Made by a program: the position numbers and the translations under genes | The notes under the pieces: generated by a model | Told to the model about the DNA's origin: nothing | Databases searched by the model: none | What the model saw: only the letters and a program-made list of their open reading frames with translations | Source: Escherichia phage JLBYU22 | Direction: 5' to 3' (one strand) | DNA: 64,000 nt | Sequence record: OK272484.1 | Shown here: positions 1 to 64,000 of the stretch, piece after piece | How the letters are laid out: every line of letters begins with the position of its first letter | How positions within the stretch are numbered: position 1 is the stretch's first letter

Positions 1-1484
1 ACTGGACTGCGGAAATTTCTTCGTCTTCCTCTGGTTTAGCTGCAGTAATAACTCTTGGAAAAATTATTACTGATTCTGGTATTTTATTAGCTGAAATTGA
101 AAATGCCGAAGCTGCTATGACAGCTGTTGACTTTCAAGCAAATCTCGAAAAATATGGAATTCCAGGAGTAGTAGCTCTTTATCCAGGCGAGTTGGGCGAT
201 AAAATCGAAATTGAAATCGTATCTAAAGCTGACTACGCAAAAGGTGCTTCTGCATTACTCCCAATTTATCCAGGTGGCGGAACACGCGCATCTACTGCCA
301 AAGCAGTGTTTGGATATGGACCACAAACTGATTCACAATACGCTATTATAGTTCGTCGCAATGATGCTATTGTTCAAAGCGTTGTTCTTTCAACGAAGCG
401 TGGTGAAAAAGATATTTACGATAGTAACATCTATATCGATGACTTTTTCGCAAAAGGTGGTTCAGAATATATTTTTGCAACTGCACAAAACTGGCCAGAA
501 GGCTTCTCTGGAATTTTAACTCTTTCTGGTGGATTATCATCAAATGCTGAAGTAACAGCAGGAGATTTGATGGAAGCTTGGGACTTCTTTGCTGACCGTG
601 AATCTGTAGATGTTCAACTGTTTATTGCGGGTTCTTGTGCCGGTGAATCTTTAGAAACAGCATCTACTGTCCAAAAACACGTCGTTTCAATTGGGGATGC
701 TCGTCAAGATTGCTTAGTATTGTGCTCACCACCACGTGAAACTGTAGTTGGAATTCCTGTAACTCGCGCAGTAGATAATTTAGTTAACTGGAGAACTGCG
801 GCAGGTTCATACACTGATAACAACTTTAATATCAGTTCAACCTATGCAGCAATCGATGGTAACTACAAGTATCAGTATGACAAATATAATGATGTGAATC
901 GTTGGGTTCCATTAGCAGCTGATATTGCTGGTTTATGCGCGAGAACAGATAACGTTTCTCAGACTTGGATGTCTCCAGCTGGTTATAATCGTGGTCAGAT
1001 TCTTAACGTTATTAAACTTGCTATTGAAACTCGCCAGGCGCAGCGCGACCGTTTATACCAAGAAGCTATCAACCCAGTAACTGGTACAGGTGGTGATGGT
1101 TACGTATTGTATGGTGATAAAACAGCTACTTCTGTTCCTTCTCCATTTGATCGTATTAACGTTCGTCGTCTGTTTAATATGTTAAAAACGAATATCGGAC
1201 GTAGTTCAAAATATCGTTTGTTCGAATTAAACAACGCGTTTACTCGTTCATCGTTCCGCACAGAAACTTCCCAGTACTTACAGGGAATTAAAGCTCTCGG
1301 TGGAATTTATGAATATCGTGTAGTTTGCGATACAACAAATAACACTCCGTCAGTAATTGATAGAAATGAGTTTGTTGCAACATTCTACATTCAACCGGCG
1401 CGCAGTATAAATTATATTACTTTGAATTTCGTCGCAACTGCTACTGGTGCAGATTTCGATGAGTTAACTGGTCTTGCAGGTTAA
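1..1484 (+). CDS. 18: Tail sheath protein gp18, C-terminal part (5' end lies outside the window; reading frame is open from nt 3)
   Basis: Open frame runs from window edge; position immediately upstream of tail tube gene as in T4; product size consistent with 659-aa gp18 C-terminus. Confidence 0.9.
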   Translation, partial: WTAEISSSSSGLAAVITLGKIITDSGILLAEIENAEAAMTAVDFQANLEKYGIPGVVALYPGELGDKIEIEIVSKADYAKGASALLPIYPGGGTRASTAKAVFGYGPQTDSQYAIIVRRNDAIVQSVVLSTKRGEKDIYDSNIYIDDFFAKGGSEYIFATAQNWPEGFSGILTLSGGLSSNAEVTAGDLMEAWDFFADRESVDVQLFIAGSCAGESLETASTVQKHVVSIGDARQDCLVLCSPPRETVVGIPVTRAVDNLVNWRTAAGSYTDNNFNISSTYAAIDGNYKYQYDKYNDVNRWVPLAADIAGLCARTDNVSQTWMSPAGYNRGQILNVIKLAIETRQAQRDRLYQEAINPVTGTGGDGYVLYGDKTATSVPSPFDRINVRRLFNMLKTNIGRSSKYRLFELNNAFTRSSFRTETSQYLQGIKALGGIYEYRVVCDTTNNTPSVIDRNEFVATFYIQPARSINYITLNFVATATGADFDELTGLAG

Positions 1485-1500
1485 TACGGTGCATTCTAAA

Positions 1501-1518
1501 GGCCTGTTTCGGCAGGCC
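1501..1518 (+). terminator. GC-rich hairpin (GGCCTG-loop-CAGGCC) downstream of gene 18
   Basis: Inverted repeat read directly; no strong T-run, so may be an RNA stability element rather than an efficient terminator. Confidence 0.4.
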
Positions 1519-1519
1519 A

Positions 1520-1527
1520 TATAAATA
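1520..1527 (+). promoter_or_regulatory. T4-type late promoter box TATAAATA
   Basis: Exact TATAAATA; T4 late promoters (gp55/gp33-dependent) use this -10 consensus. Confidence 0.6.
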
Positions 1528-1578
1528 CACTATATCCTTAATTCTTTAATTCTATATGCCCTAGGTTAAACATAGGGA

Positions 1579-1586
1579 TATAAATA
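1579..1586 (+). promoter_or_regulatory. T4-type late promoter box TATAAATA upstream of gene 19
   Basis: Exact TATAAATA ~15 nt upstream of GAGG RBS and ATG at 1601. Confidence 0.7.
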
Positions 1587-1600
1587 CTACAGAGGCTAAT

Positions 1601-2092
1601 ATGTTTGTAGATGATGTAACACGAGCGTTTGAATCTGGTGATTTTGCTCGACCTAACTTATTCCAAGTAGAAATTTCTTATCTTGGACAAAATTTTACGT
1701 TTCAATGTAAAGCCACTGCTTTACCAGCTGGTATTGTAGAAAAAATTCCAGTCGGATTTATGAACCGTAAAATTAACGTAGCAGGCGATCGTACATTCGA
1801 TGACTGGACTGTTACAGTAATGAACGATGAAGCTCATGATGCTCGCCAGAAGTTCGTTGATTGGCAAAGCATTGCTGCGGGGCAAGGAAACGAAATTACT
1901 GGTGGAAAACCTGCAGAGTATAAAAAGAGCGCTATCGTTCGTCAATATGCTCGTGACGCTAAAACAGTAACAAAAGAAATTGAAATTAAAGGTCTGTGGC
2001 CTACTAACGTGGGTGAACTTCAATTAGATTGGGATTCAAACAATGAAATCCAAACCTTTGAAGTAACTCTTGCTCTCGATTATTGGGAATAA
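1601..2092 (+). CDS. 19: Tail tube protein gp19
   Basis: 163 aa, same length as T4 gp19; synteny between sheath and portal. Confidence 0.95.
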   Translation: MFVDDVTRAFESGDFARPNLFQVEISYLGQNFTFQCKATALPAGIVEKIPVGFMNRKINVAGDRTFDDWTVTVMNDEAHDARQKFVDWQSIAAGQGNEITGGKPAEYKKSAIVRQYARDAKTVTKEIEIKGLWPTNVGELQLDWDSNNEIQTFEVTLALDYWE

Positions 2093-2099
2093 AATGAAT

Positions 2100-2113
2100 G
2101 GGGAGAAATCCCC
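2100..2113 (+). terminator. Hairpin GGGGA-GAAA-TCCCC after gene 19
   Basis: Inverted repeat with GNRA-type loop read directly. Confidence 0.4.
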
Positions 2114-2124
2114 ATCCTGCTTAA

Positions 2125-3749
<1,625 letters not shown>

Positions 3750-3750
<1 letters not shown>

Positions 3751-3989
3751 TGGAAGGTTTAATTGAAGCTATTAAATCAAACGACCTCGTAGCCGCTCGT
3801 AAATTATTTGTTGAAGCCATGGCTGCAAGAACGACTGATTTAATTAAAGAAGAAAAAATCGCTATCGCTCGTAATTTCTTAATCGAAGGTGAAGAACCTG
3901 ATGACGAGGATGATGACGAAGACGAAGATAGTGATGATAAAGACGACAAAAAAGACAAAGACTCTGACGAAGACGAGGATGATGAATAA
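3750..3989 (+). CDS. 67: Prohead core protein gp67 (acidic C-terminus)
   Basis: 79 aa with poly-Asp/Glu tail; TAATG coupling with gene 20; T4 order 20-67-68-21. Confidence 0.9.
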
Positions 3990-4414
3990 TGCTTCTGATC
4001 CCTGAAACTCATGAATTAGTTCTCGAGAATGTCGAAGCACTTATTCCTGAAGCACAGGGTCGCTTTGACGAATTGTCTTCTGCTTTAAATAAAGACGATA
4101 TAAATACAATTGTCGAGAATATGCTTGATGATGAAACTGATTTAGCGGTTGCATTAGCTTCTATTAATGAAAATATGCCGTTAAATGAATTTATCGTTAA
4201 ACATGTTTCTGCCCGTGGTGAAATTACTCGCACTAAAGATCGCAAAACCCGCGAACGTAATGCATTTCAAACTACCGGGTTGTCTAAAGCAAAACGTAGA
4301 CAAATTGCTCGTAAAGCTACCAAAACGAAGATTGCCAATCCAGCAGGTCAATCTCGTGCTCAGCGTAAGCGTAAAAAAGCTCTTAAACGCCGTAAAGCAT
4401 TAGGATTAAGCTAA
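3989..4414 (+). CDS. 68: Prohead core protein gp68
   Basis: 141 aa as in T4; synteny. Confidence 0.85.
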
Positions 4415-5052
4415 TGAATGAACCCCAATTACTAATTGAAACTTGGGGTCAACCTGGCGAAATTATTGATGGCGTACCAATGCTTGAATCTCATGATGGA
4501 AAAGACTTAGGTTTAAAACCTGGTTTATACATCGAAGGAATATTCATGCAAGCGGAAGTCGTCAATAGAAATAAACGTCTTTATCCAAAACGTATATTAG
4601 AAAAAGCGGTAAAAGACTATATTAATGAGCAAGTTTTAACTAAACAAGCTCTCGGAGAATTAAATCATCCTCCACGCGCTAATGTTGACCCGATGCAAGC
4701 CGCTATCATTATAGAAGATATGTGGTGGAAAGGAAATGACGTATACGGACGAGCTCGTGTTATTGAAGGTGACCATGGTCCTGGAGATAAATTAGCAGCT
4801 AATATTCGTGCCGGATGGATTCCAGGAGTTTCTTCTCGTGGATTAGGTTCATTGACTGACACAAATAAAGGTTATCGTATCGTAAACGAAGGATTCAAAT
4901 TAACTGTAGGTGTTGATGCAGTATGGGGTCCAAGTGCTCCAGATGCATGGGTAACTCCTAAGGAAATTACCGAATCACAGACGGCGGAAGCCGATACAAG
5001 TGCCGATGACGCCTATATGGCTCTCGCAGAGGCCATGAAAAAAGCGTTATAA
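4414..5052 (+). CDS. 21: Prohead core protease gp21
   Basis: 212 aa as in T4 gp21; synteny. Confidence 0.95.
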   Translation: MNEPQLLIETWGQPGEIIDGVPMLESHDGKDLGLKPGLYIEGIFMQAEVVNRNKRLYPKRILEKAVKDYINEQVLTKQALGELNHPPRANVDPMQAAIIIEDMWWKGNDVYGRARVIEGDHGPGDKLAANIRAGWIPGVSSRGLGSLTDTNKGYRIVNEGFKLTVGVDAVWGPSAPDAWVTPKEITESQTAEADTSADDAYMALAEAMKKAL

Positions 5053-5055
5053 ATA
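5048..5055 (+). promoter_or_regulatory. Late promoter box TATAAATA overlapping gene 21 stop, upstream of gene 22
   Basis: Exact TATAAATA; AGGA RBS and ATG 5083 follow. Confidence 0.7.
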
Positions 5056-5082
5056 TTATTATCTAAACAACAGGACTACAAA

Positions 5083-5892
5083 ATGCTTAAAGAACAACTG
5101 ATTGCCGAAGCGCAGAAAATTGATGCTTCCGTTGCTCTTGATAGTATTTTCGAATCAGTTAATATTTCTCCGGAAGCAAAAGAAACTTTCGGCACTGTAT
5201 TCGAAGCTACCGTCAAGCAGCACGCCGTTAAATTAGCTGAATCTCATATCGCTAAAATTGCTGAAAAAGCAGAAGAAGAAGTAGAAAAAAATAAAGAAGA
5301 AGCAGAAGAAAAAGCTGAGAAGAAAATCGCTGAGCAAGCTTCTAAATTCCTTGACCATCTTGCAAAAGAATGGCTCACTGAAAATAAATTAGCAGTAGAT
5401 AAAGGCATCAAAGCCGAACTGTTTGAATCCATGCTTGGTGGATTGAAAGAGCTCTTCGTTGAACACAACGTTGTTGTTCCAGAAGAATCAGTTGATGTTG
5501 TAGCTGAAATGGAAGAAGAACTGCAAGAACATAAAGAAGAATCAGCTCGTCTGTTCGAAGAACTCAATAAGCGTGACGCATATATCAATTATGTGCAGCG
5601 TGAAGTGGCATTGAGCGAAAGTACTAAAGATCTGACTGAGTCTCAAAAAGAAAAAGTCTCTGCTCTGGTCGAAGGTATGGATTATTCAGATGCATTCTCA
5701 AGTAAATTGAGTGCAATCGTAGAAATGGTGAAGAAATCTAATAAAGATGAAAGCACTATTACTGAGAGTATAAATACTCCTGATACTGAAGCAGCCGGAC
5801 TGAATTTCGTCACTGAAGCTGTAGAAGATAAATCTGCACAAGGTGCAGAAGATATTGTAAGTGTATATGCGAAAGTCGCATCTCGTTTCTAA
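5083..5892 (+). CDS. 22: Prohead core scaffold protein gp22
   Basis: 269 aa, Glu/Lys-rich coiled-coil-like composition; synteny. Confidence 0.95.
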   Translation: MLKEQLIAEAQKIDASVALDSIFESVNISPEAKETFGTVFEATVKQHAVKLAESHIAKIAEKAEEEVEKNKEEAEEKAEKKIAEQASKFLDHLAKEWLTENKLAVDKGIKAELFESMLGGLKELFVEHNVVVPEESVDVVAEMEEELQEHKEESARLFEELNKRDAYINYVQREVALSESTKDLTESQKEKVSALVEGMDYSDAFSSKLSAIVEMVKKSNKDESTITESINTPDTEAAGLNFVTEAVEDKSAQGAEDIVSVYAKVASRF

Positions 5893-5910
5893 TTTTAAAG
5901 GTTAACACAA

Positions 5911-7476
5911 ATGACTATCAAAACTAAAGCTGAACTTTTGAACAAATGGAAGCCATTACTGGAAGGTGAAGGTTTACCGGAAATTGCTAATAGCAAACAA
6001 GCGATTATCGCTAAAATCTTTGAAAACCAGGAAAAAGATTTCCAGACAGCTCCGGAATATAAAGACGAAAAAATTGCTCAGGCATTCGGTTCTTTCTTAA
6101 CAGAAGCTGAAATCGGTGGTGACCACGGTTATAATGCTACTAACATTGCTGCAGGTCAGACTTCTGGCGCGGTAACTCAGATTGGCCCAGCTGTTATGGG
6201 TATGGTACGTCGTGCTATTCCTAACCTGATTGCTTTCGATATTTGTGGTGTTCAGCCGATGAACAGCCCGACTGGCCAGGTATTCGCACTGCGCGCAGTA
6301 TACGGTAAAGACCCAATCGCTTCCGATGCTAAAGAAGCATTCCACCCAATGTATGGTCCAGATGCAATGTTCTCTGGTCAGGGTGCTGCTAAGAAATTCC
6401 CAGCTCTGGCTGCTAGCACACAAACTACAGTAGGTGATATCTATACTCACTTCTTCCAGGAAACTGGTACTGTATATCTGCAAGCTTCTGTTCAAGTAAC
6501 AATCGATGCTGGCGCGACTGATGCTGCTAAATTAGATGCTGAAATTAAGAAACAAATGGAAGCTGGTGCACTGGTAGAAATCGCTGAAGGTATGGCTACT
6601 TCTATCGCTGAACTCCAGGAAGGTTTCAATGGTTCTACCGATAACCCATGGAATGAAATGGGCTTCCGTATCGATAAACAAGTTATCGAAGCTAAATCTC
6701 GTCAGCTGAAAGCTGCTTACTCTATCGAATTAGCACAAGACCTCCGTGCTGTTCACGGTATGGATGCTGATGCTGAACTGTCTGGCATTCTGGCTACAGA
6801 AATTATGCTGGAAATCAACCGTGAAGTTGTTGATTGGATTAACTACTCAGCTCAGGTTGGTAAATCTGGTATGACCCTGACTCCGGGTTCTAAAGCTGGT
6901 GTATTTGACTTCCAGGACCCAATCGATATTCGTGGTGCTCGCTGGGCGGGTGAATCCTTTAAAGCTCTGTTGTTCCAGATTGACAAAGAAGCAGTTGAAA
7001 TTGCTCGTCAGACCGGTCGTGGTGAAGGTAACTTCATTATCGCTTCCCGTAACGTAGTTAACGTTCTGGCTTCAGTTGATACTGGCATTTCTTATGCTGC
7101 GCAAGGTCTGGCTACCGGCTTTAACACTGATGCTACCAAGTCAGTATTTGCTGGTGTTCTGGGTGGTAAATACCGTGTATATATCGACCAGTATGCTAAA
7201 CAGGATTATTTCACTGTAGGTTATAAAGGTCCGAACGAAATGGATGCTGGTATTTACTACGCTCCATATGTAGCTCTAACTCCGCTGCGTGGTTCCGATC
7301 CGAAGAACTTCCAACCAGTAATGGGATTCAAAACTCGTTACGGTATCGGTATCAACCCATTTGCAGAATCCGCTGCTCAGGCTCCGGCTTCTCGCATCCA
7401 GAGCGGTATGCCTTCTATTCTGAATAGCCTTGGTAAAAACGCTTACTTCCGCCGTGTATATGTTAAAGGTATCTAA
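5911..7476 (+). CDS. 23: Major capsid protein gp23
   Basis: 521 aa as in T4 gp23; contains LTE|A motif matching the prohead protease cleavage consensus near residue 65. Confidence 0.98.
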   Translation: MTIKTKAELLNKWKPLLEGEGLPEIANSKQAIIAKIFENQEKDFQTAPEYKDEKIAQAFGSFLTEAEIGGDHGYNATNIAAGQTSGAVTQIGPAVMGMVRRAIPNLIAFDICGVQPMNSPTGQVFALRAVYGKDPIASDAKEAFHPMYGPDAMFSGQGAAKKFPALAASTQTTVGDIYTHFFQETGTVYLQASVQVTIDAGATDAAKLDAEIKKQMEAGALVEIAEGMATSIAELQEGFNGSTDNPWNEMGFRIDKQVIEAKSRQLKAAYSIELAQDLRAVHGMDADAELSGILATEIMLEINREVVDWINYSAQVGKSGMTLTPGSKAGVFDFQDPIDIRGARWAGESFKALLFQIDKEAVEIARQTGRGEGNFIIASRNVVNVLASVDTGISYAAQGLATGFNTDATKSVFAGVLGGKYRVYIDQYAKQDYFTVGYKGPNEMDAGIYYAPYVALTPLRGSDPKNFQPVMGFKTRYGIGINPFAESAAQAPASRIQSGMPSILNSLGKNAYFRRVYVKGI

Positions 7477-7491
7477 TCTTTGACGATTTAA

Positions 7492-7507
7492 GGGACCTTC
7501 GGGTCCC
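7492..7507 (+). terminator. Rho-independent terminator after gene 23 (GGGACC-TTCG-GGTCCC followed by T-run)
   Basis: Perfect 6-bp GC stem with UUCG loop and downstream TTTAGTTGTTTTT. Confidence 0.8.
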
Positions 7508-7524
7508 TTTAGTTGTTTTTATGG

Positions 7525-7532
7525 TATAAATA
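7525..7532 (+). promoter_or_regulatory. Late promoter box TATAAATA upstream of gene 24
   Basis: Exact TATAAATA ~28 nt upstream of ATG 7560. Confidence 0.7.
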
Positions 7533-7559
7533 AATCATATAAACCAAAAGGAAAGCGCA

Positions 7560-8843
7560 ATGGCTAAAATCAACGAACTTCTGCGCGAATCAACCACAAC
7601 GAATAGCAACTCAATCGGTCGCCCAAATCTCGTTGCTTTGACTCGCGCTACCACTAAATTAATATATTCTGACATTGTAGCAACGCAAAGAACTAATCAA
7701 CCTGTTGCTGCTTTTTATGGTATCAAATACCTTAACCCTGATAACGAATTTACATTTAAAACTGGTGCTACTTACGCCGGCGAAGCTGGATACGTAGACC
7801 GAGAACAAATCACAGAATTAACAGAAGAGTCTAAATTAACTCTCAATAAAGGCGATTTATTCAAATATAATAATATCGTTTATAAAGTATTAGAAAATAC
7901 ACCATTTGCTGATATTGAAGAAAGTGATTTAGAATTAGCTCTTCAGATTGCAATTGTTCTTTTAAAGGTTCGTCTATTTTCTGATGCTGCAGTAACAAGC
8001 AAATTTGAAAGCTCTGATAGTGAAATTGCGGATGCTAGATTCCAGATTAATAAATGGCAAACCGCAGTTAAATCTCGTAAACTTAAAACTGGCATTACAG
8101 TTGAATTAGCACAAGATTTAGAAGCAAATGGATTCGATGCTCCTAATTTCTTGGAAGATTTGCTTGCAACCGAAATGGCAGATGAAATCAATAAAGATAT
8201 TCTGCAGTCTTTGATTACAGTATCAAAACGCTATAAAGTCACAGGAATTACTGATACTGGATTCATTGATTTGAGTTATGCATCTGCACCTGAAGCTGGT
8301 CGTTCATTATACCGAATGGTGTGTGAAATGGTTTCGCATATCCAAAAAGAATCAACTTATACTGCAACGTTCTGTGTTGCTTCAGCTCGTGCCGCTGCGA
8401 TTCTTGCTGCATCAGGTTGGTTAAAACATAAACCAGAAGATGACAAATATCTTTCACAAAATGCCTACGGGTTCTTAGCTAATGGTTTACCGCTTTATTG
8501 CGATACCAACAGCCCATTAGATTATGTAATCGTTGGCGTAGTAGAAAATATCGGTGAAAAAGAAATTGTTGGATCAATTTTCTATGCTCCATATACAGAA
8601 GGTCTTGACTTAGATGACCCTGAACATGTAGGTGCATTTAAAGTTGTAGTTGATCCAGAAAGTTTGCAGCCATCTATCGGTTTATTGGTTAGATATGCTT
8701 TATCTGCAAATCCTTATACTGTAGCAAAAGATGAAAAAGAAGCAAGAATAATTGATGGTGGAGACATGGATAAAATGGCGGGTCGTTCAGATTTGTCTGT
8801 TTTATTAGGTGTTAAGCTACCAAAAATTATCGTTGATGAATAA
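7560..8843 (+). CDS. 24: Head vertex protein gp24
   Basis: 427 aa as in T4 gp24; synteny. Confidence 0.95.
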   Translation: MAKINELLRESTTTNSNSIGRPNLVALTRATTKLIYSDIVATQRTNQPVAAFYGIKYLNPDNEFTFKTGATYAGEAGYVDREQITELTEESKLTLNKGDLFKYNNIVYKVLENTPFADIEESDLELALQIAIVLLKVRLFSDAAVTSKFESSDSEIADARFQINKWQTAVKSRKLKTGITVELAQDLEANGFDAPNFLEDLLATEMADEINKDILQSLITVSKRYKVTGITDTGFIDLSYASAPEAGRSLYRMVCEMVSHIQKESTYTATFCVASARAAAILAASGWLKHKPEDDKYLSQNAYGFLANGLPLYCDTNSPLDYVIVGVVENIGEKEIVGSIFYAPYTEGLDLDDPEHVGAFKVVVDPESLQPSIGLLVRYALSANPYTVAKDEKEARIIDGGDMDKMAGRSDLSVLLGVKLPKIIVDE

Positions 8844-8849
8844 AACAAA

Positions 8850-8865
8850 GGGACCGAAAGGTCCC
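8850..8865. terminator. Bidirectional terminator hairpin GGGACC-GAAA-GGTCCC between convergent genes 24 and rnlB
   Basis: Perfect palindromic stem flanked by A-run upstream and T-run downstream. Confidence 0.8.
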
Positions 8866-8871
8866 TTTTAT

Positions 8872-9876
8872 TTAACTTACCAATTCAATCCAAGCCGGAC
8901 GAAGTACATCTTGTACCATTTTAACTAATTCCTTCTTAATCAAGGAAGGATTATCCGCTTGAGTTAAAGTAATACCTTCACGAGAAGTTTCTTCCAAAAT
9001 ATCTTGAACAGTTAGTCCCATCACCTTTCCAAAATCTTTTGGACCAATTTCGCCAATTTTAGAAATAACGTTATTTACCCGATTCAGTGTAACGTAGCAA
9101 GCTAAAATTCCCAGCAATTTGTTATCAGCTTCTGACAGTTCAACTTTAACTTTAATAGGCTTATCAGACTTTTTCTTTTCGCTAAATTTAGAGTTCTTGC
9201 ATTTGATAGCTACGCGATTACCATTAGGCATCCAAGAAGGATAACAAGGTTTCAATACATATCCTTCAGCAGTAAATACTTCGCCTTTTGCTTCAGCATT
9301 CCAAACGCATTTATTTGCATCAACTAATCCAGCGTGGTCTACCGTAAAATTATAATCCTGGACGACAGAATCTAAATCATTTGGCAATTTAATAAGTTCT
9401 TCAAATTTACCACGACCCAAAAGTGGAGCCATTTTAAATTTGAATGTATTACAGAATGATTCCATCATATAATCATCGACATAAGTCACATCACCACTTT
9501 CTGTAGTAACAATAATGTCAAATACATAAAAATCTTTATCACCATAATCGACATTCTTCTGAATGCCAGGTCCAGCGAATTCGCCGAAGACTTGATAAGA
9601 TACAACTGCCGAAGTTTCCATAATATCTTGTACTGCTTTAATGGAATCAGCGTAATTCTTTAGAATAATTTCATACCCAAAGAAATCTTCAGCAGGAAGA
9701 ATCGGTCCAGTACGTTTAGCACAAGTTGCTTTATCGCGTTCAATAATCAGTGAGAAATTTGTGCCATGAATCTTTTCACGAGCTACCCATTCGCCGCCAG
9801 TCAATCCTAAACTGTAAAGTTTTTCAATGAATTTAGAATTGTAATGATTTTCAAGACTGCTATACTTTTTAAACAT
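8872..9876 (-). CDS. rnlB: RNA ligase 2 (Rnl2)
   Basis: 334 aa; KIHGTN nucleotidyltransferase motif I; position after gene 24 as in T4. Confidence 0.9.
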
Positions 9877-9885
9877 AATTAATCC

Positions 9886-10164
9886 TCAAAATGTAATTTC
9901 TAACCAATCACCATCACGTTGATCACTATTGACTTTAAAGCTAAATCCTTCTTTTCTCAGCCAATCACCAATTTCTTCAGTAATCAATTTATCGCGAGCA
10001 GTACAATAATAACTAAAATATGTTTTACCTTGTTCAGCTGCTTTATTAGCAAGTTCCGAAAAATCTTTAATAAAACACTCTAGCTTAAACTGTTTACTTT
10101 TAAGTGCTTTTTCGCGTAATTGATTAGCAAAAGATTCATTTTCATAAAGATCATACTGTTCCAT
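9886..10164 (-). CDS. Small hypothetical protein (position of T4 24.2)
   Basis: 92-aa ORF; synteny only. Confidence 0.6.
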   Translation of the reverse strand: MEQYDLYENESFANQLREKALKSKQFKLECFIKDFSELANKAAEQGKTYFSYYCTARDKLITEEIGDWLRKEGFSFKVNSDQRDGDWLEITF

Positions 10165-10366
10165 TTTTCACCTTTTTATTAATATGTCTTTTTCTATAGA
10201 CAACTTTTTCTCGAGTTTCAAATTTATTCTTAGCAGTCATAGCTCGAGCCCATAATACAGCCACTTCTTTTGCCTGTAAGTTCAATTCACGAGCAATTTC
10301 AATGAATGACTTTCCAGACTCATGAAGAGTAAACACCACAACTTCAGTTCTCATAATCAATCTCAT
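10151..10366 (-). CDS. Small hypothetical protein (position of T4 24.3)
   Basis: 71-aa ORF; synteny only. Confidence 0.55.
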   Translation of the reverse strand: MRLIMRTEVVVFTLHESGKSFIEIARELNLQAKEVAVLWARAMTAKNKFETREKVVYRKRHINKKVKNGTV

Positions 10367-10435
10367 GTTATCGAGTTGGTGCCATTATATACATCATTTT
10401 CTGAGTGTGTTTTGTGTGCTTTCAAAATGAAGAAA

Positions 10436-10449
10436 GGGGCCGAAGCCCC
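10436..10449 (-). terminator. Terminator hairpin GGGGC-CGAA-GCCCC downstream of hoc
   Basis: GC stem with tetraloop; U-rich tract follows on the minus strand. Confidence 0.7.
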
Positions 10450-10455
10450 TTATGA

Positions 10456-11874
10456 TTATGGATAGGTATAGATTATACCAGTTTCTAAAGCAGTTTTGTG
10501 AATGATGTATCCATTACGTGATTCTTGGACATCAACTTCTGGATAGTCTTTCATCATCTTCTGAAGAGTGTAACGATGCAGGTAGTATTTACTATCTGGA
10601 TCTTCAGTTTTCCAATCTTTACCTTCTTCGGTCATTTTTTGGATTTCATCCATAACCCACCAACCACACCAGATGTAAGCTGAAGTACGATGTGGAAGAG
10701 GATGAACATAAGGTAATTCACCTTCTGGCTCTGGAGCAACTTTATCAGTTACCTGAACTTGACCTTCCGCCGTAATAGTTTTGCTATCATAATCAGCAGC
10801 AGTAACAGTTGCAGTAACTTCAATAGTTTGACTTCCAATAGATGAGGTATCAACGGTATATACATTAGTTGACCCTTCTACAGGAGAAGAATCTTTCTTC
10901 CATGAATACGCAATTTGCGCTTCTTCTGGAGCATCAGTGACATTAGCAGTAAATGTAGCCGAAGCATCTTGTTGAACGTTAATAGAAGGAGGAGTCAATG
11001 TAACCTGTGGATTCATTGTCTTCTTATTAACTGTTAATGATACTTCATTCGAAGTAACTTCCTTTTCATTGTAATTTTCAGCAGTTACTTGGGCTACGCA
11101 TTTAATTCTTTTTACTCCACTTGTAGTTGGAGTATAGTTAAATGTAGAGTTAGTTTCTCCACCAACTTGTGAATCATCTACATACCATTTATATGTAGCA
11201 GACGCTCCAACAGGTTGAGAAACCAAGGCAGCAGTAAATTGAACTGGGGTTCCAATTACTCCAGCTGAAGGACTATCAGGAGTTACTGCTAAGGTAGTTG
11301 TCTGCGTCTTTTTATTAACAGTCAGTGACACTTCATTGGAAGTAACTTCCTTTGTATCATAATCTGTCGCGGTTACTTGAGCTACACACTTAATTGTTTT
11401 AACTCCGCTTGTGTCAGGAGTGTAATTGAATGTAGCGTCAGTTGCTTCGTCTACAGGAGAACCGTCAACGTGCCATTGATACGTAGCGTTTGCACCTGAT
11501 GGCTGTGAAGCTAAGGCAGCGGTAAATTCAACAGCTGTTCCAATCACTCCAGCAGCAGGACTATCAGGAGTTACTGCCAAGGTAGTTGTCTGTGTCTTAT
11601 TTTGAACTGTGATAGTTGTACTAATTTCAGCTGTTTCAGCTTCAGAATCAGGAACTGGATTTGTTGCAACTACCTTAATAGTCTTTTGTCCAGCAGGACC
11701 TTTTAGTACATAACTAAAAGTTGCAGACGTTTCTTCCTGCGGTGCATCATCAACAGTCCAAGCATAGGTAATAGGTCCATCTCCAGTTTGACCACTGGGT
11801 GTAGCAGTAAACTGCTGAGTCTGATCTATAACTCCAGTAGGTGTTTTAGGAGTTATATCAACTGTAAAAGTCAT
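10456..11874 (-). CDS. hoc: Hoc outer capsid decoration protein, 472 aa with four Ig-like modules plus capsid-binding C-terminus
   Basis: N- and C-terminal regions match T4 Hoc as I recall it; two adjacent ~96-aa modules are ~80 percent identical to each other. Confidence 0.9.
   Translation of the reverse strand: MTFTVDITPKTPTGVIDQTQQFTATPSGQTGDGPITYAWTVDDAPQEETSATFSYVLKGPAGQKTIKVVATNPVPDSEAETAEISTTITVQNKTQTTTLAVTPDSPAAGVIGTAVEFTAALASQPSGANATYQWHVDGSPVDEATDATFNYTPDTSGVKTIKCVAQVTATDYDTKEVTSNEVSLTVNKKTQTTTLAVTPDSPSAGVIGTPVQFTAALVSQPVGASATYKWYVDDSQVGGETNSTFNYTPTTSGVKRIKCVAQVTAENYNEKEVTSNEVSLTVNKKTMNPQVTLTPPSINVQQDASATFTANVTDAPEEAQIAYSWKKDSSPVEGSTNVYTVDTSSIGSQTIEVTATVTAADYDSKTITAEGQVQVTDKVAPEPEGELPYVHPLPHRTSAYIWCGWWVMDEIQKMTEEGKDWKTEDPDSKYYLHRYTLQKMMKDYPEVDVQESRNGYIIHKTALETGIIYTYP
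11014..11589 (-). repeat. Tandem in-frame duplication (2 x 288 bp) encoding two Ig-like modules inside hoc
   Basis: Protein residues 96-191 and 192-287 align colinearly (TTTLAVTPDSP...SLTVNKKT). Confidence 0.85.
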
Positions 11875-11883
11875 AAGTTATCC

Positions 11884-12564
11884 TTATTTTAATGTTACGA
11901 AAGAAGAATTGCGTGTTTCACGAATTAAAACTGATCCGTCACGGTTAATGTAATAAATTAAGCTAAATAAAGTTTGGTGTGCTGACGCATGCTCAAAACT
12001 AGTTGGGTGAGATTTCCAATCCGGAGTTTCAGCAATCCACTGGTAAATCCACCAAGGAACGGTGCAGAATCCTGGATTTTTTCCAATCAGCTGAAGATTC
12101 GGACTAAAGTTTTCCGGAAGAGTAAATACAGACAGCTTTTCAGATTCAATAATCTCAGCTACAGCCTGCTCGAATTTTTCTTCAACAAAAGGAGTATCTT
12201 CAATCAAAACATCGGTATTTTCAGGAATTTTATCCGTTTCTACTACTTCAATTTTAATGTCAGATTTAACCGGAGAATCAATCAGAAGTGCTGCCTCTGG
12301 ATTGACTTCTTCATCGTCATATTTTAACCCCTCTGCAGCATCAGCAGCATCAATTAAGTCTTTAATAGATAACCCATCAGTCTCTGGCATAGGTTCACTA
12401 GCGAGCTTCTGGAGGGCTTCTTCAATATCAACAACGATATTATCAAAAGATTTATTCTTTTTGACCTTTATACCAAACTGCTCAGCATATTCAGCTAATT
12501 TAGCTTTAGCTTCTTTGTTATCATCAAGAGCCTTCAGCTCTGCAATATAATCTTTATCTATCAT
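11884..12564 (-). CDS. inh: Inh, inhibitor of prohead protease gp21
   Basis: 226 aa as in T4 Inh; adjacent to hoc. Confidence 0.8.
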   Translation of the reverse strand: MIDKDYIAELKALDDNKEAKAKLAEYAEQFGIKVKKNKSFDNIVVDIEEALQKLASEPMPETDGLSIKDLIDAADAAEGLKYDDEEVNPEAALLIDSPVKSDIKIEVVETDKIPENTDVLIEDTPFVEEKFEQAVAEIIESEKLSVFTLPENFSPNLQLIGKNPGFCTVPWWIYQWIAETPDWKSHPTSFEHASAHQTLFSLIYYINRDGSVLIRETRNSSFVTLK

Positions 12565-12577
12565 AATATTTCCTCAG

Positions 12578-12585
12578 TATAAATA
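12578..12585 (+). promoter_or_regulatory. Late promoter box TATAAATA upstream of uvsW
   Basis: Exact TATAAATA 30 nt upstream of ATG 12615. Confidence 0.65.
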
Positions 12586-12614
12586 TAGATATATTTATTA
12601 CATGGTATTTAGAC

Positions 12615-14126
12615 ATGACTGACATTAAAGTACATTTTTATGATTTTAGTCACGTGAGAATTGATTGTGAAGAAAGTACATTTCATGAACTCCGTGATTT
12701 CTTTAGCTTTGAAGCTGATGGGTATCGTTTTAATCCGAAGTACAGATATGGCCACTGGGATGGACGAATCCGTCTTTTAGATTATAATCGCCTTCTTCCA
12801 TTCGGCTTGGTCGGGCAAATTAAAAAGTTCTGTGATAACTTTGGCTATAAAGCCTGGATTGACCCGCAAATTAACGAAAAAGAAGAATTATCAAGAAAAG
12901 ATTTTGATGAATGGCTTTCTAAATTAGAAATCTATTCAGGAAATAAAAGAATTGAACCGCACTGGTATCAAAAAGATGCAGTGTTCGAAGGATTAGTTAA
13001 TCGTCGTAGAATTCTTAATCTTCCAACATCTGCAGGTAAATCTTTAATTCAAGCTTTGCTTGCTCGGTATTATTTGGAAAATTATGAAGGTAAAATTCTT
13101 ATCATTGTTCCAACAACTGCTCTGACAACTCAGATGGCTGATGACTTTGTTGACTATCGTTTATTCAGTCATGCAATGATAAAGAAAATCGGCGGTGGAG
13201 CATCAAAAGATGATAAATATAAAAATGATGCACCAGTCGTTGTTGGTACATGGCAAACTGTAGTAAAACAGCCGAAAGAATGGTTCTCACAGTTTGGAAT
13301 GATGATGAATGATGAATGCCATCTTGCTACAGGAAAAAGTATTTCATCTATCATATCAGGTTTAAATAACTGCATGTTTAAATTTGGTCTATCAGGTTCA
13401 TTACGTGACGGCAAAGCCAATATCATGCAGTATGTTGGAATGTTTGGTGAAATATTTAAGCCAGTAACGACCTCTAAATTAATGGAAGATGGACAAGTAA
13501 CTGAGTTAAAAATTAATAGTATTTTTCTTCGCTATCCCGATGAGTTCACTACTAAATTAAAGGGAAAAACTTACCAAGAAGAAATAAAAATTATTACTGG
13601 GCTCAGTAAAAGAAATAAATGGATCGCTAAATTAGCTATTAAGCTTGCACAAAAAGATGAAAACGCTTTTGTCATGTTTAAACACGTATCGCACGGTAAA
13701 GCTATTTTCGATTTAATTAAAAATGAATACGATAAAGTTTATTACGTATCAGGGGAAGTTGATACTGAAACCCGCAATATAATGAAAACCTTAGCTGAAA
13801 ATGGTAAAGGAATAATTATAGTAGCGAGTTATGGTGTATTTTCTACTGGTATTTCAGTTAAAAATCTGCATCATGTTGTTTTAGCGCACGGCGTTAAATC
13901 AAAAATCATTGTATTACAAACAATCGGTCGTGTATTACGTAAGCATGGTTCTAAGACAATAGCAACAGTCTGGGACCTCATCGATGATTGTGGTGTTAAG
14001 CCAAAATCTGCTAATACGAAAAAGAAATACGTTCATTTGAACTATCTTTTAAAACACGGCATTGATCGTATTCAGCGCTACGCAGATGAAAAATTTAATT
14101 ACGTAATGAAAACAGTTAATTTATAA
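12615..14126 (+). CDS. uvsW: UvsW DNA helicase (SF2)
   Basis: 503 aa; Walker A PTSAGKS and DECH box. Confidence 0.95.
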   Translation: MTDIKVHFYDFSHVRIDCEESTFHELRDFFSFEADGYRFNPKYRYGHWDGRIRLLDYNRLLPFGLVGQIKKFCDNFGYKAWIDPQINEKEELSRKDFDEWLSKLEIYSGNKRIEPHWYQKDAVFEGLVNRRRILNLPTSAGKSLIQALLARYYLENYEGKILIIVPTTALTTQMADDFVDYRLFSHAMIKKIGGGASKDDKYKNDAPVVVGTWQTVVKQPKEWFSQFGMMMNDECHLATGKSISSIISGLNNCMFKFGLSGSLRDGKANIMQYVGMFGEIFKPVTTSKLMEDGQVTELKINSIFLRYPDEFTTKLKGKTYQEEIKIITGLSKRNKWIAKLAIKLAQKDENAFVMFKHVSHGKAIFDLIKNEYDKVYYVSGEVDTETRNIMKTLAENGKGIIIVASYGVFSTGISVKNLHHVVLAHGVKSKIIVLQTIGRVLRKHGSKTIATVWDLIDDCGVKPKSANTKKKYVHLNYLLKHGIDRIQRYADEKFNYVMKTVNL

Positions 14127-14151
14127 GGGCTTCGGCCCTTTGGAGAAAAAG

Positions 14152-14382
14152 ATGTTACTAGGATTTAAACAATTTCTTTATGAAGCTTCTATTGATGAAT
14201 TTATGGGTAAAATTGCCTCTTGTCAAACATTAGAAGGTTTAGAAGAACTTGAAGCTTATTACAAGAAAAGAGTTAAAGAAACTGAATTAAAAGATACTGA
14301 TGACATCTCTGTGAGAGATGCTTTGGCAGGAAAAAGAGCTGAATTAGAAGATTCAGACGATGAAGTAGAAGAAAGCTTTTAA
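14152..14382 (+). CDS. uvsW.1: UvsW.1-like small acidic protein
   Basis: Start moved to ATG 14152 (track used TTG 14140); GGAG RBS; 76 aa. Confidence 0.7.
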   Translation: MLLGFKQFLYEASIDEFMGKIASCQTLEGLEELEAYYKKRVKETELKDTDDISVRDALAGKRAELEDSDDEVEESF

Positions 14383-14391
14383 ATTAAAAAA

Positions 14392-14414
14392 GGCCCAACC
14401 AAAAAGGAAGGGCC
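14392..14414 (-). terminator. Hairpin GGCCC...GGGCC followed by T6 on the minus strand; terminator of the uvsY transcription unit
   Basis: Read directly; the T-run lies only on the minus-strand side. Confidence 0.55.
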
Positions 14415-14437
14415 AAAACTATAGACTAAAGGTCACA

Positions 14438-14605
14438 CTATAGCAAAAGTTGTGTTTCATTTAATTGTTCTTCCGAACTTTCTGAAACTGGTAGTTCTTT
14501 AATGTAATTATAGCAAGGCCCAGGATGTACAGGACCTTTGTCTGTTTCAACAACCAATGCAGAATCGATTGGAGTTTTACAGACAACACAAATCTTATCT
14601 GACAT
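14438..14605 (-). CDS. Small Cys-containing protein (position of T4 uvsY.-2); not in the supplied ORF track (<60 aa)
   Basis: 55-codon ORF found by hand; GAGGAG RBS 6 nt upstream of ATG; CxxC...C pattern. Confidence 0.6.
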   Translation of the reverse strand: MSDKICVVCKTPIDSALVVETDKGPVHPGPCYNYIKELPVSESSEEQLNETQLLL

Positions 14606-14630
14606 GATTGTCTCCTCTGAATTATATATC

Positions 14631-14638
14631 TATTTATA
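14631..14638 (-). promoter_or_regulatory. Late promoter box TATAAATA (minus strand) upstream of the 55-codon ORF
   Basis: Plus strand reads TATTTATA. Confidence 0.45.
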
Positions 14639-14858
14639 CAACTCTCATATGCATATCAATGCCCATATCTTTAGAATAAAAATATTCATCAAGATATCCG
14701 GCAAATTTTCCTTTAATATAAAGGACATCTTCACCGCACGGGTGGTCGGCCAGGATACGAATATCCTGACGCTTAAGATTATGCTTTTTCATTAAGAATT
14801 GAATTTCCGTTTCAAATTCTTCTTCATAATTAAAAGCATCATCAATGCTATATCTCAT
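14634..14858 (-). CDS. Small hypothetical protein (position of T4 uvsY.-1)
   Basis: 74 aa; 1-nt overlap with uvsY stop. Confidence 0.65.
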   Translation of the reverse strand: MRYSIDDAFNYEEEFETEIQFLMKKHNLKRQDIRILADHPCGEDVLYIKGKFAGYLDEYFYSKDMGIDMHMRVV

Positions 14859-15271
14859 TATTTTCCAGCCTCAAATGCCCGCATGTCTTGAATATGCTTA
14901 ATAGCAAATCCACGTGATTTGATAGCATCAAGAGCTCCGCTACAGAAATCTAATAAAATTCCCCAATATTGTAATGAAGTATCAACCTTTAAAACATCCT
15001 TATCAGCTGATAGAACTGTCTTCATTTCTGATTTCTCGTAACGATCCATACTAAATTCATCACCATCTCCTCGTCCCGAGTAGTAGTCTAATTTAGCTTT
15101 AAGAGCAACTTTTTTCTGTGCATCAATTCTAAGCATTTCCTTTTTAATACTTGAATGCTTATTAAGCCATTTACTATATAACATCACATTATTAGCTGCT
15201 TCATACTGTAATTTAGTCGAATCTATAAACACATCTTTCTTCAATTCTTCTTGAAGATCTTCTAATCTCAT
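14858..15271 (-). CDS. uvsY: UvsY recombination mediator
   Basis: 137 aa as in T4 UvsY. Confidence 0.95.
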   Translation of the reverse strand: MRLEDLQEELKKDVFIDSTKLQYEAANNVMLYSKWLNKHSSIKKEMLRIDAQKKVALKAKLDYYSGRGDGDEFSMDRYEKSEMKTVLSADKDVLKVDTSLQYWGILLDFCSGALDAIKSRGFAIKHIQDMRAFEAGK

Positions 15272-15337
15272 ATTGTTCTCTATTCAATTGTTATTGGATG
15301 GACTTAGATTCATTATACCACGTTTATACGTGAAGCA

Positions 15338-15736
15338 TTATACTCTATTACTGGAAGCCAGTTGTAGTTTTATCTGCTCGATATCATCAGGGTTATCGAT
15401 GACTGAAAAGCGTATTTCTACTATCAAAGTATAATCATCATAAACCGGTATTACATTAACTGCTAATTTATCAATACGTGGCTCATAGTTTCTTACTGCG
15501 CTTTCGATATTACGCTCAACCGTGTCAGCAGTAAGAGGAGTCATATTCTCAAAAAGTTGGTCAGATAAATCACATCCAAATTCAGGGTCAAACGGTCTTG
15601 AACCTTTTCTTGTTGTAATAATTCCTAAAAGACTATTTTTAATTGACCTTAATCCAAGTGATCTTGAAACGTCTTTGTTCCAATCCATTTTCATCTCTGG
15701 GTCAATATCAGAATAAAGCTTATTAATATTTGCCAT
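15338..15736 (-). CDS. 25: Baseplate wedge protein gp25
   Basis: 132 aa as in T4 gp25; synteny. Confidence 0.9.
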   Translation of the reverse strand: MANINKLYSDIDPEMKMDWNKDVSRSLGLRSIKNSLLGIITTRKGSRPFDPEFGCDLSDQLFENMTPLTADTVERNIESAVRNYEPRIDKLAVNVIPVYDDYTLIVEIRFSVIDNPDDIEQIKLQLASSNRV

Positions 15737-16362
15737 TACAATAGCTCAAAGAATTCTTTGAGTCCTCTTATTACATGAGCGTGAGTTTTTCCACACTCTG
15801 GACACTTAATTGGAACAGCCAAATAAACGGTAGGCTTTAAAAGCATATCTTTTATAGCTACAATATCTGACTCTGTGATGATAGAATATAAATCTTCCAG
15901 TTCTTTTTCATTTAAGTCTTCAACTGGAATGCTTTCCCCGTTAGCATGAATCGTTTCTATACATGATACTATCATGTGGGCTATATTTTTATCATCAAAA
16001 ATTTTAGGGTAATGGAATTTAATTTTAATGTCACCCAGTGTATACCAGAGGTCTTCTGGTGCATCTATTTGTGTATGTAATAGATTTATATGGGTTGGTA
16101 TTTCAGTTCCACAGGTGCACTTCCAGGAGTTTTCGTGATTAACTTCTCCAAGAGAATGTGCCCATAAATGAATCAATAGTAGTTCTGATTCTTGGCGGTT
16201 TAAATCTTTTGCATTTGTGCATTCTTTGATTAGCTTTTTAACGATCTCTTCTACTGAACCGTTCTTTTTAGCAGTAATAAGTTCTAGATATTCTTTAAGA
16301 GTAAATGCGCGACAGTTGATTATTTTAGAACCAACTCTCACATCAAATTTGTATTCATACAT
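15736..16362 (-). CDS. 26: Baseplate hub protein gp26
   Basis: 208 aa; synteny. Confidence 0.85.
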
Positions 16363-16383
16363 ATTTAGCTCCTTTATTTATCA

Positions 16384-16395
16384 TATTTATAAATA
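16384..16395. promoter_or_regulatory. Palindromic TATTTATAAATA: overlapping divergent late promoter boxes for gene 26 (minus) and gene 51 (plus)
   Basis: TATAAATA reads on both strands within 12 bp. Confidence 0.65.
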
Positions 16396-16412
16396 GAATA
16401 AAAGGAGCATCT

Positions 16413-17162
16413 ATGGCAAACATTATTCGTTGTAAATTACCAGATGGTGTTCATCGTTTTAAACCATTTACGGTAGAAGATTATCGAGATTTTTTGTTAG
16501 TTCGAAACGATATAGAACATCGGTCACCACAAGAACAAAAAGAAATAATTGCTGATTTAATTGCTGATTATTTTGGAGACTATCCGAAGACTTGGCAACC
16601 ATTTATATTTTTGCAGGTATTTGTAGGGTCAATAGGTAAAACTAAAGTACCGGTCACATTTGTATGTCCAAAATGTAAAAAAGAAAAGACAGTTCCATTT
16701 GAAATATATCAAAAAGAATTAAAGGAACCTGTTTTTGATGTAGCTAATGTTAAAATTAAATTAAAGTTTCCTTCTGAGTTTTATGAAAATAAAGCAAAGA
16801 TGATTACTGAAAATATTCATTCTGTTCAAGTAGATGAAATATGGTATGATTGGAAGGAAATTAGCGAGTCCAGTCAAATAGAACTAGTTGACGCCATCGA
16901 GATAGAAACATTAGAAAAAATTCTCGATGCAATGAATCCTATTAATTTAACTCTACATATGTCATGCTGTAATAAGTACATTAAAAAATACACTGATATA
17001 GTAGACGTGTTTAAGCTATTAGTTAACCCAGATGAGATATTTACTTTTTATCAAATTAATCACACACTCGTAAAAAGTAATTATAGCTTAAATTCAATAA
17101 TGAAAATGATTCCTGCCGAGCGCGGATTCGTATTAAAACTGATTGAGAAGGATAAACAATAA
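16413..17162 (+). CDS. 51: Baseplate hub assembly protein gp51
   Basis: 249 aa; synteny. Confidence 0.85.
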
Positions 17163-18337
17163 TGAGTATGTTGCAACGCCCCGGATATCCAAATCTCAGC
17201 GTTAAATTATTTGATAGCTACGACGCTTGGAGTAATAATAGATTTGTTGAATTAGCTGCTACTATTACTACATTAACTATGCGGGATTCTCTTTATGGCC
17301 GAAATGAAGGAATGCTGCAGTTTTATGATTCTAAAAACATCCATACAAAAATGGATGGAAATGAAATAATTCAGATTTCTGTAGCTAATGCAAATGATAT
17401 TAATAATGTTAAAACACGAATTTATGGATGTAAGCATTTTTCTGTGTCAGTAGATTCAAAAGGTGATAACATCATTGCTATTGAATTGGGAACTATTCAT
17501 TCTATAGAAAATCTTAAATTTGGTAGACCATTTTTCCCTGATGCAGGTGAATCTATAAAAGAAATGCTTGGCGTCATTTATCAGGATCGCACATTATTAA
17601 CTCCAGCAATAAATGCTATAAATGCTTATGTTCCTGATATTCCGTGGACTAGCACATTTGAAAACTATTTGTCATATGTAAGAGAAGTTGCTCTAGCTGT
17701 AGGAAGCGACAAATTTGTATTTGTATGGCAAGACATCATGGGAGTTAACATGATGGACTATGATATGATGATAAATCAAGAACCATATCCAATGATTGTC
17801 GGCGAGCCATCTTTAATAGGTCAATTCATCCAAGAATTAAAATATCCATTAGCATATGATTTCGTTTGGTTGACTAAATCGAATCCTCACAAACGTGACC
17901 CAATGAAAAATGCTACTATCTATGCTCATTCATTTTTAGATTCTTCACTGCCAATGATTACTACAGGAAAGGGTGAAAACTCTATTGTAGTGTCAAGGTC
18001 AGGTGCTTATTCTGAAATGACTTATAGGAATGGCTATGAAGAAGCTATTCGTCTTCAAACTATGGCGCAATACGATGGCTATGCTAAATGTTCTACTGTC
18101 GGTAATTTTAACTTGACTCCTGGCGTTAAAATTATTTTTAATGATAGTAAAAACCAATTTAAAACAGAATTTTACGTTGATGAAGTCATCCATGAATTAT
18201 CCAATAATAATTCAGTAACTCATCTATATATGTTCACTAATGCAACGAAACTGGAAACAATAGACCCAGTTAAGGTTAAAAATGAATTTAAATCTGATAC
18301 TACCACTGAAGAAAGTAGTTCTTCCAATAAGCAATAA
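17162..18337 (+). CDS. 27: Baseplate hub subunit gp27
   Basis: 391 aa as in T4 gp27. Confidence 0.9.
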
Positions 18338-18815
18338 AGAAGTTTCTATTCCTAAAATGGGTCTTAAACACTATAACATTTTAAAAGATGTTAAAGGTCC
18401 TGATGAAAATTTAAAACTTCTTATTGATTCTATTTGTCCGAATTTATCACCGGCAGAAGTTGATTTCGTTTCTATTCATCTATTGGAATTTAATGGAAAG
18501 ATTAAATCTCGTAAAGAAATAGATGGTTATACTTATGACATTAATGATGTTTATGTATGCCAAAGATTGGAATTTCAATACCAAGGAAATACATTTTATT
18601 TTAGACCTCCTGGAAAATTTGAACAATTTTTAACGGTGAGCGATATGTTATCTAAATGCTTGCTTAAGGTCAATGATGAAGTTAAAGAAATTAATTTTCT
18701 TGAGATGCCAGCATTCGTTTTAAAATGGGCAAATGATATTTTTACAACTTTAGCAATTCCTGGCCCTAATGGTCCAATAACCGGAATTGGCAATATTATT
18801 GGATTATTTGAATGA
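18282..18815 (+). CDS. 28: Baseplate hub distal subunit gp28
   Basis: 177 aa; overlaps the 3' end of gene 27 in another frame. Confidence 0.85.
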
Positions 18816-20584
18816 AAAAGCCACAAGAAATGCAAACGATGCGTAGAAAAGTTATTTCAGATAATAAACCAACACAGGAAGCGGCTAAATCCGCTTCCAA
18901 CACTTTATCTGGACTTAACGATATATCTACGAAATTGGATGATGCTCAAGCTGCCTCTGAATTAATAGCTCAAACTGTCGAAGAAAAATCGAATGAAATA
19001 ATTGGAGCAATTGATAACGTAGAAAGCGCAGTGAGTGATACTACTGCCGGTTCTGAGTTAATTGCTGAAACTGTCGAAATTGGCAACAATATTAATAAAG
19101 AAATTGGTGAATCACTCGGAAGCAAATTAGATAAATTAACGAGTTTATTAGAACAAAAAATTCAGACAGCTGGAATTCAACAAACAGGAACCAGTTTAGC
19201 CACGGTTGAAAGCGCTATTCCTGTTAAAGTTGTTGAGGATGATACAGCTGAATCTGTGGGTCCTTTATTACCGGCCCCTGAAGCAGTTAATAATGATCCT
19301 GACGCTGATTTTTTCCCTACCCCTCAGCCAGTTGAACCCAAACAAGAATCGCCAGAAGAAAAACAGAAAAAAGAAGCATTTAACTTAAAATTATCTCAAG
19401 CTTTAGATAAATTAACGAAGACTGTTGATTTCGGATTTAAAAAATCCATTTCAATTACTGATAAAATATCAAGCATGTTATTTAAGTACACCATCAGTGC
19501 TGCTATTGAAGCTGCTAAAATGACTGCAATGATATTGGCTGTTGTTGTTGGAATAGACCTGTTGATGGTTCATTTTAAATACTGGTCAGATAAATTTTCA
19601 AAAGCCTGGGATTTATTTAATACTGACTTTACTAAATTCTCTAGCGAAACCGGAACATGGGGTCCTTTATTACAGAGCATCTTTGATTCTATTGATAAAA
19701 TTAAACAACTTTGGGAAGCGGGAGATTGGGGTGGATTGACAGCAGCTATTGTTGAAGGACTCGGAAGTGTTCTTTTTAATTTAGGTGAACTTATTCAATT
19801 AGGTATGGCTAAATTATCTGCAGCAATTCTTCGAGTCATTCCTGGTATGAAGGATACTGCTGATGAAGTAGAAGGAAGAGCATTAGAAAATTTCCAAAAT
19901 TCTACTGGAGCATCTCTCAATAAAGAAGACCAGGAAAAAGTTGCAAATTATCAAGATAAACGAATGAACGGAGACCTTGGTCCGATAGCAAAAGGATTAG
20001 ATAAAATTGCTAATTGGAAAACTCGTGCATCTAATTGGATTCGTGGTGTAGATAATAAAGAAGCACTGACTACCGACGAAGAACGTGCAGCAGAAGAAGA
20101 AAAATTAAAGCAACTTTCACCTGAAGAAAGAAAAAATGCTTTAATGAAGGCTAATGAAGCCCGTGCCGCAATGATTCGCTTTGAAAAATATGCTGATTCA
20201 GCTGATATGAGTAAAGACTCAACGGTTAAATCTGTTGAATCTGCCTATGAAGACCTTAAAAAACGGATGGATGACCCGGATTTAAATAATTCACCGGCAG
20301 TTAAAAAAGAACTTGCTGCTAGATTTTCTAAAATTGATGCTACTTATCAAGAGCTCAAGAAAAATCAGCCTAATGCCAAACCTGAAACTTCTGCTAAATC
20401 GCCAGAAGCAAAACAAGTCCAGGTAATAGAAAAGAACAAAGCACAGCAAGCTCCTGTTCAACAAGCATCTCCTTCAATCAACAATACTAATAATGTTATT
20501 AAGAAAAATACTGTCGTTCATAATATGACACCTGTCACAAGCACAACTGCTCCTGGTGTATTTGATGCGACTGGGGTTAATTAA
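18812..20584 (+). CDS. 29: Tail tape-measure / baseplate hub protein gp29
   Basis: 590 aa as in T4 gp29. Confidence 0.9.
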   Translation: MKKPQEMQTMRRKVISDNKPTQEAAKSASNTLSGLNDISTKLDDAQAASELIAQTVEEKSNEIIGAIDNVESAVSDTTAGSELIAETVEIGNNINKEIGESLGSKLDKLTSLLEQKIQTAGIQQTGTSLATVESAIPVKVVEDDTAESVGPLLPAPEAVNNDPDADFFPTPQPVEPKQESPEEKQKKEAFNLKLSQALDKLTKTVDFGFKKSISITDKISSMLFKYTISAAIEAAKMTAMILAVVVGIDLLMVHFKYWSDKFSKAWDLFNTDFTKFSSETGTWGPLLQSIFDSIDKIKQLWEAGDWGGLTAAIVEGLGSVLFNLGELIQLGMAKLSAAILRVIPGMKDTADEVEGRALENFQNSTGASLNKEDQEKVANYQDKRMNGDLGPIAKGLDKIANWKTRASNWIRGVDNKEALTTDEERAAEEEKLKQLSPEERKNALMKANEARAAMIRFEKYADSADMSKDSTVKSVESAYEDLKKRMDDPDLNNSPAVKKELAARFSKIDATYQELKKNQPNAKPETSAKSPEAKQVQVIEKNKAQQAPVQQASPSINNTNNVIKKNTVVHNMTPVTSTTAPGVFDATGVN

Positions 20585-20592
20585 GGAATAAT

Positions 20593-21687
20593 ATGGCAAT
20601 TGTTAAAGAAATAACTGCTGATTTAATTAAAAAGTCCGGTGAGAAAATTTCAGCCGGACAGAGTACTAAATCAGAAGTAGGAACTAAAACATACACAGCC
20701 CAGTTTCCAACTGGGCGTGCTAGTGGTAATGACACTACAGGGGACTTCCAGGTAACAGATCTATATAAGAATGGATTATTATTTACTGCATACAATATGT
20801 CATCTAGGGATTCTGGAAGTCTTAGATCGATGAGATCTAACTACTCTTCTTCATCTTCGAGTATTTTACGTACAGCCAGAAACACTATCAGTAATACAGT
20901 ATCAAAACTGTCAAATGGATTAATATCAGATAATAATTCAGGAACAATAAGTAAAGCCCCTGTTGCAAATATTCTTTTACCAAGATCTAAATCCGATGTT
21001 GATACATCATCACATAGATTTAATGATGTTCAAGAAAGTCTTATCAGCAGAGGCGGAGGTACTGCTACTGGTGTGCTAAGTAATATTGCTTCAACTGCAG
21101 TATTTGGAGCACTGGAAAGTATAACACAAGGTATAATGGCTGATAATAATGAACAAATATACACTACGGCTCGAAGTATGTATGGTGGTGCTGAAAATAG
21201 AACTAAAGTGTTTACTTGGGATTTGACTCCACGTTCAACAGAAGATTTAATGGCTATTATTAATATCTATCAATATTTTAACTATTTTTCTTATGGTGAA
21301 ACTGGTAAATCTCAATATGCTGCTGAAATAAAGGGGTATTTAGATGATTGGTATCGTTCTACGTTAATTGAACCTTTATCTCCGGAAGACGCAGCTAAAA
21401 ATAAAACACTATTTGAGAAAATGACATCGAGTTTAACTAACGTTCTAGTAGTTTCAAACCCGACAATTTGGATGGTGAAAAACTTTGGTGCAACATCTAA
21501 GTTTGATGGAAAAACGGAAATATTTGGTCCATGCCAAATACAAAGCATTAGATTTGATAAAACGCCTAATGGTAACTTTAACGGATTAGCTATTGCTCCA
21601 AACCTCCCTAGTACATTTACTCTCGAGATTACTATGAGAGAAATTATCACGTTAAACCGTGCTTCTTTATATGCGGGGACTTTTTAA
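20593..21687 (+). CDS. 48: Baseplate-tail tube junction protein gp48
   Basis: 364 aa; synteny. Confidence 0.9.
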   Translation: MAIVKEITADLIKKSGEKISAGQSTKSEVGTKTYTAQFPTGRASGNDTTGDFQVTDLYKNGLLFTAYNMSSRDSGSLRSMRSNYSSSSSSILRTARNTISNTVSKLSNGLISDNNSGTISKAPVANILLPRSKSDVDTSSHRFNDVQESLISRGGGTATGVLSNIASTAVFGALESITQGIMADNNEQIYTTARSMYGGAENRTKVFTWDLTPRSTEDLMAIINIYQYFNYFSYGETGKSQYAAEIKGYLDDWYRSTLIEPLSPEDAAKNKTLFEKMTSSLTNVLVVSNPTIWMVKNFGATSKFDGKTEIFGPCQIQSIRFDKTPNGNFNGLAIAPNLPSTFTLEITMREIITLNRASLYAGTF

Positions 21688-22652
21688 TGTATTCTTTAGA
21701 GGAATTTAATAATCAAGCAATAAACGCAGATTTCCAACGTAATAATATGTTTAGCTGCGTTTTTGCGACAACTCCATCAACTAAAAGCTCTTCGTTGATA
21801 AGTTCAATTAGCAACTTTTCTTATAATAACTTGGGTCTAAATTCAGACTGGTTAGGATTGTCTCAAGGCGATATTAATCAGGGAATTACCACGCTAATTA
21901 CTGCTGGCACACAAAAACTGATAAGAAAATCAGGGGTTAGTAAATATCTTATTGGTGCCATGAGTCAACGTACAGTTCAAAGTTTATTGGGCTCATTTAC
22001 AGTTGGTACATATTTAATTGACTTCTTTAACATGGCATATAACTCATCTGGATTGATGATATACTCTGTAAAAATGCCAGAGAATAGATTATCTTATGAA
22101 ACTGACTGGAACTATAATTCTCCTAATATTCGTATAACCGGAAGAGAATTAGACCCTTTGGTTATTTCATTTAGAATGGATTCAGAAGCTTGTAACTATC
22201 GTGCAATGCAAGACTGGGTTAACTCTGTTCAAGACCCAGTAACTGGATTGCGTGCTTTGCCACAGGATGTCGAGGCAGATATTCAGGTTAATCTTCATGC
22301 TCGTAATGGATTACCTCATACTGCGGTGATGTTCACCGGATGCATTCCAGTGTCAGTGAGCGCTCCTGAGTTATCATATGATGGAGATAACCAAATAACT
22401 ACATTTGATGTTACTTTTGCGTATAGAGTCATGCAGGCTGGGTCGGTTGATAGACAAGCTGCGCTTGAGTGGCTTGAATCTGCTGCTATAAATGGCATTC
22501 AAAGTGTTCTCGGAAATAGTGGAGGTGTTACTGGATTATCTAATTCGCTTTCACGACTTAGTAGATTAGGAGGAACTGCTGGAAGCATTTCAAACATTAA
22601 TACTATGACGGGAATTGTCAACTCGCAAAGTAAAATATTAGGAGCAATATAA
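21687..22652 (+). CDS. 54: Tail tube initiator protein gp54
   Basis: 321 aa; TAATG coupling with gene 48. Confidence 0.9.
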   Translation: MYSLEEFNNQAINADFQRNNMFSCVFATTPSTKSSSLISSISNFSYNNLGLNSDWLGLSQGDINQGITTLITAGTQKLIRKSGVSKYLIGAMSQRTVQSLLGSFTVGTYLIDFFNMAYNSSGLMIYSVKMPENRLSYETDWNYNSPNIRITGRELDPLVISFRMDSEACNYRAMQDWVNSVQDPVTGLRALPQDVEADIQVNLHARNGLPHTAVMFTGCIPVSVSAPELSYDGDNQITTFDVTFAYRVMQAGSVDRQAALEWLESAAINGIQSVLGNSGGVTGLSNSLSRLSRLGGTAGSISNINTMTGIVNSQSKILGAI

Positions 22653-22656
22653 CAAT

Positions 22657-22674
22657 GGGGACCGAAAGGTCCCC
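22657..22674. terminator. Bidirectional terminator hairpin GGGGACC-GAAA-GGTCCCC between gene 54 and the convergent minus-strand block
   Basis: 7-bp perfect GC stem with T-run downstream. Confidence 0.8.
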
Positions 22675-22680
22675 ATATTT

Positions 22681-22971
22681 TTATTTACGGAATGAAATAA
22701 AAGCAGCAACTGAAGCAACTAAACTGTCTTCAATATAAACTTCAATTTTTACCGGAGCTTCTGACTCAAATTTACCTGTTACTACACCTTGGAAAATGCT
22801 TTCAGTCTGTTCTGGCTTTGAAAAATTTTCAGAAGGAAAAATTCCGAACTTTTTATCTGTTCCAAAAATTTTGATAAATTCATCGTAAACTGCTTCATTA
22901 AAAGCATTATCAGCAGGAATAACGCCTTCAACTACAAGTTCTTGACCTAAAAAGCGCAAAGAAGATTTCAT
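22681..22971 (-). CDS. Hypothetical 96-aa protein (position of T4 alt.-3)
   Basis: GAGGA RBS 7 nt upstream of ATG; preceded by early-promoter-like element. Confidence 0.65.
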   Translation of the reverse strand: MKSSLRFLGQELVVEGVIPADNAFNEAVYDEFIKIFGTDKKFGIFPSENFSKPEQTESIFQGVVTGKFESEAPVKIEVYIEDSLVASVAAFISFRK

Positions 22972-22978
22972 TTTGTGT

Positions 22979-23032
22979 TCCTCATGTTATGTCAGTAAGA
23001 TTACTATAACACAACACGAGGGACTTGTAAAC
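22979..23032 (-). promoter_or_regulatory. Early promoter-like element plus leader (-35 GTTTAC, 17-nt spacer, -10-like TTATAG, leader ending in GAGGA); copy A of a 54-bp repeat
   Basis: 52 of 54 nt identical to 38136-38189; the -35 overlaps the stop codon of the upstream Alt paralog. Confidence 0.6.
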
Positions 23033-25089
23033 TACATTTTGAACTTTTTAGACATTCCGTTAATGTTAACCAAAGAAGCTAAGATTTGAGAAACTTCGTT
23101 TTCCTCTTCTTTTGATTCTTCGACAAGGAATTGATTAAATCCAGTCATTGGACGAACTTCACCAGTTTCCATCAAATGGTCGCCATCATATACTGATTCC
23201 TCTAATTGTTCAGAAGGAGGAACGATTGTACCTTCGATTAGATACTTGTTATAAGCAGTTTCTTTCATAAAGTACGTACTTACTTTATTAATCTTCAGTA
23301 AAATTCCACGTGGTAGAATAACTTCAGCTTCTGATGGAAATCCTGATAAATGACCTGGAACGATAACTTTGATTCGCTCAGCTCCTTTAATTACCATACC
23401 CACGCTAGTTTCGGCATCTTCACTAGCATATGTAGAATGACTACCCATATGCATCAAATCTTCTGCATCAACGGAACCTTCTCCTTCACCAGAAAATACT
23501 GCGCCGGAATCATCTAAGGCCATATAGTTTTTACCATGCTCACCGAAGATATTTGGTTTAAGCGATGTGGATACGAAGTTCTTGAAATAGAACATTTTGT
23601 TTTCAATGTTATGACGCAAAGTTTTAAATGTAACTTCTTGTCCACGGTAAAGTGTAGTTCCTGGAGGAAGAACTGAACCTTTAGCGAATGCAGAATCAAG
23701 CGTCTCAATATGTTTAATAGCTCGTTCCATATATTCTTCGCGGGTAGAATCTGGTTTACCCAAAAGGAACGAGTTCATTTCAACATATGAATCTGCACAA
23801 TAATCTTCAATTACATCAGATTCAGCTTGAGTTAATCCTTTTGGAGTTACTTCGGTGCTCGCGTATTCATATGCCTGAGCGGCAGATTCATTAATCAATT
23901 TATAAATGCCATTCATGACAAATTGAATAATAGCTGTCTTTTCATCTGGTGTAGCTTTAGAACCTTTAACTAAATCATTGATAATTTTCTTAATAACATC
24001 AAAGCTATTAGAAATATTAATGTCAGCAAGATCGCTTAAAATTTTATCAGTTTTATAATCAAAGAATTCTTTATTCTTTAAATATTCTTGAGAACCTTGA
24101 TATGTTATATCGCTCTGCAACTTGATAGATGGATCACGTAAACGCGCATGGGCTAATGCAATATGATTTCGGAAACTTTCTAGTTCATAATCATTAGATT
24201 TAAAACGAGAAGCACTTCTCATACCACCGATAGCTCCTTTGTTAAAGTTTGAACCAATCTGGATAACCCCGGAGTTCATTGGTCCTTCTGCTTTATATAC
24301 CGGAACTTTAGATTCAAACTCTTGATATTTCTTAGCAGCGAAGCTATCACCCTGAAGTGAAGCATCAACAGTAGAATATTGAGCTTGTGCTGCTAATCGA
24401 CGACTAATTTTAGTTTTCTGAATAACAGCTTGATCCGTGCGCTTATCATTTTCTAAGGCAATAGAAGCAGCAACAGCAACAGCTTTAGGAACAGCATTAC
24501 CTGTTTTAACGTCTACATAAACATCACCAACCTTTGATTCAACTTTTGTGAATAACTCAGTTGAAATAGGAGGTACACCTGGAATGTCTTCTAAATTGGC
24601 ATTTTTACGGTAAACCATAATATATGCATACTTTTTATCGTAATCCCAGATTTCCTTTAAAAGAGCATATCGACCTGCTCCTTTAGTACGTACTAAACGG
24701 TCAGCAATAACTTGCATTTGACGAGCTGCGCCATTTGTTTTACTCTTTAGTACGCGGAATAAGCATGCATCAATTTTATACTGTTTCATTGTTTGAAGAG
24801 CAGTATCAAAAACCGCATTAATGACACCAATTGGATTTCCACCCAAGTTTTTAAGTTTAACGAGCGATAGTTTCTCATTGACACCTATCATTACGATATG
24901 CATCATTTTATCGCCTGGCTTAACGTTTTTATTTGTATCACCGCCAGAGGTGTATGTACAAAATCTAAATCCAGGAAGCACACTTTCTTCGCCGGCTTGA
25001 ATAGCAAAAATTTGCGGTATTTTATGCTTAGGATTTAAGTTAACAACCGGCGCCGAAGCGCCGTCAAATAATTCTGTAATAAGTTCCAT
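23032..25089 (-). CDS. Alt-family mono-ADP-ribosyltransferase paralog (685 aa), probably head-packaged
   Basis: N-terminal ~230 aa near-identical to the adjacent Alt; ART motifs YRGQ, FVSTSL and EAEVILPRG; start coupled 3 nt after the alt stop. Confidence 0.8.
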   Translation of the reverse strand: MELITELFDGASAPVVNLNPKHKIPQIFAIQAGEESVLPGFRFCTYTSGGDTNKNVKPGDKMMHIVMIGVNEKLSLVKLKNLGGNPIGVINAVFDTALQTMKQYKIDACLFRVLKSKTNGAARQMQVIADRLVRTKGAGRYALLKEIWDYDKKYAYIMVYRKNANLEDIPGVPPISTELFTKVESKVGDVYVDVKTGNAVPKAVAVAASIALENDKRTDQAVIQKTKISRRLAAQAQYSTVDASLQGDSFAAKKYQEFESKVPVYKAEGPMNSGVIQIGSNFNKGAIGGMRSASRFKSNDYELESFRNHIALAHARLRDPSIKLQSDITYQGSQEYLKNKEFFDYKTDKILSDLADINISNSFDVIKKIINDLVKGSKATPDEKTAIIQFVMNGIYKLINESAAQAYEYASTEVTPKGLTQAESDVIEDYCADSYVEMNSFLLGKPDSTREEYMERAIKHIETLDSAFAKGSVLPPGTTLYRGQEVTFKTLRHNIENKMFYFKNFVSTSLKPNIFGEHGKNYMALDDSGAVFSGEGEGSVDAEDLMHMGSHSTYASEDAETSVGMVIKGAERIKVIVPGHLSGFPSEAEVILPRGILLKINKVSTYFMKETAYNKYLIEGTIVPPSEQLEESVYDGDHLMETGEVRPMTGFNQFLVEESKEEENEVSQILASLVNINGMSKKFKM

Positions 25090-25092
25090 GAT

Positions 25093-27186
25093 TTATCCTT
25101 GAACGAACTTGTAAGGCATGTTTGTAATATCTATGCAAGACGCAATAATTCCAAGAGATGATTCTACTTTTTGTTTAACATTTGATGAAACAAATGATGC
25201 AAAGTCAACTCTGTCTTCTATTTCAATATCACCTGTCATTGCAACTACTTCGCCGGTTTCCATTAAATGGTCTCCATCATAGATTACCGATTCGGTGAGC
25301 TCTTCCGTGGTCATAACTTCAGCTTGAATGAGTTTTGTATTATTAGACGTGGTTCCGTCATTATTAGAAGCATCAGTTATTTTATTAACTTTGACCATCA
25401 ATCCGCGCGGTAGAATAACTTCAGCTTCTGTTGCTATTCCGAGACTTCCTGGATATACAACATTAACTTTATGAGCTCCATCAATTGCCCATCCTATTTG
25501 AACTTTAACGTATTCAGGATTTTCTTTATACGCTCTTATTTCGTTTGGATTAATAGTTATTCCTTCTTCATTTTTATCAACTGTCAATTCATTACGAGCT
25601 TCTGGTTCTAAAAGACCAATACCAGCATGTGTAATTCCAAAACGTCCAAAAATGATAGGAGTTAAAGAAGTAGATACAAAATTTCTGAAATAGAACACTT
25701 TATTTTTAACTAGTGCTTCGTATATAGGAGCAGTCATACTTTGAGCACGATAAACTGTGATGCCTTCCGGTATGCGGTCACCATTTTCAAAAGCTGAATC
25801 TAAGTTATTTATAGCAGATTCAATTTCTTTTTCACTCATTACATCATATCGTTCTGGATTGTAACGACCTAAAAGAAGATTATTGATGTCAGTATATCCT
25901 GAACCGCAATATTCTCTAATGCCACGCTTTTGTGATGGAGTATATTTAGAACCATCGCGGGCAATAGTAATATCAATCATTGGACCAGCACCAATTCCAG
26001 AAAAACTGTAAATCATTCGTTTGAGGAATTTAGTTTTTGCTGCGTTCCAGGAATTTTTAGTTATTTCTTCCCAGACTTCATCTGGTTGTCCTTTACGATT
26101 TTTATTATGATTAGCAAGCCATTTATCTTTATAATCTTCAAAGAATTGATTTACAGCTGCTGCGTATTTCTCTAAACATTTTATTGAAGTAGTTGGTTCA
26201 TTTTTAATCGCATTAAGAATTACATCTTTAATTTTTTCAGAAACTTCATTAACCTCACTTTTTGAAAAGAATTTATAGTCATAATGAAGTTCATCTGCAG
26301 TTCCTTCGGCAATGATTTTTGCTGCTTTAGTTTTAGAAGCTAATGAATTAATTCCAAGCTTCATTTCTTCTGCTTCGGGAATTAAAGGAGCCGTAGCAGG
26401 TTTATTGAAATTAGCTGCGGTAGATTCATACTTTTGGAATAATTCACTTTCAAATCTAGAAGATTCTAATGATTGACTTTGTGCAATTGCTCTACGGGAA
26501 ATTTTAACTTTAACGATTACAGCTTGGTCAGAACGTTTATCGTTTTCTTGCGCAATAGATGCAGCAATTGCCTCATTTTTAGTTACTTGAGCTCCAGTAT
26601 CTTTATTGATATAAACATCACCGACCTTTGATTCAACTTTAGTAAAGAGCTCGGTACTAATTTCCGGAACTCCTGGAATGTCTTCTAGTGATACATTTTT
26701 GCGATGTATAAGAATATATGCATACTTTTTATCGTAATCCCAGAGTTCCTTAAGAAGGACGTATCTACCACCTGAACGACTACGGATAAGTCTATCAGCA
26801 ATAACTTGAATTTGTCGAGCTTGACCAGCGGTTTTAGACTTAAGAATACGGAGCATACAGGCATCAATTTTATACTGACGCATAGTTTGCATTGCAACAG
26901 TAAAAACTGAATTGATATAATTAATTGGGCTTGGACCAAGACCTTTTAATTTAGCAATTGAACCTTTAGCAGTTAATGTAAAAGGAACAATATGCATCAT
27001 TTTATCGCCCATCTTTAAATCGCGATTAGTATCACCTCCAGATGTATAGGTGCATAAACGAAAGCCTGGCTGTTCAATTGCATCATCAACGTGAACTGAA
27101 AAAATTTGCGGTATTTTCTTCTTTGGATTTAAGTTTGTAATCGGAAGAGTAGTATCTTCGTCAAATAATTCTGTAATAAGTTCCAT
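25093..27186 (-). CDS. alt: Alt ADP-ribosyltransferase (head protein that modifies host RNA polymerase in T4)
   Basis: About 697 aa (track has an extra Met at 27189); ART motifs YRAQ, FVSTSL and EAEVILPRG; position adjacent to gene 30 as in T4. Confidence 0.85.
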   Translation of the reverse strand: MELITELFDEDTTLPITNLNPKKKIPQIFSVHVDDAIEQPGFRLCTYTSGGDTNRDLKMGDKMMHIVPFTLTAKGSIAKLKGLGPSPINYINSVFTVAMQTMRQYKIDACMLRILKSKTAGQARQIQVIADRLIRSRSGGRYVLLKELWDYDKKYAYILIHRKNVSLEDIPGVPEISTELFTKVESKVGDVYINKDTGAQVTKNEAIAASIAQENDKRSDQAVIVKVKISRRAIAQSQSLESSRFESELFQKYESTAANFNKPATAPLIPEAEEMKLGINSLASKTKAAKIIAEGTADELHYDYKFFSKSEVNEVSEKIKDVILNAIKNEPTTSIKCLEKYAAAVNQFFEDYKDKWLANHNKNRKGQPDEVWEEITKNSWNAAKTKFLKRMIYSFSGIGAGPMIDITIARDGSKYTPSQKRGIREYCGSGYTDINNLLLGRYNPERYDVMSEKEIESAINNLDSAFENGDRIPEGITVYRAQSMTAPIYEALVKNKVFYFRNFVSTSLTPIIFGRFGITHAGIGLLEPEARNELTVDKNEEGITINPNEIRAYKENPEYVKVQIGWAIDGAHKVNVVYPGSLGIATEAEVILPRGLMVKVNKITDASNNDGTTSNNTKLIQAEVMTTEELTESVIYDGDHLMETGEVVAMTGDIEIEDRVDFASFVSSNVKQKVESSLGIIASCIDITNMPYKFVQG

Positions 27187-27209
27187 CATAGCCTCTCTAG
27201 TGTTTATTC

Positions 27210-27217
27210 TATTTATA
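27210..27217 (-). promoter_or_regulatory. Late promoter box TATAAATA (minus strand) ~20 nt upstream of alt
   Basis: Plus strand reads TATTTATA; consistent with Alt being a late, packaged protein. Confidence 0.6.
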
Positions 27218-27223
27218 AAATTA

Positions 27224-27240
27224 AAGGCCCGAAGGCCTTT
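27224..27240 (-). terminator. Hairpin AAAGGCC-CGAA-GGCCTTT after the 62-aa ORF
   Basis: Inverted repeat read directly; U-rich on the minus strand. Confidence 0.5.
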
Positions 27241-27427
27241 AGTAATCTAGTGGTAAGAGAGTACGATATATTTCAAACTTTGGTCCTTTTTCATAGGCAT
27301 CAAATGTTTCTGTAAATTTATTATAAGCGTATGCATCTACAAATTCGAGAATGACTTGTGATACAGAAGTAGAAACATCTCCACCTTCTTTTTGAGCAAT
27401 GACAATTGTTTCTAAGTAAGCTTTCAT
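27239..27427 (-). CDS. Hypothetical 62-aa protein between gene 30 and alt
   Basis: ATGA start/stop overlap with the gene 30 stop. Confidence 0.6.
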   Translation of the reverse strand: MKAYLETIVIAQKEGGDVSTSVSQVILEFVDAYAYNKFTETFDAYEKGPKFEIYRTLLPLDY

Positions 27428-28887
27428 AGACCAGTTACCTCATGAAAATCACCAAATACATCCTCGAATGTATTAGCTTTAGTTTTATCTTCACGTAAAC
27501 GAATCGCAATCGGAAGAAATAATTTAACGTAATCAGTGCGGCCATCAGATTTTAACCAACCGTTGCATTCGCACTCTAGAATTTTTCCAATATAATAATT
27601 TTGGTTTTCCATAATGCGAGTACGGTCAAGCTCATGTGATTTTACGCCGGCTTTATCTTTTAAGCCTGAACCAGCATTTACTTTAATTTTTCCACACTCT
27701 GACTCAAGAATAAATCCACCTGCTTTAGTAGGGTCTTTACGGTGAGGATAAATTCCTACAATTTTTAAATCAACATCAATTACTTCTTTAAATTTATAGA
27801 GATTTTTTGAACGGGCATTTTCCCATAACCCATCAACGTTTTTGAGAATAATACCTTCAAGACCTTGATCAATATACTTTTTGTAAATTACCTTAGCTTC
27901 ATCTAGGTTATTTACTACCTGGTTTTCAATTAAAATTACTTTATCATAGCCTGATGTCATTTGTTCTAGTTTAGAAAAACGTACATCATACTTTAAACGA
28001 AATGCAGGAAGACCATATATTTCTACTAATGGAACATAATCCCAGACCTGAAACTTCATGCATTGTGCTTCTTTTTCGGAAATGGTTCCCTTTAAAGATT
28101 TATTAGCGATTCCATTAGAAGCAGTACGTGATTCAGCTACTTCGGCGAATTCTTTAGCTTTACTAATTTCAGGATAAGCATTAAAAAGAAAATCTAGGCC
28201 TTCTGGCTCCTTTTTAACTTGCTCATGGTATACCAATTCGCCATCAATTAACACACCTTCTGGATGAATCTGGCGGGCTTCAGCGGTCATTTTAATTAAC
28301 TCTTCCTTAAGAAGATCTAATCCTAGATATTCATTACCAGCTCGTGATAAAAGACGAACATCATCTAATTCATCACCTCTGACTTCAGCAAAGCACCGAG
28401 CTCCATCAGCTTTTAACTGGGCAAAAGCTGGAAATTTGATATTCTTATTAATGCCTTTTTCATCATAAGAACTTGCAAGCATTTGAGGTTGTTCAGGAAT
28501 TAAACCTGGCCAAACTTTGTTTGCAATAGATACTGAAGCACCGCATTCAAGGTCTCGCATCATCACTCGACGCAAAACTTCAACATCATCTTTTTTACCA
28601 TCGGTGATATATCCAATTAATTCCTCAATTGCCGCATTTCCAGTCAATTTCCGAGTAGCTAACGTGAATTCAATGAAGTCAAGCATATCGGTAAGAGTCA
28701 ACATTCCAAAACTCTGGGTAGCAATACCCGGTTTAGGCCATTTCTTGATATAATACTGTAACCCACGAGAATAAGTCAGACGATATACTCGTTTAAGCAA
28801 TTCATTATCTTTGTTCTTTTCAAGAATTGCTTGCTTCTGCTTAGTTGAACCAATAGATGCTATTTCGTTCAGAATTTTAAGAATCAT
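27424..28887 (-). CDS. 30: ATP-dependent DNA ligase gp30
   Basis: 487 aa; KADGAR adenylation motif. Confidence 0.97.
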   Translation of the reverse strand: MILKILNEIASIGSTKQKQAILEKNKDNELLKRVYRLTYSRGLQYYIKKWPKPGIATQSFGMLTLTDMLDFIEFTLATRKLTGNAAIEELIGYITDGKKDDVEVLRRVMMRDLECGASVSIANKVWPGLIPEQPQMLASSYDEKGINKNIKFPAFAQLKADGARCFAEVRGDELDDVRLLSRAGNEYLGLDLLKEELIKMTAEARQIHPEGVLIDGELVYHEQVKKEPEGLDFLFNAYPEISKAKEFAEVAESRTASNGIANKSLKGTISEKEAQCMKFQVWDYVPLVEIYGLPAFRLKYDVRFSKLEQMTSGYDKVILIENQVVNNLDEAKVIYKKYIDQGLEGIILKNVDGLWENARSKNLYKFKEVIDVDLKIVGIYPHRKDPTKAGGFILESECGKIKVNAGSGLKDKAGVKSHELDRTRIMENQNYYIGKILECECNGWLKSDGRTDYVKLFLPIAIRLREDKTKANTFEDVFGDFHEVTGL

Positions 28888-29153
28888 TGTTCATCCTTTA
28901 GAGTTTGGTTTACAGCTCTATTATAAATCAATTCATCATTAAGCTCAGTCAAAGACCTGTGGTACGTGGTTCTAACTTTATTTCCTTGCATCCAGTGCTT
29001 GACGTAAATGAAACCTTGCTCTACACATTTTTTAAAAATTCGTTCGTCTTTTTGAGCTCGGAATTCTGGATTGCATCTAAAAAATTGATTTACGTGACCG
29101 TAATCACGTGTAGTATTACCTTCATTTTCATAAATAGTGTGAACGACAAACAT
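28884..29153 (-). CDS. Hypothetical protein (T4 30.1 position)
   Basis: 89-aa ORF, coupled to neighbours. Confidence 0.6.
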   Translation of the reverse strand: MFVVHTIYENEGNTTRDYGHVNQFFRCNPEFRAQKDERIFKKCVEQGFIYVKHWMQGNKVRTTYHRSLTELNDELIYNRAVNQTLKDEQ

Positions 29154-29989
29154 TAGAATGCTCCTTGGAAAATATTATCACCACTAGTAGGTCTATTATA
29201 CAAATACTCTATGCCACCGGGCTTAATATAGTTCCATGTCTGAAACGGATGTGTCTGATATGGATGATATAGATTATAAGGATTAAATCCAGGAGTTCTC
29301 CAGGTAGTGTTCCAAGGAAAAGAATCATTTTTAATCATCTTTTCAATTACATCTTTTATAACTTTTTCACTATCAAAACTTTCTTTATTTTCCTTCGATG
29401 GAAAAAGCTTATTCTCTACATCATTCCATGTATAAACTCGCTGAGCGGTTTTTGGAATACTGTCACGCTCCCCTCGAGCCATCCAATAAACAGGAACATT
29501 TAATATTTCACTCGCGTGATCGCAATGGTGAGCGAGATCGTCAATATAACAAATTACGTTATATTTCTCTTTTGCCTTTTTGAACAACTCTTCTTTTGAA
29601 GAATCATGACCACACATCAATACTTCTGAGAAGGCACCAGGAAAAAGAGCATTCAAATTAAATTGACGATTCAGCAGAGCGTCAATAGAATCACCCAATG
29701 CTGTAACAGCTACAAAATTATAATCTTCTTTTAATTTGTTAATTACACACAGGGCATCTTTATATGGAGACAAGTAACGAATAAAATCTGAACGATTATA
29801 CTTTTCGATTAATTTAACACCGAGTTCTTCATCGCAATTAAAGAGCTTACCAGGAGAAATAAATTTTTCGTCCTGAATCATTTTTAAAATATGTTCCAAC
29901 GGAAGATTATATTTTTGGGCAAAATAAGGAAGGCCCGATTGCCAGCTTAAACATACCCCGTCAATATCAGTCAAAATAGTAGGCTTCAT
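29153..29989 (-). CDS. HAD-superfamily phosphatase-like protein (T4 30.2 position)
   Basis: 278 aa; N-terminal LTDIDGV matches HAD motif I (DxDGV). Confidence 0.65.
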   Translation of the reverse strand: MKPTILTDIDGVCLSWQSGLPYFAQKYNLPLEHILKMIQDEKFISPGKLFNCDEELGVKLIEKYNRSDFIRYLSPYKDALCVINKLKEDYNFVAVTALGDSIDALLNRQFNLNALFPGAFSEVLMCGHDSSKEELFKKAKEKYNVICYIDDLAHHCDHASEILNVPVYWMARGERDSIPKTAQRVYTWNDVENKLFPSKENKESFDSEKVIKDVIEKMIKNDSFPWNTTWRTPGFNPYNLYHPYQTHPFQTWNYIKPGGIEYLYNRPTSGDNIFQGAF

Positions 29990-30450
29990 AGAGAGTCTCT
30001 TAATAGGTTTAACACATCAATAAATTCAGCTTCGGTTAGTATTGTATCATCTTTTGTTAGACCACTAGCCATGCTGTGCTTCAAAACTTTTCCTTTCGAG
30101 GCTAGTAATGCATCACGAAAGCCCTTGTTTTGAATCGCTGCTTCAAAATATGCATTTGTGTATAATTCTTTCCACGCCGGGGAGTATCTTGAAAACGGAA
30201 CTCCAATCCAGAAGAGGGTCCCACGGTCCTGAGCTCTAGCATAAGACCTTCCAGCTTGTTGGGCGGCAAGCCCGGATAACCCAAATATACGACGTTGTTG
30301 TTCAACATTTTTCACCTTACACCCTTGGAGGAATCCTTCAAGACCTCCAAATTGAATACCATCCATAACGAAAGGCCATTGGGCGAAATTACTTAATGCA
30401 CATGATGGCCACCTAAAATTGCTTCTAATCTCTAACTCAGACATTTTCAA
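29986..30450 (-). CDS. YbiA/NADAR-like (DUF1768-like) protein (T4 30.3 position)
   Basis: 154 aa; LSNFAQWPFVMDGIQF resembles the YbiA FSNFAAWPIKVDG core; assignment from motif memory only. Confidence 0.5.
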   Translation of the reverse strand: MKMSELEIRSNFRWPSCALSNFAQWPFVMDGIQFGGLEGFLQGCKVKNVEQQRRIFGLSGLAAQQAGRSYARAQDRGTLFWIGVPFSRYSPAWKELYTNAYFEAAIQNKGFRDALLASKGKVLKHSMASGLTKDDTILTEAEFIDVLNLLRDSL

Positions 30451-30643
30451 TGCTTATAATTTCAACATCAGCCCAATGACCATAGCAAGGAAGACGAAAT
30501 TCAACTGGCCAGTTAGGGTCCTTTTCTAATATAATAGACTCAACTCGTGGTTCTTCATGTTCATCAGTATATGGATTTTTATCTGTTACTTTATATGTGA
30601 CCTTAATGTACTGAATTCCAAAAATCTTATTAATTATATTCAT
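30437..30643 (-). CDS. Hypothetical 68-aa protein
   Basis: ORF in coupled minus-strand array. Confidence 0.5.
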   Translation of the reverse strand: MNIINKIFGIQYIKVTYKVTDKNPYTDEHEEPRVESIILEKDPNWPVEFRLPCYGHWADVEIISIENV

Positions 30644-30837
30644 ACTAATTCCTTTAATCCGTAGATAGGAGATAATTCATCACCCATACGAAGGTCTTCA
30701 TTTCCATCTACCCAGGAAACAATATAAGCCTCTTTTATTTGAATACCACTCCATTTAAATGGAGGTAGAACCTTAGAAATTAATCCAGGTATACCAACTC
30801 CCTTTAATTCAACAGTTTGACCTAAAAAGAATTTCAT
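30640..30837 (-). CDS. Hypothetical 65-aa protein
   Basis: ORF in coupled minus-strand array. Confidence 0.5.
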   Translation of the reverse strand: MKFFLGQTVELKGVGIPGLISKVLPPFKWSGIQIKEAYIVSWVDGNEDLRMGDELSPIYGLKELV

Positions 30838-31124
30838 TAGAACCTCATCTGAAAACCGTGCGATTTAACATTACCGCCGCCAATATCAGAAATGTTAATT
30901 TCACGCGCAATTGAAGGGTCAATGTCAATTTCGCGATTGAGTTTAGTGATAGCTAAAGTATCACGCCCATTTACAGTACGAAACTCTAAAGGACAAACCA
31001 CATCAACGTAGTTTTTAATCGATTCGCTAGTAGGTTGCAAATGTGCAGGAAGGTCTTTAGGCGACTTTGAGAAAACTACTTCGCAGAAGTTTTTACGGGT
31101 ATCAAAATAAGTAGTCATAAACAT
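30837..31124 (-). CDS. Hypothetical 95-aa protein
   Basis: ORF in coupled minus-strand array. Confidence 0.55.
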   Translation of the reverse strand: MFMTTYFDTRKNFCEVVFSKSPKDLPAHLQPTSESIKNYVDVVCPLEFRTVNGRDTLAITKLNREIDIDPSIAREINISDIGGGNVKSHGFQMRF

Positions 31125-31141
31125 AGTATTTTCCTCAGTAA

Positions 31142-31155
31142 GGGGCCGAAGCCCC
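31142..31155. other. GC hairpin GGGGC-CGAA-GCCCC in the intergenic region
   Basis: Same stem-loop sequence as 10436-10449. Confidence 0.4.
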
Positions 31156-31165
31156 TCATTTTATT

Positions 31166-31531
31166 TTAAATATCAAATTCGTTAAGAACTACATCAAAGA
31201 TTGCTTCAAGATGCTCAGGTTTAGCTCTGTTACTCAGAATATGACGAATCCAAGTTTTAACCAGAAGCTTGCGATTAACGCCATTCCAGCAAGGATGAGT
31301 CCCTAAATCGCGTTGACGAAAATCATCATCCAAAGCGATTTTGAAGTTGGAACCTTCCATTGTGATTGAAACCGTGATGCCATTTTCAAATCGCATATAA
31401 ACGTAGTTAGGAGTCATATACTGTTCAATTTCGCATACTGATCCATTTTGATGTTTCCAAAGGCAAATAGTATCAATAGAACCTGCAATACCATTAGAAA
31501 CATATTTACGTTCAAAGTTGATGTAGTTCAT
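31166..31531 (-). CDS. Hypothetical 121-aa protein
   Basis: ORF; no motif recognised. Confidence 0.55.
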   Translation of the reverse strand: MNYINFERKYVSNGIAGSIDTICLWKHQNGSVCEIEQYMTPNYVYMRFENGITVSITMEGSNFKIALDDDFRQRDLGTHPCWNGVNRKLLVKTWIRHILSNRAKPEHLEAIFDVVLNEFDI

Positions 31532-31599
31532 TTTTATTCTCCGAGATGTTTAATTGCGGTACAGGTATATAATATCATATCCTGTACCAAAGTAAACAA

Positions 31600-31932
31600 T
31601 TATTTTACTACTTTCCAGTGCTGCATGTCAAGTTTACCAACTTTTTTCATCTTCTCAATTAAGCGTTCTGCGCGTTGGCGAGCTGTAACATAATGCCATT
31701 CACCTAATTCATTTTGTTCAATTTTTCCAACGATTACTGTGTTCAATTCATAAATCCAACCAGTAAAGAAATTATGAACTTGAATTGTAAAGGTGAAATC
31801 TGTTCCCATACCTTCTGTTGTTTCTACTTCAATAATATCACCTTCAACTGCCATTAAGAACCACATAGTTTCATCATATTTACCGTTGAAGCATTTAGTT
31901 TTAACTGTAGCGTTCAGATTAATCGTTTTCAT
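31600..31932 (-). CDS. Hypothetical 110-aa protein
   Basis: ORF preceded by GTTTAC-N17-TAGTAT promoter-like element and AAGGAG RBS. Confidence 0.6.
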   Translation of the reverse strand: MKTINLNATVKTKCFNGKYDETMWFLMAVEGDIIEVETTEGMGTDFTFTIQVHNFFTGWIYELNTVIVGKIEQNELGEWHYVTARQRAERLIEKMKKVGKLDMQHWKVVK

Positions 31933-31949
31933 TTTATTCTCCTTTGTTT

Positions 31950-31989
31950 GTGTAAGATAATACTATCACAAAGGAACCATACTGTAAAC
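31950..31989 (-). promoter_or_regulatory. Early promoter-like element (-35 GTTTAC at complement 31984-31989)
   Basis: GTTTAC, 17-18 nt spacer, TAGTAT, then AAGGAG and ATG. Confidence 0.5.
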
Positions 31990-32019
31990 AACTTTGTGCA
32001 ATCTTTGGAAAATAAAAAA

Positions 32020-32037
32020 GGACTCCCGAAGGAGTCC
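32020..32037 (-). terminator. Rho-independent terminator GGACTCC-TTCG-GGAGTCC + T6 downstream of the small basic ORF
   Basis: 7-bp perfect stem followed by TTTTTTATTTT on the minus strand. Confidence 0.8.
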
Positions 32038-32042
32038 TCAAC

Positions 32043-32261
32043 TTATGCTTTCTGCTTACCAAAACGAGAAGCATCATCTCGAAGAACCGCACGTGCTCGG
32101 CGCATGATCTTCTCAACAGTTTGATTGATACGAGAGTTCGACCCACGCTTGTAACCAGCGCGTTTAGAATCACCAACTTTCTTTTCAACTGCTTTCTTTG
32201 CTTTAGCTTGTTTTGCCATTATAAATTCTCTTTTAAATGAAAATGCAGGACTTATTGGCAT
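32043..32261 (-). CDS. Small highly basic protein (58-72 aa; start ambiguous between Met1 and Met15)
   Basis: Lys/Arg-rich ORF immediately upstream of a strong terminator. Confidence 0.5.
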   Translation of the reverse strand: MPISPAFSFKREFIMAKQAKAKKAVEKKVGDSKRAGYKRGSNSRINQTVEKIMRRARAVLRDDASRFGKQKA

Positions 32262-32340
32262 TGCCTGCGCAAGCCCTCAAGGGGAACATAGGTTTTTGGA
32301 TATTTAACGACCAGGATAACCATAAACCTCGTCAACATAA

Positions 32341-32589
32341 TTACTTCAGTGTTACCACAAAGTGACGAACTGCTTTTCGTGCAGCAGAAGCCAGAGGCTT
32401 AGCATATTTAAGTTCATCTTTTTCCTGAAGCTCAGCAGCTAATGCAGTTTGAGCAGGATTCAGATGTTTGAAATAACGCAGGATTTCAAGAGCTTCGGCT
32501 TCAACATCAATAGATGCGCCATAGTTTTCGTGACCATTATTCCATGCGTTTCGTTGCAGTTCAAGAGCGTGTTGTAATTGTTTAATCAT
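32341..32589 (-). CDS. rIII: RIII lysis inhibition accessory protein
   Basis: 82 aa as in T4 RIII; position between the gene 30 cluster and gene 31. Confidence 0.85.
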   Translation of the reverse strand: MIKQLQHALELQRNAWNNGHENYGASIDVEAEALEILRYFKHLNPAQTALAAELQEKDELKYAKPLASAARKAVRHFVVTLK

Positions 32590-32736
32590 TTAAAAATTCT
32601 CGTTAGAGATTAAAACTCGGTAGTCACGTTCTTCTGAATTTCATCTTCTTTCGACAGATCTCTCAGTTGTAGACTACCACATAGAATTGTTCGGTTAACT
32701 TATTATTCCGACACCCAATTCATATTATTATTTATA

Positions 32737-33072
32737 TCACTTATAAAGACACGGAATAGCTTTATAGTGACAGGTAACGAATTTTTGCTTAATTTCTTTT
32801 GGCTGCTTAAGACCCAGAGCTACAAAAGGATGTGGAACGTTTCGAATTTGACCAACTGGAAGAGAAGTCAAATCACCAACTTCACAGAAACCTTCAGGAA
32901 CATCAGGACCAACAGAGTGAATTACACACAGTTCAGGAACTTCACCTTGAACACGTTTACCGATAATAAGTCCTGATTCTGTAACTTCTTCATCACCGGC
33001 TTGTGCAGGTTCAGAAACTAAAATAACATATTCACCGACAGCACGAATTGGTAGCTGTTGTACTTCAGACAT
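32737..33072 (-). CDS. 31: gp31 co-chaperonin (GroES analogue needed for gp23 folding)
   Basis: 111 aa as in T4 gp31. Confidence 0.95.
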
Positions 33073-33128
33073 CGTTTTTCCTTTTTGTTAACAGATGAAT
33101 TAATAATAACAAATAATTCTTAAAGCAT

Positions 33129-33437
33129 TTATTTACCAATAAATTGGAGTAAATGCTCAACTTTCATACCATTAACAGAAATCAATTTGTCAATAGAAAA
33201 ACCTCGCCACTCGCCAAGCTCAACATCAAATACTGGAATCATGTCAGTAGATTCTTTCCGAGTAGATTCAGTCAATTTACCGGTTTGCATGGTTGGCATA
33301 AAGTCTGCATCACGAGTACCTTTCATAGTACGAATAGTACCATCAGACTTTTCAAAAACTATGTTTGAAACACCCATGGACAATTTAGTTTTCAAAATTT
33401 CACGAACTGCTACTTTCTGCTCAGTTGTCAGTTTCAT
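33129..33437 (-). CDS. Hypothetical 102-aa protein (T4 31.1 position)
   Basis: ORF; synteny only. Confidence 0.55.
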   Translation of the reverse strand: MKLTTEQKVAVREILKTKLSMGVSNIVFEKSDGTIRTMKGTRDADFMPTMQTGKLTESTRKESTDMIPVFDVELGEWRGFSIDKLISVNGMKVEHLLQFIGK

Positions 33438-33674
33438 TTATTTACCTATCACAGTTTTAATATGAGTTGTTCCACGTTCTTTAAGGGTGGAAAGTAATTT
33501 TTGGCATTTTTCTAAATCAGATTTCCAACTATATGGTCTATCAATACTAGTCCAATCAGTTTTATAATACTGTTTCCATTTAGAGAAAAAATATTTCTTA
33601 TACTCTACAGCAAATGAGATGTTCTCGTTAGAATAAGAACTAATTGCTGTGAGCTTTACCAAACGAAATTTCAT
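33438..33674 (-). CDS. Hypothetical 78-aa protein (T4 31.2 position)
   Basis: ORF; synteny only. Confidence 0.5.
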   Translation of the reverse strand: MKFRLVKLTAISSYSNENISFAVEYKKYFFSKWKQYYKTDWTSIDRPYSWKSDLEKCQKLLSTLKERGTTHIKTVIGK

Positions 33675-34255
33675 TATTCACCACAGAATTCGTTGATATT
33701 TTCCCAGTTTAACTTATTCAAGTTTTTCTTAGGAACATTAAACACTTCAATACCTGCATTTCGCAGAATATCATCCCAGCCAGGTTTATTTTTATCGTAT
33801 GTTTCACAATAAACCAGCTTTTTAATACCAGATTGAGCTATCGCTTTTGCACAATCTGGGCAAGGAGAAAGTGTTACATACATAGTAGCACCTTCAATAG
33901 AAGAACCATTTCGTGCAGCAAACAAAATTGCATTTAGTTCAGCATGAATTTCATTTTTAGATGACCATTCCGAGTGAGCACTACGATGTTCTTTCGCCAA
34001 AACAAAACGATCAGCTGAACCAAATGATACGCATTCAGGCTTATGGCCTTGAATGATAGTATGTTTAGGCTTATTCAACAACCATCCTTGCTCAGCAGCA
34101 TAATCACAACAGTTCACACCCCCTGCGGGTGAACCATTATACCCAGTAGAAATAATACGTCCATTCTTTTCAATTACTGCTCCTACCTTCCAGGAGCAAC
34201 ATTTTGATTCTTGCGATACTAAATATGCAATTTGAAGTACTGTACTCGCTTTCAT
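33674..34255 (-). CDS. cd: dCMP deaminase
   Basis: 193 aa; HAELNAI and PCPDCA zinc-binding motifs of cytidine/dCMP deaminases. Confidence 0.95.
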   Translation of the reverse strand: MKASTVLQIAYLVSQESKCCSWKVGAVIEKNGRIISTGYNGSPAGGVNCCDYAAEQGWLLNKPKHTIIQGHKPECVSFGSADRFVLAKEHRSAHSEWSSKNEIHAELNAILFAARNGSSIEGATMYVTLSPCPDCAKAIAQSGIKKLVYCETYDKNKPGWDDILRNAGIEVFNVPKKNLNKLNWENINEFCGE

Positions 34256-34590
34256 TTCATAATCACCAGATAAGCAGATTTAGCAGTTTCAACACGATAA
34301 ATTTCGTGACGAAGTTTAGTTATACTTTTAATAACAGAACTAATTATATTCTGCCCATCTTTAAAGCGGTTTTTCTTATCAATAAAAATTGCACCAGCCA
34401 TCTTTTTGTGAAGCTCAACTGGATACTTCGTCACAATAATAGCATCATACACAGAAGGATGAATACTATTCACTAGAGTGTCATTCATTAAAGTTATTCT
34501 AATGAACTGAGCTGTTTCAGAGTCAAGCGCTCTATGATCGCCAGTATCATTTTCAAGACAATTATCAATTATATCAGTTAAATTCATCAT
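34252..34590 (-). CDS. Hypothetical 112-aa protein (cd.1 position)
   Basis: ORF coupled to cd. Confidence 0.55.
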   Translation of the reverse strand: MMNLTDIIDNCLENDTGDHRALDSETAQFIRITLMNDTLVNSIHPSVYDAIIVTKYPVELHKKMAGAIFIDKKNRFKDGQNIISSVIKSITKLRHEIYRVETAKSAYLVIMK

Positions 34591-34823
34591 AGTACGCCAT
34601 ACACCCTTTGTGCTTCAACTAATCCATCAAAATCCAATTTGAGATGTGTTATTTGGTCACCATCACCTGGATTCACAATTACTAATACTGAACGAGGAGT
34701 TTCGGTAATAACACGAACCGATGTTTCTGGAAATCGTTCAGAAACCTTATTTACCAATTCCTGAGCAAATAGTTTAACTTTTTCTTGGAATTCTTTAACA
34801 GTAATTGGTTTTTCACTTAGCAT
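34587..34823 (-). CDS. Hypothetical 78-aa protein
   Basis: ORF coupled to neighbour. Confidence 0.5.
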   Translation of the reverse strand: MLSEKPITVKEFQEKVKLFAQELVNKVSERFPETSVRVITETPRSVLVIVNPGDGDQITHLKLDFDGLVEAQRVYGVL

Positions 34824-34885
34824 TTTGTTTTCCTCATTTGTTTTGGTAGAGCTATAATATCACAACTCTACCAAAAAGTAAACTA

Positions 34886-35167
34886 TTAAATTGCCTTGAA
34901 TTCTGATGTCTGTGATTCAAAGCGAATATCGCCTTTGATGACTAGCTCAGCATCAAGACCAAATACGACAATGATATGCGCGGAACCCGGATACAGCGTA
35001 ATTGCAATAGAATCCACCTGGTCTGGAAGCAAAGTGTTCAATACATGAGTCACTTGAGCATGAATTCGAAGCTCGGCTGCGTTATCAAGCTTTTCAAACA
35101 TATTATTAGCGATAATTTGACTAAACACTACTTCTACGATTTTAGAATAAGTCGGAAACATATTCAC
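34886..35167 (-). CDS. Hypothetical 93-aa protein
   Basis: ORF. Confidence 0.5.
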   Translation of the reverse strand: MNMFPTYSKIVEVVFSQIIANNMFEKLDNAAELRIHAQVTHVLNTLLPDQVDSIAITLYPGSAHIIVVFGLDAELVIKGDIRFESQTSEFKAI

Positions 35168-35364
35168 CTCACATAATTTTCTTCAAGCCAATTAATAACA
35201 TCCAACGCATTATCAAAAGTTGAACCATCTACTCTGTCTTCTGTTTCATAATCAAGAACATCTAAGCCTACTCTTCCATCAACAATAGGCCATAAACAAA
35301 ATAGATATTTCTTTTCTTTTTCAATTTTATCACAAAGACGATAAATCTTTTCTATGTTATTCAT
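35164..35364 (-). CDS. Hypothetical 66-aa protein
   Basis: ORF coupled to neighbour. Confidence 0.5.
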   Translation of the reverse strand: MNNIEKIYRLCDKIEKEKKYLFCLWPIVDGRVGLDVLDYETEDRVDGSTFDNALDVINWLEENYVR

Positions 35365-35553
35365 AAGTTTTCCATGGTAAAGGCAGTTTAGTTTTCTTTA
35401 CTGTTAGTTCAACATCAGGATTCTTTTCTCTTAATTTAAGGCATTCCTCCCAAGCTCTGATTTCACTAGTGAAAACACAAAATTGACCATTACTAGTACC
35501 AACTAAACCGCTATTTACAATAACAATAGCCCAAGTTTCATGATGCAAAGCCA

Positions 35554-35554
<1 letters not shown>
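35357..35554 (-). CDS. Hypothetical 65-aa protein
   Basis: ORF. Confidence 0.5.
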
Positions 35555-36757
<1,203 letters not shown>

Positions 36758-36761
<4 letters not shown>

Positions 36762-36988
36762 TTATTTTTCTCAACCAATGATTGAATATAATCATGCAGG
36801 TCTTTAGATGCTTTACCCCACTTATTTTGGTATTCATTTTTAAGATTAGCACGTGATTGAGCTAATAAAACATCATTAGTTGGAGGTAAAGATTCTAATC
36901 GTTGAATCTGACGTCCATAAATCATTGCTGCCATCTCTGATTCATAAATCAATCCTTTGAGATGTTCAAATTGATGCCATGAAATCAT
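36758..36988 (-). CDS. Hypothetical 76-aa protein
   Basis: ORF coupled to neighbours. Confidence 0.5.
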
Positions 36989-37284
36989 TTACATTTATCC
37001 TCTTTTAACTCTTGACGATAATAACATATCATAGTTTTCTGGTCATGTACATATCGTTTTACATCATTAAGCCAAATACGAAATTCCTGGGAATCTTCAA
37101 ATGGCATACCGACCCAAGCTTTACCATCGATAACTTTAACTTGCCAAGATAGTTTAGCTTCGTCATATGACTTTATTTGTACAGGCCAATTAGGATGAAC
37201 TGTTTCTTTCTTTACTTCTAGAGGCTTTGTCGAACAACCAACTAGAAGACCAATAGATAATATTACTGCTGATAGTCTAATCAT
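36985..37284 (-). CDS. Outer-membrane lipoprotein, o-spanin candidate
   Basis: Signal peptide with lipobox LVGC; 4-nt overlap with the upstream i-spanin-like gene. Confidence 0.7.
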   Translation of the reverse strand: MIRLSAVILSIGLLVGCSTKPLEVKKETVHPNWPVQIKSYDEAKLSWQVKVIDGKAWVGMPFEDSQEFRIWLNDVKRYVHDQKTMICYYRQELKEDKCK

Positions 37285-37634
37285 TTAGAAAGGTCCTGGA
37301 TGTCTTCTGCGAACTTGTTGAAGGAGTTGTTGATTTGTTTTTCAACCAATCCTGGCTTATGAGCCACCACATCCGCCTTCTTTGCGTCTTTGCGCAGCTT
37401 TTCATTTTCACGCTCAATAACAGCAATTGCCTCACGATTTTTATTATTCATCGCATCAATATAATTATACTGAATTCGCAAATTATTTAATGCTAAGGCG
37501 TTTTCATTGGCCGTTTTTGTAATTTCTACAACAGACGTTTCTAATCTTTCAATTTTATTTTTTAAAATTAAAGAAGTTCCGCCCAATGCAATTACAATTA
37601 ATAGCAAACCTGCTGTCGTATTACTTAATTGCAT
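37281..37634 (-). CDS. Type II membrane protein with coiled coil, i-spanin candidate
   Basis: N-terminal TM helix (TAGLLLIVIALGGTSLIL) followed by helical Glu/Lys-rich domain. Confidence 0.7.
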   Translation of the reverse strand: MQLSNTTAGLLLIVIALGGTSLILKNKIERLETSVVEITKTANENALALNNLRIQYNYIDAMNNKNREAIAVIERENEKLRKDAKKADVVAHKPGLVEKQINNSFNKFAEDIQDLSK

Positions 37635-38128
37635 AAAGTTTTAATAACCTCTATAATATCGTCTTGAGAAAGACCGTTAATTAAAATATGATGTTCAGCT
37701 GGAGATTTAGAAATTTTAAAGCATGCCTCAACATCTTCTGCCATATCCGATGCACTACGATTTGGATTACTAATACCAAGGCGGTGTTTTCCCGTCAAAG
37801 GATTAACGATGATATAGCATTTGCAGCTATTGATATGAACATTGGGTTGAGTCTGATTAATGAACACTTCACAATCATACTTAGCGAGTTGATTTTCTAA
37901 AAAGACTTTCATCTCTTCAACCGCATCAGGAAGCATATCACGGGCTTGCTCAAGACGACGATTTCGATATTCTTTAATGGTCGTTTTCCGCTTGACTTGC
38001 TTAGCTAAATCTTTCTTAAGATCGGTGATATATCCAACTCGACGATTTCCTTTGAATACAGAAATCCCATCTGTAGTATCACCGTATGCTTCAACGACCA
38101 TTTCAGTAGTAATAAGTTGTAAATCCAT
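37625..38128 (-). CDS. alc: Alc-like protein (transcription termination on cytosine-containing DNA)
   Basis: 167 aa from second Met (track has 168); sits between the spanins and rnlA as alc does in T4; assigned by size and synteny. Confidence 0.65.
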   Translation of the reverse strand: MDLQLITTEMVVEAYGDTTDGISVFKGNRRVGYITDLKKDLAKQVKRKTTIKEYRNRRLEQARDMLPDAVEEMKVFLENQLAKYDCEVFINQTQPNVHINSCKCYIIVNPLTGKHRLGISNPNRSASDMAEDVEACFKISKSPAEHHILINGLSQDDIIEVIKTLCN

Positions 38129-38135
38129 CATAAAG

Positions 38136-38189
38136 TCCTCATGTTATGTCAGTAAGACTACTGTAACACAACACGAGGGACTTGTAAAC
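38136..38189 (-). promoter_or_regulatory. Early promoter-like element plus leader; copy B of the 54-bp repeat
   Basis: 52 of 54 nt identical to 22979-23032; -35 GTTTAC at complement 38184-38189; GAGGA RBS feeds the alc start. Confidence 0.6.
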
Positions 38190-38192
38190 AGC

Positions 38193-39780
<1,588 letters not shown>

Positions 39781-39788
39781 AATAAAAT

Positions 39789-39802
39789 GGGCCTTGCGGC
39801 CC
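39789..39802 (-). other. Hairpin GGGCC-GCAA-GGCCC between the nrdB stop and the denA start, sitting between an AAGGAG and the denA AUG
   Basis: Read directly on the minus strand: TAA-GGAGT-hairpin-ATTTTATT-ATG. Confidence 0.6.
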
Positions 39803-39807
39803 ACTCC

Positions 39808-40986
39808 TTAAAAATATTTTTTAAAACTCATCATAACTTTATCATCAACATCATTATCAATCTGTGCTACAAGGTAAGATGACAGTTCTACTTCTTGCGG
39901 TGCAGATTGAACATTATCAGAATTAAGATATTCACGAATCCAAGGATATGGATGTTTAACCGGAGCATCGGTAATTGGGCATGGAAGACCGCACTGTTTC
40001 ATACGAGATACAGTTAAGTAATCAATAAAGCTCCACATGCTATTTGTATTTAATCCAGGAACATCGCCATCTTTAAATAAATGAACTGCCCAATCTTTTT
40101 CTTGGCGGTTAACTTCCATGAAAATATCAACTGCTTCTTGTTCACACTCTTGAGCAATTTTAACCCATTGATCGCCATCAGTACCAGATTGAAGTTGACG
40201 AATAATATATTGGGTGCCTTTAAGGTGAAGCTGTTCATCGCGTGCAATGAACTTCATAATCTTGGCATTACCTTCCATGATTTCCATGTTCTTATGGAAG
40301 TTAAAGGTACATGCGAAAGATACATAAAAACGAATAGCTTCCAATGCGTTGATTACATGCAAACAGAGGTAAAGAGATTTCATTAGCTCACGCTTCCAAT
40401 ATGTCTCATGCTCAATAGCATCTTCAATAACGTCTTCGTCTGCATTAATTTCTTTTTGGTATTCGATATCAGCTTTAGCGTTTTCCCAATAACGAGTTTT
40501 AATCAGAACATCATCATAATAACGTCCAATGGATTCAGCACGTTTCATAATAGCTTCATCTAATACAATTTCATCAAATACCTTCGATGGATCAGTATAA
40601 AGATTTCGCATGATATGAGTATATGAACGACTGTGAATAGTTTCACTAAAAGTCCATGTAGCAACCCATGTATCAAGGCTTGGGTCTGAAATTAATGACA
40701 TAAGTACAGCAGATGGCGCGCGACCCTGAATGCTATCTAAAAGTGATTGATACTTCAAGTTGTTAGTAAAAATATTTTGCTGATACTGAGGAAGCTTATT
40801 AAACTGTGCAGCATCCATCATCAAGTTTACTTCTTCAGGACGCCAGAAAAATGACAACTGCTTTTCGGTTAAATCTTCAAAAACTTTATGACGTTGAATA
40901 TCATAACGCGCAATACCAAGACCTGAACCAAAAAACATAGGTTCTTTTAAAACATCAACTGGATTTGTATTAAAAACTGTGCTCAT
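39808..40986 (-). CDS. nrdB: Ribonucleotide reductase small subunit, uninterrupted
   Basis: 392-aa continuous ORF; no group I intron. Confidence 0.9.
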   Translation of the reverse strand: MSTVFNTNPVDVLKEPMFFGSGLGIARYDIQRHKVFEDLTEKQLSFFWRPEEVNLMMDAAQFNKLPQYQQNIFTNNLKYQSLLDSIQGRAPSAVLMSLISDPSLDTWVATWTFSETIHSRSYTHIMRNLYTDPSKVFDEIVLDEAIMKRAESIGRYYDDVLIKTRYWENAKADIEYQKEINADEDVIEDAIEHETYWKRELMKSLYLCLHVINALEAIRFYVSFACTFNFHKNMEIMEGNAKIMKFIARDEQLHLKGTQYIIRQLQSGTDGDQWVKIAQECEQEAVDIFMEVNRQEKDWAVHLFKDGDVPGLNTNSMWSFIDYLTVSRMKQCGLPCPITDAPVKHPYPWIREYLNSDNVQSAPQEVELSSYLVAQIDNDVDDKVMMSFKKYF

Positions 40987-41037
40987 AAATTTTCCACTTA
41001 GTTAATAGATAGTGACTCGTCCATGAGTCAAATTATA

Positions 41038-43302
41038 TCATAATTTACAGGATGAACAATCTTCAGCTTTTGGAGTTTCTATTTCATAATCATCAGTACC
41101 AGAACCATCACGGGTATTATGATAATAGAAATTTTTTCCGCCAAAATACCAAAAATACAAAAGGTCATCAATCATTATTGACATTGGAACCTTTCCTTTT
41201 GGAAAAATCTGTGGGTCATAATATGTATTCGCCGAAGCTGATTGACAAACCCATTTCAGCATAATAGCTACCTGCGTAAGATAAGGTTTATTACCTTTCT
41301 TAGCTAATTTCCATGTATAATCATAGAGGTCTATGTTATGCTCAATATTGGGCACGACTTGATTAAAGGAGCCCTCTTTTGATTCTTTAACAGAGACTGG
41401 TCCACGTGGAGGCTCGATACCGTTTGTACTGTTAGAAACTTGGGAAGATGACTCACATGGCATAAGTGCTGATAATGTGCTATTACGGATGCCAAAGAGC
41501 TTAAGGTCTTCCCGCAGCGACGACCAGTCACAAACGTATTTTGGAGCTGCGATTTGGTCAATCTTTTTATTGTACCAGTCGATAGGTAATTCGCCTCGAG
41601 ACCAACGAGTGTCTGAATAATATTCGCAAGGTCCTTTTTCTTTGGCGAGCTTAATGGATGCTTTAATGAGTCCATACTGTAATCTCTCAAATAGTTCATG
41701 TGTTAAATCGTTAGCATCTTCATAAGAAGCAAAGTTACTTGCCAGCCAAGCTGCATAGTTAGTAACACCTACACCGAGGTTACGACGCTTTTTAGCTTTT
41801 TCTGCTTCAGGAACTGGATATCCTTGGTAATCCAAAAGATTATCAAGAGCACGAACTTGGACTTCTGCCAATTCATTAATTTTATCTTGGTCTTGCCAGT
41901 CAAAATTATCCAGTACGAATGCAGAGAGAGTACACAATCCAATTTCAGCATCAGGACTATTCACATCATTTGTTGGAATAGCAATTTCACAGCACAAGTT
42001 ACTCTGACGAATAGGTGCCTTTTCACGAATAAACGGAGTATAGTTATTCGTATTATCAATGAACTGCACATAAATCCTTGCTGTTCCTGAACGTTCAGTC
42101 ATGAGCAATTCAAATAGTTCACGGGCTTTAATACGCTTTTTACGAATATTAGGGTCTTTTTCTGCAGCTTCATACAATTCACGGAAACGGTCTTGGTCTT
42201 TAAAATAAGAATAATAAAGCTCGCCGCCCATTTCATGCGGACTGAACAAAGTAATGTAATCGTTCTTTCCGAATCGTTCCATCATCAAATCATTCAGCTG
42301 AACACCATAATCCATGTGACGAATGCGGTTTTCTTCTACGCCTTTGTTATTTTTCAAAACGAGAAGATTTTCAACTTCCAAATGCCAAATAGGATAATAA
42401 GCAGTAGCAGCGCCGCCACGAATTCCACCCTGTGAACATGATTTAACTGCAGTCTGAAAATGTTTCCAAAAAGGAATAACACCAGTATGACGTACTTCAC
42501 CCATGCCAATCTTAGAACCTTCGGCACGAATCATACCAACGTTAATACCAATTCCAGCGCGTTTAGAGATATATTCAACAATTGAAGCGGAAGCCTTATT
42601 GATAGACTTTAATGAATCACCTGCCTCAATAACAACGCATGAACTAAACTGTCGAGTCGGAGTACGACAACCAGCCATAATAGGAGTTGGCAATGAAATC
42701 TGTCGAGTAGATACTGCTTCATAAAAACGGATAACATGTTTTAATCTATCAACAGGTTCATCTTGATGCAGTGCCATTCCAATAGTCATAAATGCAAACT
42801 GCGGAGTTTCATAAATTTGACCGGTGGTTTTATCTTTGACTAGATATTTTTCTTTTAATTGCATCGCTCCGGAATAAGTAAATTCCATATCCCGCTCGTG
42901 CTTAATTTTTGATTCTAAAAATGTAATTTCTTCCGCAGAATATTTTGACAATAATTCAGAGTCATATTTCCCTTCATTTACGCAATAAGAAATATGGTCA
43001 ATAAATGAACGCGGTTCATACTGCCCGTAAACATGCTTACGAAGAGCAAACATTAAACAGCGTGCAGCTACATATTGATAATCAGGCTCTTCAACCGAAA
43101 TAGAATTCGCAGCAGCCTTAATGACAATAGTCTGAATATCATCAGTTGTCATTCCATCACGGAGATAAGATTTAATATTTTCATATAATTCATAAGGATC
43201 TACTGATGTTCCTTCAGCTGCCCAAGATAAAACTTTAATAATTTTTTGTGGGTCGAAGCTCTGAGAAACACCACTACTTTTGATAACATTAATTAATTGC
43301 AT
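41038..43302 (-). CDS. nrdA: Ribonucleotide reductase large subunit
   Basis: 754 aa as in T4 NrdA; N-terminal ATP-cone-like region. Confidence 0.95.
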   Translation of the reverse strand: MQLINVIKSSGVSQSFDPQKIIKVLSWAAEGTSVDPYELYENIKSYLRDGMTTDDIQTIVIKAAANSISVEEPDYQYVAARCLMFALRKHVYGQYEPRSFIDHISYCVNEGKYDSELLSKYSAEEITFLESKIKHERDMEFTYSGAMQLKEKYLVKDKTTGQIYETPQFAFMTIGMALHQDEPVDRLKHVIRFYEAVSTRQISLPTPIMAGCRTPTRQFSSCVVIEAGDSLKSINKASASIVEYISKRAGIGINVGMIRAEGSKIGMGEVRHTGVIPFWKHFQTAVKSCSQGGIRGGAATAYYPIWHLEVENLLVLKNNKGVEENRIRHMDYGVQLNDLMMERFGKNDYITLFSPHEMGGELYYSYFKDQDRFRELYEAAEKDPNIRKKRIKARELFELLMTERSGTARIYVQFIDNTNNYTPFIREKAPIRQSNLCCEIAIPTNDVNSPDAEIGLCTLSAFVLDNFDWQDQDKINELAEVQVRALDNLLDYQGYPVPEAEKAKKRRNLGVGVTNYAAWLASNFASYEDANDLTHELFERLQYGLIKASIKLAKEKGPCEYYSDTRWSRGELPIDWYNKKIDQIAAPKYVCDWSSLREDLKLFGIRNSTLSALMPCESSSQVSNSTNGIEPPRGPVSVKESKEGSFNQVVPNIEHNIDLYDYTWKLAKKGNKPYLTQVAIMLKWVCQSASANTYYDPQIFPKGKVPMSIMIDDLLYFWYFGGKNFYYHNTRDGSGTDDYEIETPKAEDCSSCKL

Positions 43303-43619
43303 AAGTCCTCAACTTGAAAATCGTCTTTAAACAATCGGTTAACTATATGAGCTATTATATCACCATGACACGGCTTTGGTTTACATGTGCATCCTAGCCT
43401 CATTCCACGTAAAGGCTCTAAATGTGCTTTAGTTATTTCTCCGGATTTAATTCGACGTATAAAATCTTTTTTGAATAATTCAATGGCAGCCTCCCGGCTG
43501 CCAGCATCTTTACCGACGTAATTTCCCCAAAATGTACCACGGTGAATATTAACATCAAAGTCGGATTTGTATTTATTCACTACCCGGCATAGACGGCCCG
43601 CGCTGGAATAATTCGTCAT
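43293..43619 (-). CDS. Hypothetical 108-aa protein (nrdA.1 position)
   Basis: ORF between td and nrdA. Confidence 0.55.
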
Positions 43620-43836
43620 ATTGTTTTTCCGTTAATACAGTAATATCATAGTAACAGTCAGAAGAAGTTTTAACTGTGGAAATTTTATTATCAAAATACT
43701 CACGAGTCATTTTATGAGTATAGTATTTTTTACCATAAATGGTAATAGGCTGTTCTGGTCCTGGAACTTCTAACTCGCTTGGGTTAGGAAGTGTAAAAAG
43801 AACAACGCCAGAAGTATCTTTAAATCGTAAAATCAT
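43573..43836 (-). CDS. Hypothetical 87-aa protein (nrdA.2 position)
   Basis: ORF; ATGA coupling with td. Confidence 0.5.
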
Positions 43837-44693
43837 ATTGCCATTTTCCCTTTAATTGCTGGATGCGATTCATAATTTTCAAGGATAAAATCTTTCGGTT
43901 TCATGTATTCAGTTAACCAGTAAAGCTGTGTTTCGGTGTCACAATTTCCAAACTCTATAGGCCAATCAATTTTAAGTTCACATAGTTCTTTAGGCTCACG
44001 ACGTAAAATTTCTTTACATTGCTCAGTATGATTCATATAGATGTGAGTATTACCACCAGAAAATATCAAATCTCCTGGGATAAGATTACACATCTTAGCC
44101 ACAATATGCGTCAAGGCAGCGTACGAGGCAATGTTGAATGGCAATCCCAAGAAAACATCTACACTTCTTTGGTACCATTGTAAATCAAGATAACCATTAC
44201 GCACATTAAACTGATAGAACATATGACAGGGCGGTAATGCCATTTGATTGATTTCAGCTGGATTCCATGCTGAAACGATTTGACGTCGATCAGTTGGTAA
44301 TTTTTTAATACGATCAATAGTTTCAACTAATTGATCCACACCACCGAAATCACGCCATTGTTTACCGTATATAGGACCAAGTTCACCACTATGATATCCT
44401 AGGTCTTTAGCCTGGTTTTCATAGTTATCGTCCCAAATAGTTTTACCTTGAATAAGACTGCCATGAGTGCGAAGACGTAAATCATTAACATTGGTAGAAC
44501 CGGAAATAAACCATAGAAGCTCAGCAATGCATGCATTCCAGGCGAGCTTTTTAGTTGTTACTGCAGGAAAACCTTTGGTTAAATCCCAACGCAATTTAGT
44601 ACCGAACAAAGCAATTGTTCCTGTGCCTGTTCGGTCATCGGTTTCATAACCATTTTCAAAAATGTCTTTAATTAAATCTTGGTATTGTTTCAT
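43833..44693 (-). CDS. td: Thymidylate synthase, uninterrupted
   Basis: 286 aa continuous; active-site PPCHMFYQF; no intron. Confidence 0.97.
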
Positions 44694-44737
44694 TTAGTAC
44701 CTTATATAAATTATAATACATTTTATGAAGCTAATAA

Positions 44738-45097
44738 TTAATACGGTTTAGCATCAAATTTTCTCTCAATTTCAGGCGTGAAATATAATTCTTTACCGCG
44801 TTTGGAAAAACGACCAATAATATGATAATTATTCTCATCAAACGTGATATTGCCGATATCCATAGCTTTCAACCAAATATCGATATTTCTGTCAAGCTTT
44901 ATATCAAAATTCCAATACGGAGAACTATTACCAAAAATACTGCAAGCGGATTCAGTGAAACAACTGCTATAAATTTTGTCTTTAGGAACTATTAATTGAT
45001 AGACGCCTTTAATAAACTGAGGACCTTGCCATTTTGGTTGTTTCGCGTCTTTTTCTAATAGAATAGGGTAATAATTAAAATTCATATTTTCCGCCAC
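44738..45097 (-). CDS. Hypothetical protein inserted between frd and td (115-119 aa; track start is GTG, first ATG is codon 5)
   Basis: ORF fills the frd-td joint; no recognisable motif. Confidence 0.5.
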   Translation of the reverse strand: MAENMNFNYYPILLEKDAKQPKWQGPQFIKGVYQLIVPKDKIYSSCFTESACSIFGNSSPYWNFDIKLDRNIDIWLKAMDIGNITFDENNYHIIGRFSKRGKELYFTPEIERKFDAKPY

Positions 45098-45105
45098 GTA
45101 TTATT

Positions 45106-45932
<827 letters not shown>

Positions 45933-45943
45933 ATTATCTCCTA

Positions 45944-46276
45944 TTAAAAAGGATCAGGAATATATCCGCTAGCTTTAATCATTTTAATTAACGTTAGCAT
46001 TCCTTTATTAACCGCTAGTGAGATTTCATCAAAAACTTCATCACTAAAAAGTTCTAACACACCCTTCTGAACTTTTAATTTACAGCCAACAATTTCGTCA
46101 TCGCCTATAGTAAATTCATTACCACCAATTCCTCCGAAAAACTTAATTACACCAGTTAACTGTCTTCCACGAGAATATGGGTCGTGTGATAAAGTAATAT
46201 GAGTCACCCCGGGTACAGTTTTAAATTGGCAGCGAATATTTACTTGAGCAATTCCAGTTACATGAATGTCAGACAT
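45944..46276 (-). CDS. Hypothetical 110-aa protein (frd.2 position)
   Basis: ORF. Confidence 0.55.
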   Translation of the reverse strand: MSDIHVTGIAQVNIRCQFKTVPGVTHITLSHDPYSRGRQLTGVIKFFGGIGGNEFTIGDDEIVGCKLKVQKGVLELFSDEVFDEISLAVNKGMLTLIKMIKASGYIPDPF

Positions 46277-46286
46277 AATATTTTCC

Positions 46287-46529
46287 TCAAACAGACTTTT
46301 TCACAATTTTCCAATCAGCTTTAAACTGCTCGACGTCAGAATGGTAAATCCAAAATCCTGCGCTTTCTCCGTCTTCATAAAGAGGACATCCATCGCATTC
46401 ATCTTCCCATCCCATATCACGTAAAAGATGTTCAGCTTTTTCAACAAGTTCAGAATCTTTACCGATGATATTAAAATACCATTTACCTCTAACTTCCGAA
46501 TCTTTGATGCTCTGACGTTGTAATCTCAT
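46287..46529 (-). CDS. Hypothetical 80-aa protein (frd.3 position)
   Basis: GAGGAG RBS and GTTTAC-N17-TACTAT promoter-like element upstream. Confidence 0.6.
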   Translation of the reverse strand: MRLQRQSIKDSEVRGKWYFNIIGKDSELVEKAEHLLRDMGWEDECDGCPLYEDGESAGFWIYHSDVEQFKADWKIVKKSV

Positions 46530-46544
46530 TTTATTCTCCTCAGT

Positions 46545-46587
46545 AGTTGATAGGGTAATAGTATCACACTACTACCCTGATGTAAAC
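46545..46587 (-). promoter_or_regulatory. Early promoter-like element (-35 GTTTAC at complement 46582-46587)
   Basis: GTTTAC, 17-nt spacer ending TGTG, then ATACTAT. Confidence 0.5.
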
Positions 46588-46952
46588 TACTTTTTGAAAG
46601 TTTTTCGCAAAAGTTCAATGATTTCATCTACATTATTTTCGTCTACAATGCAGTGAATTTTTGTTACGCCAGAAACCTTGTCTTCGACTTCATCTTCTTC
46701 AGAAGTCGGTTCTTTATACTCACGAAAACAATGAAATTCGTCTTCACAAACGTTAAAGTAAAAATGCTTTCCATTTGCGCATTCAATGTGTTTTATTACT
46801 CTAAATCCATCAACAAAGAAAGCTTCTTTAACTTCAAACCATCCACCATTTTCTTGAATAATTTTAACTATTGATGAATTAGAACGCGGGCGATAATTAA
46901 TAAATGTATCAATAAGTCTTGGAACAAGCTCATACTTTTTGCCAATATACAT
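46587..46952 (-). CDS. Hypothetical 121-aa Cys-rich protein
   Basis: ORF between frd.3-like gene and gene 32. Confidence 0.5.
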   Translation of the reverse strand: MYIGKKYELVPRLIDTFINYRPRSNSSIVKIIQENGGWFEVKEAFFVDGFRVIKHIECANGKHFYFNVCEDEFHCFREYKEPTSEEDEVEDKVSGVTKIHCIVDENNVDEIIELLRKTFKK

Positions 46953-46996
46953 TACATTTTCCTCATTTTAACGGGGCTGTAATAGCCCCTTGATAA

Positions 46997-47227
46997 TTAT
47001 TGTTCAATCAATCCCATGTAAAATTCTGTGTCTTCAGAATCCATGCCATCACAATATTCATTAGCCATAAAGCGGGTGAGGTCTTCAAGAGGACCTTCAA
47101 TGACAATAGAAAAATTGCAATAATTGGGATCATCGTGAATACTTGTGATACTAAGTTCAGGATAACGATTACGAATAATTTCTTCGATATATTCAAAATC
47201 AACGATGTCAATATCAACTTTAGCCAT
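46997..47227 (-). CDS. Hypothetical 76-aa acidic protein (start moved to Met8, which has an AGAGGAAAA RBS)
   Basis: ORF immediately downstream of the gene 32 terminator. Confidence 0.5.
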
Positions 47228-47259
47228 ATTATTTTCCTCTTTAATCATCAGCAGTATTG

Positions 47260-47300
47260 CCGATAGTTGTATAGTACCATGGAAGAACAGGGATGTAAAC
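47260..47300 (-). promoter_or_regulatory. Early promoter-like element (-35 GTTTAC at complement 47295-47300)
   Basis: GTTTAC, 18-nt spacer, TACTAT. Confidence 0.45.
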
Positions 47301-47331
47301 AGTTTTGTGAAAAAATTTTTGAAATAAAAAA

Positions 47332-47350
47332 GGGGACCCTAGAGGTCCCC
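47332..47350 (-). terminator. Rho-independent terminator GGGGACC-loop-GGTCCCC + T6 downstream of gene 32
   Basis: 7-bp perfect stem followed by TTTTTTATTTC on the minus strand. Confidence 0.85.
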
Positions 47351-47372
47351 AATTAATTAGTAATATAATCTA

Positions 47373-48281
47373 TTAAAGGTCATTCAAAAGGTCATCCAGG
47401 TCCGTGTCATCAGCACTAGATGAACTGCCAGAGCTTGAGCTCATAAAATCATCTTCAGTTTTTGTATTGAAGTCATCAACATTGAATGCATCCAAATCAT
47501 CAGCAACTTTATCAGCTTTCTTAGCGGCAGTTGCTGCGGCACCGCCCATCACAGCAGTTCCCATAACTTGACCGAATTTAGTGCTCAGTTCTTCAAATGA
47601 TTTGAATTTATCTTTAGAAGTCATTTCAGAAAGGTCAACCATTTGTTCGAACAGTTCTTTCTGGAAAGATTTATCGTCAATGTTTGGAATCGCAGATTGA
47701 TTCAGGAATTTAGATTCATCGTAGTTACTAAATCCAGAAACTTGTTTAACTTTCAGTACAAAGTTAGCACCTTCCCACGGACAAGTTACATCAACCGGAG
47801 TTTCACCCATTTCAACATCAACTGCAATCATCGCGTTGATTTTATCCCAGATTTTCTTACCGAAACGATATTTAAATACTTTACCTTCGTTTTCTGGAGC
47901 AGCTGGGTCTTTTACTACAAGAATGTTAGCCCAGTAAGAAGTTTTACGTTTAACAAGACTGTACTCTTTATTGTCAGTGTTGTACAGATCATTTTTACTG
48001 ATGTACTGACATACTGGGCAAGAATCGTAATCACCGTGGGTAGATGAACAGTTTTCAATATACCATTTACCATTTTTCTTGAAACCGTGATTTACAAGAA
48101 TTGCGAATGGTGCTTGTTCATCATTTTTAGACGGAAGAAAACGAATTACTGCTTGACCGTTACCCGCATTGTCGAGTTTCAGTTTCCACTCGCCTTTATC
48201 TTCAGAAGAAAAACCACCTTTATTTCCAGCCAGTTTAGCCATTTGTGCAGCGAGTTCAGCAGTAGATTTACGTTTAAACAT
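47373..48281 (-). CDS. 32: Single-stranded DNA-binding protein gp32
   Basis: 302 aa; zinc-binding [14 protein letters not shown]; acidic Ser/Asp-rich C-terminus. Confidence 0.98.
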
Positions 48282-48380
48282 TTTTATTTCCTTTTTAATT
48301 TAATTAACAGTTGGTGCTATGACGATGTATGACCTCATAGCTGGTCAGTGAGATAATTATAATCTATTTATAATAAGCAA

Positions 48381-49034
48381 TTAATACTTACAAGATTTCA
48401 CAGTTTCAATGAAAACACTTTTAGCTTTCTGTGAATCAATATTTAAAATTTTTCTATAAGCCTTTAACTTTATAGAATAATTATTCCAGACTAAATTATC
48501 AGTCTGTTCATCATGTTTATCAATTATATTTAAAAACGAATCAAGCAAGATAAACGTCTCAAACGAAATTATATTCGATTGAAGTAGTTTAAAAATATAA
48601 CTTGATTGAACTTTTGGATTATACTCAAAGATTTCTTTAAAAGCAGAAACTTCAACTTTTTTACTAAAATAATAAATGTTGCGAATATCTTCTTCAAACT
48701 TAAATTTAATTTGCTTTAAGCGTCCGATATATTCACGATAAAACACAAGTGCATCAGCGTCAGAGATGTCACCAATCCAAGCATCTTGGTTAGCAACCAA
48801 ATTGCTTATAAAGATTAAAGCAAGTTCCTTTAATTTATATTTTTCTGATAACTTCTGGAAAAAATACTTATCCCTTCGCTTTTGATAAGCGGCATCAGAC
48901 ACCCGCATGCACCAATTATACTTAATTACATCATACTTTCCATTCATATGTTGTTTTATCATTAAGTATAATTTATAAACTGATTTACCATCAATGTATC
49001 TTTCACCACCAGCAGGCATGCGGAGTTTAATCAT
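48381..49034 (-). CDS. 59: gp59 helicase loader
   Basis: 217 aa as in T4 gp59. Confidence 0.9.
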   Translation of the reverse strand: MIKLRMPAGGERYIDGKSVYKLYLMIKQHMNGKYDVIKYNWCMRVSDAAYQKRRDKYFFQKLSEKYKLKELALIFISNLVANQDAWIGDISDADALVFYREYIGRLKQIKFKFEEDIRNIYYFSKKVEVSAFKEIFEYNPKVQSSYIFKLLQSNIISFETFILLDSFLNIIDKHDEQTDNLVWNNYSIKLKAYRKILNIDSQKAKSVFIETVKSCKY

Positions 49035-49369
49035 AGTAGAAAATCTAATGTATTAGTTTTTTCACAACGAACAACAGAAGGACGTAAAAGATTTTCGTCA
49101 ATAGCTTCTGACTGAATTTTTTCAATTATACCCGAAGGAATAAATTTAGCAAATTGAGTTTCAGGAATAGAATTTTCTTCTAAGAATGCTGTTGTAGCTT
49201 CAAGATAACTCATTCCAAACTCTTCTACCATTTTTTCAATAATAAATCCATTTTCTTGACGGTCAAGAAGCTTTGCAATTTCATCCTTTTCTTTCTTAAT
49301 TGAAAGTTCTTTTTCTGAAAGACCGGTCTCATCGACCGGACGAATATCATTTAGAGAAAACTGTGTCAT
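49031..49369 (-). CDS. 33: gp33 late transcription co-activator
   Basis: 112 aa from Met4 (track has 115); overlaps the 3' end of dsbA. Confidence 0.85.
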   Translation of the reverse strand: MTQFSLNDIRPVDETGLSEKELSIKKEKDEIAKLLDRQENGFIIEKMVEEFGMSYLEATTAFLEENSIPETQFAKFIPSGIIEKIQSEAIDENLLRPSVVRCEKTNTLDFLL

Positions 49370-49616
49370 AAAGTTCAACTACCTCTTCAGTTTCAGCTTC
49401 AAACACATCACGGTTATCTTTATGATACAAAGCTAACAGACGATTAAACATCTTGCCATCAACACCAAGTTCATCTTTGGCACGAATTCGAATATCTTTA
49501 ATCAATTCATTATAACCAGAAATTTTCAGTTTATGATCAGATGCTTCTTTAATAAATTTAGCCAAATCTTCGCCATGGATAGCTTCATCAAATTCAACCA
49601 TTTCTTTTTTAGCCAT
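49347..49616 (-). CDS. dsbA: DsbA double-stranded DNA-binding protein
   Basis: 89 aa as in T4 DsbA. Confidence 0.8.
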   Translation of the reverse strand: MAKKEMVEFDEAIHGEDLAKFIKEASDHKLKISGYNELIKDIRIRAKDELGVDGKMFNRLLALYHKDNRDVFEAETEEVVELYDTVFSK

Positions 49617-49624
49617 TATTCACC

Positions 49625-50542
49625 TCAAAATTCATTAATGCTATTAGTTAATTTAGAAAGACCCGCTTTTACAAAATATGAATAAATTTTGCCACGCGGT
49701 GGTAATTTATATGAATTATAGTAATTCACAATGTTTGAAGCAATATTATCAGGAATATAATCAAAATCAATTAGAACTAAATTTTCTTTATAACGATTAT
49801 ATTCAGATTCTGTGAGAAGCACCTTAGCTTGCTCGCGGTCATTAGCAATAGCTTCAACAATAGAGGTTTTCATTGAAGGAGTTCGTTCACCTTCAACTCT
49901 GGTAAACCAAAAGTCAGACCGTACTTTAACTGAAGCAACGTTATCCTTTTTGTCACCTTTAAGGATTTTAGTCATACAGTCAATTTCAGCAGAACCGCTT
50001 TTAATTTTAACCCATTTCTTGTGCATCGGTGACCATTGCTTAACATTTGGGTATTTGTGAAGTTGAGTAAAGTCACCATCAGATGAAATGATTAAAATCT
50101 TGTGTCCTTCTAAAGAGAACTTTTTAACAAGAACAGCAATATGGTCATCTGCTTCATACTTATCAATATCCATAACAATGTATGGCATATAAGCTTTCAA
50201 TTCATCTATAACTTTATGGCTGGATTCAAAATAACCTTCCCAGTCCCAAGTAGATTCTTCTCGTGCTTTTCCACGGTTTTTCTTATAATAATACGCGAAA
50301 TCACGACGCCAGTATCCAGATTTCGCGTTATCAATACACAGTACAATTTTAGTGTATCCAAGAGTTTTTGCTTTTTTGACATTAAACTTAATTGAGTTCA
50401 ATATCAAATGACGAACCATTGATAAATTAATTTTTTCTTTATCTGGGAAGTTTACCAAAGCAGTTGAAAGCGCAATTTGACTAAAGTCAATTAAGCAGAT
50501 TCCTTCTTTGTAATCTTCATCCAGCATCATTTCTAAATCCAT
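49625..50542 (-). CDS. rnh: RNase H (5'-3' exonuclease / flap endonuclease)
   Basis: 305 aa from ATG 50542 (track start at 50557 is TTG); GAGG RBS. Confidence 0.95.
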   Translation of the reverse strand: MDLEMMLDEDYKEGICLIDFSQIALSTALVNFPDKEKINLSMVRHLILNSIKFNVKKAKTLGYTKIVLCIDNAKSGYWRRDFAYYYKKNRGKAREESTWDWEGYFESSHKVIDELKAYMPYIVMDIDKYEADDHIAVLVKKFSLEGHKILIISSDGDFTQLHKYPNVKQWSPMHKKWVKIKSGSAEIDCMTKILKGDKKDNVASVKVRSDFWFTRVEGERTPSMKTSIVEAIANDREQAKVLLTESEYNRYKENLVLIDFDYIPDNIASNIVNYYNSYKLPPRGKIYSYFVKAGLSKLTNSINEF

Positions 50543-50565
50543 ATGAACCTCGTTCAATTAGTGAG

Positions 50566-50601
50566 ATTTCTATTATATACCATCCGAATCTTAAAGTAAA
50601 C
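50566..50601 (-). promoter_or_regulatory. Sigma70-type early promoter for rnh (-35 GTTTAC, ~18-nt spacer, -10 TATAAT)
   Basis: Minus strand reads GTTTAC...GTATATAAT, followed by GAGG and ATG. Confidence 0.6.
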
Positions 50602-50604
50602 AAG

Positions 50605-50612
50605 TATAAATA
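50605..50612 (+). promoter_or_regulatory. Late promoter box TATAAATA upstream of gene 34
   Basis: Exact TATAAATA 35 nt upstream of ATG 50647; AGGAG RBS. Confidence 0.7.
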
Positions 50613-50646
50613 CTTATTATTGAAAACACAATAGGAGCCCGGGAGA

Positions 50647-53600
50647 ATGGCCGAGATTAAAAGAAAGTTCAGAGCAGAAGATGGTCTGGACGCAGGTGGT
50701 GATAAAATAATCAACGTAGCTTTAGCTGATCGTGCCGTAGGAACTGACGGTGTTAACGTTGATTACCTAATTCAAGAAAACACAGTTCAACAATACGATC
50801 CAACTCGTGGATATTTAAAAGATTTTGTAATCATTTATGATAACCGCTTTTGGGCTGCTATAAATGATATTCCAAAACCGGCAGGATCTTTTAATAGCGG
50901 ACGCTGGAGAGCATTACGTACCGATGCTAACTGGATTACGGTTTCATCTGGTTCATATCAATTAAAATCTGGCGAAGCAATTTCGGTTAATACTGCAGCT
51001 GGAAATGACATCACATTTACTTTACCATCTACTCCAATTGATGGTGATACTATCGTTCTCCAAGATATTGGAGGAAAACCCGGAGTTAACCAAGTTTTAA
51101 TTGTAGCTCCAGTGCAAAGTATTGTAAACTTTAGAGGTGAACAAGTACGTTCAGTACTAATGACTCATCCAAAGTCACAGCTAGTTTTAATTTTTAGTAA
51201 TCGTCTGTGGCAAATGTATGTAGCTGATTATAGTAGAGAAGCTGTAGTTGTAACACCAGCAAGTCTCTATCAGGCGCAATCTAATGATTTTATCGTACGT
51301 AGATTTACTTCTGCTGCACCAATTAATGTTAAACTTCCAAGATTTGCTAATCATGGAGATATTATTAATTTCGTTGATTTAGATAAACTAAATCCGCTTT
51401 ATCATACAATTGTTACAACATATGATGAAACCACTTCAGTACAAGAAGTTGGAACTCATTCTATTGAAGGCCGTACATCTATTGACGGTTTCTTGATGTA
51501 TGACGATAATGAGAAATTATGGAGATTATTTGACGGGGACAGTAAAGCACGTTTACGTATCATAACAACTAATTCAAACATTCGTCCAAATGAAGAAGTT
51601 ATGGTATTTGGTGCGAATAATGGAACAACTCAAACAATTGAGCTTCAGCTTCCAACTAATATTTCTGTTGGTGATACTGTTAAAATTTCCATGAATTACA
51701 TGAGAAAAGGACAAACAGTTAAAATCAAAGCTGCCGGTGAAGATAAAATTGCTTCTTCAGTTCAATTGCTGCAATTCCCAAAACGTTCAGAGTATCCACC
51801 TGAAGCTGAATGGGTGACTGTTCAAGAATTAGTTTTTAACGGTGAAACTAATTATGTTCCAGTTTTGCAACTTGCTTACATAGAAGATTCTGATGGAAAA
51901 TATTGGGTTGTGCAACAAAATGTTCCAACCGTAGAAAGAGTCGATTCTTTAAACGATTCTACTAGAGCAAGATTAGGCGTGATTGCTTTAGCTACACAAG
52001 CTCAAGCTAATGTCGATTTAGAAAATTCTCCACAAAAAGAATTAGCAATTACTCCAGAAACATTAGCTAACCGTACTGCTACAGAAACTCGCAGAGGTAT
52101 CGCAAGAATAGCAACAACTGCTCAAGTGAATCAGAACACCACATTCTCTTTTGCTGATGATATTATCATCACTCCTAAAAAGCTGAATGAAAGAACTGCT
52201 ACAGAAACTCGCAGAGGTGTTGCTGAAATTGCTACGCAACAGGAAACTAATGCAGGTACTGATGATACTACAATCATCACTCCTAAAAAGCTTCAAGCTC
52301 GTCAGGGTTCTGAATCATTATCTGGTATTGTAACCTTTGTATCTACCGCAGGAGCTACTCCAGCTTCTAGTCGTGAATTAAATGGTACAAATGTTTACAA
52401 TAAAAACACTAATAATTTAGTTGTTTCGCCTAAAGCTTTGGATCAGTATAAAGCTACTCCAACGCAACAAGGTGCAGTAATTTTAGCAGTTGAAAGTGAA
52501 GTAATTGCTGGACAGAGCCAAGAAGGATGGGCAAATGCGGTTGTAACGCCAGAAACGTTACATAAAAAGACATCAACTGATGGAAGAATTGGTTTAATTG
52601 AAATTGCTACACAAAGTGAAGTTAATACAGGAACTGATTATACTCGTGCAGTCACTCCTAAAACTTTAAATGACCGTAAAGCAACTGAAAGTTTAAGTGG
52701 TATAGCTGAAATTGCTACACAAGTTGAATTCGACGCAGGCGTCGACGATACTCGTATCTCTACACCATTAAAAATTAAAACTAGATTTAATAGTACTGAT
52801 CGTACTTCTGTTGTTGCTCTATCTGGATTAGTTGAATCAGGAACTCTCTGGGACCATTATACCCTTAATATTCTTGAAGCAAATGAGACACAGCGTGGTA
52901 CACTTCGTGTGGCTACACAAGTTGAAGCTGCTGCAGGAACATTAGATAATGTTTTAATAACTCCTAAAAAGCTTTTAGGTACTAAATCTACCGAATCGCA
53001 GGAAGGTGTTATTAAAGTTGCAACTCAGTCTGAAACTGTGACTGGAACGTCAGCAAATACTGCTGTATCTCCAAAAAATTTAAAATGGATTGTGCAGAGT
53101 GAACCTACTTGGGCAGCTACTACTGCGATAAGAGGCTTTGTTAAAACTTCATCTGGTTCAATTACATTCGTTGGTAATGATACAGTTGGTTCAACACAGT
53201 CGTTAGAATTATACGAGAAAAATAGCTATGCGGTATCACCATATGAATTAAACCGTGTATTAGCAAATTATTTGCCGTTAAAAGCAAAAGCTGTAGATAG
53301 TAATTTATTGGATGGTCTAGATTCATCTCAGTTCATTCGTAGGGACATTGCGCAGACAGTTAATGGTTCACTAACCTTAACCCAACAAACGAATCTGAGT
53401 GCCCCTCTTGTATCATCTAGTACTGCTGCGTTTGGTGGTTCAGTTTCGGCAAATAGTACATTAACTATTTCTAATACTGGAACGGCAACTCGTCTGATTT
53501 TTGAGAAAGGACCTCAAACTGGAACTAACCCAGCGCAGACGATGACTATCAGAGTTTGGGGAAATCAGTTTGGTGGTGGATCAGATACAACACGTTCTAC

Positions 53601-54516
53601 TGTATTTGAAGTTGGTGATGAAACATCTAATCACTTTTATTCTCAACGTAATAAAGCTGGTAATATTACGTTTAGCATTAATGGTACTGTAATGCCAATA
53701 AATGTTAACGCTTCCGGTTCATTGAATGCGAATGGCGTAGCAACATTTGGTAGTTCAGTTACAGCCAATGGTGAATTTATCAGCAAGTCTGCAAATGCTT
53801 TCAGAGCAATAAATGGCGATTATGGATTCTTTATTCGCAATGATGCTGCTAACACATATTTTATGCTTACTGCATCGGGTGATCAGACTGGCGGATTTAA
53901 TGGATTACGTCCTTTAGCTATTAATAATGCATCTGGTCAAGTAACTATTGGTGAAAGCTTAATCATTGCCAAAGGTGCTACTATAAATTCAGGTGGTTTA
54001 ACTGTTAACTCGAGAATTCGTTCTCAGGGCACTAAAACCTCTGACTTATATACCCGTGCGCCAACATCTGATACCGTAGGATTCTGGTCAATTGATATTA
54101 ATGATTCAGCTACTTATAACCAGTTCCCAGGTTATTTTAAAATGGTTGAAAAAACTAATGAAGTGACTGGGCTTCCGTACCTAGAACGTGGCGAAGAAGT
54201 TAAATCTCCTGGTACATTGACTCAGTTTGGTAACACACTTGATTCGCTTTACCAAGATTGGATTACTTATCCAACGACTCCAGAAGCACGTACCACTCGC
54301 TGGACACGTACATGGCAGAAAACCAAAAACTCTTGGTCAAGTTTTGTTCAGGTATTTGATGGAGGTAACCCTCCTCAACCATCTGATATCGGTGCTTTAC
54401 CATCTGATAATGCTACAATGGGGAATCTTACTATTCGTGATTTCTTACGAATTGGTAATGTTCGCATTATTCCTGACCCAGTGAATAAAACTGTTAAATT
54501 TGAATGGGTTGAATAA
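50647..54516 (+). CDS. 34: Long tail fibre proximal subunit gp34
   Basis: 1289 aa as in T4 gp34; internal repeated ETRRG(I/V)A.IAT motifs. Confidence 0.97.
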   Translation: MAEIKRKFRAEDGLDAGGDKIINVALADRAVGTDGVNVDYLIQENTVQQYDPTRGYLKDFVIIYDNRFWAAINDIPKPAGSFNSGRWRALRTDANWITVSSGSYQLKSGEAISVNTAAGNDITFTLPSTPIDGDTIVLQDIGGKPGVNQVLIVAPVQSIVNFRGEQVRSVLMTHPKSQLVLIFSNRLWQMYVADYSREAVVVTPASLYQAQSNDFIVRRFTSAAPINVKLPRFANHGDIINFVDLDKLNPLYHTIVTTYDETTSVQEVGTHSIEGRTSIDGFLMYDDNEKLWRLFDGDSKARLRIITTNSNIRPNEEVMVFGANNGTTQTIELQLPTNISVGDTVKISMNYMRKGQTVKIKAAGEDKIASSVQLLQFPKRSEYPPEAEWVTVQELVFNGETNYVPVLQLAYIEDSDGKYWVVQQNVPTVERVDSLNDSTRARLGVIALATQAQANVDLENSPQKELAITPETLANRTATETRRGIARIATTAQVNQNTTFSFADDIIITPKKLNERTATETRRGVAEIATQQETNAGTDDTTIITPKKLQARQGSESLSGIVTFVSTAGATPASSRELNGTNVYNKNTNNLVVSPKALDQYKATPTQQGAVILAVESEVIAGQSQEGWANAVVTPETLHKKTSTDGRIGLIEIATQSEVNTGTDYTRAVTPKTLNDRKATESLSGIAEIATQVEFDAGVDDTRISTPLKIKTRFNSTDRTSVVALSGLVESGTLWDHYTLNILEANETQRGTLRVATQVEAAAGTLDNVLITPKKLLGTKSTESQEGVIKVATQSETVTGTSANTAVSPKNLKWIVQSEPTWAATTAIRGFVKTSSGSITFVGNDTVGSTQSLELYEKNSYAVSPYELNRVLANYLPLKAKAVDSNLLDGLDSSQFIRRDIAQTVNGSLTLTQQTNLSAPLVSSSTAAFGGSVSANSTLTISNTGTATRLIFEKGPQTGTNPAQTMTIRVWGNQFGGGSDTTRSTVFEVGDETSNHFYSQRNKAGNITFSINGTVMPINVNASGSLNANGVATFGSSVTANGEFISKSANAFRAINGDYGFFIRNDAANTYFMLTASGDQTGGFNGLRPLAINNASGQVTIGESLIIAKGATINSGGLTVNSRIRSQGTKTSDLYTRAPTSDTVGFWSIDINDSATYNQFPGYFKMVEKTNEVTGLPYLERGEEVKSPGTLTQFGNTLDSLYQDWITYPTTPEARTTRWTRTWQKTKNSWSSFVQVFDGGNPPQPSDIGALPSDNATMGNLTIRDFLRIGNVRIIPDPVNKTVKFEWVE

Positions 54517-54524
54517 GAGGTATT

Positions 54525-55640
54525 ATGGAAAAATTTATGGCAGAGTTTGGACAAGGATATGTCCAAACGCCATTTTTATCGGAAAGCAATTCAGTAAGAT
54601 ATAAAATAAGCATAGCGGGTTCTTGCCCGCTTTCTACAGCAGGACCATACGTTAAATTTCAGGATAATCCTGTAGGAAGTCAAACATTTAGCGCAGGCCT
54701 TCATTTAAGAGTTTTTGACCCTTCCACCGGAGCATTAGTTGATAGTAAATCATATGCTTTTTCGACTTCAAATGATACTACATCAGCTGCCTTTGTTAGT
54801 TTCATGAATTCTTTGACGAATAACAGACTTGTTGCTATATTAACTAGCGGAAAGGTTAATTTTCCTCCTGAAGTAGTATCTTGGTTAAGAACCGCAGGAA
54901 CGTCTGCTTTTCCATCTGATTCTTTATTGTCAAGATTTGACGTATCATATGCTGCCTTTTATACTTCTTCTAAAAGAGCTATTGCATTAGAACATGTTAA
55001 ACTAAGTAATAGAAAAAGCACAGATGATTATCAAACTATTTTAGATGTTGTATTTGACAGTTTAGAGGACGTTGGAGCCACAGGATTTCCAAAAAGAACG
55101 TACGAAAGCGTTGAGCAATTTATGTCAGCGGTTGGTGGAACTAATAACGAAATTGCACGTCTACCGACTTCGGCTGCTATAAGTAAACTTTCTGATTATA
55201 ATTTAATTCCTGGCGATGTTCTTTATCTTAAAGCTCAGTTATATGCTGATGCCGATTTACTCGCGCTTGGAACTACAAATATATCTATCCGTTTTTATAA
55301 TGCATCGAATGGATATATTTCTTCAACACAAGCTGAGTTTACCGGGCAAGCTGGGTCTTGGGAATTAAAAGAAGATTATGTAGTTGTTCCAGAAAATGCA
55401 GTAGGATTTACGATATATGCACAGAGAACTGCGCAAGCTGGTCAAGGTGGCATGAGAAATTTAAGCTTTTCTGAAGTGTCAAGAAATGGAGGTATTTCGA
55501 AACCTGCTGAATTTGGCGTCAATGGCATTCGTGTTAATTATATCTGTGAATCTGCTTCACCTCCGGATATAATGGTACTTCCTACGCAAGCATCGTCTAA
55601 AACTGGTAAAGTGTTTGGGCAAGAATTTAGAGAAGTTTAA
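54525..55640 (+). CDS. 35: Long tail fibre hinge protein gp35
   Basis: 371 aa; synteny 34-35-36-37. Confidence 0.9.
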   Translation: MEKFMAEFGQGYVQTPFLSESNSVRYKISIAGSCPLSTAGPYVKFQDNPVGSQTFSAGLHLRVFDPSTGALVDSKSYAFSTSNDTTSAAFVSFMNSLTNNRLVAILTSGKVNFPPEVVSWLRTAGTSAFPSDSLLSRFDVSYAAFYTSSKRAIALEHVKLSNRKSTDDYQTILDVVFDSLEDVGATGFPKRTYESVEQFMSAVGGTNNEIARLPTSAAISKLSDYNLIPGDVLYLKAQLYADADLLALGTTNISIRFYNASNGYISSTQAEFTGQAGSWELKEDYVVVPENAVGFTIYAQRTAQAGQGGMRNLSFSEVSRNGGISKPAEFGVNGIRVNYICESASPPDIMVLPTQASSKTGKVFGQEFREV

Positions 55641-55645
55641 ATTGA

Positions 55646-55663
55646 GGGAGCCTTCGGGTTCCC
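55646..55663 (+). terminator. Terminator hairpin GGGAGCC-TTCG-GGTTCCC + T-run after gene 35
   Basis: Stem with one G-U pair followed by TTTTTCTTT. Confidence 0.7.
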
Positions 55664-55671
55664 TTTTTCTT

Positions 55672-55679
55672 TATAAATA
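55672..55679 (+). promoter_or_regulatory. Late promoter box TATAAATA upstream of gene 36
   Basis: Exact TATAAATA 24 nt upstream of ATG 55703. Confidence 0.7.
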
Positions 55680-55702
55680 CTATTAAAATAAAGGGGCATA
55701 CA

Positions 55703-56368
55703 ATGGCTGATTTAAAAGTAGGTTCAACAACCGGAGGCTCTGTCATTTGGCATCAAGGAAATTTTCCATTGAATCCAGCCGGTGACGATGTACTCTATAA
55801 ATCATTTAAAATATATTCAGAATACAATAAACCACAAGCTGTTGATAACGATTTCGTTTCTAAAGCTAATGGTGGTACTTATGCATCAAAGGTAACATTT
55901 AATGCTGGTGTTCAAGTACCATATGCTGTAAACAATACAAACCCGTGCGGTATTTATCCAGGTAACGGTGATAATGCTACTTTTGCTGTAGCAAATATCG
56001 ATATTGTTTCGTGGAATGGTATTGGTTTTAAATCATCACAGGGTTCAGCAGCCCGAACTGTTGTAATTAATGCACGTAATGGTGATATTAGCACAAAAGG
56101 TGTTGTATCAGCTGCGGGTCAAGTAAGAAGTGATGCAGCTGCTCCTATAGCAGCGAATGACCTTACTAGAAAGGACTATGTTGACGGAGCAATAAATACT
56201 GTTACGGCAAATGCGAACTCTAGAGTGTTACGATCTGGTGATACTATGACTGGAAACTTAACCGCACCAAACTTTTTCTCACAGAATCCTGCATCTCAAC
56301 CTTCACATGTTCCACGATTTGACCAAATCGTAATTAAGGATTCTGTTCAAGATTTCGGCTATTATTAA
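55703..56368 (+). CDS. 36: Long tail fibre distal connector gp36
   Basis: 221 aa as in T4 gp36. Confidence 0.9.
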   Translation: MADLKVGSTTGGSVIWHQGNFPLNPAGDDVLYKSFKIYSEYNKPQAVDNDFVSKANGGTYASKVTFNAGVQVPYAVNNTNPCGIYPGNGDNATFAVANIDIVSWNGIGFKSSQGSAARTVVINARNGDISTKGVVSAAGQVRSDAAAPIAANDLTRKDYVDGAINTVTANANSRVLRSGDTMTGNLTAPNFFSQNPASQPSHVPRFDQIVIKDSVQDFGYY

Positions 56369-56376
56369 GAGGACTT

Positions 56377-59300
56377 ATGGCTACTTTAAAACAAATACAA
56401 TTTAAAAGAAGCAAAACCGCAGGTGCACGTCCTGCTGCTTCAGTATTAGCCGAAGGTGAATTGGCTATAAACTTAAAAGATAGAACAATTTTTACTAAAG
56501 ATGATTCAGGAAATATCATTGACTTAAGCATTTCCGCTGGCGGTAATATCAGTGGAAATATCACTCAAACTGGTGATTATACACAGACTGGAAAATTTAA
56601 TTTAATTGGCCCGCAGATTATAGCAAGTGGTGGATATATTGAGTTTAATTATCGTACTACTGGAAGTGGGGCTTGGTCCGGTCAACACACTGCAAAAGCT
56701 CCAATTTTTGTAGATTTAAGCTCAGCTACTTCCACATCTGAATATAATCCTATAATTAAACAGCGCTTTAAAGATGGAACTTTTTCATTAGGTACTTTAG
56801 TTTCTGAAGGTTCGTTAAAGATTCATTATATTGATGAAACTGGTCAATCTAAATATTGGACATTTGCGCGCTCAGGTAATTTTCAAGTTGATTCTGGTAA
56901 TTTATTAGTATCTGGTGGGTATTTAGTCGCTCAGAGTAATATTGAAACAAGAACAGGTTCTTTGATTGGTCCATCTGTTGTAACTAAAAATATTTCATTT
57001 GATACGAAAGCGTTTGGACAATACGATTCGCAGTCATTAGTTCAATATGTTTATCCTGGAACTGGTGAAACAAACGGAATTAATTACCTTCGTAAATTCC
57101 GTGCAAAATCCGGTGGTACGATTTATCATGAATTAGCTTCTGCACAAACCGGAAAAAGTGATGAACTGTCTTGGTGGACCGGTAATACAGCCGTTAATAA
57201 ACAAATGGGCCTTCGCAATGATGGGTCTTTAGTATTGCGACGCTCACTCGCAATTGGTACAATTACAACAGATGAAAACATTAATAATTACGGCTCCACT
57301 GGAGCAATGGGTGAATGCTATATAGTCATTGGAGATGCCGCAACTGGTATATCATATAAAAGATCTGGTGTATATGATTTAGTTGCTAATGGTCTTTCTA
57401 TCGCGTCTATTACTCCTGACAGTTTCCGTAGTACTCGTAAAGCATTATTTGGACGCTCAGAAGATCAAGGTACAACATGGATTATGCCTGGAACGAATGC
57501 TGCATTTTTATCAGTTCAAACACAGGCTGATGAAAACAGTGCTGGAGACGGTCAGACACATATTGGCTATAATTCAGGCGGAAAAATGAACCACTATTTC
57601 CGCGGTAAAGGCAAAACTAATATTAATACTCAAGAAGGCATGGAAGTTAACCCGGGTATTCTTAAAATAGTAACCGGTGCAAATAATGTAATGTTTTATG
57701 CTGATGGCGGTATTACATCCACTAAGCAGCTTTCAATATATAATGGTGTATATTTAGCAGCTAATAATTCTACTGCTGGGCTAACATTCGCTCCAACTAC
57801 TACAATTGATGGCACTAAGCAAATTTTGTGGGAAGGTGGTAAGCGCGCTGGACAGAATAAAAGCTATGTAACTGTTAAAGCGTGGGGTAATTCATTTAAC
57901 GCATCTGGCGATCGTAATCGTGAAACAGTTTTTGAAGTAGCTGACGGACAAGGTTATTATTTTTATTCCCAGCGTGTAGCCCCAAGCGGCTCAGAAACTA
58001 CTGGTCCTGTTGTAACTCAGTTTGCTGGAGCTGTTAATGCTAGAGGAAGTATTATTACTGACGGAAGTTTTAAAGTTAATGGATTGAGCACTTTAGTCGG
58101 TAATGTTACCATGTCTAATGGTTTGTTTGTCCAAGGTGGTTCTTCTATTACTGGACAAGTTAAAATCGGCGGAACTGCAGATGCATTAAGAATTTGGAAT
58201 GCTGAATATGGTGCAATTTTCCGTCGTTCTGAAGATAAGCTTTATATTATTCCAACCCCGCAGAATGCTGGTGAATCAGGTGGTATTTCTAATTTACGTC
58301 CGTTCTATATTACATTAAGTACTGGTAAAGTTTCCATGGATCATGATGTAGATATCGGCGGCGGTAGATTTAAAGTAGAAGTGGCTGGAACTACGGCTGG
58401 TCAACGTATTATAGTTAATGCAGCGAGCGATGCTATTAGAATAAATGCTCCAACACAAGAGTCTTCTAACTTCATTCAAGGACGTAAGGCTGATGTGAAT
58501 AAATGGTATTTGGGTATTGGCGATGGCGGCAACGTCGTTCGTATGCACAGCTACACATATTCACATGGTATTGCATTAAATTCTGATTCTGTCGATATTA
58601 CTAAGCCTCTTAAAGTCGGAAACGCCCAACTAGGAACTGACGGTAATATTACCAATGGTTCAGGAAACTTTGCCAACTTAAATACCACGTTAAATCGTAA
58701 AGTTAATTCTGGATTTATTACTTATGGAGCAACCTCTGGATGGTATAAGTTTGCAACAGTAACAATGCCACAATCCACTTCGACAGTCTTCTTTAAAATA
58801 GTTGGAGGTTCTGGATTTAATAGCGGATTATTCACACAATGTAATATTGCTGAAATTGTTTTACGTACTAGTAATGAAAGACCTGCTGACTTAAATGCTG
58901 CATTATACACAAGAACAATTGGAGCTGCATTTAAAGATATTGCAGTTAATAACGTCTCTGGAGATACATATGACATTTATGTTTCTGCTGGAACATATTG
59001 TAATCAATTGGCTTGTGAGTGGTCATGTACCGAAAATGCTACTGTTAGTGTTATTGGTATTAACTCATCTACACAATCGCCTGTAGATGCTCTTCCAGAC
59101 ACAGCAGTTAACGGTCAAGTTGCTAATGTTCTTAATAACTTGGTTGATCGCGGTAAAGTTAAGCGTTATGAAGCCGATTCTGAAATAGCTATTAATAGCC
59201 AAACCGGTATTCGTATCAGAAGCAACAGCGATAAAACTGGTTCTGTTGCTACAATGCTACGAAATGATGGCGGTAGTTTTTATATTCTGTTTACAGATAA

Positions 59301-60138
59301 AAATGCCACCGATGGCGCAGCAACTGTTAATGGCGATTGGAATAGTAAACGTCCTTTCGCAATTAACTTAACAACCGGCAAAGTGATGATGAATAATGGC
59401 ATAGCTGTTCGCAGCGCTGCTTTATTCTATAATAGCATAAACGTCAAAGATAATGGTTCTATTAACTTTGATAAATCAGGCGCTAACCCGAGAAATATGA
59501 GAATATTTCATGCTGGCGATGCTTCTCGCGGTAACCGTATTGAAATTGCCGATGAAACTAACTATATTGCTTACTTTGAAAAAACACCAGGTGGAGCTAA
59601 TCGCTTTGTAGTAAATAATGCTACTGTAGCTGGTGTTAATCAAATGAATTCATTTGGTATTAACATCAATAACGCACTTGGTGGAAATAGTATAGCGTTT
59701 GGCGATAATGACACTGGTATTAAGCAAAATGGCGATGGATTATTAGACATATATGCGAATGGTGTACAGACTTTCCGTTTCCAAAACGGTGATTTGTACT
59801 CATACAAAAATATAAATGCTCCAAACGTTTATACTCGTTCTGATATTCGTTTAAAATCTAACTTCAAACCTATCGAAAATGCACTTGATAAAGTTGAAAA
59901 ACTTAACGGTGTCATTTACGATAAAGCTGAATATATCGGTGGAGAGGCAATTGAAACTGAAGCGGGTATTGTAGCTCAAACGTTACAAGACGTTTTACCA
60001 GAAGCCGTCCGTGAAACAGAAGACAGCAAGGGTAATAAAATACTCACTGTTTCTTCTCAAGCCCAGATTGCTCTTCTGGTTGAAGCTGTGAAAACGCTTT
60101 CTTCTCGTGTAAAAGAACTTGAATCTAAACTTATGTAA
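56377..60138 (+). CDS. 37: Long tail fibre distal subunit gp37, T2-type with C-terminal intramolecular chaperone domain
   Basis: 1253 aa (T4 gp37 is 1026 aa); C-terminal ~100 aa begins SDIRLK (Ser/Lys dyad-type self-cleaving chaperone motif). Confidence 0.9.
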   Translation: MATLKQIQFKRSKTAGARPAASVLAEGELAINLKDRTIFTKDDSGNIIDLSISAGGNISGNITQTGDYTQTGKFNLIGPQIIASGGYIEFNYRTTGSGAWSGQHTAKAPIFVDLSSATSTSEYNPIIKQRFKDGTFSLGTLVSEGSLKIHYIDETGQSKYWTFARSGNFQVDSGNLLVSGGYLVAQSNIETRTGSLIGPSVVTKNISFDTKAFGQYDSQSLVQYVYPGTGETNGINYLRKFRAKSGGTIYHELASAQTGKSDELSWWTGNTAVNKQMGLRNDGSLVLRRSLAIGTITTDENINNYGSTGAMGECYIVIGDAATGISYKRSGVYDLVANGLSIASITPDSFRSTRKALFGRSEDQGTTWIMPGTNAAFLSVQTQADENSAGDGQTHIGYNSGGKMNHYFRGKGKTNINTQEGMEVNPGILKIVTGANNVMFYADGGITSTKQLSIYNGVYLAANNSTAGLTFAPTTTIDGTKQILWEGGKRAGQNKSYVTVKAWGNSFNASGDRNRETVFEVADGQGYYFYSQRVAPSGSETTGPVVTQFAGAVNARGSIITDGSFKVNGLSTLVGNVTMSNGLFVQGGSSITGQVKIGGTADALRIWNAEYGAIFRRSEDKLYIIPTPQNAGESGGISNLRPFYITLSTGKVSMDHDVDIGGGRFKVEVAGTTAGQRIIVNAASDAIRINAPTQESSNFIQGRKADVNKWYLGIGDGGNVVRMHSYTYSHGIALNSDSVDITKPLKVGNAQLGTDGNITNGSGNFANLNTTLNRKVNSGFITYGATSGWYKFATVTMPQSTSTVFFKIVGGSGFNSGLFTQCNIAEIVLRTSNERPADLNAALYTRTIGAAFKDIAVNNVSGDTYDIYVSAGTYCNQLACEWSCTENATVSVIGINSSTQSPVDALPDTAVNGQVANVLNNLVDRGKVKRYEADSEIAINSQTGIRIRSNSDKTGSVATMLRNDGGSFYILFTDKNATDGAATVNGDWNSKRPFAINLTTGKVMMNNGIAVRSAALFYNSINVKDNGSINFDKSGANPRNMRIFHAGDASRGNRIEIADETNYIAYFEKTPGGANRFVVNNATVAGVNQMNSFGININNALGGNSIAFGDNDTGIKQNGDGLLDIYANGVQTFRFQNGDLYSYKNINAPNVYTRSDIRLKSNFKPIENALDKVEKLNGVIYDKAEYIGGEAIETEAGIVAQTLQDVLPEAVRETEDSKGNKILTVSSQAQIALLVEAVKTLSSRVKELESKLM
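59839..60135 (+). other. Predicted self-cleaving intramolecular chaperone domain of gp37 (residues 1155-1253)
   Basis: SDIRLKSNF at the domain start, by analogy with endosialidase and T5 pb1 C-terminal chaperone domains. Confidence 0.6.
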
Positions 60139-60140
60139 AA

Positions 60141-60156
60141 GAGGGCTTCGGCCCTC
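60141..60156 (+). terminator. Hairpin GAGGGC-TTCG-GCCCTC after gene 37
   Basis: 6-bp perfect stem with UUCG loop. Confidence 0.6.
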
Positions 60157-60168
60157 TAAGGATTTTTA

Positions 60169-60954
60169 ATGGCAATTGTAGGTGTTCCTGGCTGGATTGG
60201 TGAATCTGCCGTGAATGAAACTGGACAGCGTTGGATGGATGCTGCGATGAGAGCAGTTCGTGTTTCAGTTCCTGGTTGGATGAGCTCAATGGCTGGGCAA
60301 TCTAAAGAAGTATATTATAGCATTGGTGCTAGCAATTCTTACAATAAAGACACACTAATAAATTGGATAAAAGCCCAAGGAAGCACTCCTGTTGTTATTA
60401 CTATTACAGGAAATATTGTTTCTCAATCTACTGGTGTTCCATGCTTAGATTTTCCTAGCTCATTAACTAATGCATACGTGACACTTAATATCAATTCAGG
60501 CGTGCATGTTTGGGGCCGTGGCGGGAATGGCGGAAATAACTCTGCTGGCGGAGCAGGAGGAACTGCAATAAATAACGGAATTGGAACTAGATTACGTATT
60601 AACAACAATGGTGTTATCGCAGGCGGCGGTGGCGGCGGTGGCGGCGGATACTACTCTCCTTTTTCACAAATGAAATTGACTTTTGGCGGAGGAGGCGGTC
60701 GTCCATTTGGTGCTGCCGGTGGGTCTGCTAATATGGAACAGGGTGCTACTGCTGGTACTATTTCTGCGCCAGGTAAAGGGTCTGTCAACGGTATCTATAA
60801 TGGCGGGAATGGTGGTGATGCCGGAGCCGCAGGAGGTAAATGTAATATTCGCGGTCAAGGATCAGAATATAACGGTGGTGCTGCGGGTAAAGCTGTTACT
60901 GGTAATGCTCCAACTTGGACTAAAGTTGGCACAATATATGGTTCAAGAGTATAA
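60169..60954 (+). CDS. 38: gp38 receptor-binding adhesin (T2-type) with glycine-rich motifs
   Basis: 261 aa (T4 gp38 chaperone is 183 aa); C-terminal half has poly-Gly blocks separated by short variable segments. Confidence 0.85.
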   Translation: MAIVGVPGWIGESAVNETGQRWMDAAMRAVRVSVPGWMSSMAGQSKEVYYSIGASNSYNKDTLINWIKAQGSTPVVITITGNIVSQSTGVPCLDFPSSLTNAYVTLNINSGVHVWGRGGNGGNNSAGGAGGTAINNGIGTRLRINNNGVIAGGGGGGGGGYYSPFSQMKLTFGGGGGRPFGAAGGSANMEQGATAGTISAPGKGSVNGIYNGGNGGDAGAAGGKCNIRGQGSEYNGGAAGKAVTGNAPTWTKVGTIYGSRV

Positions 60955-60986
60955 TTTTTGAATAAATATCCTTAAAAGGAGGGTCT

Positions 60987-61643
60987 ATGGCAGCACCTAG
61001 AATATCACTTTCGCCCTCTGATATTCTATTTGGTGTTCTAGATCGCTTGTTCAAAGATAACGCTACCGGGAAAGTTCTTGCTTCCCGGGTAGCTGTCGTA
61101 ATTCTTTTATTTATGATGGCGATTGTTTGGTATAGGGGAGATAGTTTCTTTGAGTACTATAAGCAATCAAAGTATGAAACATACAGTGAAATTATTGAAA
61201 AGGAAAGAAATGCACGCTTTGAATCTGTCGCCCTGGAACAACTCCAGATAGTTCATATATCATCTGAGGCAGACTTTAGTGCGGTGTATTCTTTCCGCCC
61301 TAAAAACTTAAACTATTTTGTTGATATTATAGCATACGAAGGAAGATTACCTTCGACAATAACAGAAAAATCACTTGGAGGATATCCTGTTGATAAAACT
61401 ATGGATGAATATACAGTTCATTTAAATGGACGTCATTATTATTCCGATTCAAAATTTGCTTTTTTACCAACTAAAAAGCCTACTCCCGAAATAAACTACA
61501 TGTACAGTTGTCCATATTTTAATTTGGATAATATCTATGCTGGAACGATAACCATGTACTGGTATAGAAATGATCATATAAGTAATGACCGCCTTGAATC
61601 AATATGTGCTCAGGCGGCCAGAATATTAGGAAGGGCTAAATAA
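60987..61643 (+). CDS. t: Holin T
   Basis: 218 aa; single N-terminal TM helix (VAVVILLFMMAIVW) and large periplasmic domain. Confidence 0.95.
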   Translation: MAAPRISLSPSDILFGVLDRLFKDNATGKVLASRVAVVILLFMMAIVWYRGDSFFEYYKQSKYETYSEIIEKERNARFESVALEQLQIVHISSEADFSAVYSFRPKNLNYFVDIIAYEGRLPSTITEKSLGGYPVDKTMDEYTVHLNGRHYYSDSKFAFLPTKKPTPEINYMYSCPYFNLDNIYAGTITMYWYRNDHISNDRLESICAQAARILGRAK

Positions 61644-61916
61644 TTATTTGTTCGTATACATCTCTAGATATCGATATACACCCTCAAAACCCTCGTTGAA
61701 TTCGTCGATGAGGGTTTTCTTATCTTCTTGAGTTAATTCAGAAACAATTTTACGGAATGAATTCTGATTTAATTTTCTACCTTCATGCGTTACTCCAATC
61801 TCATTCAGAAATGCAATAAAATTAGCACGATTCTCAACAATATCTTCTCTGGAAAATTTAATCAAAATAGACGCAACAGTAATAATTTCACGAACTGTAT
61901 CAATGTTTTTATTCAT
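61644..61916 (-). CDS. asiA: AsiA anti-sigma70 factor
   Basis: 90 aa as in T4 AsiA. Confidence 0.95.
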   Translation of the reverse strand: MNKNIDTVREIITVASILIKFSREDIVENRANFIAFLNEIGVTHEGRKLNQNSFRKIVSELTQEDKKTLIDEFNEGFEGVYRYLEMYTNK

Positions 61917-61928
61917 TAACTATACCAC

Positions 61929-62081
61929 TCAATTAGTTGACTTTGTTATAATATCATCAGACGCTTGATTTGTAAACTGGTCTGTGTTATTTTCTTCAAA
62001 AATTTTTTCTACGAATTCCTTGAACGACTTACGTTCCTGAGCTACATTATGCTCGATTACTTTTTCAAGATTATGACTCAT
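61929..62081 (-). CDS. Small 50-aa protein between asiA and arn; not in ORF track
   Basis: ATGA overlap with the arn stop; found by hand translation. Confidence 0.5.
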   Translation of the reverse strand: MSHNLEKVIEHNVAQERKSFKEFVEKIFEENNTDQFTNQASDDIITKSTN

Positions 62082-62356
62082 TCGAAATAATCTTCAATTT
62101 CATAATCATGGACGTAAATCATTATAGTTTTTAATACATCATCAATACTTTTTCCTGGAGCTGGAATTACGTAGAAATATCCTGCTTTTGAGAGGTCTTT
62201 ATAAGTTCCAATCAAGAAATCATTATTCTCAAGATGTAGTTCTTCAACTAATTCATTAACAATTGAATGGTATAGGTTTGGTAGAAACTTATATAGCTTT
62301 TCTAGAATATCAATTTTGATTGTGTATTGAACCACGGATTGAGAATCAATAATCAT
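62078..62356 (-). CDS. arn: Arn-like anti-restriction protein (inhibits McrBC in T4)
   Basis: 92 aa and position right after asiA as in T4; assigned by size and synteny. Confidence 0.7.
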   Translation of the reverse strand: MIIDSQSVVQYTIKIDILEKLYKFLPNLYHSIVNELVEELHLENNDFLIGTYKDLSKAGYFYVIPAPGKSIDDVLKTIMIYVHDYEIEDYFE

Positions 62357-62439
62357 AGACCTTCCCCTTATGTTTCTGTTTGCGATTAGATTCTTTAAAC
62401 GCTTTCTTCTTATCCATATGAACAGAAGCTTTATTAAAA

Positions 62440-62658
62440 TTATGTTTTGCGACTAAATTGTTCATAGTGCTGAATTACCTCTCTCAAACATTTGCATGTG
62501 AATGAAAACTTTTTAGCTACACCACATTCAAATATATGTTCTCTTAAATCGTGTGTATCCGTATATCCCATCTCAACAATAAAATGCCGTATTAGATTTT
62601 TATCTTTATCATTGAGAGAATTAAAATAATCAGATTTTGAATTAATTTCCCTGGCCAA
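62440..62658 (-). CDS. Hypothetical 72-aa protein
   Basis: ORF in arn-motA early cluster. Confidence 0.5.
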   Translation of the reverse strand: MAREINSKSDYFNSLNDKDKNLIRHFIVEMGYTDTHDLREHIFECGVAKKFSFTCKCLREVIQHYEQFSRKT

Positions 62659-62938
62659 ATTGAATCACCTTCAGTTGACGTTTTAGCTCTTTTATCATCT
62701 CTTCGTTCATCGCAATATAAAGATCGCGTAAAGCAGGTTTTAGCATGTCATTTATTATAGAACTAAATGGACATACATAATCTTTTCCTACGAGCTTTTT
62801 GGTGAATTCCATATCACAGAACTTAAATCCCGGCTCATTGGTATAAATTCCCCAATTAGTTGACATCATTTTATTGGCATATTCTAGTGCCTGGATTTGA
62901 TTCATAATTCCATCAATTTGAAACTTTTTAATATTCAT
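62642..62938 (-). CDS. Hypothetical 98-aa protein
   Basis: ORF in arn-motA early cluster. Confidence 0.5.
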   Translation of the reverse strand: MNIKKFQIDGIMNQIQALEYANKMMSTNWGIYTNEPGFKFCDMEFTKKLVGKDYVCPFSSIINDMLKPALRDLYIAMNEEMIKELKRQLKVIQFGQGN

Positions 62939-63399
62939 TAGTAAAGGTCCTCAGAGTAAAGTTCTTTTTCACTACCACCACGTTCAATACGTACTTGTCC
63001 AGCGTAAGTTGCAATAATCATTGCTTCTTCACGTGTCCAATAATTACTATATTGGTCAATAAACCCTTGGTCATCATCACAAACTTGTTGAGTAACTAAT
63101 TGAGGTTTAACTACATCTAAAACTTCTGCCATATCTTTAGAATAATGACGAGCACCTGGAATAATAAGAGTTCGTCCATCTTTTAATTTAAAACGGTTGG
63201 CTGCACAGACAATTCGTCGTTGATACTTTTGGTTTTCATCCCAATATGCAGTCTGCCAACAGATTTCAGGAACTTCATCTAAAACATTTTGTTCTGTATA
63301 TTCACCACCATAAGAAGCTAATTTAGCAGCCAGACTTTCCGGAGTCTCACGAGATAAAGCTTTATCTAACAGAGCTAAACGTTCTTTAAAAGTTTTCAT
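62938..63399 (-). CDS. Hypothetical 153-aa protein
   Basis: ORF in arn-motA early cluster; no motif recognised. Confidence 0.55.
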
Positions 63400-63725
63400 T
63401 TAAACCATCCTTTAATACGCTGCCACAAAGTTTTCTGTTGAGCTTTGTTAACACCAATTGAACGAATAACCGGTTGAGATTCCTGGAATTCTTTATAATC
63501 GGCAAGGTAAATTTCGTAAGCTGCATCTGTAAAGGAACTTATCGCTGCCATAAAATTATTGCGAATACCTACTGGAGCATCTTTACTTTCACGAATAATC
63601 ATGTATTTACCAGTCTTAATCTTTACAATAGTTCCAAGATAAGCTCCATGGTACCAAATATCCCAACCCTCTTGAGTAGGTTCTGCACAACGACGAAGTT
63701 CATTGACAATTTCTAACTTGTTCAT
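63396..63725 (-). CDS. Hypothetical 109-aa protein adjacent to motA
   Basis: ATGA coupling with downstream ORF; GAGGAA RBS. Confidence 0.55.
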
Positions 63726-63735
63726 TATTTATTCC

Positions 63736-64000
63736 TCACAGTTCAGATGCTACAGTGATTACAGCTTCAATGTTTTCTGCCGAGCGTTTAATGTCAAGAT
63801 ACACATTACCGTTTTTAGCGATTTTACAAGACATTCCGATATCAGTAAATTTCTGAATATGATGTTCCATCATTTTGTATCCAAAAATTCGCATGTTTCC
63901 ATTGTTGTTAATTTCAAAATTGCGAATTCCGTGAGTGCGTTTTTCTAAAATAGCAAGATAATTACTACGATAAGTTTCAACCTTTTTAAGAACAAATCCA
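63736..64000 (-). CDS. motA: MotA middle-transcription activator, C-terminal DNA-binding part (5' end outside window)
   Basis: Hand translation of the minus strand ends in ...RSAENIEAVITVASEL, matching the T4 MotA C-terminus as I recall it; not in ORF track because no start codon lies in the window. Confidence 0.8.
   Translation of the reverse strand, partial: GFVLKKVETYRSNYLAILEKRTHGIRNFEINNNGNMRIFGYKMMEHHIQKFTDIGMSCKIAKNGNVYLDIKRSAENIEAVITVASEL

Follow-up and report, generated by a model that had tools for sequence, protein, structure and literature searches.

Tandem domain-2 Ig-like modules in the Hoc capsid protein of Escherichia phage JLBYU22 and module-number variation among Tequatrovirus Hocs

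The hoc locus and the domain layout of its product

We analyzed a 64,000-nt stretch of DNA from Escherichia phage JLBYU22 (OK272484.1; hereafter, the window), in which a minus-strand gene, hoc, encodes the head outer capsid, or decoration, protein (Table 1). Hoc is the T4 capsid fibre that is used in phage display and in vaccine platforms, and it has been implicated in phage adherence to mucus. The product of the JLBYU22 gene matches the PHROG 1149 'Hoc-like head decoration' family (E 4e-138) and, in a phmmer comparison, matches the T4 Hoc chain 5vf3_Z in the PDB to the last residue (E 2.5e-222). The gene is flanked by inh on one side and by 24.3, 24.2, and rnlB on the other, and comparison of the ORFs with T4 and with the PinkRuby annotation shows that this order is identical in T4. 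No plus-strand ORF of at least 60 aa overlaps hoc, an Rfam scan of the interval returned rliB as its sole match (28.9 bits vs. a gathering score of 40; that is, a sub-threshold, chance match), and promoter-like sites in the interval show no excess over the shuffled expectation. The hairpin that directly follows the hoc stop codon is, judging by its match to consensus, likely an intrinsic terminator separating hoc from 24.3.

The neighbouring genes show two further differences from T4. The gap between inh and uvsW is just 50 bp (12565-12614); the GIY-YIG homing endonuclease gene segE, which occupies this gap in T4 and in one other contig, is absent in the JLBYU22 window. The gene 24.3 homologue encodes 71 aa, as compared to the 56 aa annotated in T4; the corresponding PinkRuby ORF, at 216 nt, is the same size as in JLBYU22.

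The closest relative of the locus is Escherichia phage TH09 (MT446387, a Tequatrovirus), a record flagged UNVERIFIED and unannotated, with 99.8% identity over 16 kb and 100% identity over hoc. The genomes next in rank after TH09 have 97.4-97.6% identity over 16 kb (positions 4000-20000 of the window) and only 94-96% identity over hoc, indicating that hoc is more variable than its surroundings.

Table 1. Positions of hoc, of the domains of its product, and of neighbouring features in the window
Feature	Coordinates	Strand	Evidence
Gene 24.3 homologue	10151-10366	minus	71-aa ORF
Terminator-like GC hairpin AAGGGGCTTCGGCCCCTT with T-run	10434-10451	minus	directly past hoc stop codon; consensus scan only
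hoc CDS, head outer capsid/decoration protein	10456-11874	minus	1419-nt ORF, 472 aa plus stop
C-terminal capsid-binding domain, residues 379-472	10459-10740	minus	95.7% nt identity to T4, dN 0.009; PHROG 21694 over residues 408-472, E 1e-41
Last Ig-like domain, residues 284-378, corresponding to domain 3 of T4 Hoc	10741-11025	minus	T4 alignment; AF2 beta-sandwich; Pfam Ig_3/I-set at residues 289-373
Repeat copy 2, residues 188-283, beta-type domain-2 module, corresponding to domain 2 of T4 Hoc	11026-11313	minus	89% nt identity to T4 domain 2
Repeat copy 1, residues 92-187, alpha-type domain-2 module, extra relative to T4	11314-11601	minus	78% nt identity to T4 domain 2
Ig-like domain 1 (D1), residues 1-91	11602-11874	minus	AF2 beta-sandwich, pLDDT ~90; aligns with T4 Hoc residues 1-91
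inh	11884-12564	minus	
uvsW	12615-14126	plus	

The first-pass annotation of this DNA had proposed that hoc encodes an additional Ig-like domain relative to T4. Two lines of evidence agree with this proposal. First, Pfam PKD, Ig_2, and Ig_3 models match both repeat copies, as well as the last Ig domain, supporting the assignment of the repeated module as Ig-like. Second, an AlphaFold2 (AF2) model, built on a shallow alignment of 25 Hocs from close relatives, contains four beta-sandwich units, with pLDDT ~90 over residues 1-378. In Foldseek searches with this model, the top-ranking PDB entries are ectodomains with four Ig domains (Dscam1 Ig1-4, Sidekick, and ICAM-5 D1-D4), and the N-terminal Hoc structure from phage RB49 (3SHS) is also recovered (E 8.5e-10, with 16% identity in the structural alignment). 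The C-terminal domain, which is homologous to the capsid anchor of T4 Hoc (T4 residues ~283-376), is invariant in the 25 aligned Hocs and has low pLDDT, as expected for an alignment this shallow. The product is thus predicted to be a Hoc in which four Ig-like beads (D1, copy 1, copy 2, and the last Ig) stand on a conserved C-terminal domain. The motif ...TV-(Q/N)-(N/K)-K-T, followed by a domain start (QTTTLAVTP...), recurs at the junctions between D1 and copy 1, between copy 1 and copy 2, and between copy 2 and the last Ig domain; hoc therefore has in-frame homology at every domain boundary.

The tandem repeat and the divergence of its two copies

According to the first-pass annotation, Hoc of this phage has 472 residues, as compared to 376 in T4, and the difference reflects an in-frame tandem duplication of a module of ~96 aa. 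The ORF call and the T4 Hoc sequence from NC_000866 bear out both lengths, and alignment of the two proteins requires one single gap, of 96 residues. The presence of two adjacent modules encoded by consecutive 288-bp repeats is confirmed by Tandem Repeats Finder (11018-11598; period 288, 2.0 copies, 77% matches, score 696), by a separate repeat search (11018-11305 and 11306-11593; 76% identical), and by exact mapping of residues 96-191 to positions 11302-11589 and of residues 192-287 to positions 11014-11301. The natural domain phase, 92-187/188-283, lies four residues upstream of the phase 96-191/192-287, a shift that is immaterial for the tandem repeat.

The similarity of the two units, taken as residues 96-191 (R1) and 192-287 (R2), amounts to 77% in protein (74 of 96 residues) and 75.7% in DNA; the high similarity claimed for the modules stands, and the figure of about 80 percent that had been attached to it was slightly generous. 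The in-register identity is 76.4%, as compared to a background over the whole window, on both strands, with a mean of 25.8%, a standard deviation of 3.1%, and a maximum of 41.7% (z = 16.6), and the background maximum itself stems from the remaining Hoc Ig domains. Pairwise comparisons among D1, R1, R2, and the last Ig domain yield 77% for R1 vs. R2 and 30-42% for all other pairings. We conclude that the repeat units are head-to-tail, in-frame, and equal in length, and that they are closer to each other than to the other, paralogous Ig domains of Hoc.

The two copies differ at 70 nucleotides, 41 of which are at third codon positions. Analysis by the method of Nei and Gojobori gives dS of 1.06 and dN of 0.14 (dN/dS 0.13), and, as judged from these substitutions, both copies are kept functional by purifying selection. 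Amino-acid differences between the copies favour predicted loops, where 15 of 42 positions differ, over predicted strands, where 7 of 54 do (Fisher p = 0.013). Synonymous divergence changes along the module, with pS of 0.30 in the first 24 codons, 0.70-0.80 (saturation) in the core, and 0.52 in the last 24 codons, and the low value in the first quarter is of the kind expected if the module starts had been homogenised by later exchange, as they appear to have been. For orthologous parts of Hoc, dS between JLBYU22 and T4 is only 0.2-0.4. Because the dS of ~1.06 between the copies is well above this range, we infer that the copies split well before the sampled Tequatroviruses diverged.

The single domain-2 module of T4 Hoc has 89% nucleotide identity to copy 2 and 78% nucleotide identity to copy 1. 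Because copy 2 is the match to T4 domain 2, copy 1 is the module that T4 does not have. This match, together with the old and shared nature of the duplication, further implies that T4 may carry a shortened form, rather than JLBYU22 a lengthened one.

Module number and module order among Tequatrovirus Hocs

A megablast search with hoc matched 682 phage records, 60 of which, evenly spaced, served as the copy-number sample. In 22 of the 60 sampled Tequatrovirus records hoc is 1419-1425 bp, and 2 more, in which domain 1 is divergent, apparently carry both modules; in 28 of the 60 hoc is 1131-1137 bp, and in one (PNJ-9) it is 852 bp. By this sample, about four in ten sequenced relatives (~22-24 of 60) would have the same arrangement as JLBYU22. 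In hundreds of GenBank records, the annotation of the 472-aa form is either Hoc or PKD-domain protein. In four records (NC_054907 (T6), MZ501066 (FriedrichMiescher), ON506924 (SCS4), and MZ234018), hoc is annotated in two parts ('x2', or 'Hoc part 1 / part 2'), which suggests frameshifted or split alleles in some isolates, in keeping with a Hoc that is dispensable.

At the protein level, the best 120 protein clusters, together with the Hocs of JLBYU22 and T4, group by length at 376 aa (78), 472 aa (30), and 568/570 aa (8), corresponding to one, two, and three modules. The copy number in relatives thus differs by whole units. These results agree with the earlier suggestion that the repeat is a substrate for expansion and contraction, inasmuch as relatives with 1, 2, or 3 modules differ in steps of exactly 96 aa.

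We cut 169 modules from the proteins of the Hoc clusters and sorted them by their central loop into four types: alpha (S-P-V-x-E-A-T), beta (S-Q-V-G-G-E-T-N), gamma (S-L-V-D-G-E-T-T-T), and delta (S-Q-I-G/S-E-A-T). Each type occurs as the only module of one-module Hocs (beta in 40, alpha in 27, gamma in 8, and delta in 6). Two-module Hocs are alpha-beta (23), alpha-gamma (3), alpha-delta (2), beta-gamma (1), an alpha-alpha hybrid (1), and alpha plus an unrelated module (1), and three-module Hocs are alpha-beta-gamma (4), alpha-beta-delta (2), and alpha-delta-gamma (2). These counts are of architectures and not of independent events, since the representatives of the clusters in the census are related by phylogeny and are mosaic. 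Every one of the 39 multi-module arrays, except the alpha-alpha hybrid, follows the order alpha-(beta/delta)-(gamma/delta), in full or as a subset; the alpha type leads in 38 of the 39, and no reversed module order is found among them.

The first and second modules of the 39 multi-module Hocs have 55-84% aa identity (median 78%). No near-identical neighbouring copies are found among these arrays (maximum 84% aa identity), all modules being of the old types, and none of the 39 shows the freshly duplicated copies that ongoing expansion would leave. Alpha and beta modules cluster across phages by type, and not by phage; sub-segments reassort between module types, and the region is mosaic. Two comparisons illustrate differences between alleles. 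The single module of a 376-aa Hoc (OP030805) has 97% nucleotide identity to JLBYU22 copy 2, including a stretch of ~220 nt without differences. A 568-aa allele compared to a 472-aa allele is identical at 273 of 273 nt in D1, 278 of 288 nt in module 1, and 285 of 288 nt in module 2; past this point, the longer allele has a complete gamma module that the shorter one lacks, and similarity is lower in the Ig domain downstream (269 of 285 nt).

One 472-aa Hoc, from a metagenomic assembly, has a second module that shares just 55% identity with the first module and falls outside the alpha, beta, gamma, and delta types. The slot is here filled by an unrelated Ig module, whose presence suggests import from a more remote Hoc. 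With the alpha module as the tblastn query, high identity is found only for Tequatrovirus-type modules, followed by a drop to at most 56%. An exhaustive representative search with one module returned mostly very large proteins, each with 4-39 generic Ig/PKD repeats, at ~30-39% identity and is uninformative on Hoc ancestry.

Origin, function, and relation to known Hocs

The reading that we prefer, with a probability of roughly 0.85 for the explanation as a whole, including the four-bead product, is that the JLBYU22 repeat is one state of an old module array in which copy number changes by unequal homologous recombination. The two adjacent domain-2 Ig-like modules are anciently diverged copies, and the array is polymorphic across the genus, with one, two, or three modules in a conserved order in Tequatrovirus Hocs. 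According to this reading, whole modules would have been gained, lost, and reshuffled through out-of-register homologous recombination at similar module ends and inter-domain linkers, probably in the course of co-infection. The T4-type phage life cycle is highly recombinogenic, and an account based on out-of-register recombination fits this property. Recombination between the two copies present in JLBYU22 itself should be inefficient, because their longest exact in-register matches are only 21, 15, and 14 nt.

The best-surviving alternative, which we consider improbable, is that alpha, beta, gamma, and delta originated in different phages, as divergent alleles of a domain 2 present in single copy, and were joined into arrays by out-of-register recombination in co-infection, rather than arising by duplication and later divergence within one genome. 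The occurrence of each of the four types as the sole module of 376-aa Hocs speaks for this alternative, as does the free reassortment of module sub-segments, and the metagenomic Hoc with a 55%-identical second module shows that the slot is open to unrelated Ig modules. However, repeated independent joining events should yield both orders, whereas the 39 arrays conserve order, with alpha first and gamma last; and the present data fit a single old stacking event and an old duplication alike.

A recent, lineage-specific duplication of a T4-like domain 2 in this phage or its immediate ancestor, followed by drift, would most simply account for a 2 x 288-nt tandem repeat as long as one genome is considered, but is very unlikely when the genus is considered: the synonymous divergence between the copies, saturated in the module core, far exceeds that between orthologues within the genus, the alpha-beta layout is found also in more than a third of the sampled records and in 23 protein clusters, and alpha and beta modules group by type across phages. 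We therefore reject a recent duplication on the basis of dS and population distribution. An assembly or annotation artefact (a mis-assembled repeat, or an ORF that is not one expressed protein) can be dismissed even though the identical TH09 record is flagged, since assembly expansion is not to be expected of copies that share just 76% identity, the reading frame runs uninterrupted through both copies, each of which is under purifying selection, and hoc of the same length occurs in hundreds of independent isolates and metagenomic contigs.

For the preferred reading, an old array that changes by whole modules, the predicted consequence for the virion is a capsid fibre that would be longer than that of T4 by about one Ig domain, or roughly 4 nm. 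The T4 Hoc fibre, comprising three Ig domains and an anchor, is ~180 Å long, and T4 Hoc, one copy of which occupies the centre of every gp23 hexamer of the mature capsid, is dispensable for growth (PMC10385173). Hoc Ig domains are reported to bind mucin glycans in T4, PNJ-6, and PNJ-9 (PMC9271167, PMC11853027), and Fu et al. report that domain 2 of PNJ-9 Hoc (N92-N187) binds MUC2 fucose via S183, L184, and T185 (PMC11853027). The corresponding SLT motif is present in both JLBYU22 copies, at S183-T185 and at S279-T281; the fibre would thus display a second domain-2 surface, including this motif. The first-pass annotation had raised the possibility of a longer fibre with changed adhesion properties, and both a longer fibre and altered adhesion would be plausible.

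A further hypothesis, to which we give only limited credence, is that module number (1-3) and fixed order (alpha, beta/delta, gamma/delta) represent a long-maintained, selected polymorphism in which fibre positions are functionally specialised and copy number tunes the reach and valency of adhesion to mucus or cell-surface glycans. If this were true, co-circulating phages would occupy different adhesion niches. For practical purposes, the fact that natural Tequatrovirus Hocs contain 3, 4, or 5 Ig domains, assembled from exchangeable modules, is useful for picking display scaffolds and helps to interpret differences in mucus adherence between therapeutic phages. The JLBYU22 window simply carries the common longer hoc allele and leaves current understanding unchallenged.

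Comparison with known Hocs places the JLBYU22 protein within a described range. T4 Hoc (376 aa; PDB 5VF3, 8T1X, and others) shares with it the gene position and collinear domain 1, last Ig domain, and capsid-binding domain, but has one domain-2 module and three Ig domains, whereas JLBYU22 Hoc has alpha followed by beta, four Ig domains, and 96 additional residues. The 568/570-aa Hocs, as in Escherichia phages UGKSEcP1 and UGKSEcP2, likewise have tandem modules, the first two being alpha and beta (or delta), but differ in having a third module (gamma or delta) and five Ig domains. The 'variant Hoc' of PNJ-9 (283 aa; PMC11853027) is also of Tequatrovirus type, is likewise set apart from T4 Hoc by one entire Ig domain, and has as its domain 2 (N92-N187, with the SLT motif at 183-185) the module that JLBYU22 Hoc carries twice; however, PNJ-9 Hoc has lost the last Ig domain, whereas JLBYU22 Hoc has an additional copy of domain 2. 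More distantly, RB49 Hoc (3SHS, the N-terminal three Ig domains) and the Hoc of Serratia phage Muldoon (1174 aa, 10 Ig domains; PMC10385173) have the same plan of a linear string of Ig domains on a capsid-binding domain, but are distant in sequence, and their arrays are not drawn from the alpha/beta/gamma module set. Across Hoc homologues, the number of Ig domains ranges from 1 to 10 (PMC10385173). In our literature search, Hoc structure, domain loss, and multi-Ig Hocs were found to be described, but the 472-aa tandem-module form and the ordered alpha/beta/gamma system were not explicitly described. Variable Ig number in Hoc is already published. We conclude that the 472-aa form belongs to the ordinary variation of a well-known protein, and that the ordered module system is a modest descriptive gap rather than a novel class of system.

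Follow-up and report, generated by a model that had tools for sequence, protein, structure and literature searches.

Do T4-type phages bring one Alt-type ADP-ribosyltransferase (ART) into the host or two, and if two, would they act on the same proteins? In phage T4, Alt is a head-packaged and injected NAD:arginine mono-ADP-ribosyltransferase that targets RNA polymerase alpha and other proteins (PMC5512222). The question is raised by a 64,000-nucleotide stretch of Escherichia phage JLBYU22 (OK272484.1), here called the window, which is a 100% match to Escherichia phage TH09 (Tequatrovirus). A reading of the letters made without database searches (the sequence-only reading) had placed two tandem Alt-family genes on its minus strand, and both open reading frames (ORFs) are found there.

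Two tandem Alt-family genes

The two genes and the start region of the upstream one are as follows.

25093-27186, minus strand: alt (AltA lineage, T2/T6-type allele), 697 aa plus stop
27192-27197, minus strand: GAGAGG, the alt ribosome-binding site; the ATG at 27186 follows after 5 nt
23032-25089, minus strand: AltB, the full-length alt.-2 (AltB lineage), 685 aa plus stop

Counted from its first ATG, the alt ORF covers 25093-27189 and encodes 698 aa, while the second ATG, at 27186, gives 697 aa that start with MELITELFD, as the N-terminus of AltB does. The second ATG is almost certainly the true start, as judged from the position of GAGAGG and from phage Phaginator, in which the first ATG reads ATA.

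Both proteins belong to the Alt family. They match PF03496 (Pfam; E 1.7e-37 and 5.9e-20 for the window's two ART proteins), phrog_802 is matched end to end (3.8e-273 for alt, 9.8e-257 for AltB), and for the N-domain PF26846 is precomputed on the homologues. The pairwise alignments that the sequence-only reading had proposed, of the two proteins with each other and of each with T4 Alt, bear out that they are paralogs: alt and AltB are 42% identical (BLASTP, E = 4e-161). The same reading described a near-identical N-terminal part of ~230 aa followed by divergence. The divergence is there (10-20% identity in the middle part, aa 241-415, where one alignment gives 20%, and 34% in the ART part), but "near-identical" is too strong for an N-terminal 238 aa with 67% identity. 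A block of 12 residues, YDGDHLMETGEV, is the same in both proteins.

Domains and catalytic residues

The domain order of alt is N-domain, helical middle domain, ART domain and C-terminal propeptide. In AltB the corresponding features are:

24376-25089, minus strand: N-domain, aa 1-238, Alt-specific alpha/beta, a candidate head-incorporation module
25072-25086, minus strand: protease site ITE-6
23845-24375, minus strand: helical middle domain, aa 239-415, a candidate target-recognition region
23197-23844, minus strand: ART catalytic domain, aa 416-631, ending with LEE-631
23644-23646, minus strand: codon of R482
23563-23571, minus strand: S507-T508-S509
23323-23331, minus strand: E587-A588-E589
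23035-23196, minus strand: C-terminal propeptide, aa 632-685, with the conserved YDGDHLMETGE and a terminal KF

The N-domain is rare: its profile matched only 74 clusters among 1.84 billion proteins, and in all of these except one low-complexity junk hit the match starts at residues 1-43. In alt and AltB, too, it sits at the extreme N-terminus. The AltB middle domain has no Pfam match and is predicted to be all-helical (pLDDT 75-90, compared with ~65-85 for the N-domain). The structure model behind these values, built with a 22-sequence alignment as input, is of moderate quality (mean pLDDT 74.6, pTM 0.59), and its confidence collapses from residue 629.

Each copy carries a complete R / S-T-S / E-x-E signature, as had been read from the letters, and the motifs can be located exactly: YRAQ 479-482, FVSTSL 503-508 and EAEVILPRG 587-595 (EAE 587-589) in alt, and YRGQ 481-484, FVSTSL 505-510 and EAEVILPRG 587-595 in AltB. 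A loss of the catalytic Glu or of S-T-S on careful alignment would have spoken against two active ARTs; instead R / S-x-S / E-x-E are invariant in the 22-sequence alignment (AltB R482, S507, S509, E587 and E589). The Arg and the E-x-E align with those of CdtA and iota toxin. With a catalytic Arg, S-T-S and E-x-E in an ART fold, both proteins fall into the R-S-E clade, and in both the first residue of x-x-E is Glu (E-A-E). In the ART family, E-x-E is associated with arginine specificity, and we infer this specificity for alt and AltB. The other R-S-E ARTs compared, namely Vis toxin, the C3 exoenzymes and the enzymatic components of iota, CDTa and VIP2, have 14-26% sequence identity to the Alt proteins, lack the Alt N-domain and the helical middle domain, and are delivered by secretion or as binary toxins, whereas Alt is delivered by the phage head. 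Within the Alt family there is a consistent difference in the ARTT loop: three residues ahead of the first Glu, proteins of the AltB lineage have F or Y and those of the AltA lineage I, P, Q or H. F584 is among the residues listed for the AltB ART domain.

Prohead-protease sites

T4 Alt is cleaved at ITE-6 and LTE-619 (PMC5694885). The sequence-only reading had taken MELITE as a prohead-protease site, in agreement with the published ITE-6. The C-terminal site is also kept in both proteins, as LTE-632 in alt and LEE-631 in AltB, so that both copies have (L/I)-x-E at the positions mapped in T4 Alt. In the 22 sequences the P1 Glu is invariant at AltB E6 and E631, and so are Y634, D635, G636, D637, E641, G643 and E644 of the propeptide. 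The protease that would cleave alt and AltB is encoded elsewhere in the window:

4414-5052, plus strand: gp21 prohead protease, 212 aa (Pfam Peptidase_S77, 1.5e-111)

It is predicted from the conserved site, and in line with the drop in model confidence at residue 629, that gp21 removes the AltB C-terminal propeptide. No report of AltB in virions, or of its cleavage, was found in the searchable literature.

T4 keeps a remnant of the second gene

The locus has the same position as T4 alt, between gene 30/alt.1 and alt.-3. T4 Alt (NP_049811), alt and AltB have in common the domain order, the MELITE propeptide, R / STS / ExE, a C-terminal L-x-E site followed by the YDGDHLMETGE propeptide, and a late promoter. 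Window alt is 72% identical to T4 Alt overall, with 100% (rounded) over the N-terminal 238 residues and only ~47% over aa 250-600; because of the latter, the targets of T4 Alt cannot be transferred with confidence even to window alt. AltB is more distant (43% overall, 12% over the middle domain and 35% over the ART domain) and has the aromatic ARTT residue that T4 Alt lacks.

The sequence-only reading had left it undecided whether the second copy is the known T4 alt.-2. The AltB gene is the intact form, and T4 alt.-1 and alt.-2 together are its 117-codon N-terminal remnant. The two T4 proteins (NP_049810 and NP_049809) align with AltB aa 1-117 nearly residue for residue, and the last five codons and the stop of the AltB gene are retained in T4. 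Window positions 23052-24741 are absent from T4 in the DNA comparison: a 1.69-kb deletion at a TTTAG microhomology has removed aa 118 to ~680, including the ART domain, and the alignment also shows a 1-nt deletion in an A-run that splits the remnant into two ORFs. AltB, rather than alt, is the better match for the profiles phrog_23015 and phrog_15247, whose lengths of 61 and 67 positions correspond to T4 Alt.-1 and Alt.-2. The T4 record itself states that alt.-1 and alt.-2 derive from an alt duplication.

Transcription of the pair

Flanking and junction elements were compared in nine phages, T4 and eight phages with two genes.

27222-27241, minus strand: terminator-like hairpin TAAAGGCCTTCGGGCCTTTA with a T-run, after alt.1 (terminator scan and sequence)
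27210-27217, minus strand: T4-type late box TATAAATA, 5' of alt
25806-25813, minus strand: second TATAAATA, within alt, in the codons for A-I-N-N
25096-25100, minus strand: AAGGA, ribosome-binding site of AltB, in the last alt codons, 6 nt 5' of the AltB ATG
23003-23031, minus strand: sigma-70 or T4-early-type promoter, (G)TTTACA - 17 nt - TATAGT, with an upstream TG
22681-22971, minus strand: alt.-3, 96 aa, DUF5498, the downstream neighbour, not an ART
22655-22676, both strands: bidirectional terminator hairpin between alt.-3 and gene 54

The hairpin at 27222-27241, given as the terminator of alt.1 for phage UFV13 (PMC5931544), is predicted to end upstream transcription just ahead of the alt promoter. 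The late box that the sequence-only reading saw before the gene pair is found in the same place in all nine phages, T4 included, so at the level of sequence alt has the element that lies upstream of T4 late genes. From the T4 consensus it would work as a late promoter; a bare match to TATAAATA is weak evidence, since the window contains 18 of them against ~9 expected by chance. That the downstream copy begins 3 nt past the upstream stop, behind AAGGA, is confirmed at both coordinates (alt TAA 25093-25095, AltB ATG 25087-25089). The short gap, the absence of any terminator-like site between alt and AltB in the terminator scan, and a junction sequence that is identical in the nine phages together fit co-transcription of the two genes from one late promoter. 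The putative promoter at 23003-23031, also kept in the nine phages, would serve alt.-3 and mark the 3' edge of the alt pair. On the minus strand, the hairpin at 22655-22676 is the first terminator-like site 3' of the alt promoter. In T4, mutants with a C-terminal extension of alt.-3 evade the CmdTAC defence (PMC11618068).

Distribution, selection and lineages

The two-ART arrangement is not new: the alt/alt.-2 pair is already known, being annotated in hundreds of GenBank records, and two papers, PMC1524935 and PMC4177764, refer to duplications of Alt. The second gene is named alt.-2 or "Alt-like RNA polymerase ADP-ribosyltransferase" in GenBank, and its counterpart in Dhakavirus JS98 is named altB. 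At least 80% of the 4.9-kb locus is contained in 353 records, and the divergent 446 aa of AltB occur at 95% identity or more in about 400 phage records, while 91 records contain at least 80% of a query across the T4 deletion junction. The intact two-gene locus is the majority form among close T4 relatives, at about four fifths of sequenced Tequatroviruses. T2 and T6 each have the 697 + 685 aa pair, and the alt.-2 genes of T2, T6, RB3, RB14, RB32, GiZh and about 400 other Tequatrovirus records encode AltB orthologues with 96-100% amino-acid identity, the same length and the same junction, without any material difference from the window. As T4 and ~90 related records lack AltB, it is dispensable, at least on laboratory hosts. 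Where present it is conserved: the two genes have dN/dS values of 0.02-0.07, no AltB domain reaches 0.08 and the N-domain is lowest (0.026), and in six genomes the ORF has a constant length, with 37-82 synonymous and 6-20 non-synonymous differences per pair. From these dN/dS values the AltB gene is functional.

In JS98, altA and altB are tandem Alt paralogs at the same locus, and phage AnYang has three tandem copies, one more than the window. AltB shares 45% (middle) and 57% (ART) identity with JS98 altB, but 10% and 34% with the alt encoded next to it. Over the middle domain, the ART domain and the C-terminus, AltB groups with JS98 altB and alt with altA; the N-domains follow the genome, not the lineage. 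Since the AltB middle and catalytic domains group with those of JS98 altB, the split between alt and AltB is older than the genus.

Alternative explanations

AltB might be a redundant duplicate with the same targets as Alt, which would raise the injected dose or act as a back-up. Domain order, catalytic motifs and cleavage sites are indeed common to the pair, and T4 and ~91 records survive with one copy; however, a dosage duplicate is expected to remain similar or to vanish, and here the middle domains share 10-20% identity and the ART domains 34%, the two lineages have been kept apart in Tequatrovirus and Dhakavirus, the ARTT loops are consistently different, and each gene is separately under strong purifying selection. 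Redundancy is therefore unlikely. Very unlikely is a protein that is made late and stays out of the head, whether it acts in the producing cell or has a structural or regulatory role without catalysis. AltB is a predicted head protein, and with a low copy number of Alt per head, about 40 (PMC9026906), a second species could be overlooked or absent. Yet ITE-6, the C-terminal L-x-E and YDGDHLMETGE, all tied to prohead processing in T4 Alt, are kept, the N-domain is the part with the lowest dN/dS, and the invariance of every catalytic residue argues against a non-catalytic role.

A late promoter of its own, at 25806-25813, would mean that AltB is not simply co-transcribed with alt. The internal TATAAATA is exact, lies on the coding strand 717 nt 5' of the AltB ATG and occurs in six of the eight two-gene phages, so it could be an extra late start for AltB; it is missing in RB3 and EP01, where the AltB gene is intact, it encodes A-I-N-N, and single matches count for little in a window with twice the expected number. 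It is probably incidental, and an own promoter has a minor chance of being right. As no terminator intervenes, such a start would supplement read-through from upstream and not replace it. That the second ORF is a pseudogene in decay, still open here by chance, can practically be discarded: the same gene is a broken remnant in T4, but its divergent part is at least 95% identical in about 401 records, there are orthologues in another genus, and the equal ORF lengths and the excess of synonymous differences refute decay.

Proposed role of the pair

The reading that we prefer, with a probability of about 0.8, is an intact alt/AltB locus whose genes are co-transcribed late and whose products are packaged, cleaved by gp21, active as ARTs and probably directed at different targets. 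It builds on what is observed directly, namely the identity and homology of the genes, their conserved motifs for catalysis and cleavage, the purifying selection on them, how they relate to the T4 remnant, and their distribution. Both genes would be transcribed late from the box at 27210-27217, with AltB translated from its own AAGGA site, 3 nt past the alt stop. Each product would consist of four modules (Alt-specific N-domain, helical middle, arginine-type R-S-E ART and C-terminal propeptide), of which the shared N-domain and the propeptides would steer it into the prohead core. There gp21 would trim after ITE-6 and after LTE-632 (alt) or LEE-631 (AltB), and the mature proteins of ~625 aa would leave the head together with the DNA and modify host proteins by mono-ADP-ribosylation of arginine.

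That the two ARTs have different host targets, as the sequence-only reading suggested, is a reasonable inference, and it is strengthened by the lineage analysis and by the different ARTT substrate-recognition loop, which itself suggests different targets. Two old middle/ART lineages with differing loops make different target sets probable. There is a precedent for sub-functionalised ART paralogs in ModA and ModB, which are small, are made early and lack both the Alt N-domain and the propeptides. These are tandem, diverged R-S-E ARTs of T4, in the same phage group, with different targets (PMC5512222; bioRxiv 10.1101/2021.06.04.446905), although the Mod proteins, unlike Alt, are not injected from the head (PMC5512222).

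A further step is more tentative, and we put it at somewhat below an even chance. AltB may be injected as a second effector and act on a substrate set of its own, defined by the distinct helical domain and the canonical aromatic ARTT loop. The alt locus may be an expandable array of one to three cassettes, in which interchangeable effector modules would be joined to a genome-specific head-delivery module made up of N-domain and propeptides. No experimental work on AltB, whose gene the laboratory model T4 has lost, turned up in literature searches. T4 is here the degenerate case, and T2 and T6 keep an intact and strongly constrained AltB. Phage ADP-ribosyltransferases are under active study, with ModB RNAylation and CmdTAC defence as examples, and a probably injected ART in classic phages, while no surprise to specialists, is a cheap and tractable experimental lead. 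If the second-effector reading is true, AltB could explain some of the differences between T2/T6 and T4 in host takeover or defence resistance.

Organisation of the alt locus

The sequence of the window is identical to that of Escherichia phage TH09 (MT446387.1), a Tequatrovirus. The alt locus lies on the minus strand, with genes 48 and 54 on the plus strand just past its alt.-3 end. The features used below are:

27424-28887, minus strand, gene 30 (DNA ligase)
27239-27427, minus strand, alt.1 (Phage_blade)
27222-27241, terminator-like hairpin ahead of the late box
27210-27217, minus strand, T4-type late promoter box TATAAATA
25093-27186, minus strand, alt, 697 aa
23032-25089, minus strand, second Alt-like gene (AltB)
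23003-23031, early-type promoter of alt.-3 (TTTACA, 17 nt, TATAGT)
22681-22971, minus strand, alt.-3 (DUF5498)
22655-22676, bidirectional hairpin, the first terminator-like site downstream on the minus strand
4414-5052, gene for the prohead protease gp21, inside the window

The sequence-only reading had recognised two tandem Alt-family ADP-ribosyltransferases (ARTs) here, and this is essentially right. Both proteins start with MELITELFD, the motifs YRAQ or YRGQ, FVSTSL and EAEVILPRG were all located in both copies, the ATG of the second gene lies 3 nt past the stop of the first with AAGGA in front of it, and the late box is present upstream of the pair. The N-terminal ~230 residues had also been described as near-identical, followed by divergence; the divergence holds, the near-identity does not, as identity over the N-terminal 238 aa is 67%. 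It falls to 20% over the middle and to 34% over the ART part, and near the C-terminus a block of 12 residues, YDGDHLMETGEV, is the same in both paralogs. The alt start is almost certainly the second ATG, giving 697 aa, because phage Phaginator has ATA at the position of the first and the spacing from GAGAGG suits the second.

Co-transcription of the pair is the simplest reading of this arrangement, since the scan found no terminator-like site between alt and AltB (nor between AltB and alt.-3), and all nine phages checked share both the late box and the 3-nt junction. A second exact TATAAATA is found within alt on the coding strand (25806-25813) in six of eight two-gene phages and is absent in the T4 allele; it could add a separate late start. 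The conserved early-type promoter of alt.-3 overlaps the AltB stop codon (window 22681-23031). C-terminal extension mutants of T4 Alt.-3 are known to escape the CmdTAC defence system (PMC11618068).

Relation of the second gene to T4

Whether the second copy is the known T4 alt.-2 had been left as a question, and protein and DNA alignments answer it clearly: AltB is the intact gene, and T4 alt.-1 and alt.-2 are its wreck. The two T4 proteins (61 aa and 67 aa) match AltB codons 1-117 almost residue for residue. At the DNA level, a run of A is one A shorter in T4 than in the window, and the resulting frameshift splits alt.-1 from alt.-2. T4 further lacks the counterpart of window 23052-24741 (1.69 kb), with TTTAG at both break points, and keeps the last five codons and the stop of AltB. 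Two PHROG profiles, whose 61 and 67 positions equal the T4 remnant ORFs in length, score higher on AltB than on alt. In the GenBank notes on T6 (comparison locus L009, 3302-5359) and GiZh (L002, 1933-3990) the long gene is called an 'apparent insertion in alt.-2'. This T4-centred annotation is misleading, as the evidence indicates a deletion in T4.

Constraint and catalytic residues

Both genes are fixed in length among six Tequatroviruses, with pairwise dN/dS values of 0.02-0.09 (alt) and 0.02-0.07 (AltB). All AltB domains have dN/dS below 0.08, with the N-domain the most constrained (0.026), and these values reject the idea that AltB is a pseudogene. In an alignment of 22 sequences from both lineages, R482, S507, S509, E587 and E589 are invariant, and the Arg and the E-x-E line up with those of CdtA and iota toxin. 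A sequence search of the PDB with AltB gave no match at E <= 0.01, and alt matched only CdtA and iota toxin, weakly, in the Arg region and at the E-x-E; the PDB holds no Alt structure for comparison. NCBIfam has no model for either protein, and Pfam matched neither paralog's N-domain nor the AltB middle domain, a Pfam match to CesA (E = 0.022) being discounted as sub-threshold. The AlphaFold model of AltB (mean pLDDT 74.6) has four parts:

about aa 12-225, alpha/beta N-domain
aa 230-470, helical region
aa 475-625, ART domain
from residue 629, low-confidence tail

Two effector lineages and a shared N-domain

Domains were compared one by one between T4, the window, JS98 and AnYang. AltB groups with JS98 altB and AnYang copy 3 (middle domain 45%, ART 57%, C-terminus 61-66%), and the window's alt groups with JS98 altA (middle domain 33%, ART 60%). 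Because the effector domains group in this way across genera, and the window's own paralogs are just 10% (middle domain) and 34% (ART domain) identical, the split between the AltA and AltB lineages is older than that between Tequatrovirus and Dhakavirus. AltB is an old, strongly constrained lineage.

The N-domains (window 24376-25089 and 26470-27186) group by genome, being 65-93% identical within a genome and 41-47% between genera. Recent gene conversion between the two would be one explanation of this pattern, and is rejected because the synonymous difference between the N-domains of the window is pS = 0.59; the same codon is used at 103 of 160 identical residues. The pattern fits either an ancient homogenisation or co-evolution with the head core of each genus. 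At the 5' end, several AltB orthologues (P0003-P0007 in alignment A2; 89-96% identical) begin MELITELFDED like alt, and not MELITELFD-GAS, which suggests small exchange patches between the paralogs in some phages.

The N-domain is rare, with 74 clusters in 1.84 billion proteins, and lies near the N-terminus in all but one junk hit. That it is widely fused to non-ART effectors is poorly supported, as nearly all of the 74 clusters are Alt-like; P0184 (541 aa) alone is without recognisable ART motifs, and those of P0182 and P0187 are degenerate. These three and P0188 are distant proteins that join an Alt N-domain to altered C-terminal parts, and in them the same delivery module may carry a cargo that is inactivated or not an ART. 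P0182 has Lys in place of the catalytic Arg and Asn in place of the first Glu, and in P0187 (1142 aa) about 500 additional residues come after a degenerate ART. The Dhakavirus AnYang (L008, 1-5356) has three tandem Alt-like genes at the same locus, the middle copy having a middle domain that is 8-23% identical to those of altA and altB and unlike either. The locus seems to hold one to three cassettes, varying by phage.

Packaging and processing

In T4, mass spectrometry has shown that gp21 cuts Alt after ITE-6 and LTE-619, removing a C-terminal propeptide of 63 residues (PMC5694885, PMC9026906). ITE-6 is kept in both window proteins, and the aligned C-terminal site is LTE-632 in alt and LEE-631 in AltB. 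Family-wide, (L/I/M)-x-E stands at this site with S or A as the next residue; the Glu is invariant, and the propeptide after the site contains invariant Y-D-G-D, E-x-G-E and a terminal K-F. Model confidence drops at residue 629, just before the predicted cut. From both gp21 sites, the propeptide, this drop and the presence of gp21 in the window, we infer that AltB would follow Alt in being packaged, cut to about 625 aa and ejected. The propeptides (window 23035-23196 and 25096-25290) carry, in both lineages and genera, some of the family's most conserved residues. Being so conserved although they are discarded, they probably have a role, either in head targeting or in holding the enzyme inactive in the producing cell.

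Substrates of the two enzymes

In C3 and iota toxins, an aromatic residue three positions ahead of the first catalytic Glu or Gln serves substrate recognition (the ARTT motif). This position is F or Y in every AltB-lineage sequence and I, P, Q or H in the AltA lineage, so the predicted substrate loop of AltB differs from that of Alt. Together with helical middle domains that look unrelated, this makes distinct substrate sets for the two enzymes plausible.

The alt of the window is itself a different allele from that of T4. Over the N-terminal 238 aa it is 100% identical (rounded) to T4 Alt; over aa 250-600 (25387-26439) identity is only about 47%, and no DNA similarity to T4 was seen over aa ~270-413. 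This T2/T6 type of alt is found at >=95% in 312 records, and 33 more carry a type that is 80-90% identical. The known targets of T4 Alt may not be transferable even to the first gene.

Distribution and earlier annotation

About 401 phage records carry the divergent 446 aa of AltB at 95% identity or more, and 353 contain 80% or more of the full 4.9-kb locus. T2 and T6 both have the pair of 697 and 685 aa. A query across the T4 deletion junction is held at >=80% by 91 records. AltB is annotated as alt.-2 (in RB3, RB14 and T6) or as "Alt-like RNA polymerase ADP-ribosyltransferase"; the JS98 pair is named altA and altB, and in AnYang the tandem copies number three. PMC1524935 and PMC4177764 both mention duplications of Alt, and the latter describes a ZZ1 copy in which the N-domain and the ART are separate genes. 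A literature search on the function, virion detection or name of the second copy gave annotation-level mentions only and no functional study, and proteomics papers on HY01, UFV13 and Morganella phage MP1 do not report a second Alt. There is nothing out of the ordinary in the alt pair, a locus that is widely annotated and does not amount to a discovery. It is T4 that shows the degenerate, minority state, and AltB offers a reasonable lead for experiments, of modest interest.

Follow-up and report, generated by a model that had tools for sequence, protein, structure and literature searches.

The Repeated Cassette and Its Surroundings

The window analyzed here is a stretch of 64,000 nucleotides of Escherichia phage JLBYU22 (sequence record OK272484.1), which belongs to Tequatrovirus and is 97.9% identical over 17.5 kb to phage TH09. 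Two intergenic junctions on its minus strand carry nearly the same 54 bp, and the genes around both were identified from their open reading frames together with the RB18 and T4 annotations. Copy B (38136–38189) is situated between rnlA, the gene of RNA ligase 1 (38193–39317, same strand as alc, stop at 38193), and alc, which encodes an inhibitor of host transcription (37625–38131; the T4 annotation starts at the second ATG, 38128); it starts 3 nt past the rnlA TAA and ends 4 nt ahead of the alc ATG. Alc attacks transcription on cytosine DNA. Copy A (22979–23032) is situated between the stop of alt.-2 (23032–25089, minus strand), a full-length Alt paralog of 685 aa, and the start of alt.-3 (22681–22971, minus strand; 96 aa); its first position is the final base of the alt.-2 TAG, and GAGGA closes it 7 nt before the alt.-3 ATG. 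The upstream genes, alt.-2 for copy A and rnlA for copy B, are the candidate sources of read-through RNA. The alt.-3 gene is non-essential, and C-terminal extensions of its product escape or defeat the CmdTAC defence (PMC11618068), which gives some biological context for the copied cassette and not a demonstrated link to it.

The earlier note had described two near-identical copies in unrelated surroundings, and this description holds: 52 of 54 positions are identical in pairwise comparison, the minus-strand module reads GTTTACAAGTCCCTCGTGTTGTGTTA(T/C)AGTA(A/G)TCTTACTGACATAACATGAGGA, and the likeness breaks off sharply at either end, the flanks being unrelated. Copy A differs from copy B by T/C at module position 27, within the −10 element, and by A/G at position 32, in the loop of the hairpin described below. 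A repeat search of the window returned the pair (54 nt, 96% identity, direct orientation, spacing of 15,157 bp) as its top-ranking non-coding dispersed repeat. A search with a degenerate pattern and up to 3 mismatches found A and B as the sole sites in the window, with 0 matches expected from 100 shuffles under the same search. The block enclosed by the copies had been termed ligase-to-spanin, which names it incompletely, as it extends from alt.-2 through alc.

Some further similarities concern the neighbouring genes. The full-length alt.-2 (23032–25089) and alt (about 25093–27189) share 72–77% DNA identity, and T4 retains only the fragments alt.-1 and alt.-2; over their initial 31 nt (25062–25092 and 27159–27189) they are 97% identical to each other, far above the remainder, which may reflect local conversion or selection on the start region. 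A 29-nt stretch in alc (38009–38037) is 90% identical to 28588–28616, which the coordinate offset to RB18 places inside the DNA ligase gene 30; this could be chance or a common peptide motif.

Promoter Elements

Each copy contains the elements of an early promoter, in line with the former description of the repeat as a promoter-plus-leader module. In copy A the −35 hexamer TTTACA (23026–23031), preceded by the G at 23032 that is also the last base of the alt.-2 TAG stop, is separated by 17 nt from the −10 hexamer TATAGT (23003–23008); in copy B TTTACA (38183–38188) is separated by the same distance from TACAGT (38160–38165), and at both the −10 is extended by an upstream TG. Judged on sequence only, the copies are of the T4/PST type TTTACW-N17-TAYWAT, with promoter scores of 10 of 12 (A) and 9 of 12 (B). 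The 25–40 nt upstream of the −35s are AT-rich, TCTAAAAAGTTCAAAATGTA and GAAAAATTATAAAAAATTTATCC..., and belong to the 3′ ends of the upstream genes. Start sites were deduced from the usual 7-nt spacing past the −10 and are predicted at about 22996 and about 38153, i.e., about position 37 of the module, in which the −10 occupies positions 25–30 and the 5′ arm of the hairpin positions 12–25. Promoter activity of both copies is likewise a prediction; the searchable literature yielded no mapped T4 starts at alc or alt.-3 and no translation or structure-probing data for them.

The similarity of the two copies could in principle reflect chance or a common promoter consensus, since GTTTAC, TG-TAnnnT and the A-rich GAGGA leader are shared by all T4 early promoters. 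If this were the case, the other early promoters should carry the same 54 bp. However, the window contains seven other GTTTAC-type early cassettes, and these have only 16–29 of 54 positions in common with the module (16–36 of 54 among themselves), being much more diverged, as the earlier note had observed. Consensus conservation thus does not account for the repeat, and together with the zero matches expected in shuffles this leaves chance or consensus a practically negligible probability.

A Predicted Hairpin that Joins the Promoter Spacer to the Shine-Dalgarno Sequence

The main structural feature of the module, missed in the earlier reading, is a hairpin with the Shine-Dalgarno sequence (SD) in its 3′ arm. 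Fold prediction shows an extended, imperfect inverted repeat across the module, in which RNA positions 12–25 (CCUCGUGUUGUGUU) pair with positions 40–53 (GACAUAACAUGAGG) and a short apical helix is placed on top. The 5′ arm is made of the promoter spacer and the start of the −10, and the 3′ arm is made of the leader including the SD. In copy A the 5′, anti-SD arm CCTCGTGTTGTGTT (23008–23021, minus strand) would be missing from transcripts that begin at the predicted start of the cassette itself, and the 3′ arm GACATAACATGAGG (22980–22993, minus strand) includes the SD GAGG (22980–22983), 8 nt before the alt.-3 ATG; the two arms are complementary over 14 nt, with GAGG paired to CCUC inside the 14-bp run. 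In copy B the full hairpin predicted in read-through RNA extends over 38133–38183 (minus strand) with the SD GAGG at 38137–38140, and its outer helix AAGUCC/GGACUU reaches 3 nt past the end of the repeat. The stem in Tequatrovirus is about 20–22 bp long with small internal loops. Predicted energies are −23 kcal/mol for copy A (z −4.5) and −25.7 to −28.6 kcal/mol for copy B (z −4.9), while RNA that begins just past the −10 (module position 30–31) is essentially unstructured (−2.2 and −5.0 kcal/mol, z about 0). Several G.U pairs fall on the sense strand, which points to a structure of RNA rather than of DNA.

The cassette does not have the composition of an intrinsic terminator, i.e., a GC-rich stem followed by a T-run. 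The terminator scan found no terminator-like site (stem with T-run) at either copy, where the stems are followed by the tails ACACAAAATG and CTTTATGATG, and none between rnlA and alc; in ten other genera a T-run after the stem at the rnlA–alc junction is absent as well. No Rfam family matched at gathering score anywhere in the window (1–64000), hence the phage seems to be without the group I introns that T4 has in this region (td, nrdB).

The rnlA–alc Junction in Other Genera

The pairing of promoter spacer and SD is found at the rnlA–alc junction well beyond Tequatrovirus. Ten genera (Tequatro-, Dhaka-, Jiaoda-, Gelderland-, Karam-, Moon-, Roskilde-, Braga-, Winkler- and Kanagawavirus) have, right after TTTACA, a spacer stretch of 9–15 nt that is complementary to the SD region without interruption, the pairing ending 3–8 nt upstream of the ATG. 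The spacer and SD arms are TCTCCTCAT and ATGAGGAGA in Dhakavirus QL01, ATCCTCATCAG and CTGATGAGGAT in Jiaodavirus KpV477, and ATCTCCGTTTAGTT and AACTAAACGGAGAT in Gelderlandvirus NP4; Karamvirus AS6, Moonvirus Merlin, Roskildevirus Cronus, Bragavirus phiP4-3, Winklervirus LC53 and Kanagawavirus CIP9 have an alike design built of differing sequences. In the nine genera tested by shuffling, p ranged per genus from <0.0002 to 0.044, and in Kanagawavirus the design was seen in the fold only. Gualtarvirus shows a variant, in which the −10 pairs with the SD, and brings the total to 11 genera.

Since the two arms are out of register between genera, MAFFT with RNAalifold gave no consensus structure on nine raw alc leaders, and an arm alignment anchored at the −35, along with the per-sequence shuffle tests, was used in its place. 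Of the cells in this alignment, which comprises eight non-T4 genera and seven distinct rows, 97% are paired, and both partners have changed in 8 of the 10 pairs. The covariation score was reached by none of 500 shuffles, and the signal vanished when the partner was slid by 1–3 columns; these counts lean towards structure, because it was pairing that fixed the register of the 3′ arm, each sequence being allowed one free shift.

The anti-SD design is absent at alc in Mosigvirus and Gaprivervirus, so it must be dispensable, and it is absent in the relatives from Aeromonas, Cronobacter and Acinetobacter that were examined. In Gaprivervirus the junction has a different arrangement with an extra small ORF; in phage VR25 (NC_028925.1, 19752–19985) this ORF of 77 aa between rnlA and alc is labelled "inhibitor of host transcription." Another annotation at this junction, the alc CDS of Shigella phage Shf125875 (NC_025437.1, 18941–19004), begins at the rnlA stop and crosses the promoter; this start appears to be mis-called, with the homologous Met 21 codons downstream.

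Distribution and Variation within Tequatrovirus

Both copies are also present in T4, where they are identical to each other at 53 of 54 positions, and in RB18. Blastn with the consensus 54-mer and a word of 11, with copies counted down to E = 0.01, found the module in 499 phage records at a total of 997 places, or about two in each genome, all of them full length and at least 90% identical; none of these places lies outside the T4 group (Tequatrovirus-like phages). Among the matches listed, the two places per record are alt.-3 and alc. The 54-mer may therefore be used as a two-copy signature of Tequatrovirus. A megablast search with copy A had suggested that many genomes contain a single copy, which is an artefact of its 28-nt word, as two mismatches leave no 28-mer and the second copy is missed; the word-11 search gives about two copies.

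Sequence variants of the module were collected from isolates and from IMG/VR and metagenomes by pattern scans and a protein-based locus search, which yielded few T4-like contigs. In the 27 copies obtained the module occurs at these two loci only, and the consensus, or commonest, 54-mer is the same at both. The numbers of stem variants in this set are small: at alc pairing was kept in 3 of 3, and at alt.-3 it was kept 5 times and broken 4 times, one of the breaking variants improving the −10 to TATAAT. Selection on the hairpin at its new site may thus be weak or none, and is doubtful. Variants are mostly locus-specific, with TACAGT at alc only and an AATC loop mostly at alt.-3. Ongoing concerted evolution of the two copies within Tequatrovirus was considered and is ruled out by this largely locus-specific variation.

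Origin of the alt.-3 Copy

The direction of copying is indicated by the outgroups. Six of these genera (Dhaka-, Jiaoda-, Gelderland-, Karam-, Gapriver- and Mosigvirus) have a different cassette between alt and alt.-3, with a 4–6-bp stem-loop within the spacer and an AAGGA-like loop (CCACAAGGATGTGG, TCACAAGGACGTGA, GCACAAGGAAGTGC and others), and in none of the six does this stem-loop pair to the SD. As the hairpin-promoter is present at alc in other genera and the alt.-3 cassette of the outgroups is of another type, the location of copy B is ancestral and the Tequatrovirus copy at alt.-3 is derived. At the level of sequence comparison it is shown that, on the stem lineage of Tequatrovirus, the cassette of alc took the place of that of alt.-3, and the modular promoter shuffling suspected in the earlier note is in this way corroborated. 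The short spacer stem of the outgroup alt.-3 cassettes itself covaries (CCACA/TGTGG, TCAC/GTGA, GCAC/GTGC, ACATCC/GGATGT), and its AAGGA-like loop resembles an SD.

The old-type alt.-3 cassettes begin with TAGTTTACAA and end with AACATGAGGA, like the alc cassette, which delimits the replaced interior to about 36 bp bounded by common motifs of 8–10 bp. The exchange junctions would accordingly be placed, as far as the aligned cassettes indicate, in GTTTACAA at the −35 and in AACATGAGGA at the SD. The flanking ORFs are conserved and the cassette interior alone is replaced. The most plausible course is a non-reciprocal exchange in which the interior of the alt.-3 cassette was overwritten with that of the alc cassette, although the recombination mechanism is deduced from the products. 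Ectopic gene conversion between dispersed short repeats offers a close parallel, being likewise non-reciprocal, with a tract of about 36 bp, common motifs of 8–10 bp and intact flanks; unlike continuing gene conversion, the present case appears as one ancient event that took place on the Tequatrovirus stem, and there is no sign of continuing homogenization.

Mosigvirus has lost the anti-SD design at alc and carries there a spacer stem-loop cassette that by eye is about 78% like its own alt.-3 cassette. A copy from the Mosigvirus alt.-3 was considered as its source and is suggestive at most, since the spacer stem-loop type with an AAGGA loop is also located upstream of rnlA in this genus, which makes the donor ambiguous.

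A Putative Translational Gate

Taken together, these observations are best explained by a self-contained early cassette of the T4 group, in which an early promoter is embedded in an SD-masking hairpin and which is native to alc and was copied to alt.-3; we assign this reading a probability of roughly 60%. The hairpin probably allows translation of the downstream gene only from the promoter of the cassette itself, as far as can be deduced from its layout. RNA that reads through from rnlA or alt.-2 would contain both arms, fold and mask the SD; in T4 such RNA entering alc would derive from mapped middle promoters further upstream, e.g., PnrdB and PI-TevIII. RNA initiated at the cassette's promoter would start about 7 nt past the −10, in the 3′ half of the hairpin, so that it would not have the 5′ arm and could be translated. 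Translation of the downstream gene would in this manner be tied to the brief immediate-early activity of the cassette's promoter and not to later read-through, and the synthesis of Alc would be limited to an immediate-early burst. In its new position the gate would keep alt.-3 from being translated off read-through RNA of alt/alt.-2. A more far-reaching proposal, which is tentative and stands a little short of even odds, is that in at least 11 T4-related genera alc is under a temporal translational gate that was not described before, with Alc made from immediate-early transcripts only and never from later read-through RNA, and that the whole gate was moved to alt.-3 in the T4 genus.

The proposed mechanism has well-characterized counterparts. 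For the T4 genes e, soc, 49 and I-TevI, upstream-initiated RNA folds into a helix that encloses the SD, and RNA from an internal promoter has no 5′ strand of the helix and is translated; these promoters are late promoters (TATAAATA), which delays expression to late infection (PMC3014915). The cassette resembles this group in having the SD within a helix of the upstream RNA and, in the predicted model, an own transcript without the 5′ strand. In contrast, its promoter is of the early sigma-70 type, and translation would be confined to the first minutes. As the promoter is not a late one, the mechanism is alike and the cassette stands outside the e/soc/49/I-TevI late-gene set; alc is not named among the genes with masked ribosome binding sites in the review of these systems (PMC3014915).

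The second relevant group are the promoter-early stem-loop (PeSL) cassettes of T4-type phages (Arbiol et al., 2010, PMC2839356; Comeau et al., 2014, PMC4122927). In these papers a PeSL is composed of a stop codon, an AT-rich stretch, a sigma-70-like promoter, a stem-loop overlapping the −10, and then SD and ATG, and the exchange of PeSLs is proposed to drive modular evolution (PMC2839356; PMC4122927). Both copies share the intergenic placement from stop to ATG, the early promoter, the AT-rich upstream stretch and a stable stem-loop; a strong sigma-70-like early promoter (T4/PST TTTACW-N17-TAYWAT) is part of the PeSL description, and "overlapping the -10 box" is one of the positions given there for the stem-loop. 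Replacement between related genomes, which is characteristic of PeSLs, is found as well, in that the alt.-3 cassette type differs between Tequatrovirus and the six outgroups and the alc cassette of Mosigvirus is of another kind, with the flanking ORFs conserved. There are also differences: the published PeSLs have a loose consensus, gain, loss or swap of flanking ORFs and a stem-loop read as a terminator, whereas the present cassettes are 15 kb apart and 96–100% identical, their flanking genes are unchanged, there is no T-run, and the 3′ arm coincides with the SD. By analogy with both groups, the element is best regarded as an early-promoter cassette of the PeSL class that is functionally nearest to the promoter-in-hairpin ribosome binding site masks of T4 late genes.

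Alternative Explanations

The main alternative is the interpretation first proposed for PeSLs, i.e., that the stem-loop is a terminator or attenuator insulating the downstream gene and that the cassette is mainly a recombination site for gene shuffling. The module fits the published PeSL description, one RB49 PeSL stem-loop is reported to have lowered lacZ expression as a strong terminator does, and mini-circles to have arisen by recombination of nearby PeSLs (PMC2839356; PMC4122927); the cassette swap at alt.-3 is in itself an exchange of the PeSL type. However, a T-run is present neither at the two copies nor in the ten other genera, the terminator scan was negative, and the trait that is conserved is the position of the SD within the 3′ arm, ending 3–8 nt before the ATG, a placement that a terminator does not need. 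The absence of a T-run and the consistent placement of the SD in the 3′ arm favour translational masking over termination, and with the flanking genes unchanged no gene was shuffled; the terminator and shuffling interpretation is considered unlikely. Still less probable is that the hairpin is an RNA-processing site, at which RNase III or a similar enzyme cuts the alc or alt.-3 mRNA from the upstream message. The Tequatrovirus stem of about 20–22 bp with its small internal loops is in the range of substrates, but in the other genera the helix has just 9–15 bp, which is too short for RNase III, and is yet kept by covariation; moreover, none of the Rfam families matches.

The direct repeats had also been put forward as sites at which the enclosed 15-kb block could be deleted or duplicated, and one may ask if this is what chiefly matters about them. 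A length of 54 bp is about the minimum for efficient homologous recombination in T4. Recombination is reported for PeSL pairs separated by a few hundred bp (PMC2839356). The phage records argue against such a role, as the 997 places in 499 records are, among the matches listed, two per record at alt.-3 and alc, with no junction-type variant, and the largely locus-specific variants give no sign of ongoing exchange. Deletion would be lethal, with the genes 30 and 31, essential by T4 genetics, inside the interval, and a 15-kb duplication exceeds the headful capacity, or the available terminal redundancy. Deletion or duplication as the principal role of the repeats is therefore judged very improbable, and the SD-masking promoter cassette copied from alc to alt.-3 is retained as the preferred reading.

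Significance of the Cassette

T4 serves as a reference for gene regulation, with sequences that have been public for decades. Nevertheless, no earlier mention of the alc hairpin was found in the openly accessible literature, and as far as this literature shows three points are new: the genus-wide identity of the alc and alt.-3 cassettes in two copies, the polarity of copying from alc to alt.-3, and the deep conservation, with covariation, of an anti-SD in the alc promoter spacer. If the gate works, it extends the logic of a promoter inside a hairpin from late to immediate-early genes and helps to explain how the synthesis of an early protein is halted despite continued transcription from upstream of its gene. 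Promoter and gate would then form a portable unit that takes a timing programme from gene to gene, and the alt.-3 copy would show, in a clean and dated case, how a regulatory cassette is copied to a second locus and retains its timing logic. The exchange supports and sharpens the PeSL model of modular evolution, in that the cassette itself is replaceable via its common ends of 8–10 bp while the genes remain untouched. For genome engineering some caution is advisable, because a 54-bp direct repeat flanks a 15-kb essential block.

Other Cassettes and Repeats in the Window

Several other early cassettes of the window contain inverted repeats. Upstream of gene 30.8 (31960–31988, minus strand) the spacer TTCCTTTGT is complementary to the cassette's own SD ACAAAGGAG, whose end lies 6 nt from the ATG (p about 0.03 by shuffling); the gating design may be present at this gene, too. 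The early cassettes at 31569–31596, 34854–34882 and 46558–46586 (all minus strand), upstream of 30.7, cd.2 and a third gene, respectively, have 9–12-bp inverted repeats that straddle the −10 and stop short of the SD, and are PeSL-like types with a "stem-loop overlapping −10."

The intergenic region between denA and rnlA (39318–39369, minus strand) has a spacer stem-loop CCACATGGAGTGTGG followed by TACTAT, with the MotA-box-like TGCTT before it in place of GTTTACA; the corresponding Mosigvirus junction reads GTTTACATACCACAAGGATTGTGGTACAAT. This may be a swap of an early and a middle promoter on the same stem-loop scaffold, and the published list of mapped T4 middle promoters does not contain the site.

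Between the convergent genes alt.-3 and 54, at 22655–22676, lies a hairpin GGGACCGAAAGGTCCC that has T-runs and resembles a bidirectional terminator, and an 81% copy of it is found at 8850–8880, 13.8 kb away. At 11018–11593 there is a tandem pair of 288-nt units with 76% identity.

Follow-up and report, generated by a model that had tools for sequence, protein, structure and literature searches.

The open reading frame (ORF) on the minus strand at 29986–30450 of the window, i.e. the whole 64,000-nucleotide stretch of Escherichia phage JLBYU22 (sequence record OK272484.1) analysed here, very probably represents adfN of the Tequatrovirus phages, the gene of a NADAR enzyme that would remove guanine-linked ADP-ribose and act against the DarTG1 defence system. 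The identity, fold, chemistry and biological role of adfN were published in 2023–2025 and are thus already known; no new biology is added by the present analysis, and there is nothing unusual about the adfN allele of the window.

Gene identity and genomic setting

The reading frame is uninterrupted over its entire length, includes the segment LSNFAQWPFVMDGIQF and comprises 154 codons when counted from a TTG. Its product is identical to T4 gp30.3 in 149 of 152 residues (98%) over the full length and without gaps, and the DNA at 30.3 and on both flanks is 99% identical to that of T4. The order of the genes on the minus strand, namely alt, alt.1, 30 (DNA ligase), 30.1, 30.2, 30.3, 30.4 ... rIII, 31 and cd, is shared with T4 as well. 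Furthermore, a 2.2-kb stretch around 30.3 is found with 97–99% identity in hundreds of T4-like phages of Escherichia and Shigella. As judged from these sequence comparisons, the window is a segment of a T4-like (Tequatrovirus) phage genome and the ORF is the ortholog of T4 gene 30.3 (AdfN), with full-length orthology, conserved synteny and none of the C-terminal helix truncation known from RB69.

The T4 coding sequence starts at an ATG corresponding to position 30444 of the window, two codons past the TTG, and the DNA at this place is the same in both phages. As two homologs of 152 residues (P0002 and P0003) start at the same methionine (MSELEIRSNF), the start of adfN is likely the ATG at 30444, resulting in 152 amino acids instead of the 154 obtained from the TTG at 30450. 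The first-pass annotation, which had described a 154-residue product, was therefore correct with respect to the ORF itself but placed its start two codons too early. The coordinates of this and all other features are compiled in Table 1.

Table 1. Features of the adfN region, in window coordinates.
Feature	Position	Strand	Remarks
adfN (T4 gene 30.3)	29986..30444	-	152 aa; predicted phage-type NADAR, DNA guanine-ADP-ribose glycohydrolase
Two extra codons (TTG AAA)	30445..30450	-	Part of the mechanical ORF call; probably outside the translated protein
Glu36 codon (GAA)	30337..30339	-	Catalytic, ADP-ribose contact; invariant in 64 homologs; aligns with YbiA E48
Lys43 codon (AAG)	30316..30318	-	Catalytic, ADP-ribose contact; nearly invariant in 64 homologs; aligns with YbiA K55
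His123 codon (CAC)	30076..30078	-	Last strand; invariant in 11 homologs, nearly so in 64
C-terminal helix (~residues 138-151)	29989..30033	-	Helix H138-151 of the model; intact here, lost in the inactive RB69 allele
30.3' internal out-of-frame ORF	30102..30308	-	'Internal translation' in T4; 68 aa vs 75 aa in T4
Gene 30.2	29153..29989	-	278 aa; HAD-superfamily phosphatase-like; NT5C-like core of ~195 aa plus variable tail

The ATG of adfN overlaps the stop codon of the upstream gene 30.4 (ATGTCTGA), an arrangement that points to coupled translation of the two genes. At the other end, the stop codon of adfN overlaps the start of 30.2 in an ATGA. A scan for promoters and terminators yielded a number of sites not above that in shuffled sequence.

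Public phage records mostly label 30.2 and 30.3 as 'hypothetical protein'. In a few of them (among H10, H17, H18, H28 and H70) genes of the block are named 'putative baseplate hub', 'tail tube cap' or 'prohead core protein', labels that look like annotation errors. A few others use 'NADAR domain containing protein' together with 'putative phosphatase' (H64).

Relationship to the NADAR fold

The window protein matches the Pfam family PF08010 (Phage_30_3, 'Bacteriophage protein GP30.3') with 234.1 bits (E 5e-70; curated gathering cut-off 36 bits) over profile positions 1-138 of 138. PF08010 was the sole Pfam match of the single sequence at E<=1, PF08719 (NADAR) being absent from this search. Likewise, single-sequence phmmer against the PDB returned a chance-level match only and no link to NADAR, and the NCBIfam search gave TIGR02464, the riboflavin N-glycosidase model, at a non-significant E of 0.16. 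Since none of the single-sequence searches established a NADAR link, profiles and structure were needed.

With a profile of 11 homologs the top PDB sequence match is E. coli YbiA (2b3w, E 0.051), located exactly on the LSNFAQWPFVMDGIQF motif. A search with the gp30.3-family profile through 1.84 billion representative proteins retrieved 1,446 clusters at E<=0.001. The alignment of 64 single-domain members of this family, compared as a profile with YbiA by hhalign, reached 95% with E 3.5e-8 over 135 columns. PF08719 itself is matched by 11 of the 64 single-domain members and by 9 of 54 longer, fused ones, with E-values down to 1e-6 and scores under the gathering threshold. The AlphaFold2 model calculated on the 64-sequence alignment has a pLDDT of 95 and a pTM of 0.90 and supersedes an earlier, mediocre model from 11 sequences (pLDDT 69); its structural matches are exclusively NADAR structures. 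According to profiles and model, the window protein has the YbiA/NADAR fold, the resemblance is not due to chance, and the protein is predicted to be a minimal, single-domain enzyme of this fold. The likeness to YbiA/NADAR proteins, which the first-pass annotation had noticed in this segment and proposed to examine by profile or structure comparison, is thus borne out by the YbiA top match, the hhalign result and the NADAR-like model.

Several members of the gp30.3 family deviate from the single-domain architecture. P0023, P0025, P0026, P0036 and P0113, representatives of about 290 residues, contain two tandem gp30.3 domains of which the first is partial, and P0024 (480 residues) harbors three gp30.3 stretches. 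Further fusion partners are ASCH, LRR_5, DUF6939 and an alpha/beta hydrolase.

Active-site residues and the C-terminal helix

The NADAR superfamily is characterized by a conserved glutamate and a conserved lysine in contact with ADP-ribose, which are present here as E36 and K43. Asn19 is also invariant in the 64-sequence alignment. The residue in the last strand differs between the branches, being histidine in phage NADARs, glutamate in YbiA and aspartate in proteins of the DarG1 type (PMC11125620, PMC12945103). Instead of the glutamate that defines the YbiA family, the window protein has His123 at this position. By virtue of this exchange it is assigned to the NADAR superfamily and to its phage branch, yet not to the YbiA family proper. 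The earlier remark that the acidic catalytic position of YbiA is not kept was accurate, the histidine being invariant or nearly so throughout the family. The doubt about activity that had been attached to it does not hold, as phage NADARs carry a histidine there and are active.

Compared with T4 gp30.3, three residues are exchanged, L80I, Q114L and I125M. All three are conservative changes which spare the catalytic residues, and Met125 corresponds to the family consensus.

Known function of T4 AdfN and proposed role of the window allele

The ability of T-even phages to withstand DarTG1 has been mapped to gene 30.3, which was renamed adfN, for anti-DarT factor NADAR (Johannesman et al., Nat Commun 2025, PMC11825919). 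Upon deletion of adfN, T4 and T2 lose the ability to form plaques on DarTG1 hosts, and ectopic AdfN-T4 restores plaquing of RB69, the allele of which is frameshifted, lacks the last 15 residues and has reduced activity (PMC11825919). Rescue is weakened by the RB69-like truncation and by the substitutions E36A and K43A, which leave it partial but do not abolish it (PMC11825919). Purified AdfN-T4 strips ADP-ribose off DNA modified by DarT1, does not interact with DarT1 in a two-hybrid assay and is without effect on DarTG2 (PMC11825919). In vitro, guanosine-ADPr is hydrolysed by T4 gp30.3 and thymidine-ADPr is not (PMC11125620), nor is cytidine-ADPr (PMC12945103). In a T4 transposon screen, 30.3/adfN was dispensable on K-12 and conditionally essential on DarTG1 (bioRxiv 10.1101/2025.11.20.689424). 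AdfN-T4 fails to protect uninfected cells from DarT1, and the non-T-even phages T5 and Bas25 are rescued weakly (PMC11825919, PMC11125620). From the lack of rescue in uninfected cells and the weak rescue of non-T-even phages, it seems that the full action of AdfN-T4 within the cell needs a further factor of T-even infection. In the Methods of PMC11125620 the cloned T4 NADAR is given as 'gp30.3; residues 1-208', which is at odds with the T4 ORF of 152 codons.

Reversal of DarT-type ADP-ribosylation of guanine as an anti-defence measure, as the first-pass annotation had put forward, has accordingly been shown for the 98%-identical T4 AdfN (PMC11825919, PMC11125620, PMC12945103). As E36, K43, H123 and the C-terminal helix are kept and the remaining differences are conservative, we infer that the window allele is a functional AdfN like the T4 protein. 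During infection, DarT1 of a host DarTG1 system would attach ADP-ribose to guanines of the phage DNA and thereby block replication. AdfN would cleave the bond between guanine and ADP-ribose, normal DNA would be restored and the phage could replicate. The enzyme would thus act catalytically in the manner of the host antitoxin DarG1 and not by binding the toxin, and it would be specific for guanine-linked ADP-ribose, leaving the thymine-linked form made by DarT2 untouched. With its adfN intact, unlike that of RB69, the phage is predicted to resist defence of the DarTG1 type. The case confirms that a real anti-defence enzyme can be recovered by reading raw sequence.

Besides or instead of acting on DarT1 products, the enzyme could reverse ADP-ribosylation of guanine in RNA, or clear side-products of the phage's own ADP-ribosyltransferases. 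The idea draws on reports that every NADAR family, that of the phages included, takes ADP-ribose off guanine in RNA as well (PMC12945103), on the full action of AdfN in T-even infections only, and on the position of alt (25093..27189, minus strand), which belongs to the same gene block as adfN, some 3 kb away and in the same orientation. It is nevertheless quite improbable, since no defect of the adfN knockout has been reported in the absence of DarTG1 and the gene is non-essential on K-12. Moreover, Alt is known as a protein ADP-ribosyltransferase and not as a modifier of guanine bases. The ORF of this capsid-packaged enzyme encodes 698 residues in the window vs 682 from the T4 coding sequence of 2049 nucleotides.

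A further reading is one of nucleotide metabolism, the window protein then being an N-glycosidase like YbiA, which cleaves riboflavin-pathway intermediates, and processing small phosphoribosyl metabolites and not DNA together with the adjacent HAD phosphatase. The fold and core motif common with YbiA, the weak TIGR02464 match (E 0.16), the translational coupling of adfN to a HAD/NT5C-like gene and the existence of rare fusions between gp30.3 and NT5C domains are all compatible with such a role. However, the YbiA-type glutamate of the last strand is a histidine here, de-ADP-ribosylation of DNA and the DarTG1 phenotype have been demonstrated directly for the T4 ortholog, and a small-molecule activity of gp30.3 was not found reported in the literature examined. 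We thus regard this reading as very unlikely, and the nucleotide-metabolism enzyme offered as an alternative by the first-pass annotation is not supported.

That the protein is a dead NADAR relic, or binds its target without catalysis, may be argued from the replacement of the last-strand Glu/Asp by histidine and from the partial rescue kept by the E36A and K43A mutants, but this is barely conceivable given that two laboratories observed hydrolysis of guanine-linked ADP-ribose by the purified T4 protein, which refutes it for this ortholog, that the two-hybrid assay revealed no binding to DarT1 and that H123, E36 and K43 are conserved throughout the roughly 1,400 clusters of the family.

The neighbouring gene 30.2

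The adjacent ORF of 278 codons, for which a HAD-type DxDGV motif had been noted, begins with MKPTILTDIDGV, and its product is identical to T4 gp30.2 in 270 of 278 residues (97%). All four HAD motifs (DxD, Ser/Thr, Lys and the acidic pair) are kept. Among 33 homologs D8, D10, G11, A97, K132, D150 and D151 are invariant, in agreement with the motif noted earlier, and T96 is nearly invariant. The window gp30.2 has no match above threshold in Pfam. Its homologs display sub-threshold matches to PF00702 (10 of 33, best E 3.5e-4) and NT5C (5 of 33, best E 1.2e-4), and the top PDB match of the family profile is the 5'(3')-deoxyribonucleotidase 2jao (E 0.0085), so that an NT5C-like assignment of gp30.2 is plausible. 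The last ~80 residues (29153..29400, minus strand) are rich in aromatic residues; among homologs they vary strongly or are missing, although many retain a short 'GIEY..N/QxPT' motif close to the end. No mention of gp30.2 was found in the literature searched.

It is conceivable, though unlikely, that 30.2 is a functional partner of AdfN and possibly its T-even factor. As a partner, gp30.2 might process the released ADP-ribose or ADP-ribosylated nucleotides. Pointing in this direction are the ATGA overlap of the two genes and the near-identical numbers and distributions over genera of phage records for the two proteins (1,510 vs 1,452), although this co-occurrence may be explained by shared ancestry within T4-like phages. 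In addition, the metagenomic proteins P0034 and P0039 are fusions with a gp30.3 domain at the N-terminus and an NT5C domain at the C-terminus, which corresponds to the T4 gene order. Against a partnership, 30.2 lies within 4 kb in only 9 of 67 divergent loci and is lacking from this range in the other 58.

Within all 80 viral loci, a 30.2 homolog is located within 4 kb of the gp30.3 homolog in only 21; its position in 20 of these, downstream on the same strand, speaks for a partnership. At 21 of 80 loci, adjacency of 30.2 and 30.3 was rejected as a general rule.

According to phmmer, the fusion partners of gp30.3-family proteins contain no sequence similar to gp30.2. With the gp30.2 HMM, a match to motif I in P0034 was all that resulted, and alignment of the 30.2 profile with the NT5C domain of P0034 by hhalign gave a probability of only 62%. 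As a further lead in favour of a link, P0034 (locus L003, 6001..6993) is encoded on a contig with genes for an ADP-ribosylglycohydrolase, RtcB and two phosphatase-like proteins as well as for a second NADAR (PF08719) and a fragment of gp30.3. Published experiments contribute two points against a link: in the chimeras, transfer of only the 3' portion of 30.3 was enough (PMC11825919), which would be uninformative should RB69 have its own 30.2, and adfN is the sole gene named for DarTG1 in the text of the transposon screen (bioRxiv 10.1101/2025.11.20.689424).

The internal reading frame 30.3'

The internal frame is open to a shorter extent than in T4, as the base change that causes Q114L in AdfN creates a stop codon in the 30.3' frame. 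Of 12 related viral loci, 8 have ACG, ATT or ATC in place of the ATG of 30.3', and at one locus the frame stops after 13 codons. With neither start nor length conserved over these 12 loci, 30.3' was rejected as an overlapping gene and is probably not a conserved gene.

Comparison with related ADP-ribose removing systems

The closest known system is AdfN-T4, with which the window protein shares 98% identity over 152 residues, the same neighbours, E36, K43 and H123 as well as the intact C-terminal helix; it differs by L80I, Q114L and I125M and by a 30.3' that is 7 codons shorter owing to the Q114L change. E. coli YbiA (PDB code 2b3w), an N-glycosidase, belongs to the YbiA family of NADARs and has a glutamate in the last strand in place of His123.

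The DarG1 antitoxins (BC4488 family; Geobacter lovleyi NADAR, 8bat) possess an aspartate in the last strand, where the phage protein has histidine, and additional N-terminal elements which give rise to a positively charged channel; the phage protein, by contrast, consists of the bare core (PMC12945103). DarG1 is encoded beside DarT1 and rescues uninfected cells, which the orphan AdfN-T4 fails to do.

Orphan phage NADARs are also AdfN-Bas32 and AdfN-Bas60 of T5-like and Vequintavirinae phages, which likewise counter DarTG1 and not DarTG2. Contrary to the gp30.3 proteins, from which they cluster apart, they were acquired independently and need no T-even factor.

The macrodomains of AdfM (T4 Tk.4) and DarG2 follow the same strategy, AdfM being a phage copy of an antitoxin-like remover of ADP-ribose. 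Their fold, however, is unrelated to that of the NADARs and their target is the thymine-linked ADP-ribose made by DarT2.

Follow-up and report, generated by a model that had tools for sequence, protein, structure and literature searches.

A T2-type tail-fibre tip module with apparently T6-like specificity segments in Escherichia phage JLBYU22

In T4, gp38 is an assembly chaperone that is released after gp37 has folded, and the gp37 tip binds the receptor. For T2 and T6, C-terminal proteolytic cleavage of gp37 and a capping gp38 have been described (Trojet 2011, citing Drexler 1986), T2 gp37 being the protein whose C-terminal processing was reported (Drexler, Riede and Henning 1986; the system also appears in Riede et al. 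1987). The structural template for this fibre type is Salmonella phage S16 (PDB 6F45; Dunne et al. 2018), with a gp37 trimer at the tip, a chaperone domain removed by autocleavage, and just one gp38, which has Trp prongs and a polyglycine-II (PGII) sandwich that bears distal loops; one gp38 sits on each gp37 trimer (PMC6851490). S16 gp37 cleaves itself at DLNVS^SDRRIKK, and this cleavage is stated to expose the docking surface (PMC7917993), while the N-terminus of gp38 must fit its cognate gp37 (PMC12892980). Tsx-binding adhesins have T6-like variable segments in common, and in PST a few residue changes in such segments can add recognition of OmpA or LPS (Trojet 2011). Among other Peptidase S74 proteins, T5 pb1 is cut at the Thr1263-Ser1264 bond by a mechanism involving Lys1269 (PMC4690869).

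We analysed a 64,000-nucleotide stretch of Escherichia phage JLBYU22 (OK272484.1; the window), and find the open reading frames of genes 37 and 38 exactly where a first-pass annotation had put them, with the product lengths of 1253 and 261 aa that it had given. The genes for gp34, gp35 and gp36 flank the module upstream and the holin gene t lies downstream.

55703..56368, + strand: gene 36, distal hinge connector and attachment partner of the gp37 N-terminus (ORF; Pfam Phage_T4_gp36, E 1.3e-43; PHROG 1425)
56377..60138, + strand: gene 37, long tail fibre distal subunit precursor, 1253 aa, 133.9 kDa (ORF; PHROG 1699 over its full length, 1020 bits)
60169..60954, + strand: gene 38, tail-fibre adhesin, 261 aa, 25.8 kDa (Pfam GP38 and Gp38_N)

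The gene 37 product is an exact match to UGO56562.1 of JLBYU22, and the source record already carries the same annotation for genes 37 and 38. The homology signals, as read from the sequence, are strong and not a product of chance, and the module is an ordinary, well-described T2/T6-like tail-fibre tip of an E. coli phage: textbook T-even biology, with nothing new in it. Its gene order and architecture are those of T2. Among its closest known counterparts are Escherichia phage FriedrichMiescher (Bas39) and its relatives JK38, QOTSP, A2, teqhal and slur02, with ~95-96% DNA identity across the module.

gp37 matches the Pfam families Gp34_trimer, gp37_trimer and Peptidase_S74, and contains the following regions, the tip lying within the distal shaft.

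56377..58347, + strand: residues 1-657, proximal shaft common to T2 (74%), K3 and T4 (59%) (BLASTP)
58609..59838, + strand: residues 745-1154, K3-like distal shaft (BLASTP)
59641..59838, + strand: residues 1089-1154, fibre tip ending ...NAPNVYTR, the predicted gp38 docking end once cleavage has occurred (alignment to the tip of S16 gp37, 6f45_A)
59839..60135, + strand: residues 1155-1253, predicted self-cleaving intramolecular chaperone (Peptidase_S74; Pfam PF13884), 99 aa, 10.8 kDa

By sequence comparison the protein is a mosaic of a T2-like N-terminus and a K3-like distal shaft. Residues 1-160 are almost identical to T2 (BLASTP), whereas T2 gp37, at 1341 aa, has another distal shaft (~50% identity over residues 745-1016, BLASTP). 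K3 gp37 (X04747), which is 71% identical overall, reaches ~95% in the distal shaft and over residues 745-1253 as a whole, both values estimated by eye, but its residues 60-200 are T4-like and not T2-like. The 66-residue tip is shared with Bas39 at 62/66 positions, with K3 at 57/66 and with T2 at 54/66; gp37 of Bas39 has 1260 aa, scattered changes, and Ile in place of Thr before the cleavage site. With T6 gp37 (994 aa) the similarity is limited to the first 66 residues and to a chaperone domain of 40% identity. The close relative TH09 carries a T4-type cassette at the same locus, including a T4-type gp38 of 183 aa, and blastn at E <= 1e-10 finds no match in it to positions 58303-60961.

The first-pass annotation had proposed a self-cleaving chaperone of ~100 aa starting at SDIRLK, with cleavage before Ser1155, and both proposals agree with what we observe. 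The last 99 residues of gp37 begin at Ser1155, and residues 1155-1212 match PF13884 over its whole profile (1-58 of 58; E 3.4e-15; 56.5 bits, the curated cut-off for Peptidase_S74 being 22 bits). The domain is identical to that of Bas39 and its relatives at 99/99 positions and to those of T2 and K3 at 98/99 each. The dyad Ser1155/Lys1160, with Lys five residues after Ser, lies within SDIRLK at the domain start and is invariant in 11 chaperone domains that have diverged to 41-61% identity; a profile built from those 11 homologues matches S16 gp37 and the MyRF ICA domain (7dc3, E 4e-7), and gp37 tip and chaperone domain together align to the S16 structure 6f45_A. In related loci the domain has the same C-terminal placement in 23/23 fibre genes, and at all 17 of 17 loci the gp38-like gene is directly preceded by a gene whose product has such a domain at its end, with a (D/N)VYIR^SDxxLK junction. 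The predicted scissile bond, Arg1154-Ser1155, falls at the same place as the S16 site and the Thr1263-Ser1264 bond of T5 pb1, Ser1155 and Lys1160 corresponding to Ser1264 and Lys1269 of the latter. Autoproteolytic release would follow trimerisation, as suggested by S16 and by T2, where the domain is the same at 98/99 positions and processing of gp37 has been reported.

The sole oddity of the module is Thr1153 at P2, where Ile stands in 28/28 junctions compared (5/5 named phages and 23/23 metagenomic fibre genes). An effect on cleavage or docking is possible because this position belongs to the strand that reportedly makes up the docking face for gp38 (PMC7917993), and one could imagine a chaperone domain that is retained or poorly cleaved, with an altered tip or reduced loading of gp38. 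We consider this very unlikely, given that the catalytic Ser/Lys pair is preserved and the domain otherwise unaltered (99/99 against Bas39), that members of the wider family differ from one another just before the scissile bond (Val-Ser in S16, Thr at P1 in T5 pb1), and that a viable virus was isolated; Thr1153 might also be a sequencing error.

gp38 is an adhesin by its family matches, with PF05268 (GP38) covering residues 47-261 (profile 1-218 of 218, E 3.5e-72) and PF21721 (Gp38_N) residues 1-42 (E 8e-18), and it aligns to the adhesin structures of S16 (6f45_D, E 2.7e-49) and of PP01 gp38 (9v85, E 1e-33). Its parts are given below; the boundaries of glycine-rich motifs (GRM) and hypervariable segments (HVS) are our own, after the scheme of five motifs and four segments in Trojet 2011, and the name of the central beta-helix region is borrowed from the S16 structure (PMC6851490).

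60169..60306, + strand: residues 1-46, attachment domain, which contains Trp9, Trp22 and Trp37 (sliding-window DNA identity to T2 of 92% or more)
60307..60513, + strand: residues 47-115, linker and central beta-helix region (DNA like neither T2 nor T6, ~58-65%)
60514..60888, + strand: residues 116-240, PGII sandwich region (conservation of motifs versus variable segments)
Glycine-rich motifs, by residue: GRM1 116-122, GRM2 152-160, GRM3 173-181, GRM4 212-216, GRM5 236-240
Variable segments, by residue: HVS1 123-151, HVS2 161-172, HVS3 182-211, HVS4 217-235

Trp9, Trp22 and Trp37 are invariant among this phage, T2 and T6 and align to the S16 tryptophans, whose role as prongs is known from the S16 structure (PMC6851490). 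Glycine makes up 23% of gp38 and 35% of residues 112-245, with blocks at 116-122, 152-160, 173-177, 212-216 and 236-240, and the GC content of the PGII sandwich region is 0.52 against 0.36 for the whole window. The alternation of glycine-rich blocks and variable segments, part of the first-pass description, holds up in an 11-sequence gp38 alignment, where the five motifs are 84-98% conserved and the four segments between them 39-66%. The likeness to S16 has its limits, S16 belonging to another genus and using another receptor, OmpC, with DLNVS at its pre-cleavage tip where NVYTR stands here, and with many substitutions in gp38 despite the E-value.

Homologues of this gp38 in teqhal, teqsoen, RB18 and QOTSP are annotated as in T4, the labels in related records including 'distal long tail fiber assembly catalyst' and 'tail assembly protein', and the 1987 K3 record names gp37 the 'receptor recognizing protein'. 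A T2-type gp38 may also assist gp37 assembly, as in co-expression work on S16, which would count towards the same reading, that gp38 is an assembly chaperone only, released once gp37 has folded, and that the gp37 tip binds the receptor. This reading has hardly any chance of being right. The difference from T4 asserted by the first-pass annotation is borne out by the alignments against T2, T6 and T4 that it had called for: T4 gp38 is indeed 183 aa long and has no detectable similarity to this protein (BLASTP E = 19), which instead shows full-length similarity to the adhesin family and also matches the S16 and PP01 adhesin structures, while the chaperone domain is T2-like. T4 gp37 lacks a chaperone domain, and its good alignment to this gp37 is confined to residues 1-657 (BLASTP), so the C-terminal receptor-binding region of T4 is without counterpart here, a removable chaperone domain standing in its place. 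Moreover, T6 g38 amber mutants give virions of normal morphology that are unable to adsorb (Trojet 2011), and the chaperone labels are names taken over from T4. Presence at the virion fibre tip and a role in adsorption would accord with the literature on T2, T6, S16 and PP01, and the arrangement of an adhesin gene directly 3' of a gp37 gene that ends in a predicted cleavable chaperone domain recurs at 17/17 related loci.

That gp38 variable loops set host range, as the first-pass annotation supposed, is the established model (Trojet 2011; PMC6851490; PMC12892980). Its label of a 'T2-type' module fits the architecture alone. In sliding-window identity, the 5' end of g38 is T2-like and the gene is T6-like from GRM2 on; across 60624-60900, which encodes HVS2-4, DNA identity is 72-88% to T6 against 33-52% to T2, and the HVS2-4 peptides are near-identical to those of the T6 group. 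Thus the architecture is T2-type and segments HVS2-4, by sequence, are T6-like, the GRM scaffold being that of T6 as well. T6 gp38, which is Tsx-specific (Trojet et al. 2011), differs in its N-terminal and beta-helix parts, and overall gp38 identity is 64%. In addition, gp38 is 100% identical to that of Bas39 and its named relatives, and the same protein occurs in at least 14 phage records in all among the matches listed; the primary receptor of Bas39 is Tsx (PMC8594841, supplement). Since HVS2-4 are T6-like and an identical gp38 occurs in Tsx-dependent Bas39, we predict that on E. coli K-12 this phage most likely uses the nucleoside channel Tsx as its primary receptor, and not the FadL of T2. 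gp37 differs from its Bas39 counterpart (~95% DNA identity), and therefore the transfer of the receptor goes by gp38 identity alone; the added OmpA or LPS recognition seen in PST, with its few changes in T6-like segments, also speaks against too firm an assignment.

K3 gp38 recognises OmpA, in agreement with Trojet 2011. It could be argued that specificity follows the T2/K3-like parts, so that FadL or OmpF, from the 'T2-type' label, or OmpA, from the K3-like gp37, would be the primary receptor: the gp38 N-terminus (its first 33 residues identical to T2), the gp37 tip and the chaperone domain are all of that kind, and HVS1, which like the beta-helix region is not T6-like, is nearer to T2-group sequences than to T6. 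We regard this as improbable. HVS2-4 of T2 are unrelated to those found here, in Bas39 an identical gp38 accompanies Tsx dependence, and in this fibre type the distal gp37 shaft does not determine specificity (Trojet 2011; PMC6851490).

We are highly confident that this T2-type Tequatrovirus has its distal receptor-recognition module at this locus and that the module would work as follows, each step being drawn from homologues. Transcription of genes 36, 37 and 38 probably begins at a late promoter 5' of gene 36. Three gp37 chains would form the distal half-fibre, folded with the help of their own C-terminal 99-residue chaperone domain, and after correct trimer formation Ser1155, activated by Lys1160, would cut Arg1154-Ser1155 in every chain, letting the chaperone trimer depart. 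On the blunt ...NVYTR tip thus exposed, a single gp38 monomer would dock via three N-terminal helices with Trp9, Trp22 and Trp37, and the rigid PGII sandwich formed by the conserved glycine-rich motifs would display loops HVS1-4, whose binding to the primary receptor would set host range. Like the Peptidase S74 domains of K1F endosialidase, T5 pb1 and MyRF ICA, the chaperone is C-terminal to a trimeric beta-structure and has a Ser-x4-Lys dyad, with release after trimer folding, predicted in this case; unlike in those systems, the predicted cleavage would create a surface on which a separate adhesin docks, and not expose the receptor-binding domain itself.

55644-55665: UUCG hairpin with a T run, preceding the late promoter motif (terminator-like scan)
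55672..55679, + strand: T4-type late promoter motif TATAAATA, exact match, upstream of gene 36
60140..60157, + strand: 7-bp hairpin with a UUCG loop between genes 37 and 38 (terminator-like scan match)
60158-60162, + strand: AAGGA, gene 38 ribosome-binding site, directly 3' of the preceding hairpin

By analogy with T4 gene organisation, the promoter motif is the probable start of a 36-37-38 late transcript. The hairpin between genes 37 and 38 has a fold energy of -13.4 kcal/mol, with a z-score of only -1.6. Its sequence is the same in T2 and Bas39, and the K3 record X04747 annotates the corresponding stem-loop and ribosome-binding site between its own genes 37 and 38.

Genes 37 and 38 of JLBYU22 make up a textbook T2-type receptor-recognition module, one that is already known, already annotated in its source record, and adds no new principle. 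They lie within a canonical T-even long-tail-fibre block, every member of which is backed by Pfam and PHROG matches:

50647-54516: gp34
54525-55640: gp35
55703-56368: gp36
56377-60138, plus strand: gene 37, 1253 aa
60169-60954, plus strand: gene 38, 261 aa
60987-61643: holin t

Both reading frames are as the first-pass annotation had described them, with gene 37 beginning exactly at 56377 and gene 38 encoding 261 aa. Exact protein look-up identifies gp37 as UGO56562.1, the 'putative long tail fiber distal subunit' of JLBYU22, and gp38 as its 'putative receptor-recognizing protein', and finds an identical gp38 sequence on 21 contigs, slur02 and Bas39 (the BASEL phage FriedrichMiescher) among them. 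Module DNA is 95-96% identical to that of JK38, QOTSP, A2, teqhal and FriedrichMiescher. Given the JLBYU22 annotation and these relatives, the module was therefore already public, and annotated much as first proposed. A literature search found no paper on phage JLBYU22, NCBIfam returned no family for gp37 or gp38, Rfam at gathering thresholds gave no match across 54000-62500, and a direct-repeat search in the module found short pairs only, at chance level. In the neighboring gp35, residues 58-127 match the Pfam family ILEI (interleukin-like EMT inducer, PF15711) with an E of 3.4e-8, above the curated cut-off.

Residues 47-261 of gp38 match the Pfam GP38 adhesin family (E 3.5e-72) and residues 1-42 match Gp38_N (E 8e-18). 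Full-length gp38 aligns with the adhesin in the tip structure of Salmonella phage S16 (6f45_D, E 2.7e-49), and also with the receptor-binding domain of PP01 gp38 (9v85, E 1e-33). It shows no similarity to the 183-aa gp38 chaperone of T4 (E = 19), as expected from the distinction originally drawn between the two proteins. In S16, three gp38 tryptophans are seated in pockets of the gp37 trimer (PMC6851490); their counterparts here, W9, W22 and W37, are invariant in JLBYU22, T2 and T6. The predicted alternation of glycine-rich blocks and variable segments is borne out as well. Residues 112-245 are 35% glycine, and conservation, measured in an 11-sequence alignment as the share of sequences that have the JLBYU22 residue, is 0.84-0.98 in the glycine-rich motifs (GRM1 0.94, GRM2 0.89, GRM3 0.98, GRM4 0.84, GRM5 0.91) versus 0.39-0.66 in the hypervariable segments between them (HVS1 0.66, HVS2 0.39, HVS3 0.47, HVS4 0.50). 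This is the design described for gp38 by Trojet et al. (2011) and explained structurally as a polyglycine-II sandwich presenting distal loops, a fold that is hard to predict (PMC6851490). G+C reaches 0.49 in gene 38 and 0.52 in its glycine-rich part because of GGN codons, against 0.36 for the whole window. Homologues and the literature suggest that gp38 is probably carried in virions. In several related records the adhesin is called an 'assembly catalyst', a recurring annotation error in which the name is inherited from T4. Among gp38 relatives on viral contigs, one (L009, 4998-5831) has 17 residues, HVS2 included, duplicated in tandem (...YYSPFSQMRLTFGGGGG twice), which is an example of rearrangement at glycine-motif repeats, and another (L013, 4992-5795) has Tyr for Trp at 3/3 'prong' positions of the attachment domain.

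The T2-type label holds for the architecture of the module but not for its specificity. Sliding-window DNA comparison against T2 and T6 resolves g38 as a three-part chimera that is T6-like from GRM2 onward:

60100-60300: end of g37, intergenic hairpin and first ~45 g38 codons; T2 92-100%, T6 lower
60300-60620: beta-helix region, GRM1 and HVS1; T2 ~58-65%, T6 about 37-70%
60624-60900: GRM2 onward; T2 33-52%, T6 72-88%

The HVS2-4 peptides (YYSPFSQMKLTF, GSANMEQGATAGTISAPGKGSVNGIYN and KCNIRGQGSEY) are near-identical to their T6 counterparts, and the T6 set of variable segments is common to Tsx-binding adhesins (Trojet et al. 2011). Bas39, whose gp38 is 100% identical to that of JLBYU22, is listed with Tsx as its primary receptor and the deep LPS core as its terminal receptor (PMC8594841 supplement). 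Because T6-like segments are shared by Tsx binders and the identical gp38 occurs in Tsx-listed Bas39, these homologues and the published work make Tsx, and not the FadL of T2, the most likely primary receptor. The initial interpretation is thus supported overall, with T2 specificity set aside and the receptor refined to Tsx. The T2-identical N-terminus of gp38 is accompanied by a T2/K3-like gp37 tip, in line with published evidence that the N-terminal ~113 residues of gp38 must fit the cognate gp37 (PMC12892980). The module sets which bacteria JLBYU22 can adsorb to, and correct adhesin typing serves both host-range prediction and the design of phage-therapy cocktails. With a Tsx-type adhesin, cross-resistance with T6-like phages is to be expected, and bacteria defective in tsx (E. 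coli B REL606, for example) should escape infection.

In gp37, residues 1155-1212 match Pfam Peptidase_S74 ('chaperone of endosialidase') across the entire profile (1-58/58; E 3.4e-15; 56.5 bits versus a cut-off of 22). Since the profile is matched from its position 1 at residue 1155, the domain begins at the Ser of SDIRLK, where a ~100-aa chaperone had been proposed to start; 99 residues (10.8 kDa) extend from there to the stop codon. In T5 pb1, Lys1269 activates Ser1264 for scission of the Thr1263|Ser1264 bond; this needs a trimer that has formed correctly, and Ser1264 stays on the departing chaperone domain (PMC4690869). S16 gp37, the nearest homologue of known structure, is cleaved at DLNVS^SDRRIKK, and release of its last 113 residues bares the gp38 docking surface (PMC7917993). 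HMMER pairs ...VYTR-SDIRLKS of JLBYU22 with ...LNVS-SDRRIKK of S16, and the predicted scissile bond is therefore Arg1154|Ser1155, with Lys1160 as base. The Ser and Lys of this dyad are invariant in an alignment of 11 chaperone domains that takes in T6 and metagenomic relatives sharing only 41-61% identity. A profile of these domains picks up MyRF at its self-cleaving ICA domain (7dc3, E 4e-7) and none of the T5 pb1 chains in the PDB; T5 pb1 is linked through Pfam S74 and the mechanism published for it. The direct matches to 6F45, 9V85 and 7DC3, together with the curated families, decide the identity of the module. The chaperone domain is identical in Bas39 (99/99) and nearly so in T2 and K3 (98/99 each), and C-terminal proteolytic processing of T2 gp37 is credited by Trojet et al. 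(2011) to Drexler, Riede and Henning (1986). T4 gp37 aligns well over residues 1-657 only and is without such a domain, which upholds the contrast with T4. From homologues and the literature, we infer that JLBYU22 gp37 probably cleaves itself.

Among 17 viral-contig loci encoding a gp38 relative, the gene directly upstream ends in a chaperone domain every time (17/17), with the junction (D/N)VYIR^SDxxLK. The self-cleaving gp37 end therefore goes hand in hand with the gp38 attachment domain, a pairing that fits a mechanism where cleavage makes the docking site. Larger relatives on 176-180 kb contigs have two consecutive fibre genes, each ending in a self-cleaving chaperone domain (L016 and L018-L022, about 150-5520), and two loci (L023 and L024, 4992-6200) have two short chaperone-ended genes in tandem.

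The sole feature of the module not documented before is Thr1153. This codon of gp37 (59833-59835) is ACT, placing Thr two residues before the predicted bond in NVYTR|SDIRLK. The corresponding residue is Ile in 28/28 compared junctions and Thr in 0/28, the set being T2, T6, K3, Bas39, JK38 and 23 chaperone-bearing fibre genes of related loci. The Thr may be a sequencing error. The strand holding this residue is reported to make up the gp38 docking face (PMC7917993), and we expect the change to be tolerated because residues ahead of the cut vary in the wider family (S16, T5). It is highly improbable that Thr1153 alters cleavage kinetics or gp38 loading and, with the hybrid adhesin (T2/other-like HVS1, T6-like HVS2-4), leads to modified or dual receptor use.

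Like g38, gp37 is a mosaic:

residues 1-160: nearly identical to T2
up to residue ~657: common to T2 (74%), K3 and T4 (59%)
residues 745-1253: ~95% identical to K3 (by eye); T2 50% over 745-1016

Similarity to T6 gp37 is confined to the first 66 residues and to the chaperone domain (40% identical). The module is another recombinant of known parts: its N-terminus resembles T2, its shaft K3 and its specificity loops T6. Phage TH09, which is 99.8% identical to the window over the first 20 kb but only about 95% in the flanks at the fibre locus, was expected to hold the same module. It has a T4-type cassette instead, encoding a 183-aa T4-type gp38 (L007 4705-5256, minus strand), and 58303-60961 of the window has no match in TH09 (L006/L007). 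Two alternative distal cassettes thus swap at one locus in otherwise similar genomes, a kind of exchange known in T-even phages for many years. The Shigella phage JK38 record splits gp37 into two CDS that overlap (L025 501-3221 and 3208-4992), in a region about 730 bp longer than gene 37 here; an insertion plus a frameshift, or else a faulty assembly, could account for this.

Expression signals in the block are the following:

50605: late-promoter motif TATAAATA, exact match, before gene 34
55672: late-promoter motif TATAAATA, exact match, before gene 36
60140-60157: 7-bp UUCG hairpin, then AAGGA, between genes 37 and 38; -13.4 kcal/mol

No exact late-promoter motif occurs between genes 36 and 38. 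T2 and Bas39 have exactly this 37/38 hairpin, and in the K3 record the corresponding stem-loop and ribosome-binding site are annotated at this junction. The stability of the hairpin is not significantly higher than that of shuffled sequence (z -1.6), and so we take it as a conserved feature only. Directly after gene 35 there is a 9-bp UUCG hairpin with a T run, followed at once by the TATAAATA of gene 36 (55644-55679). Just downstream of holin t, a hairpin with a 14-bp stem (61686-61718, plus strand) lies inside a convergent 90-aa ORF (61644-61916, minus strand), whose syntenic counterpart in Bas39 is annotated as an 'anti-sigma70 protein'.
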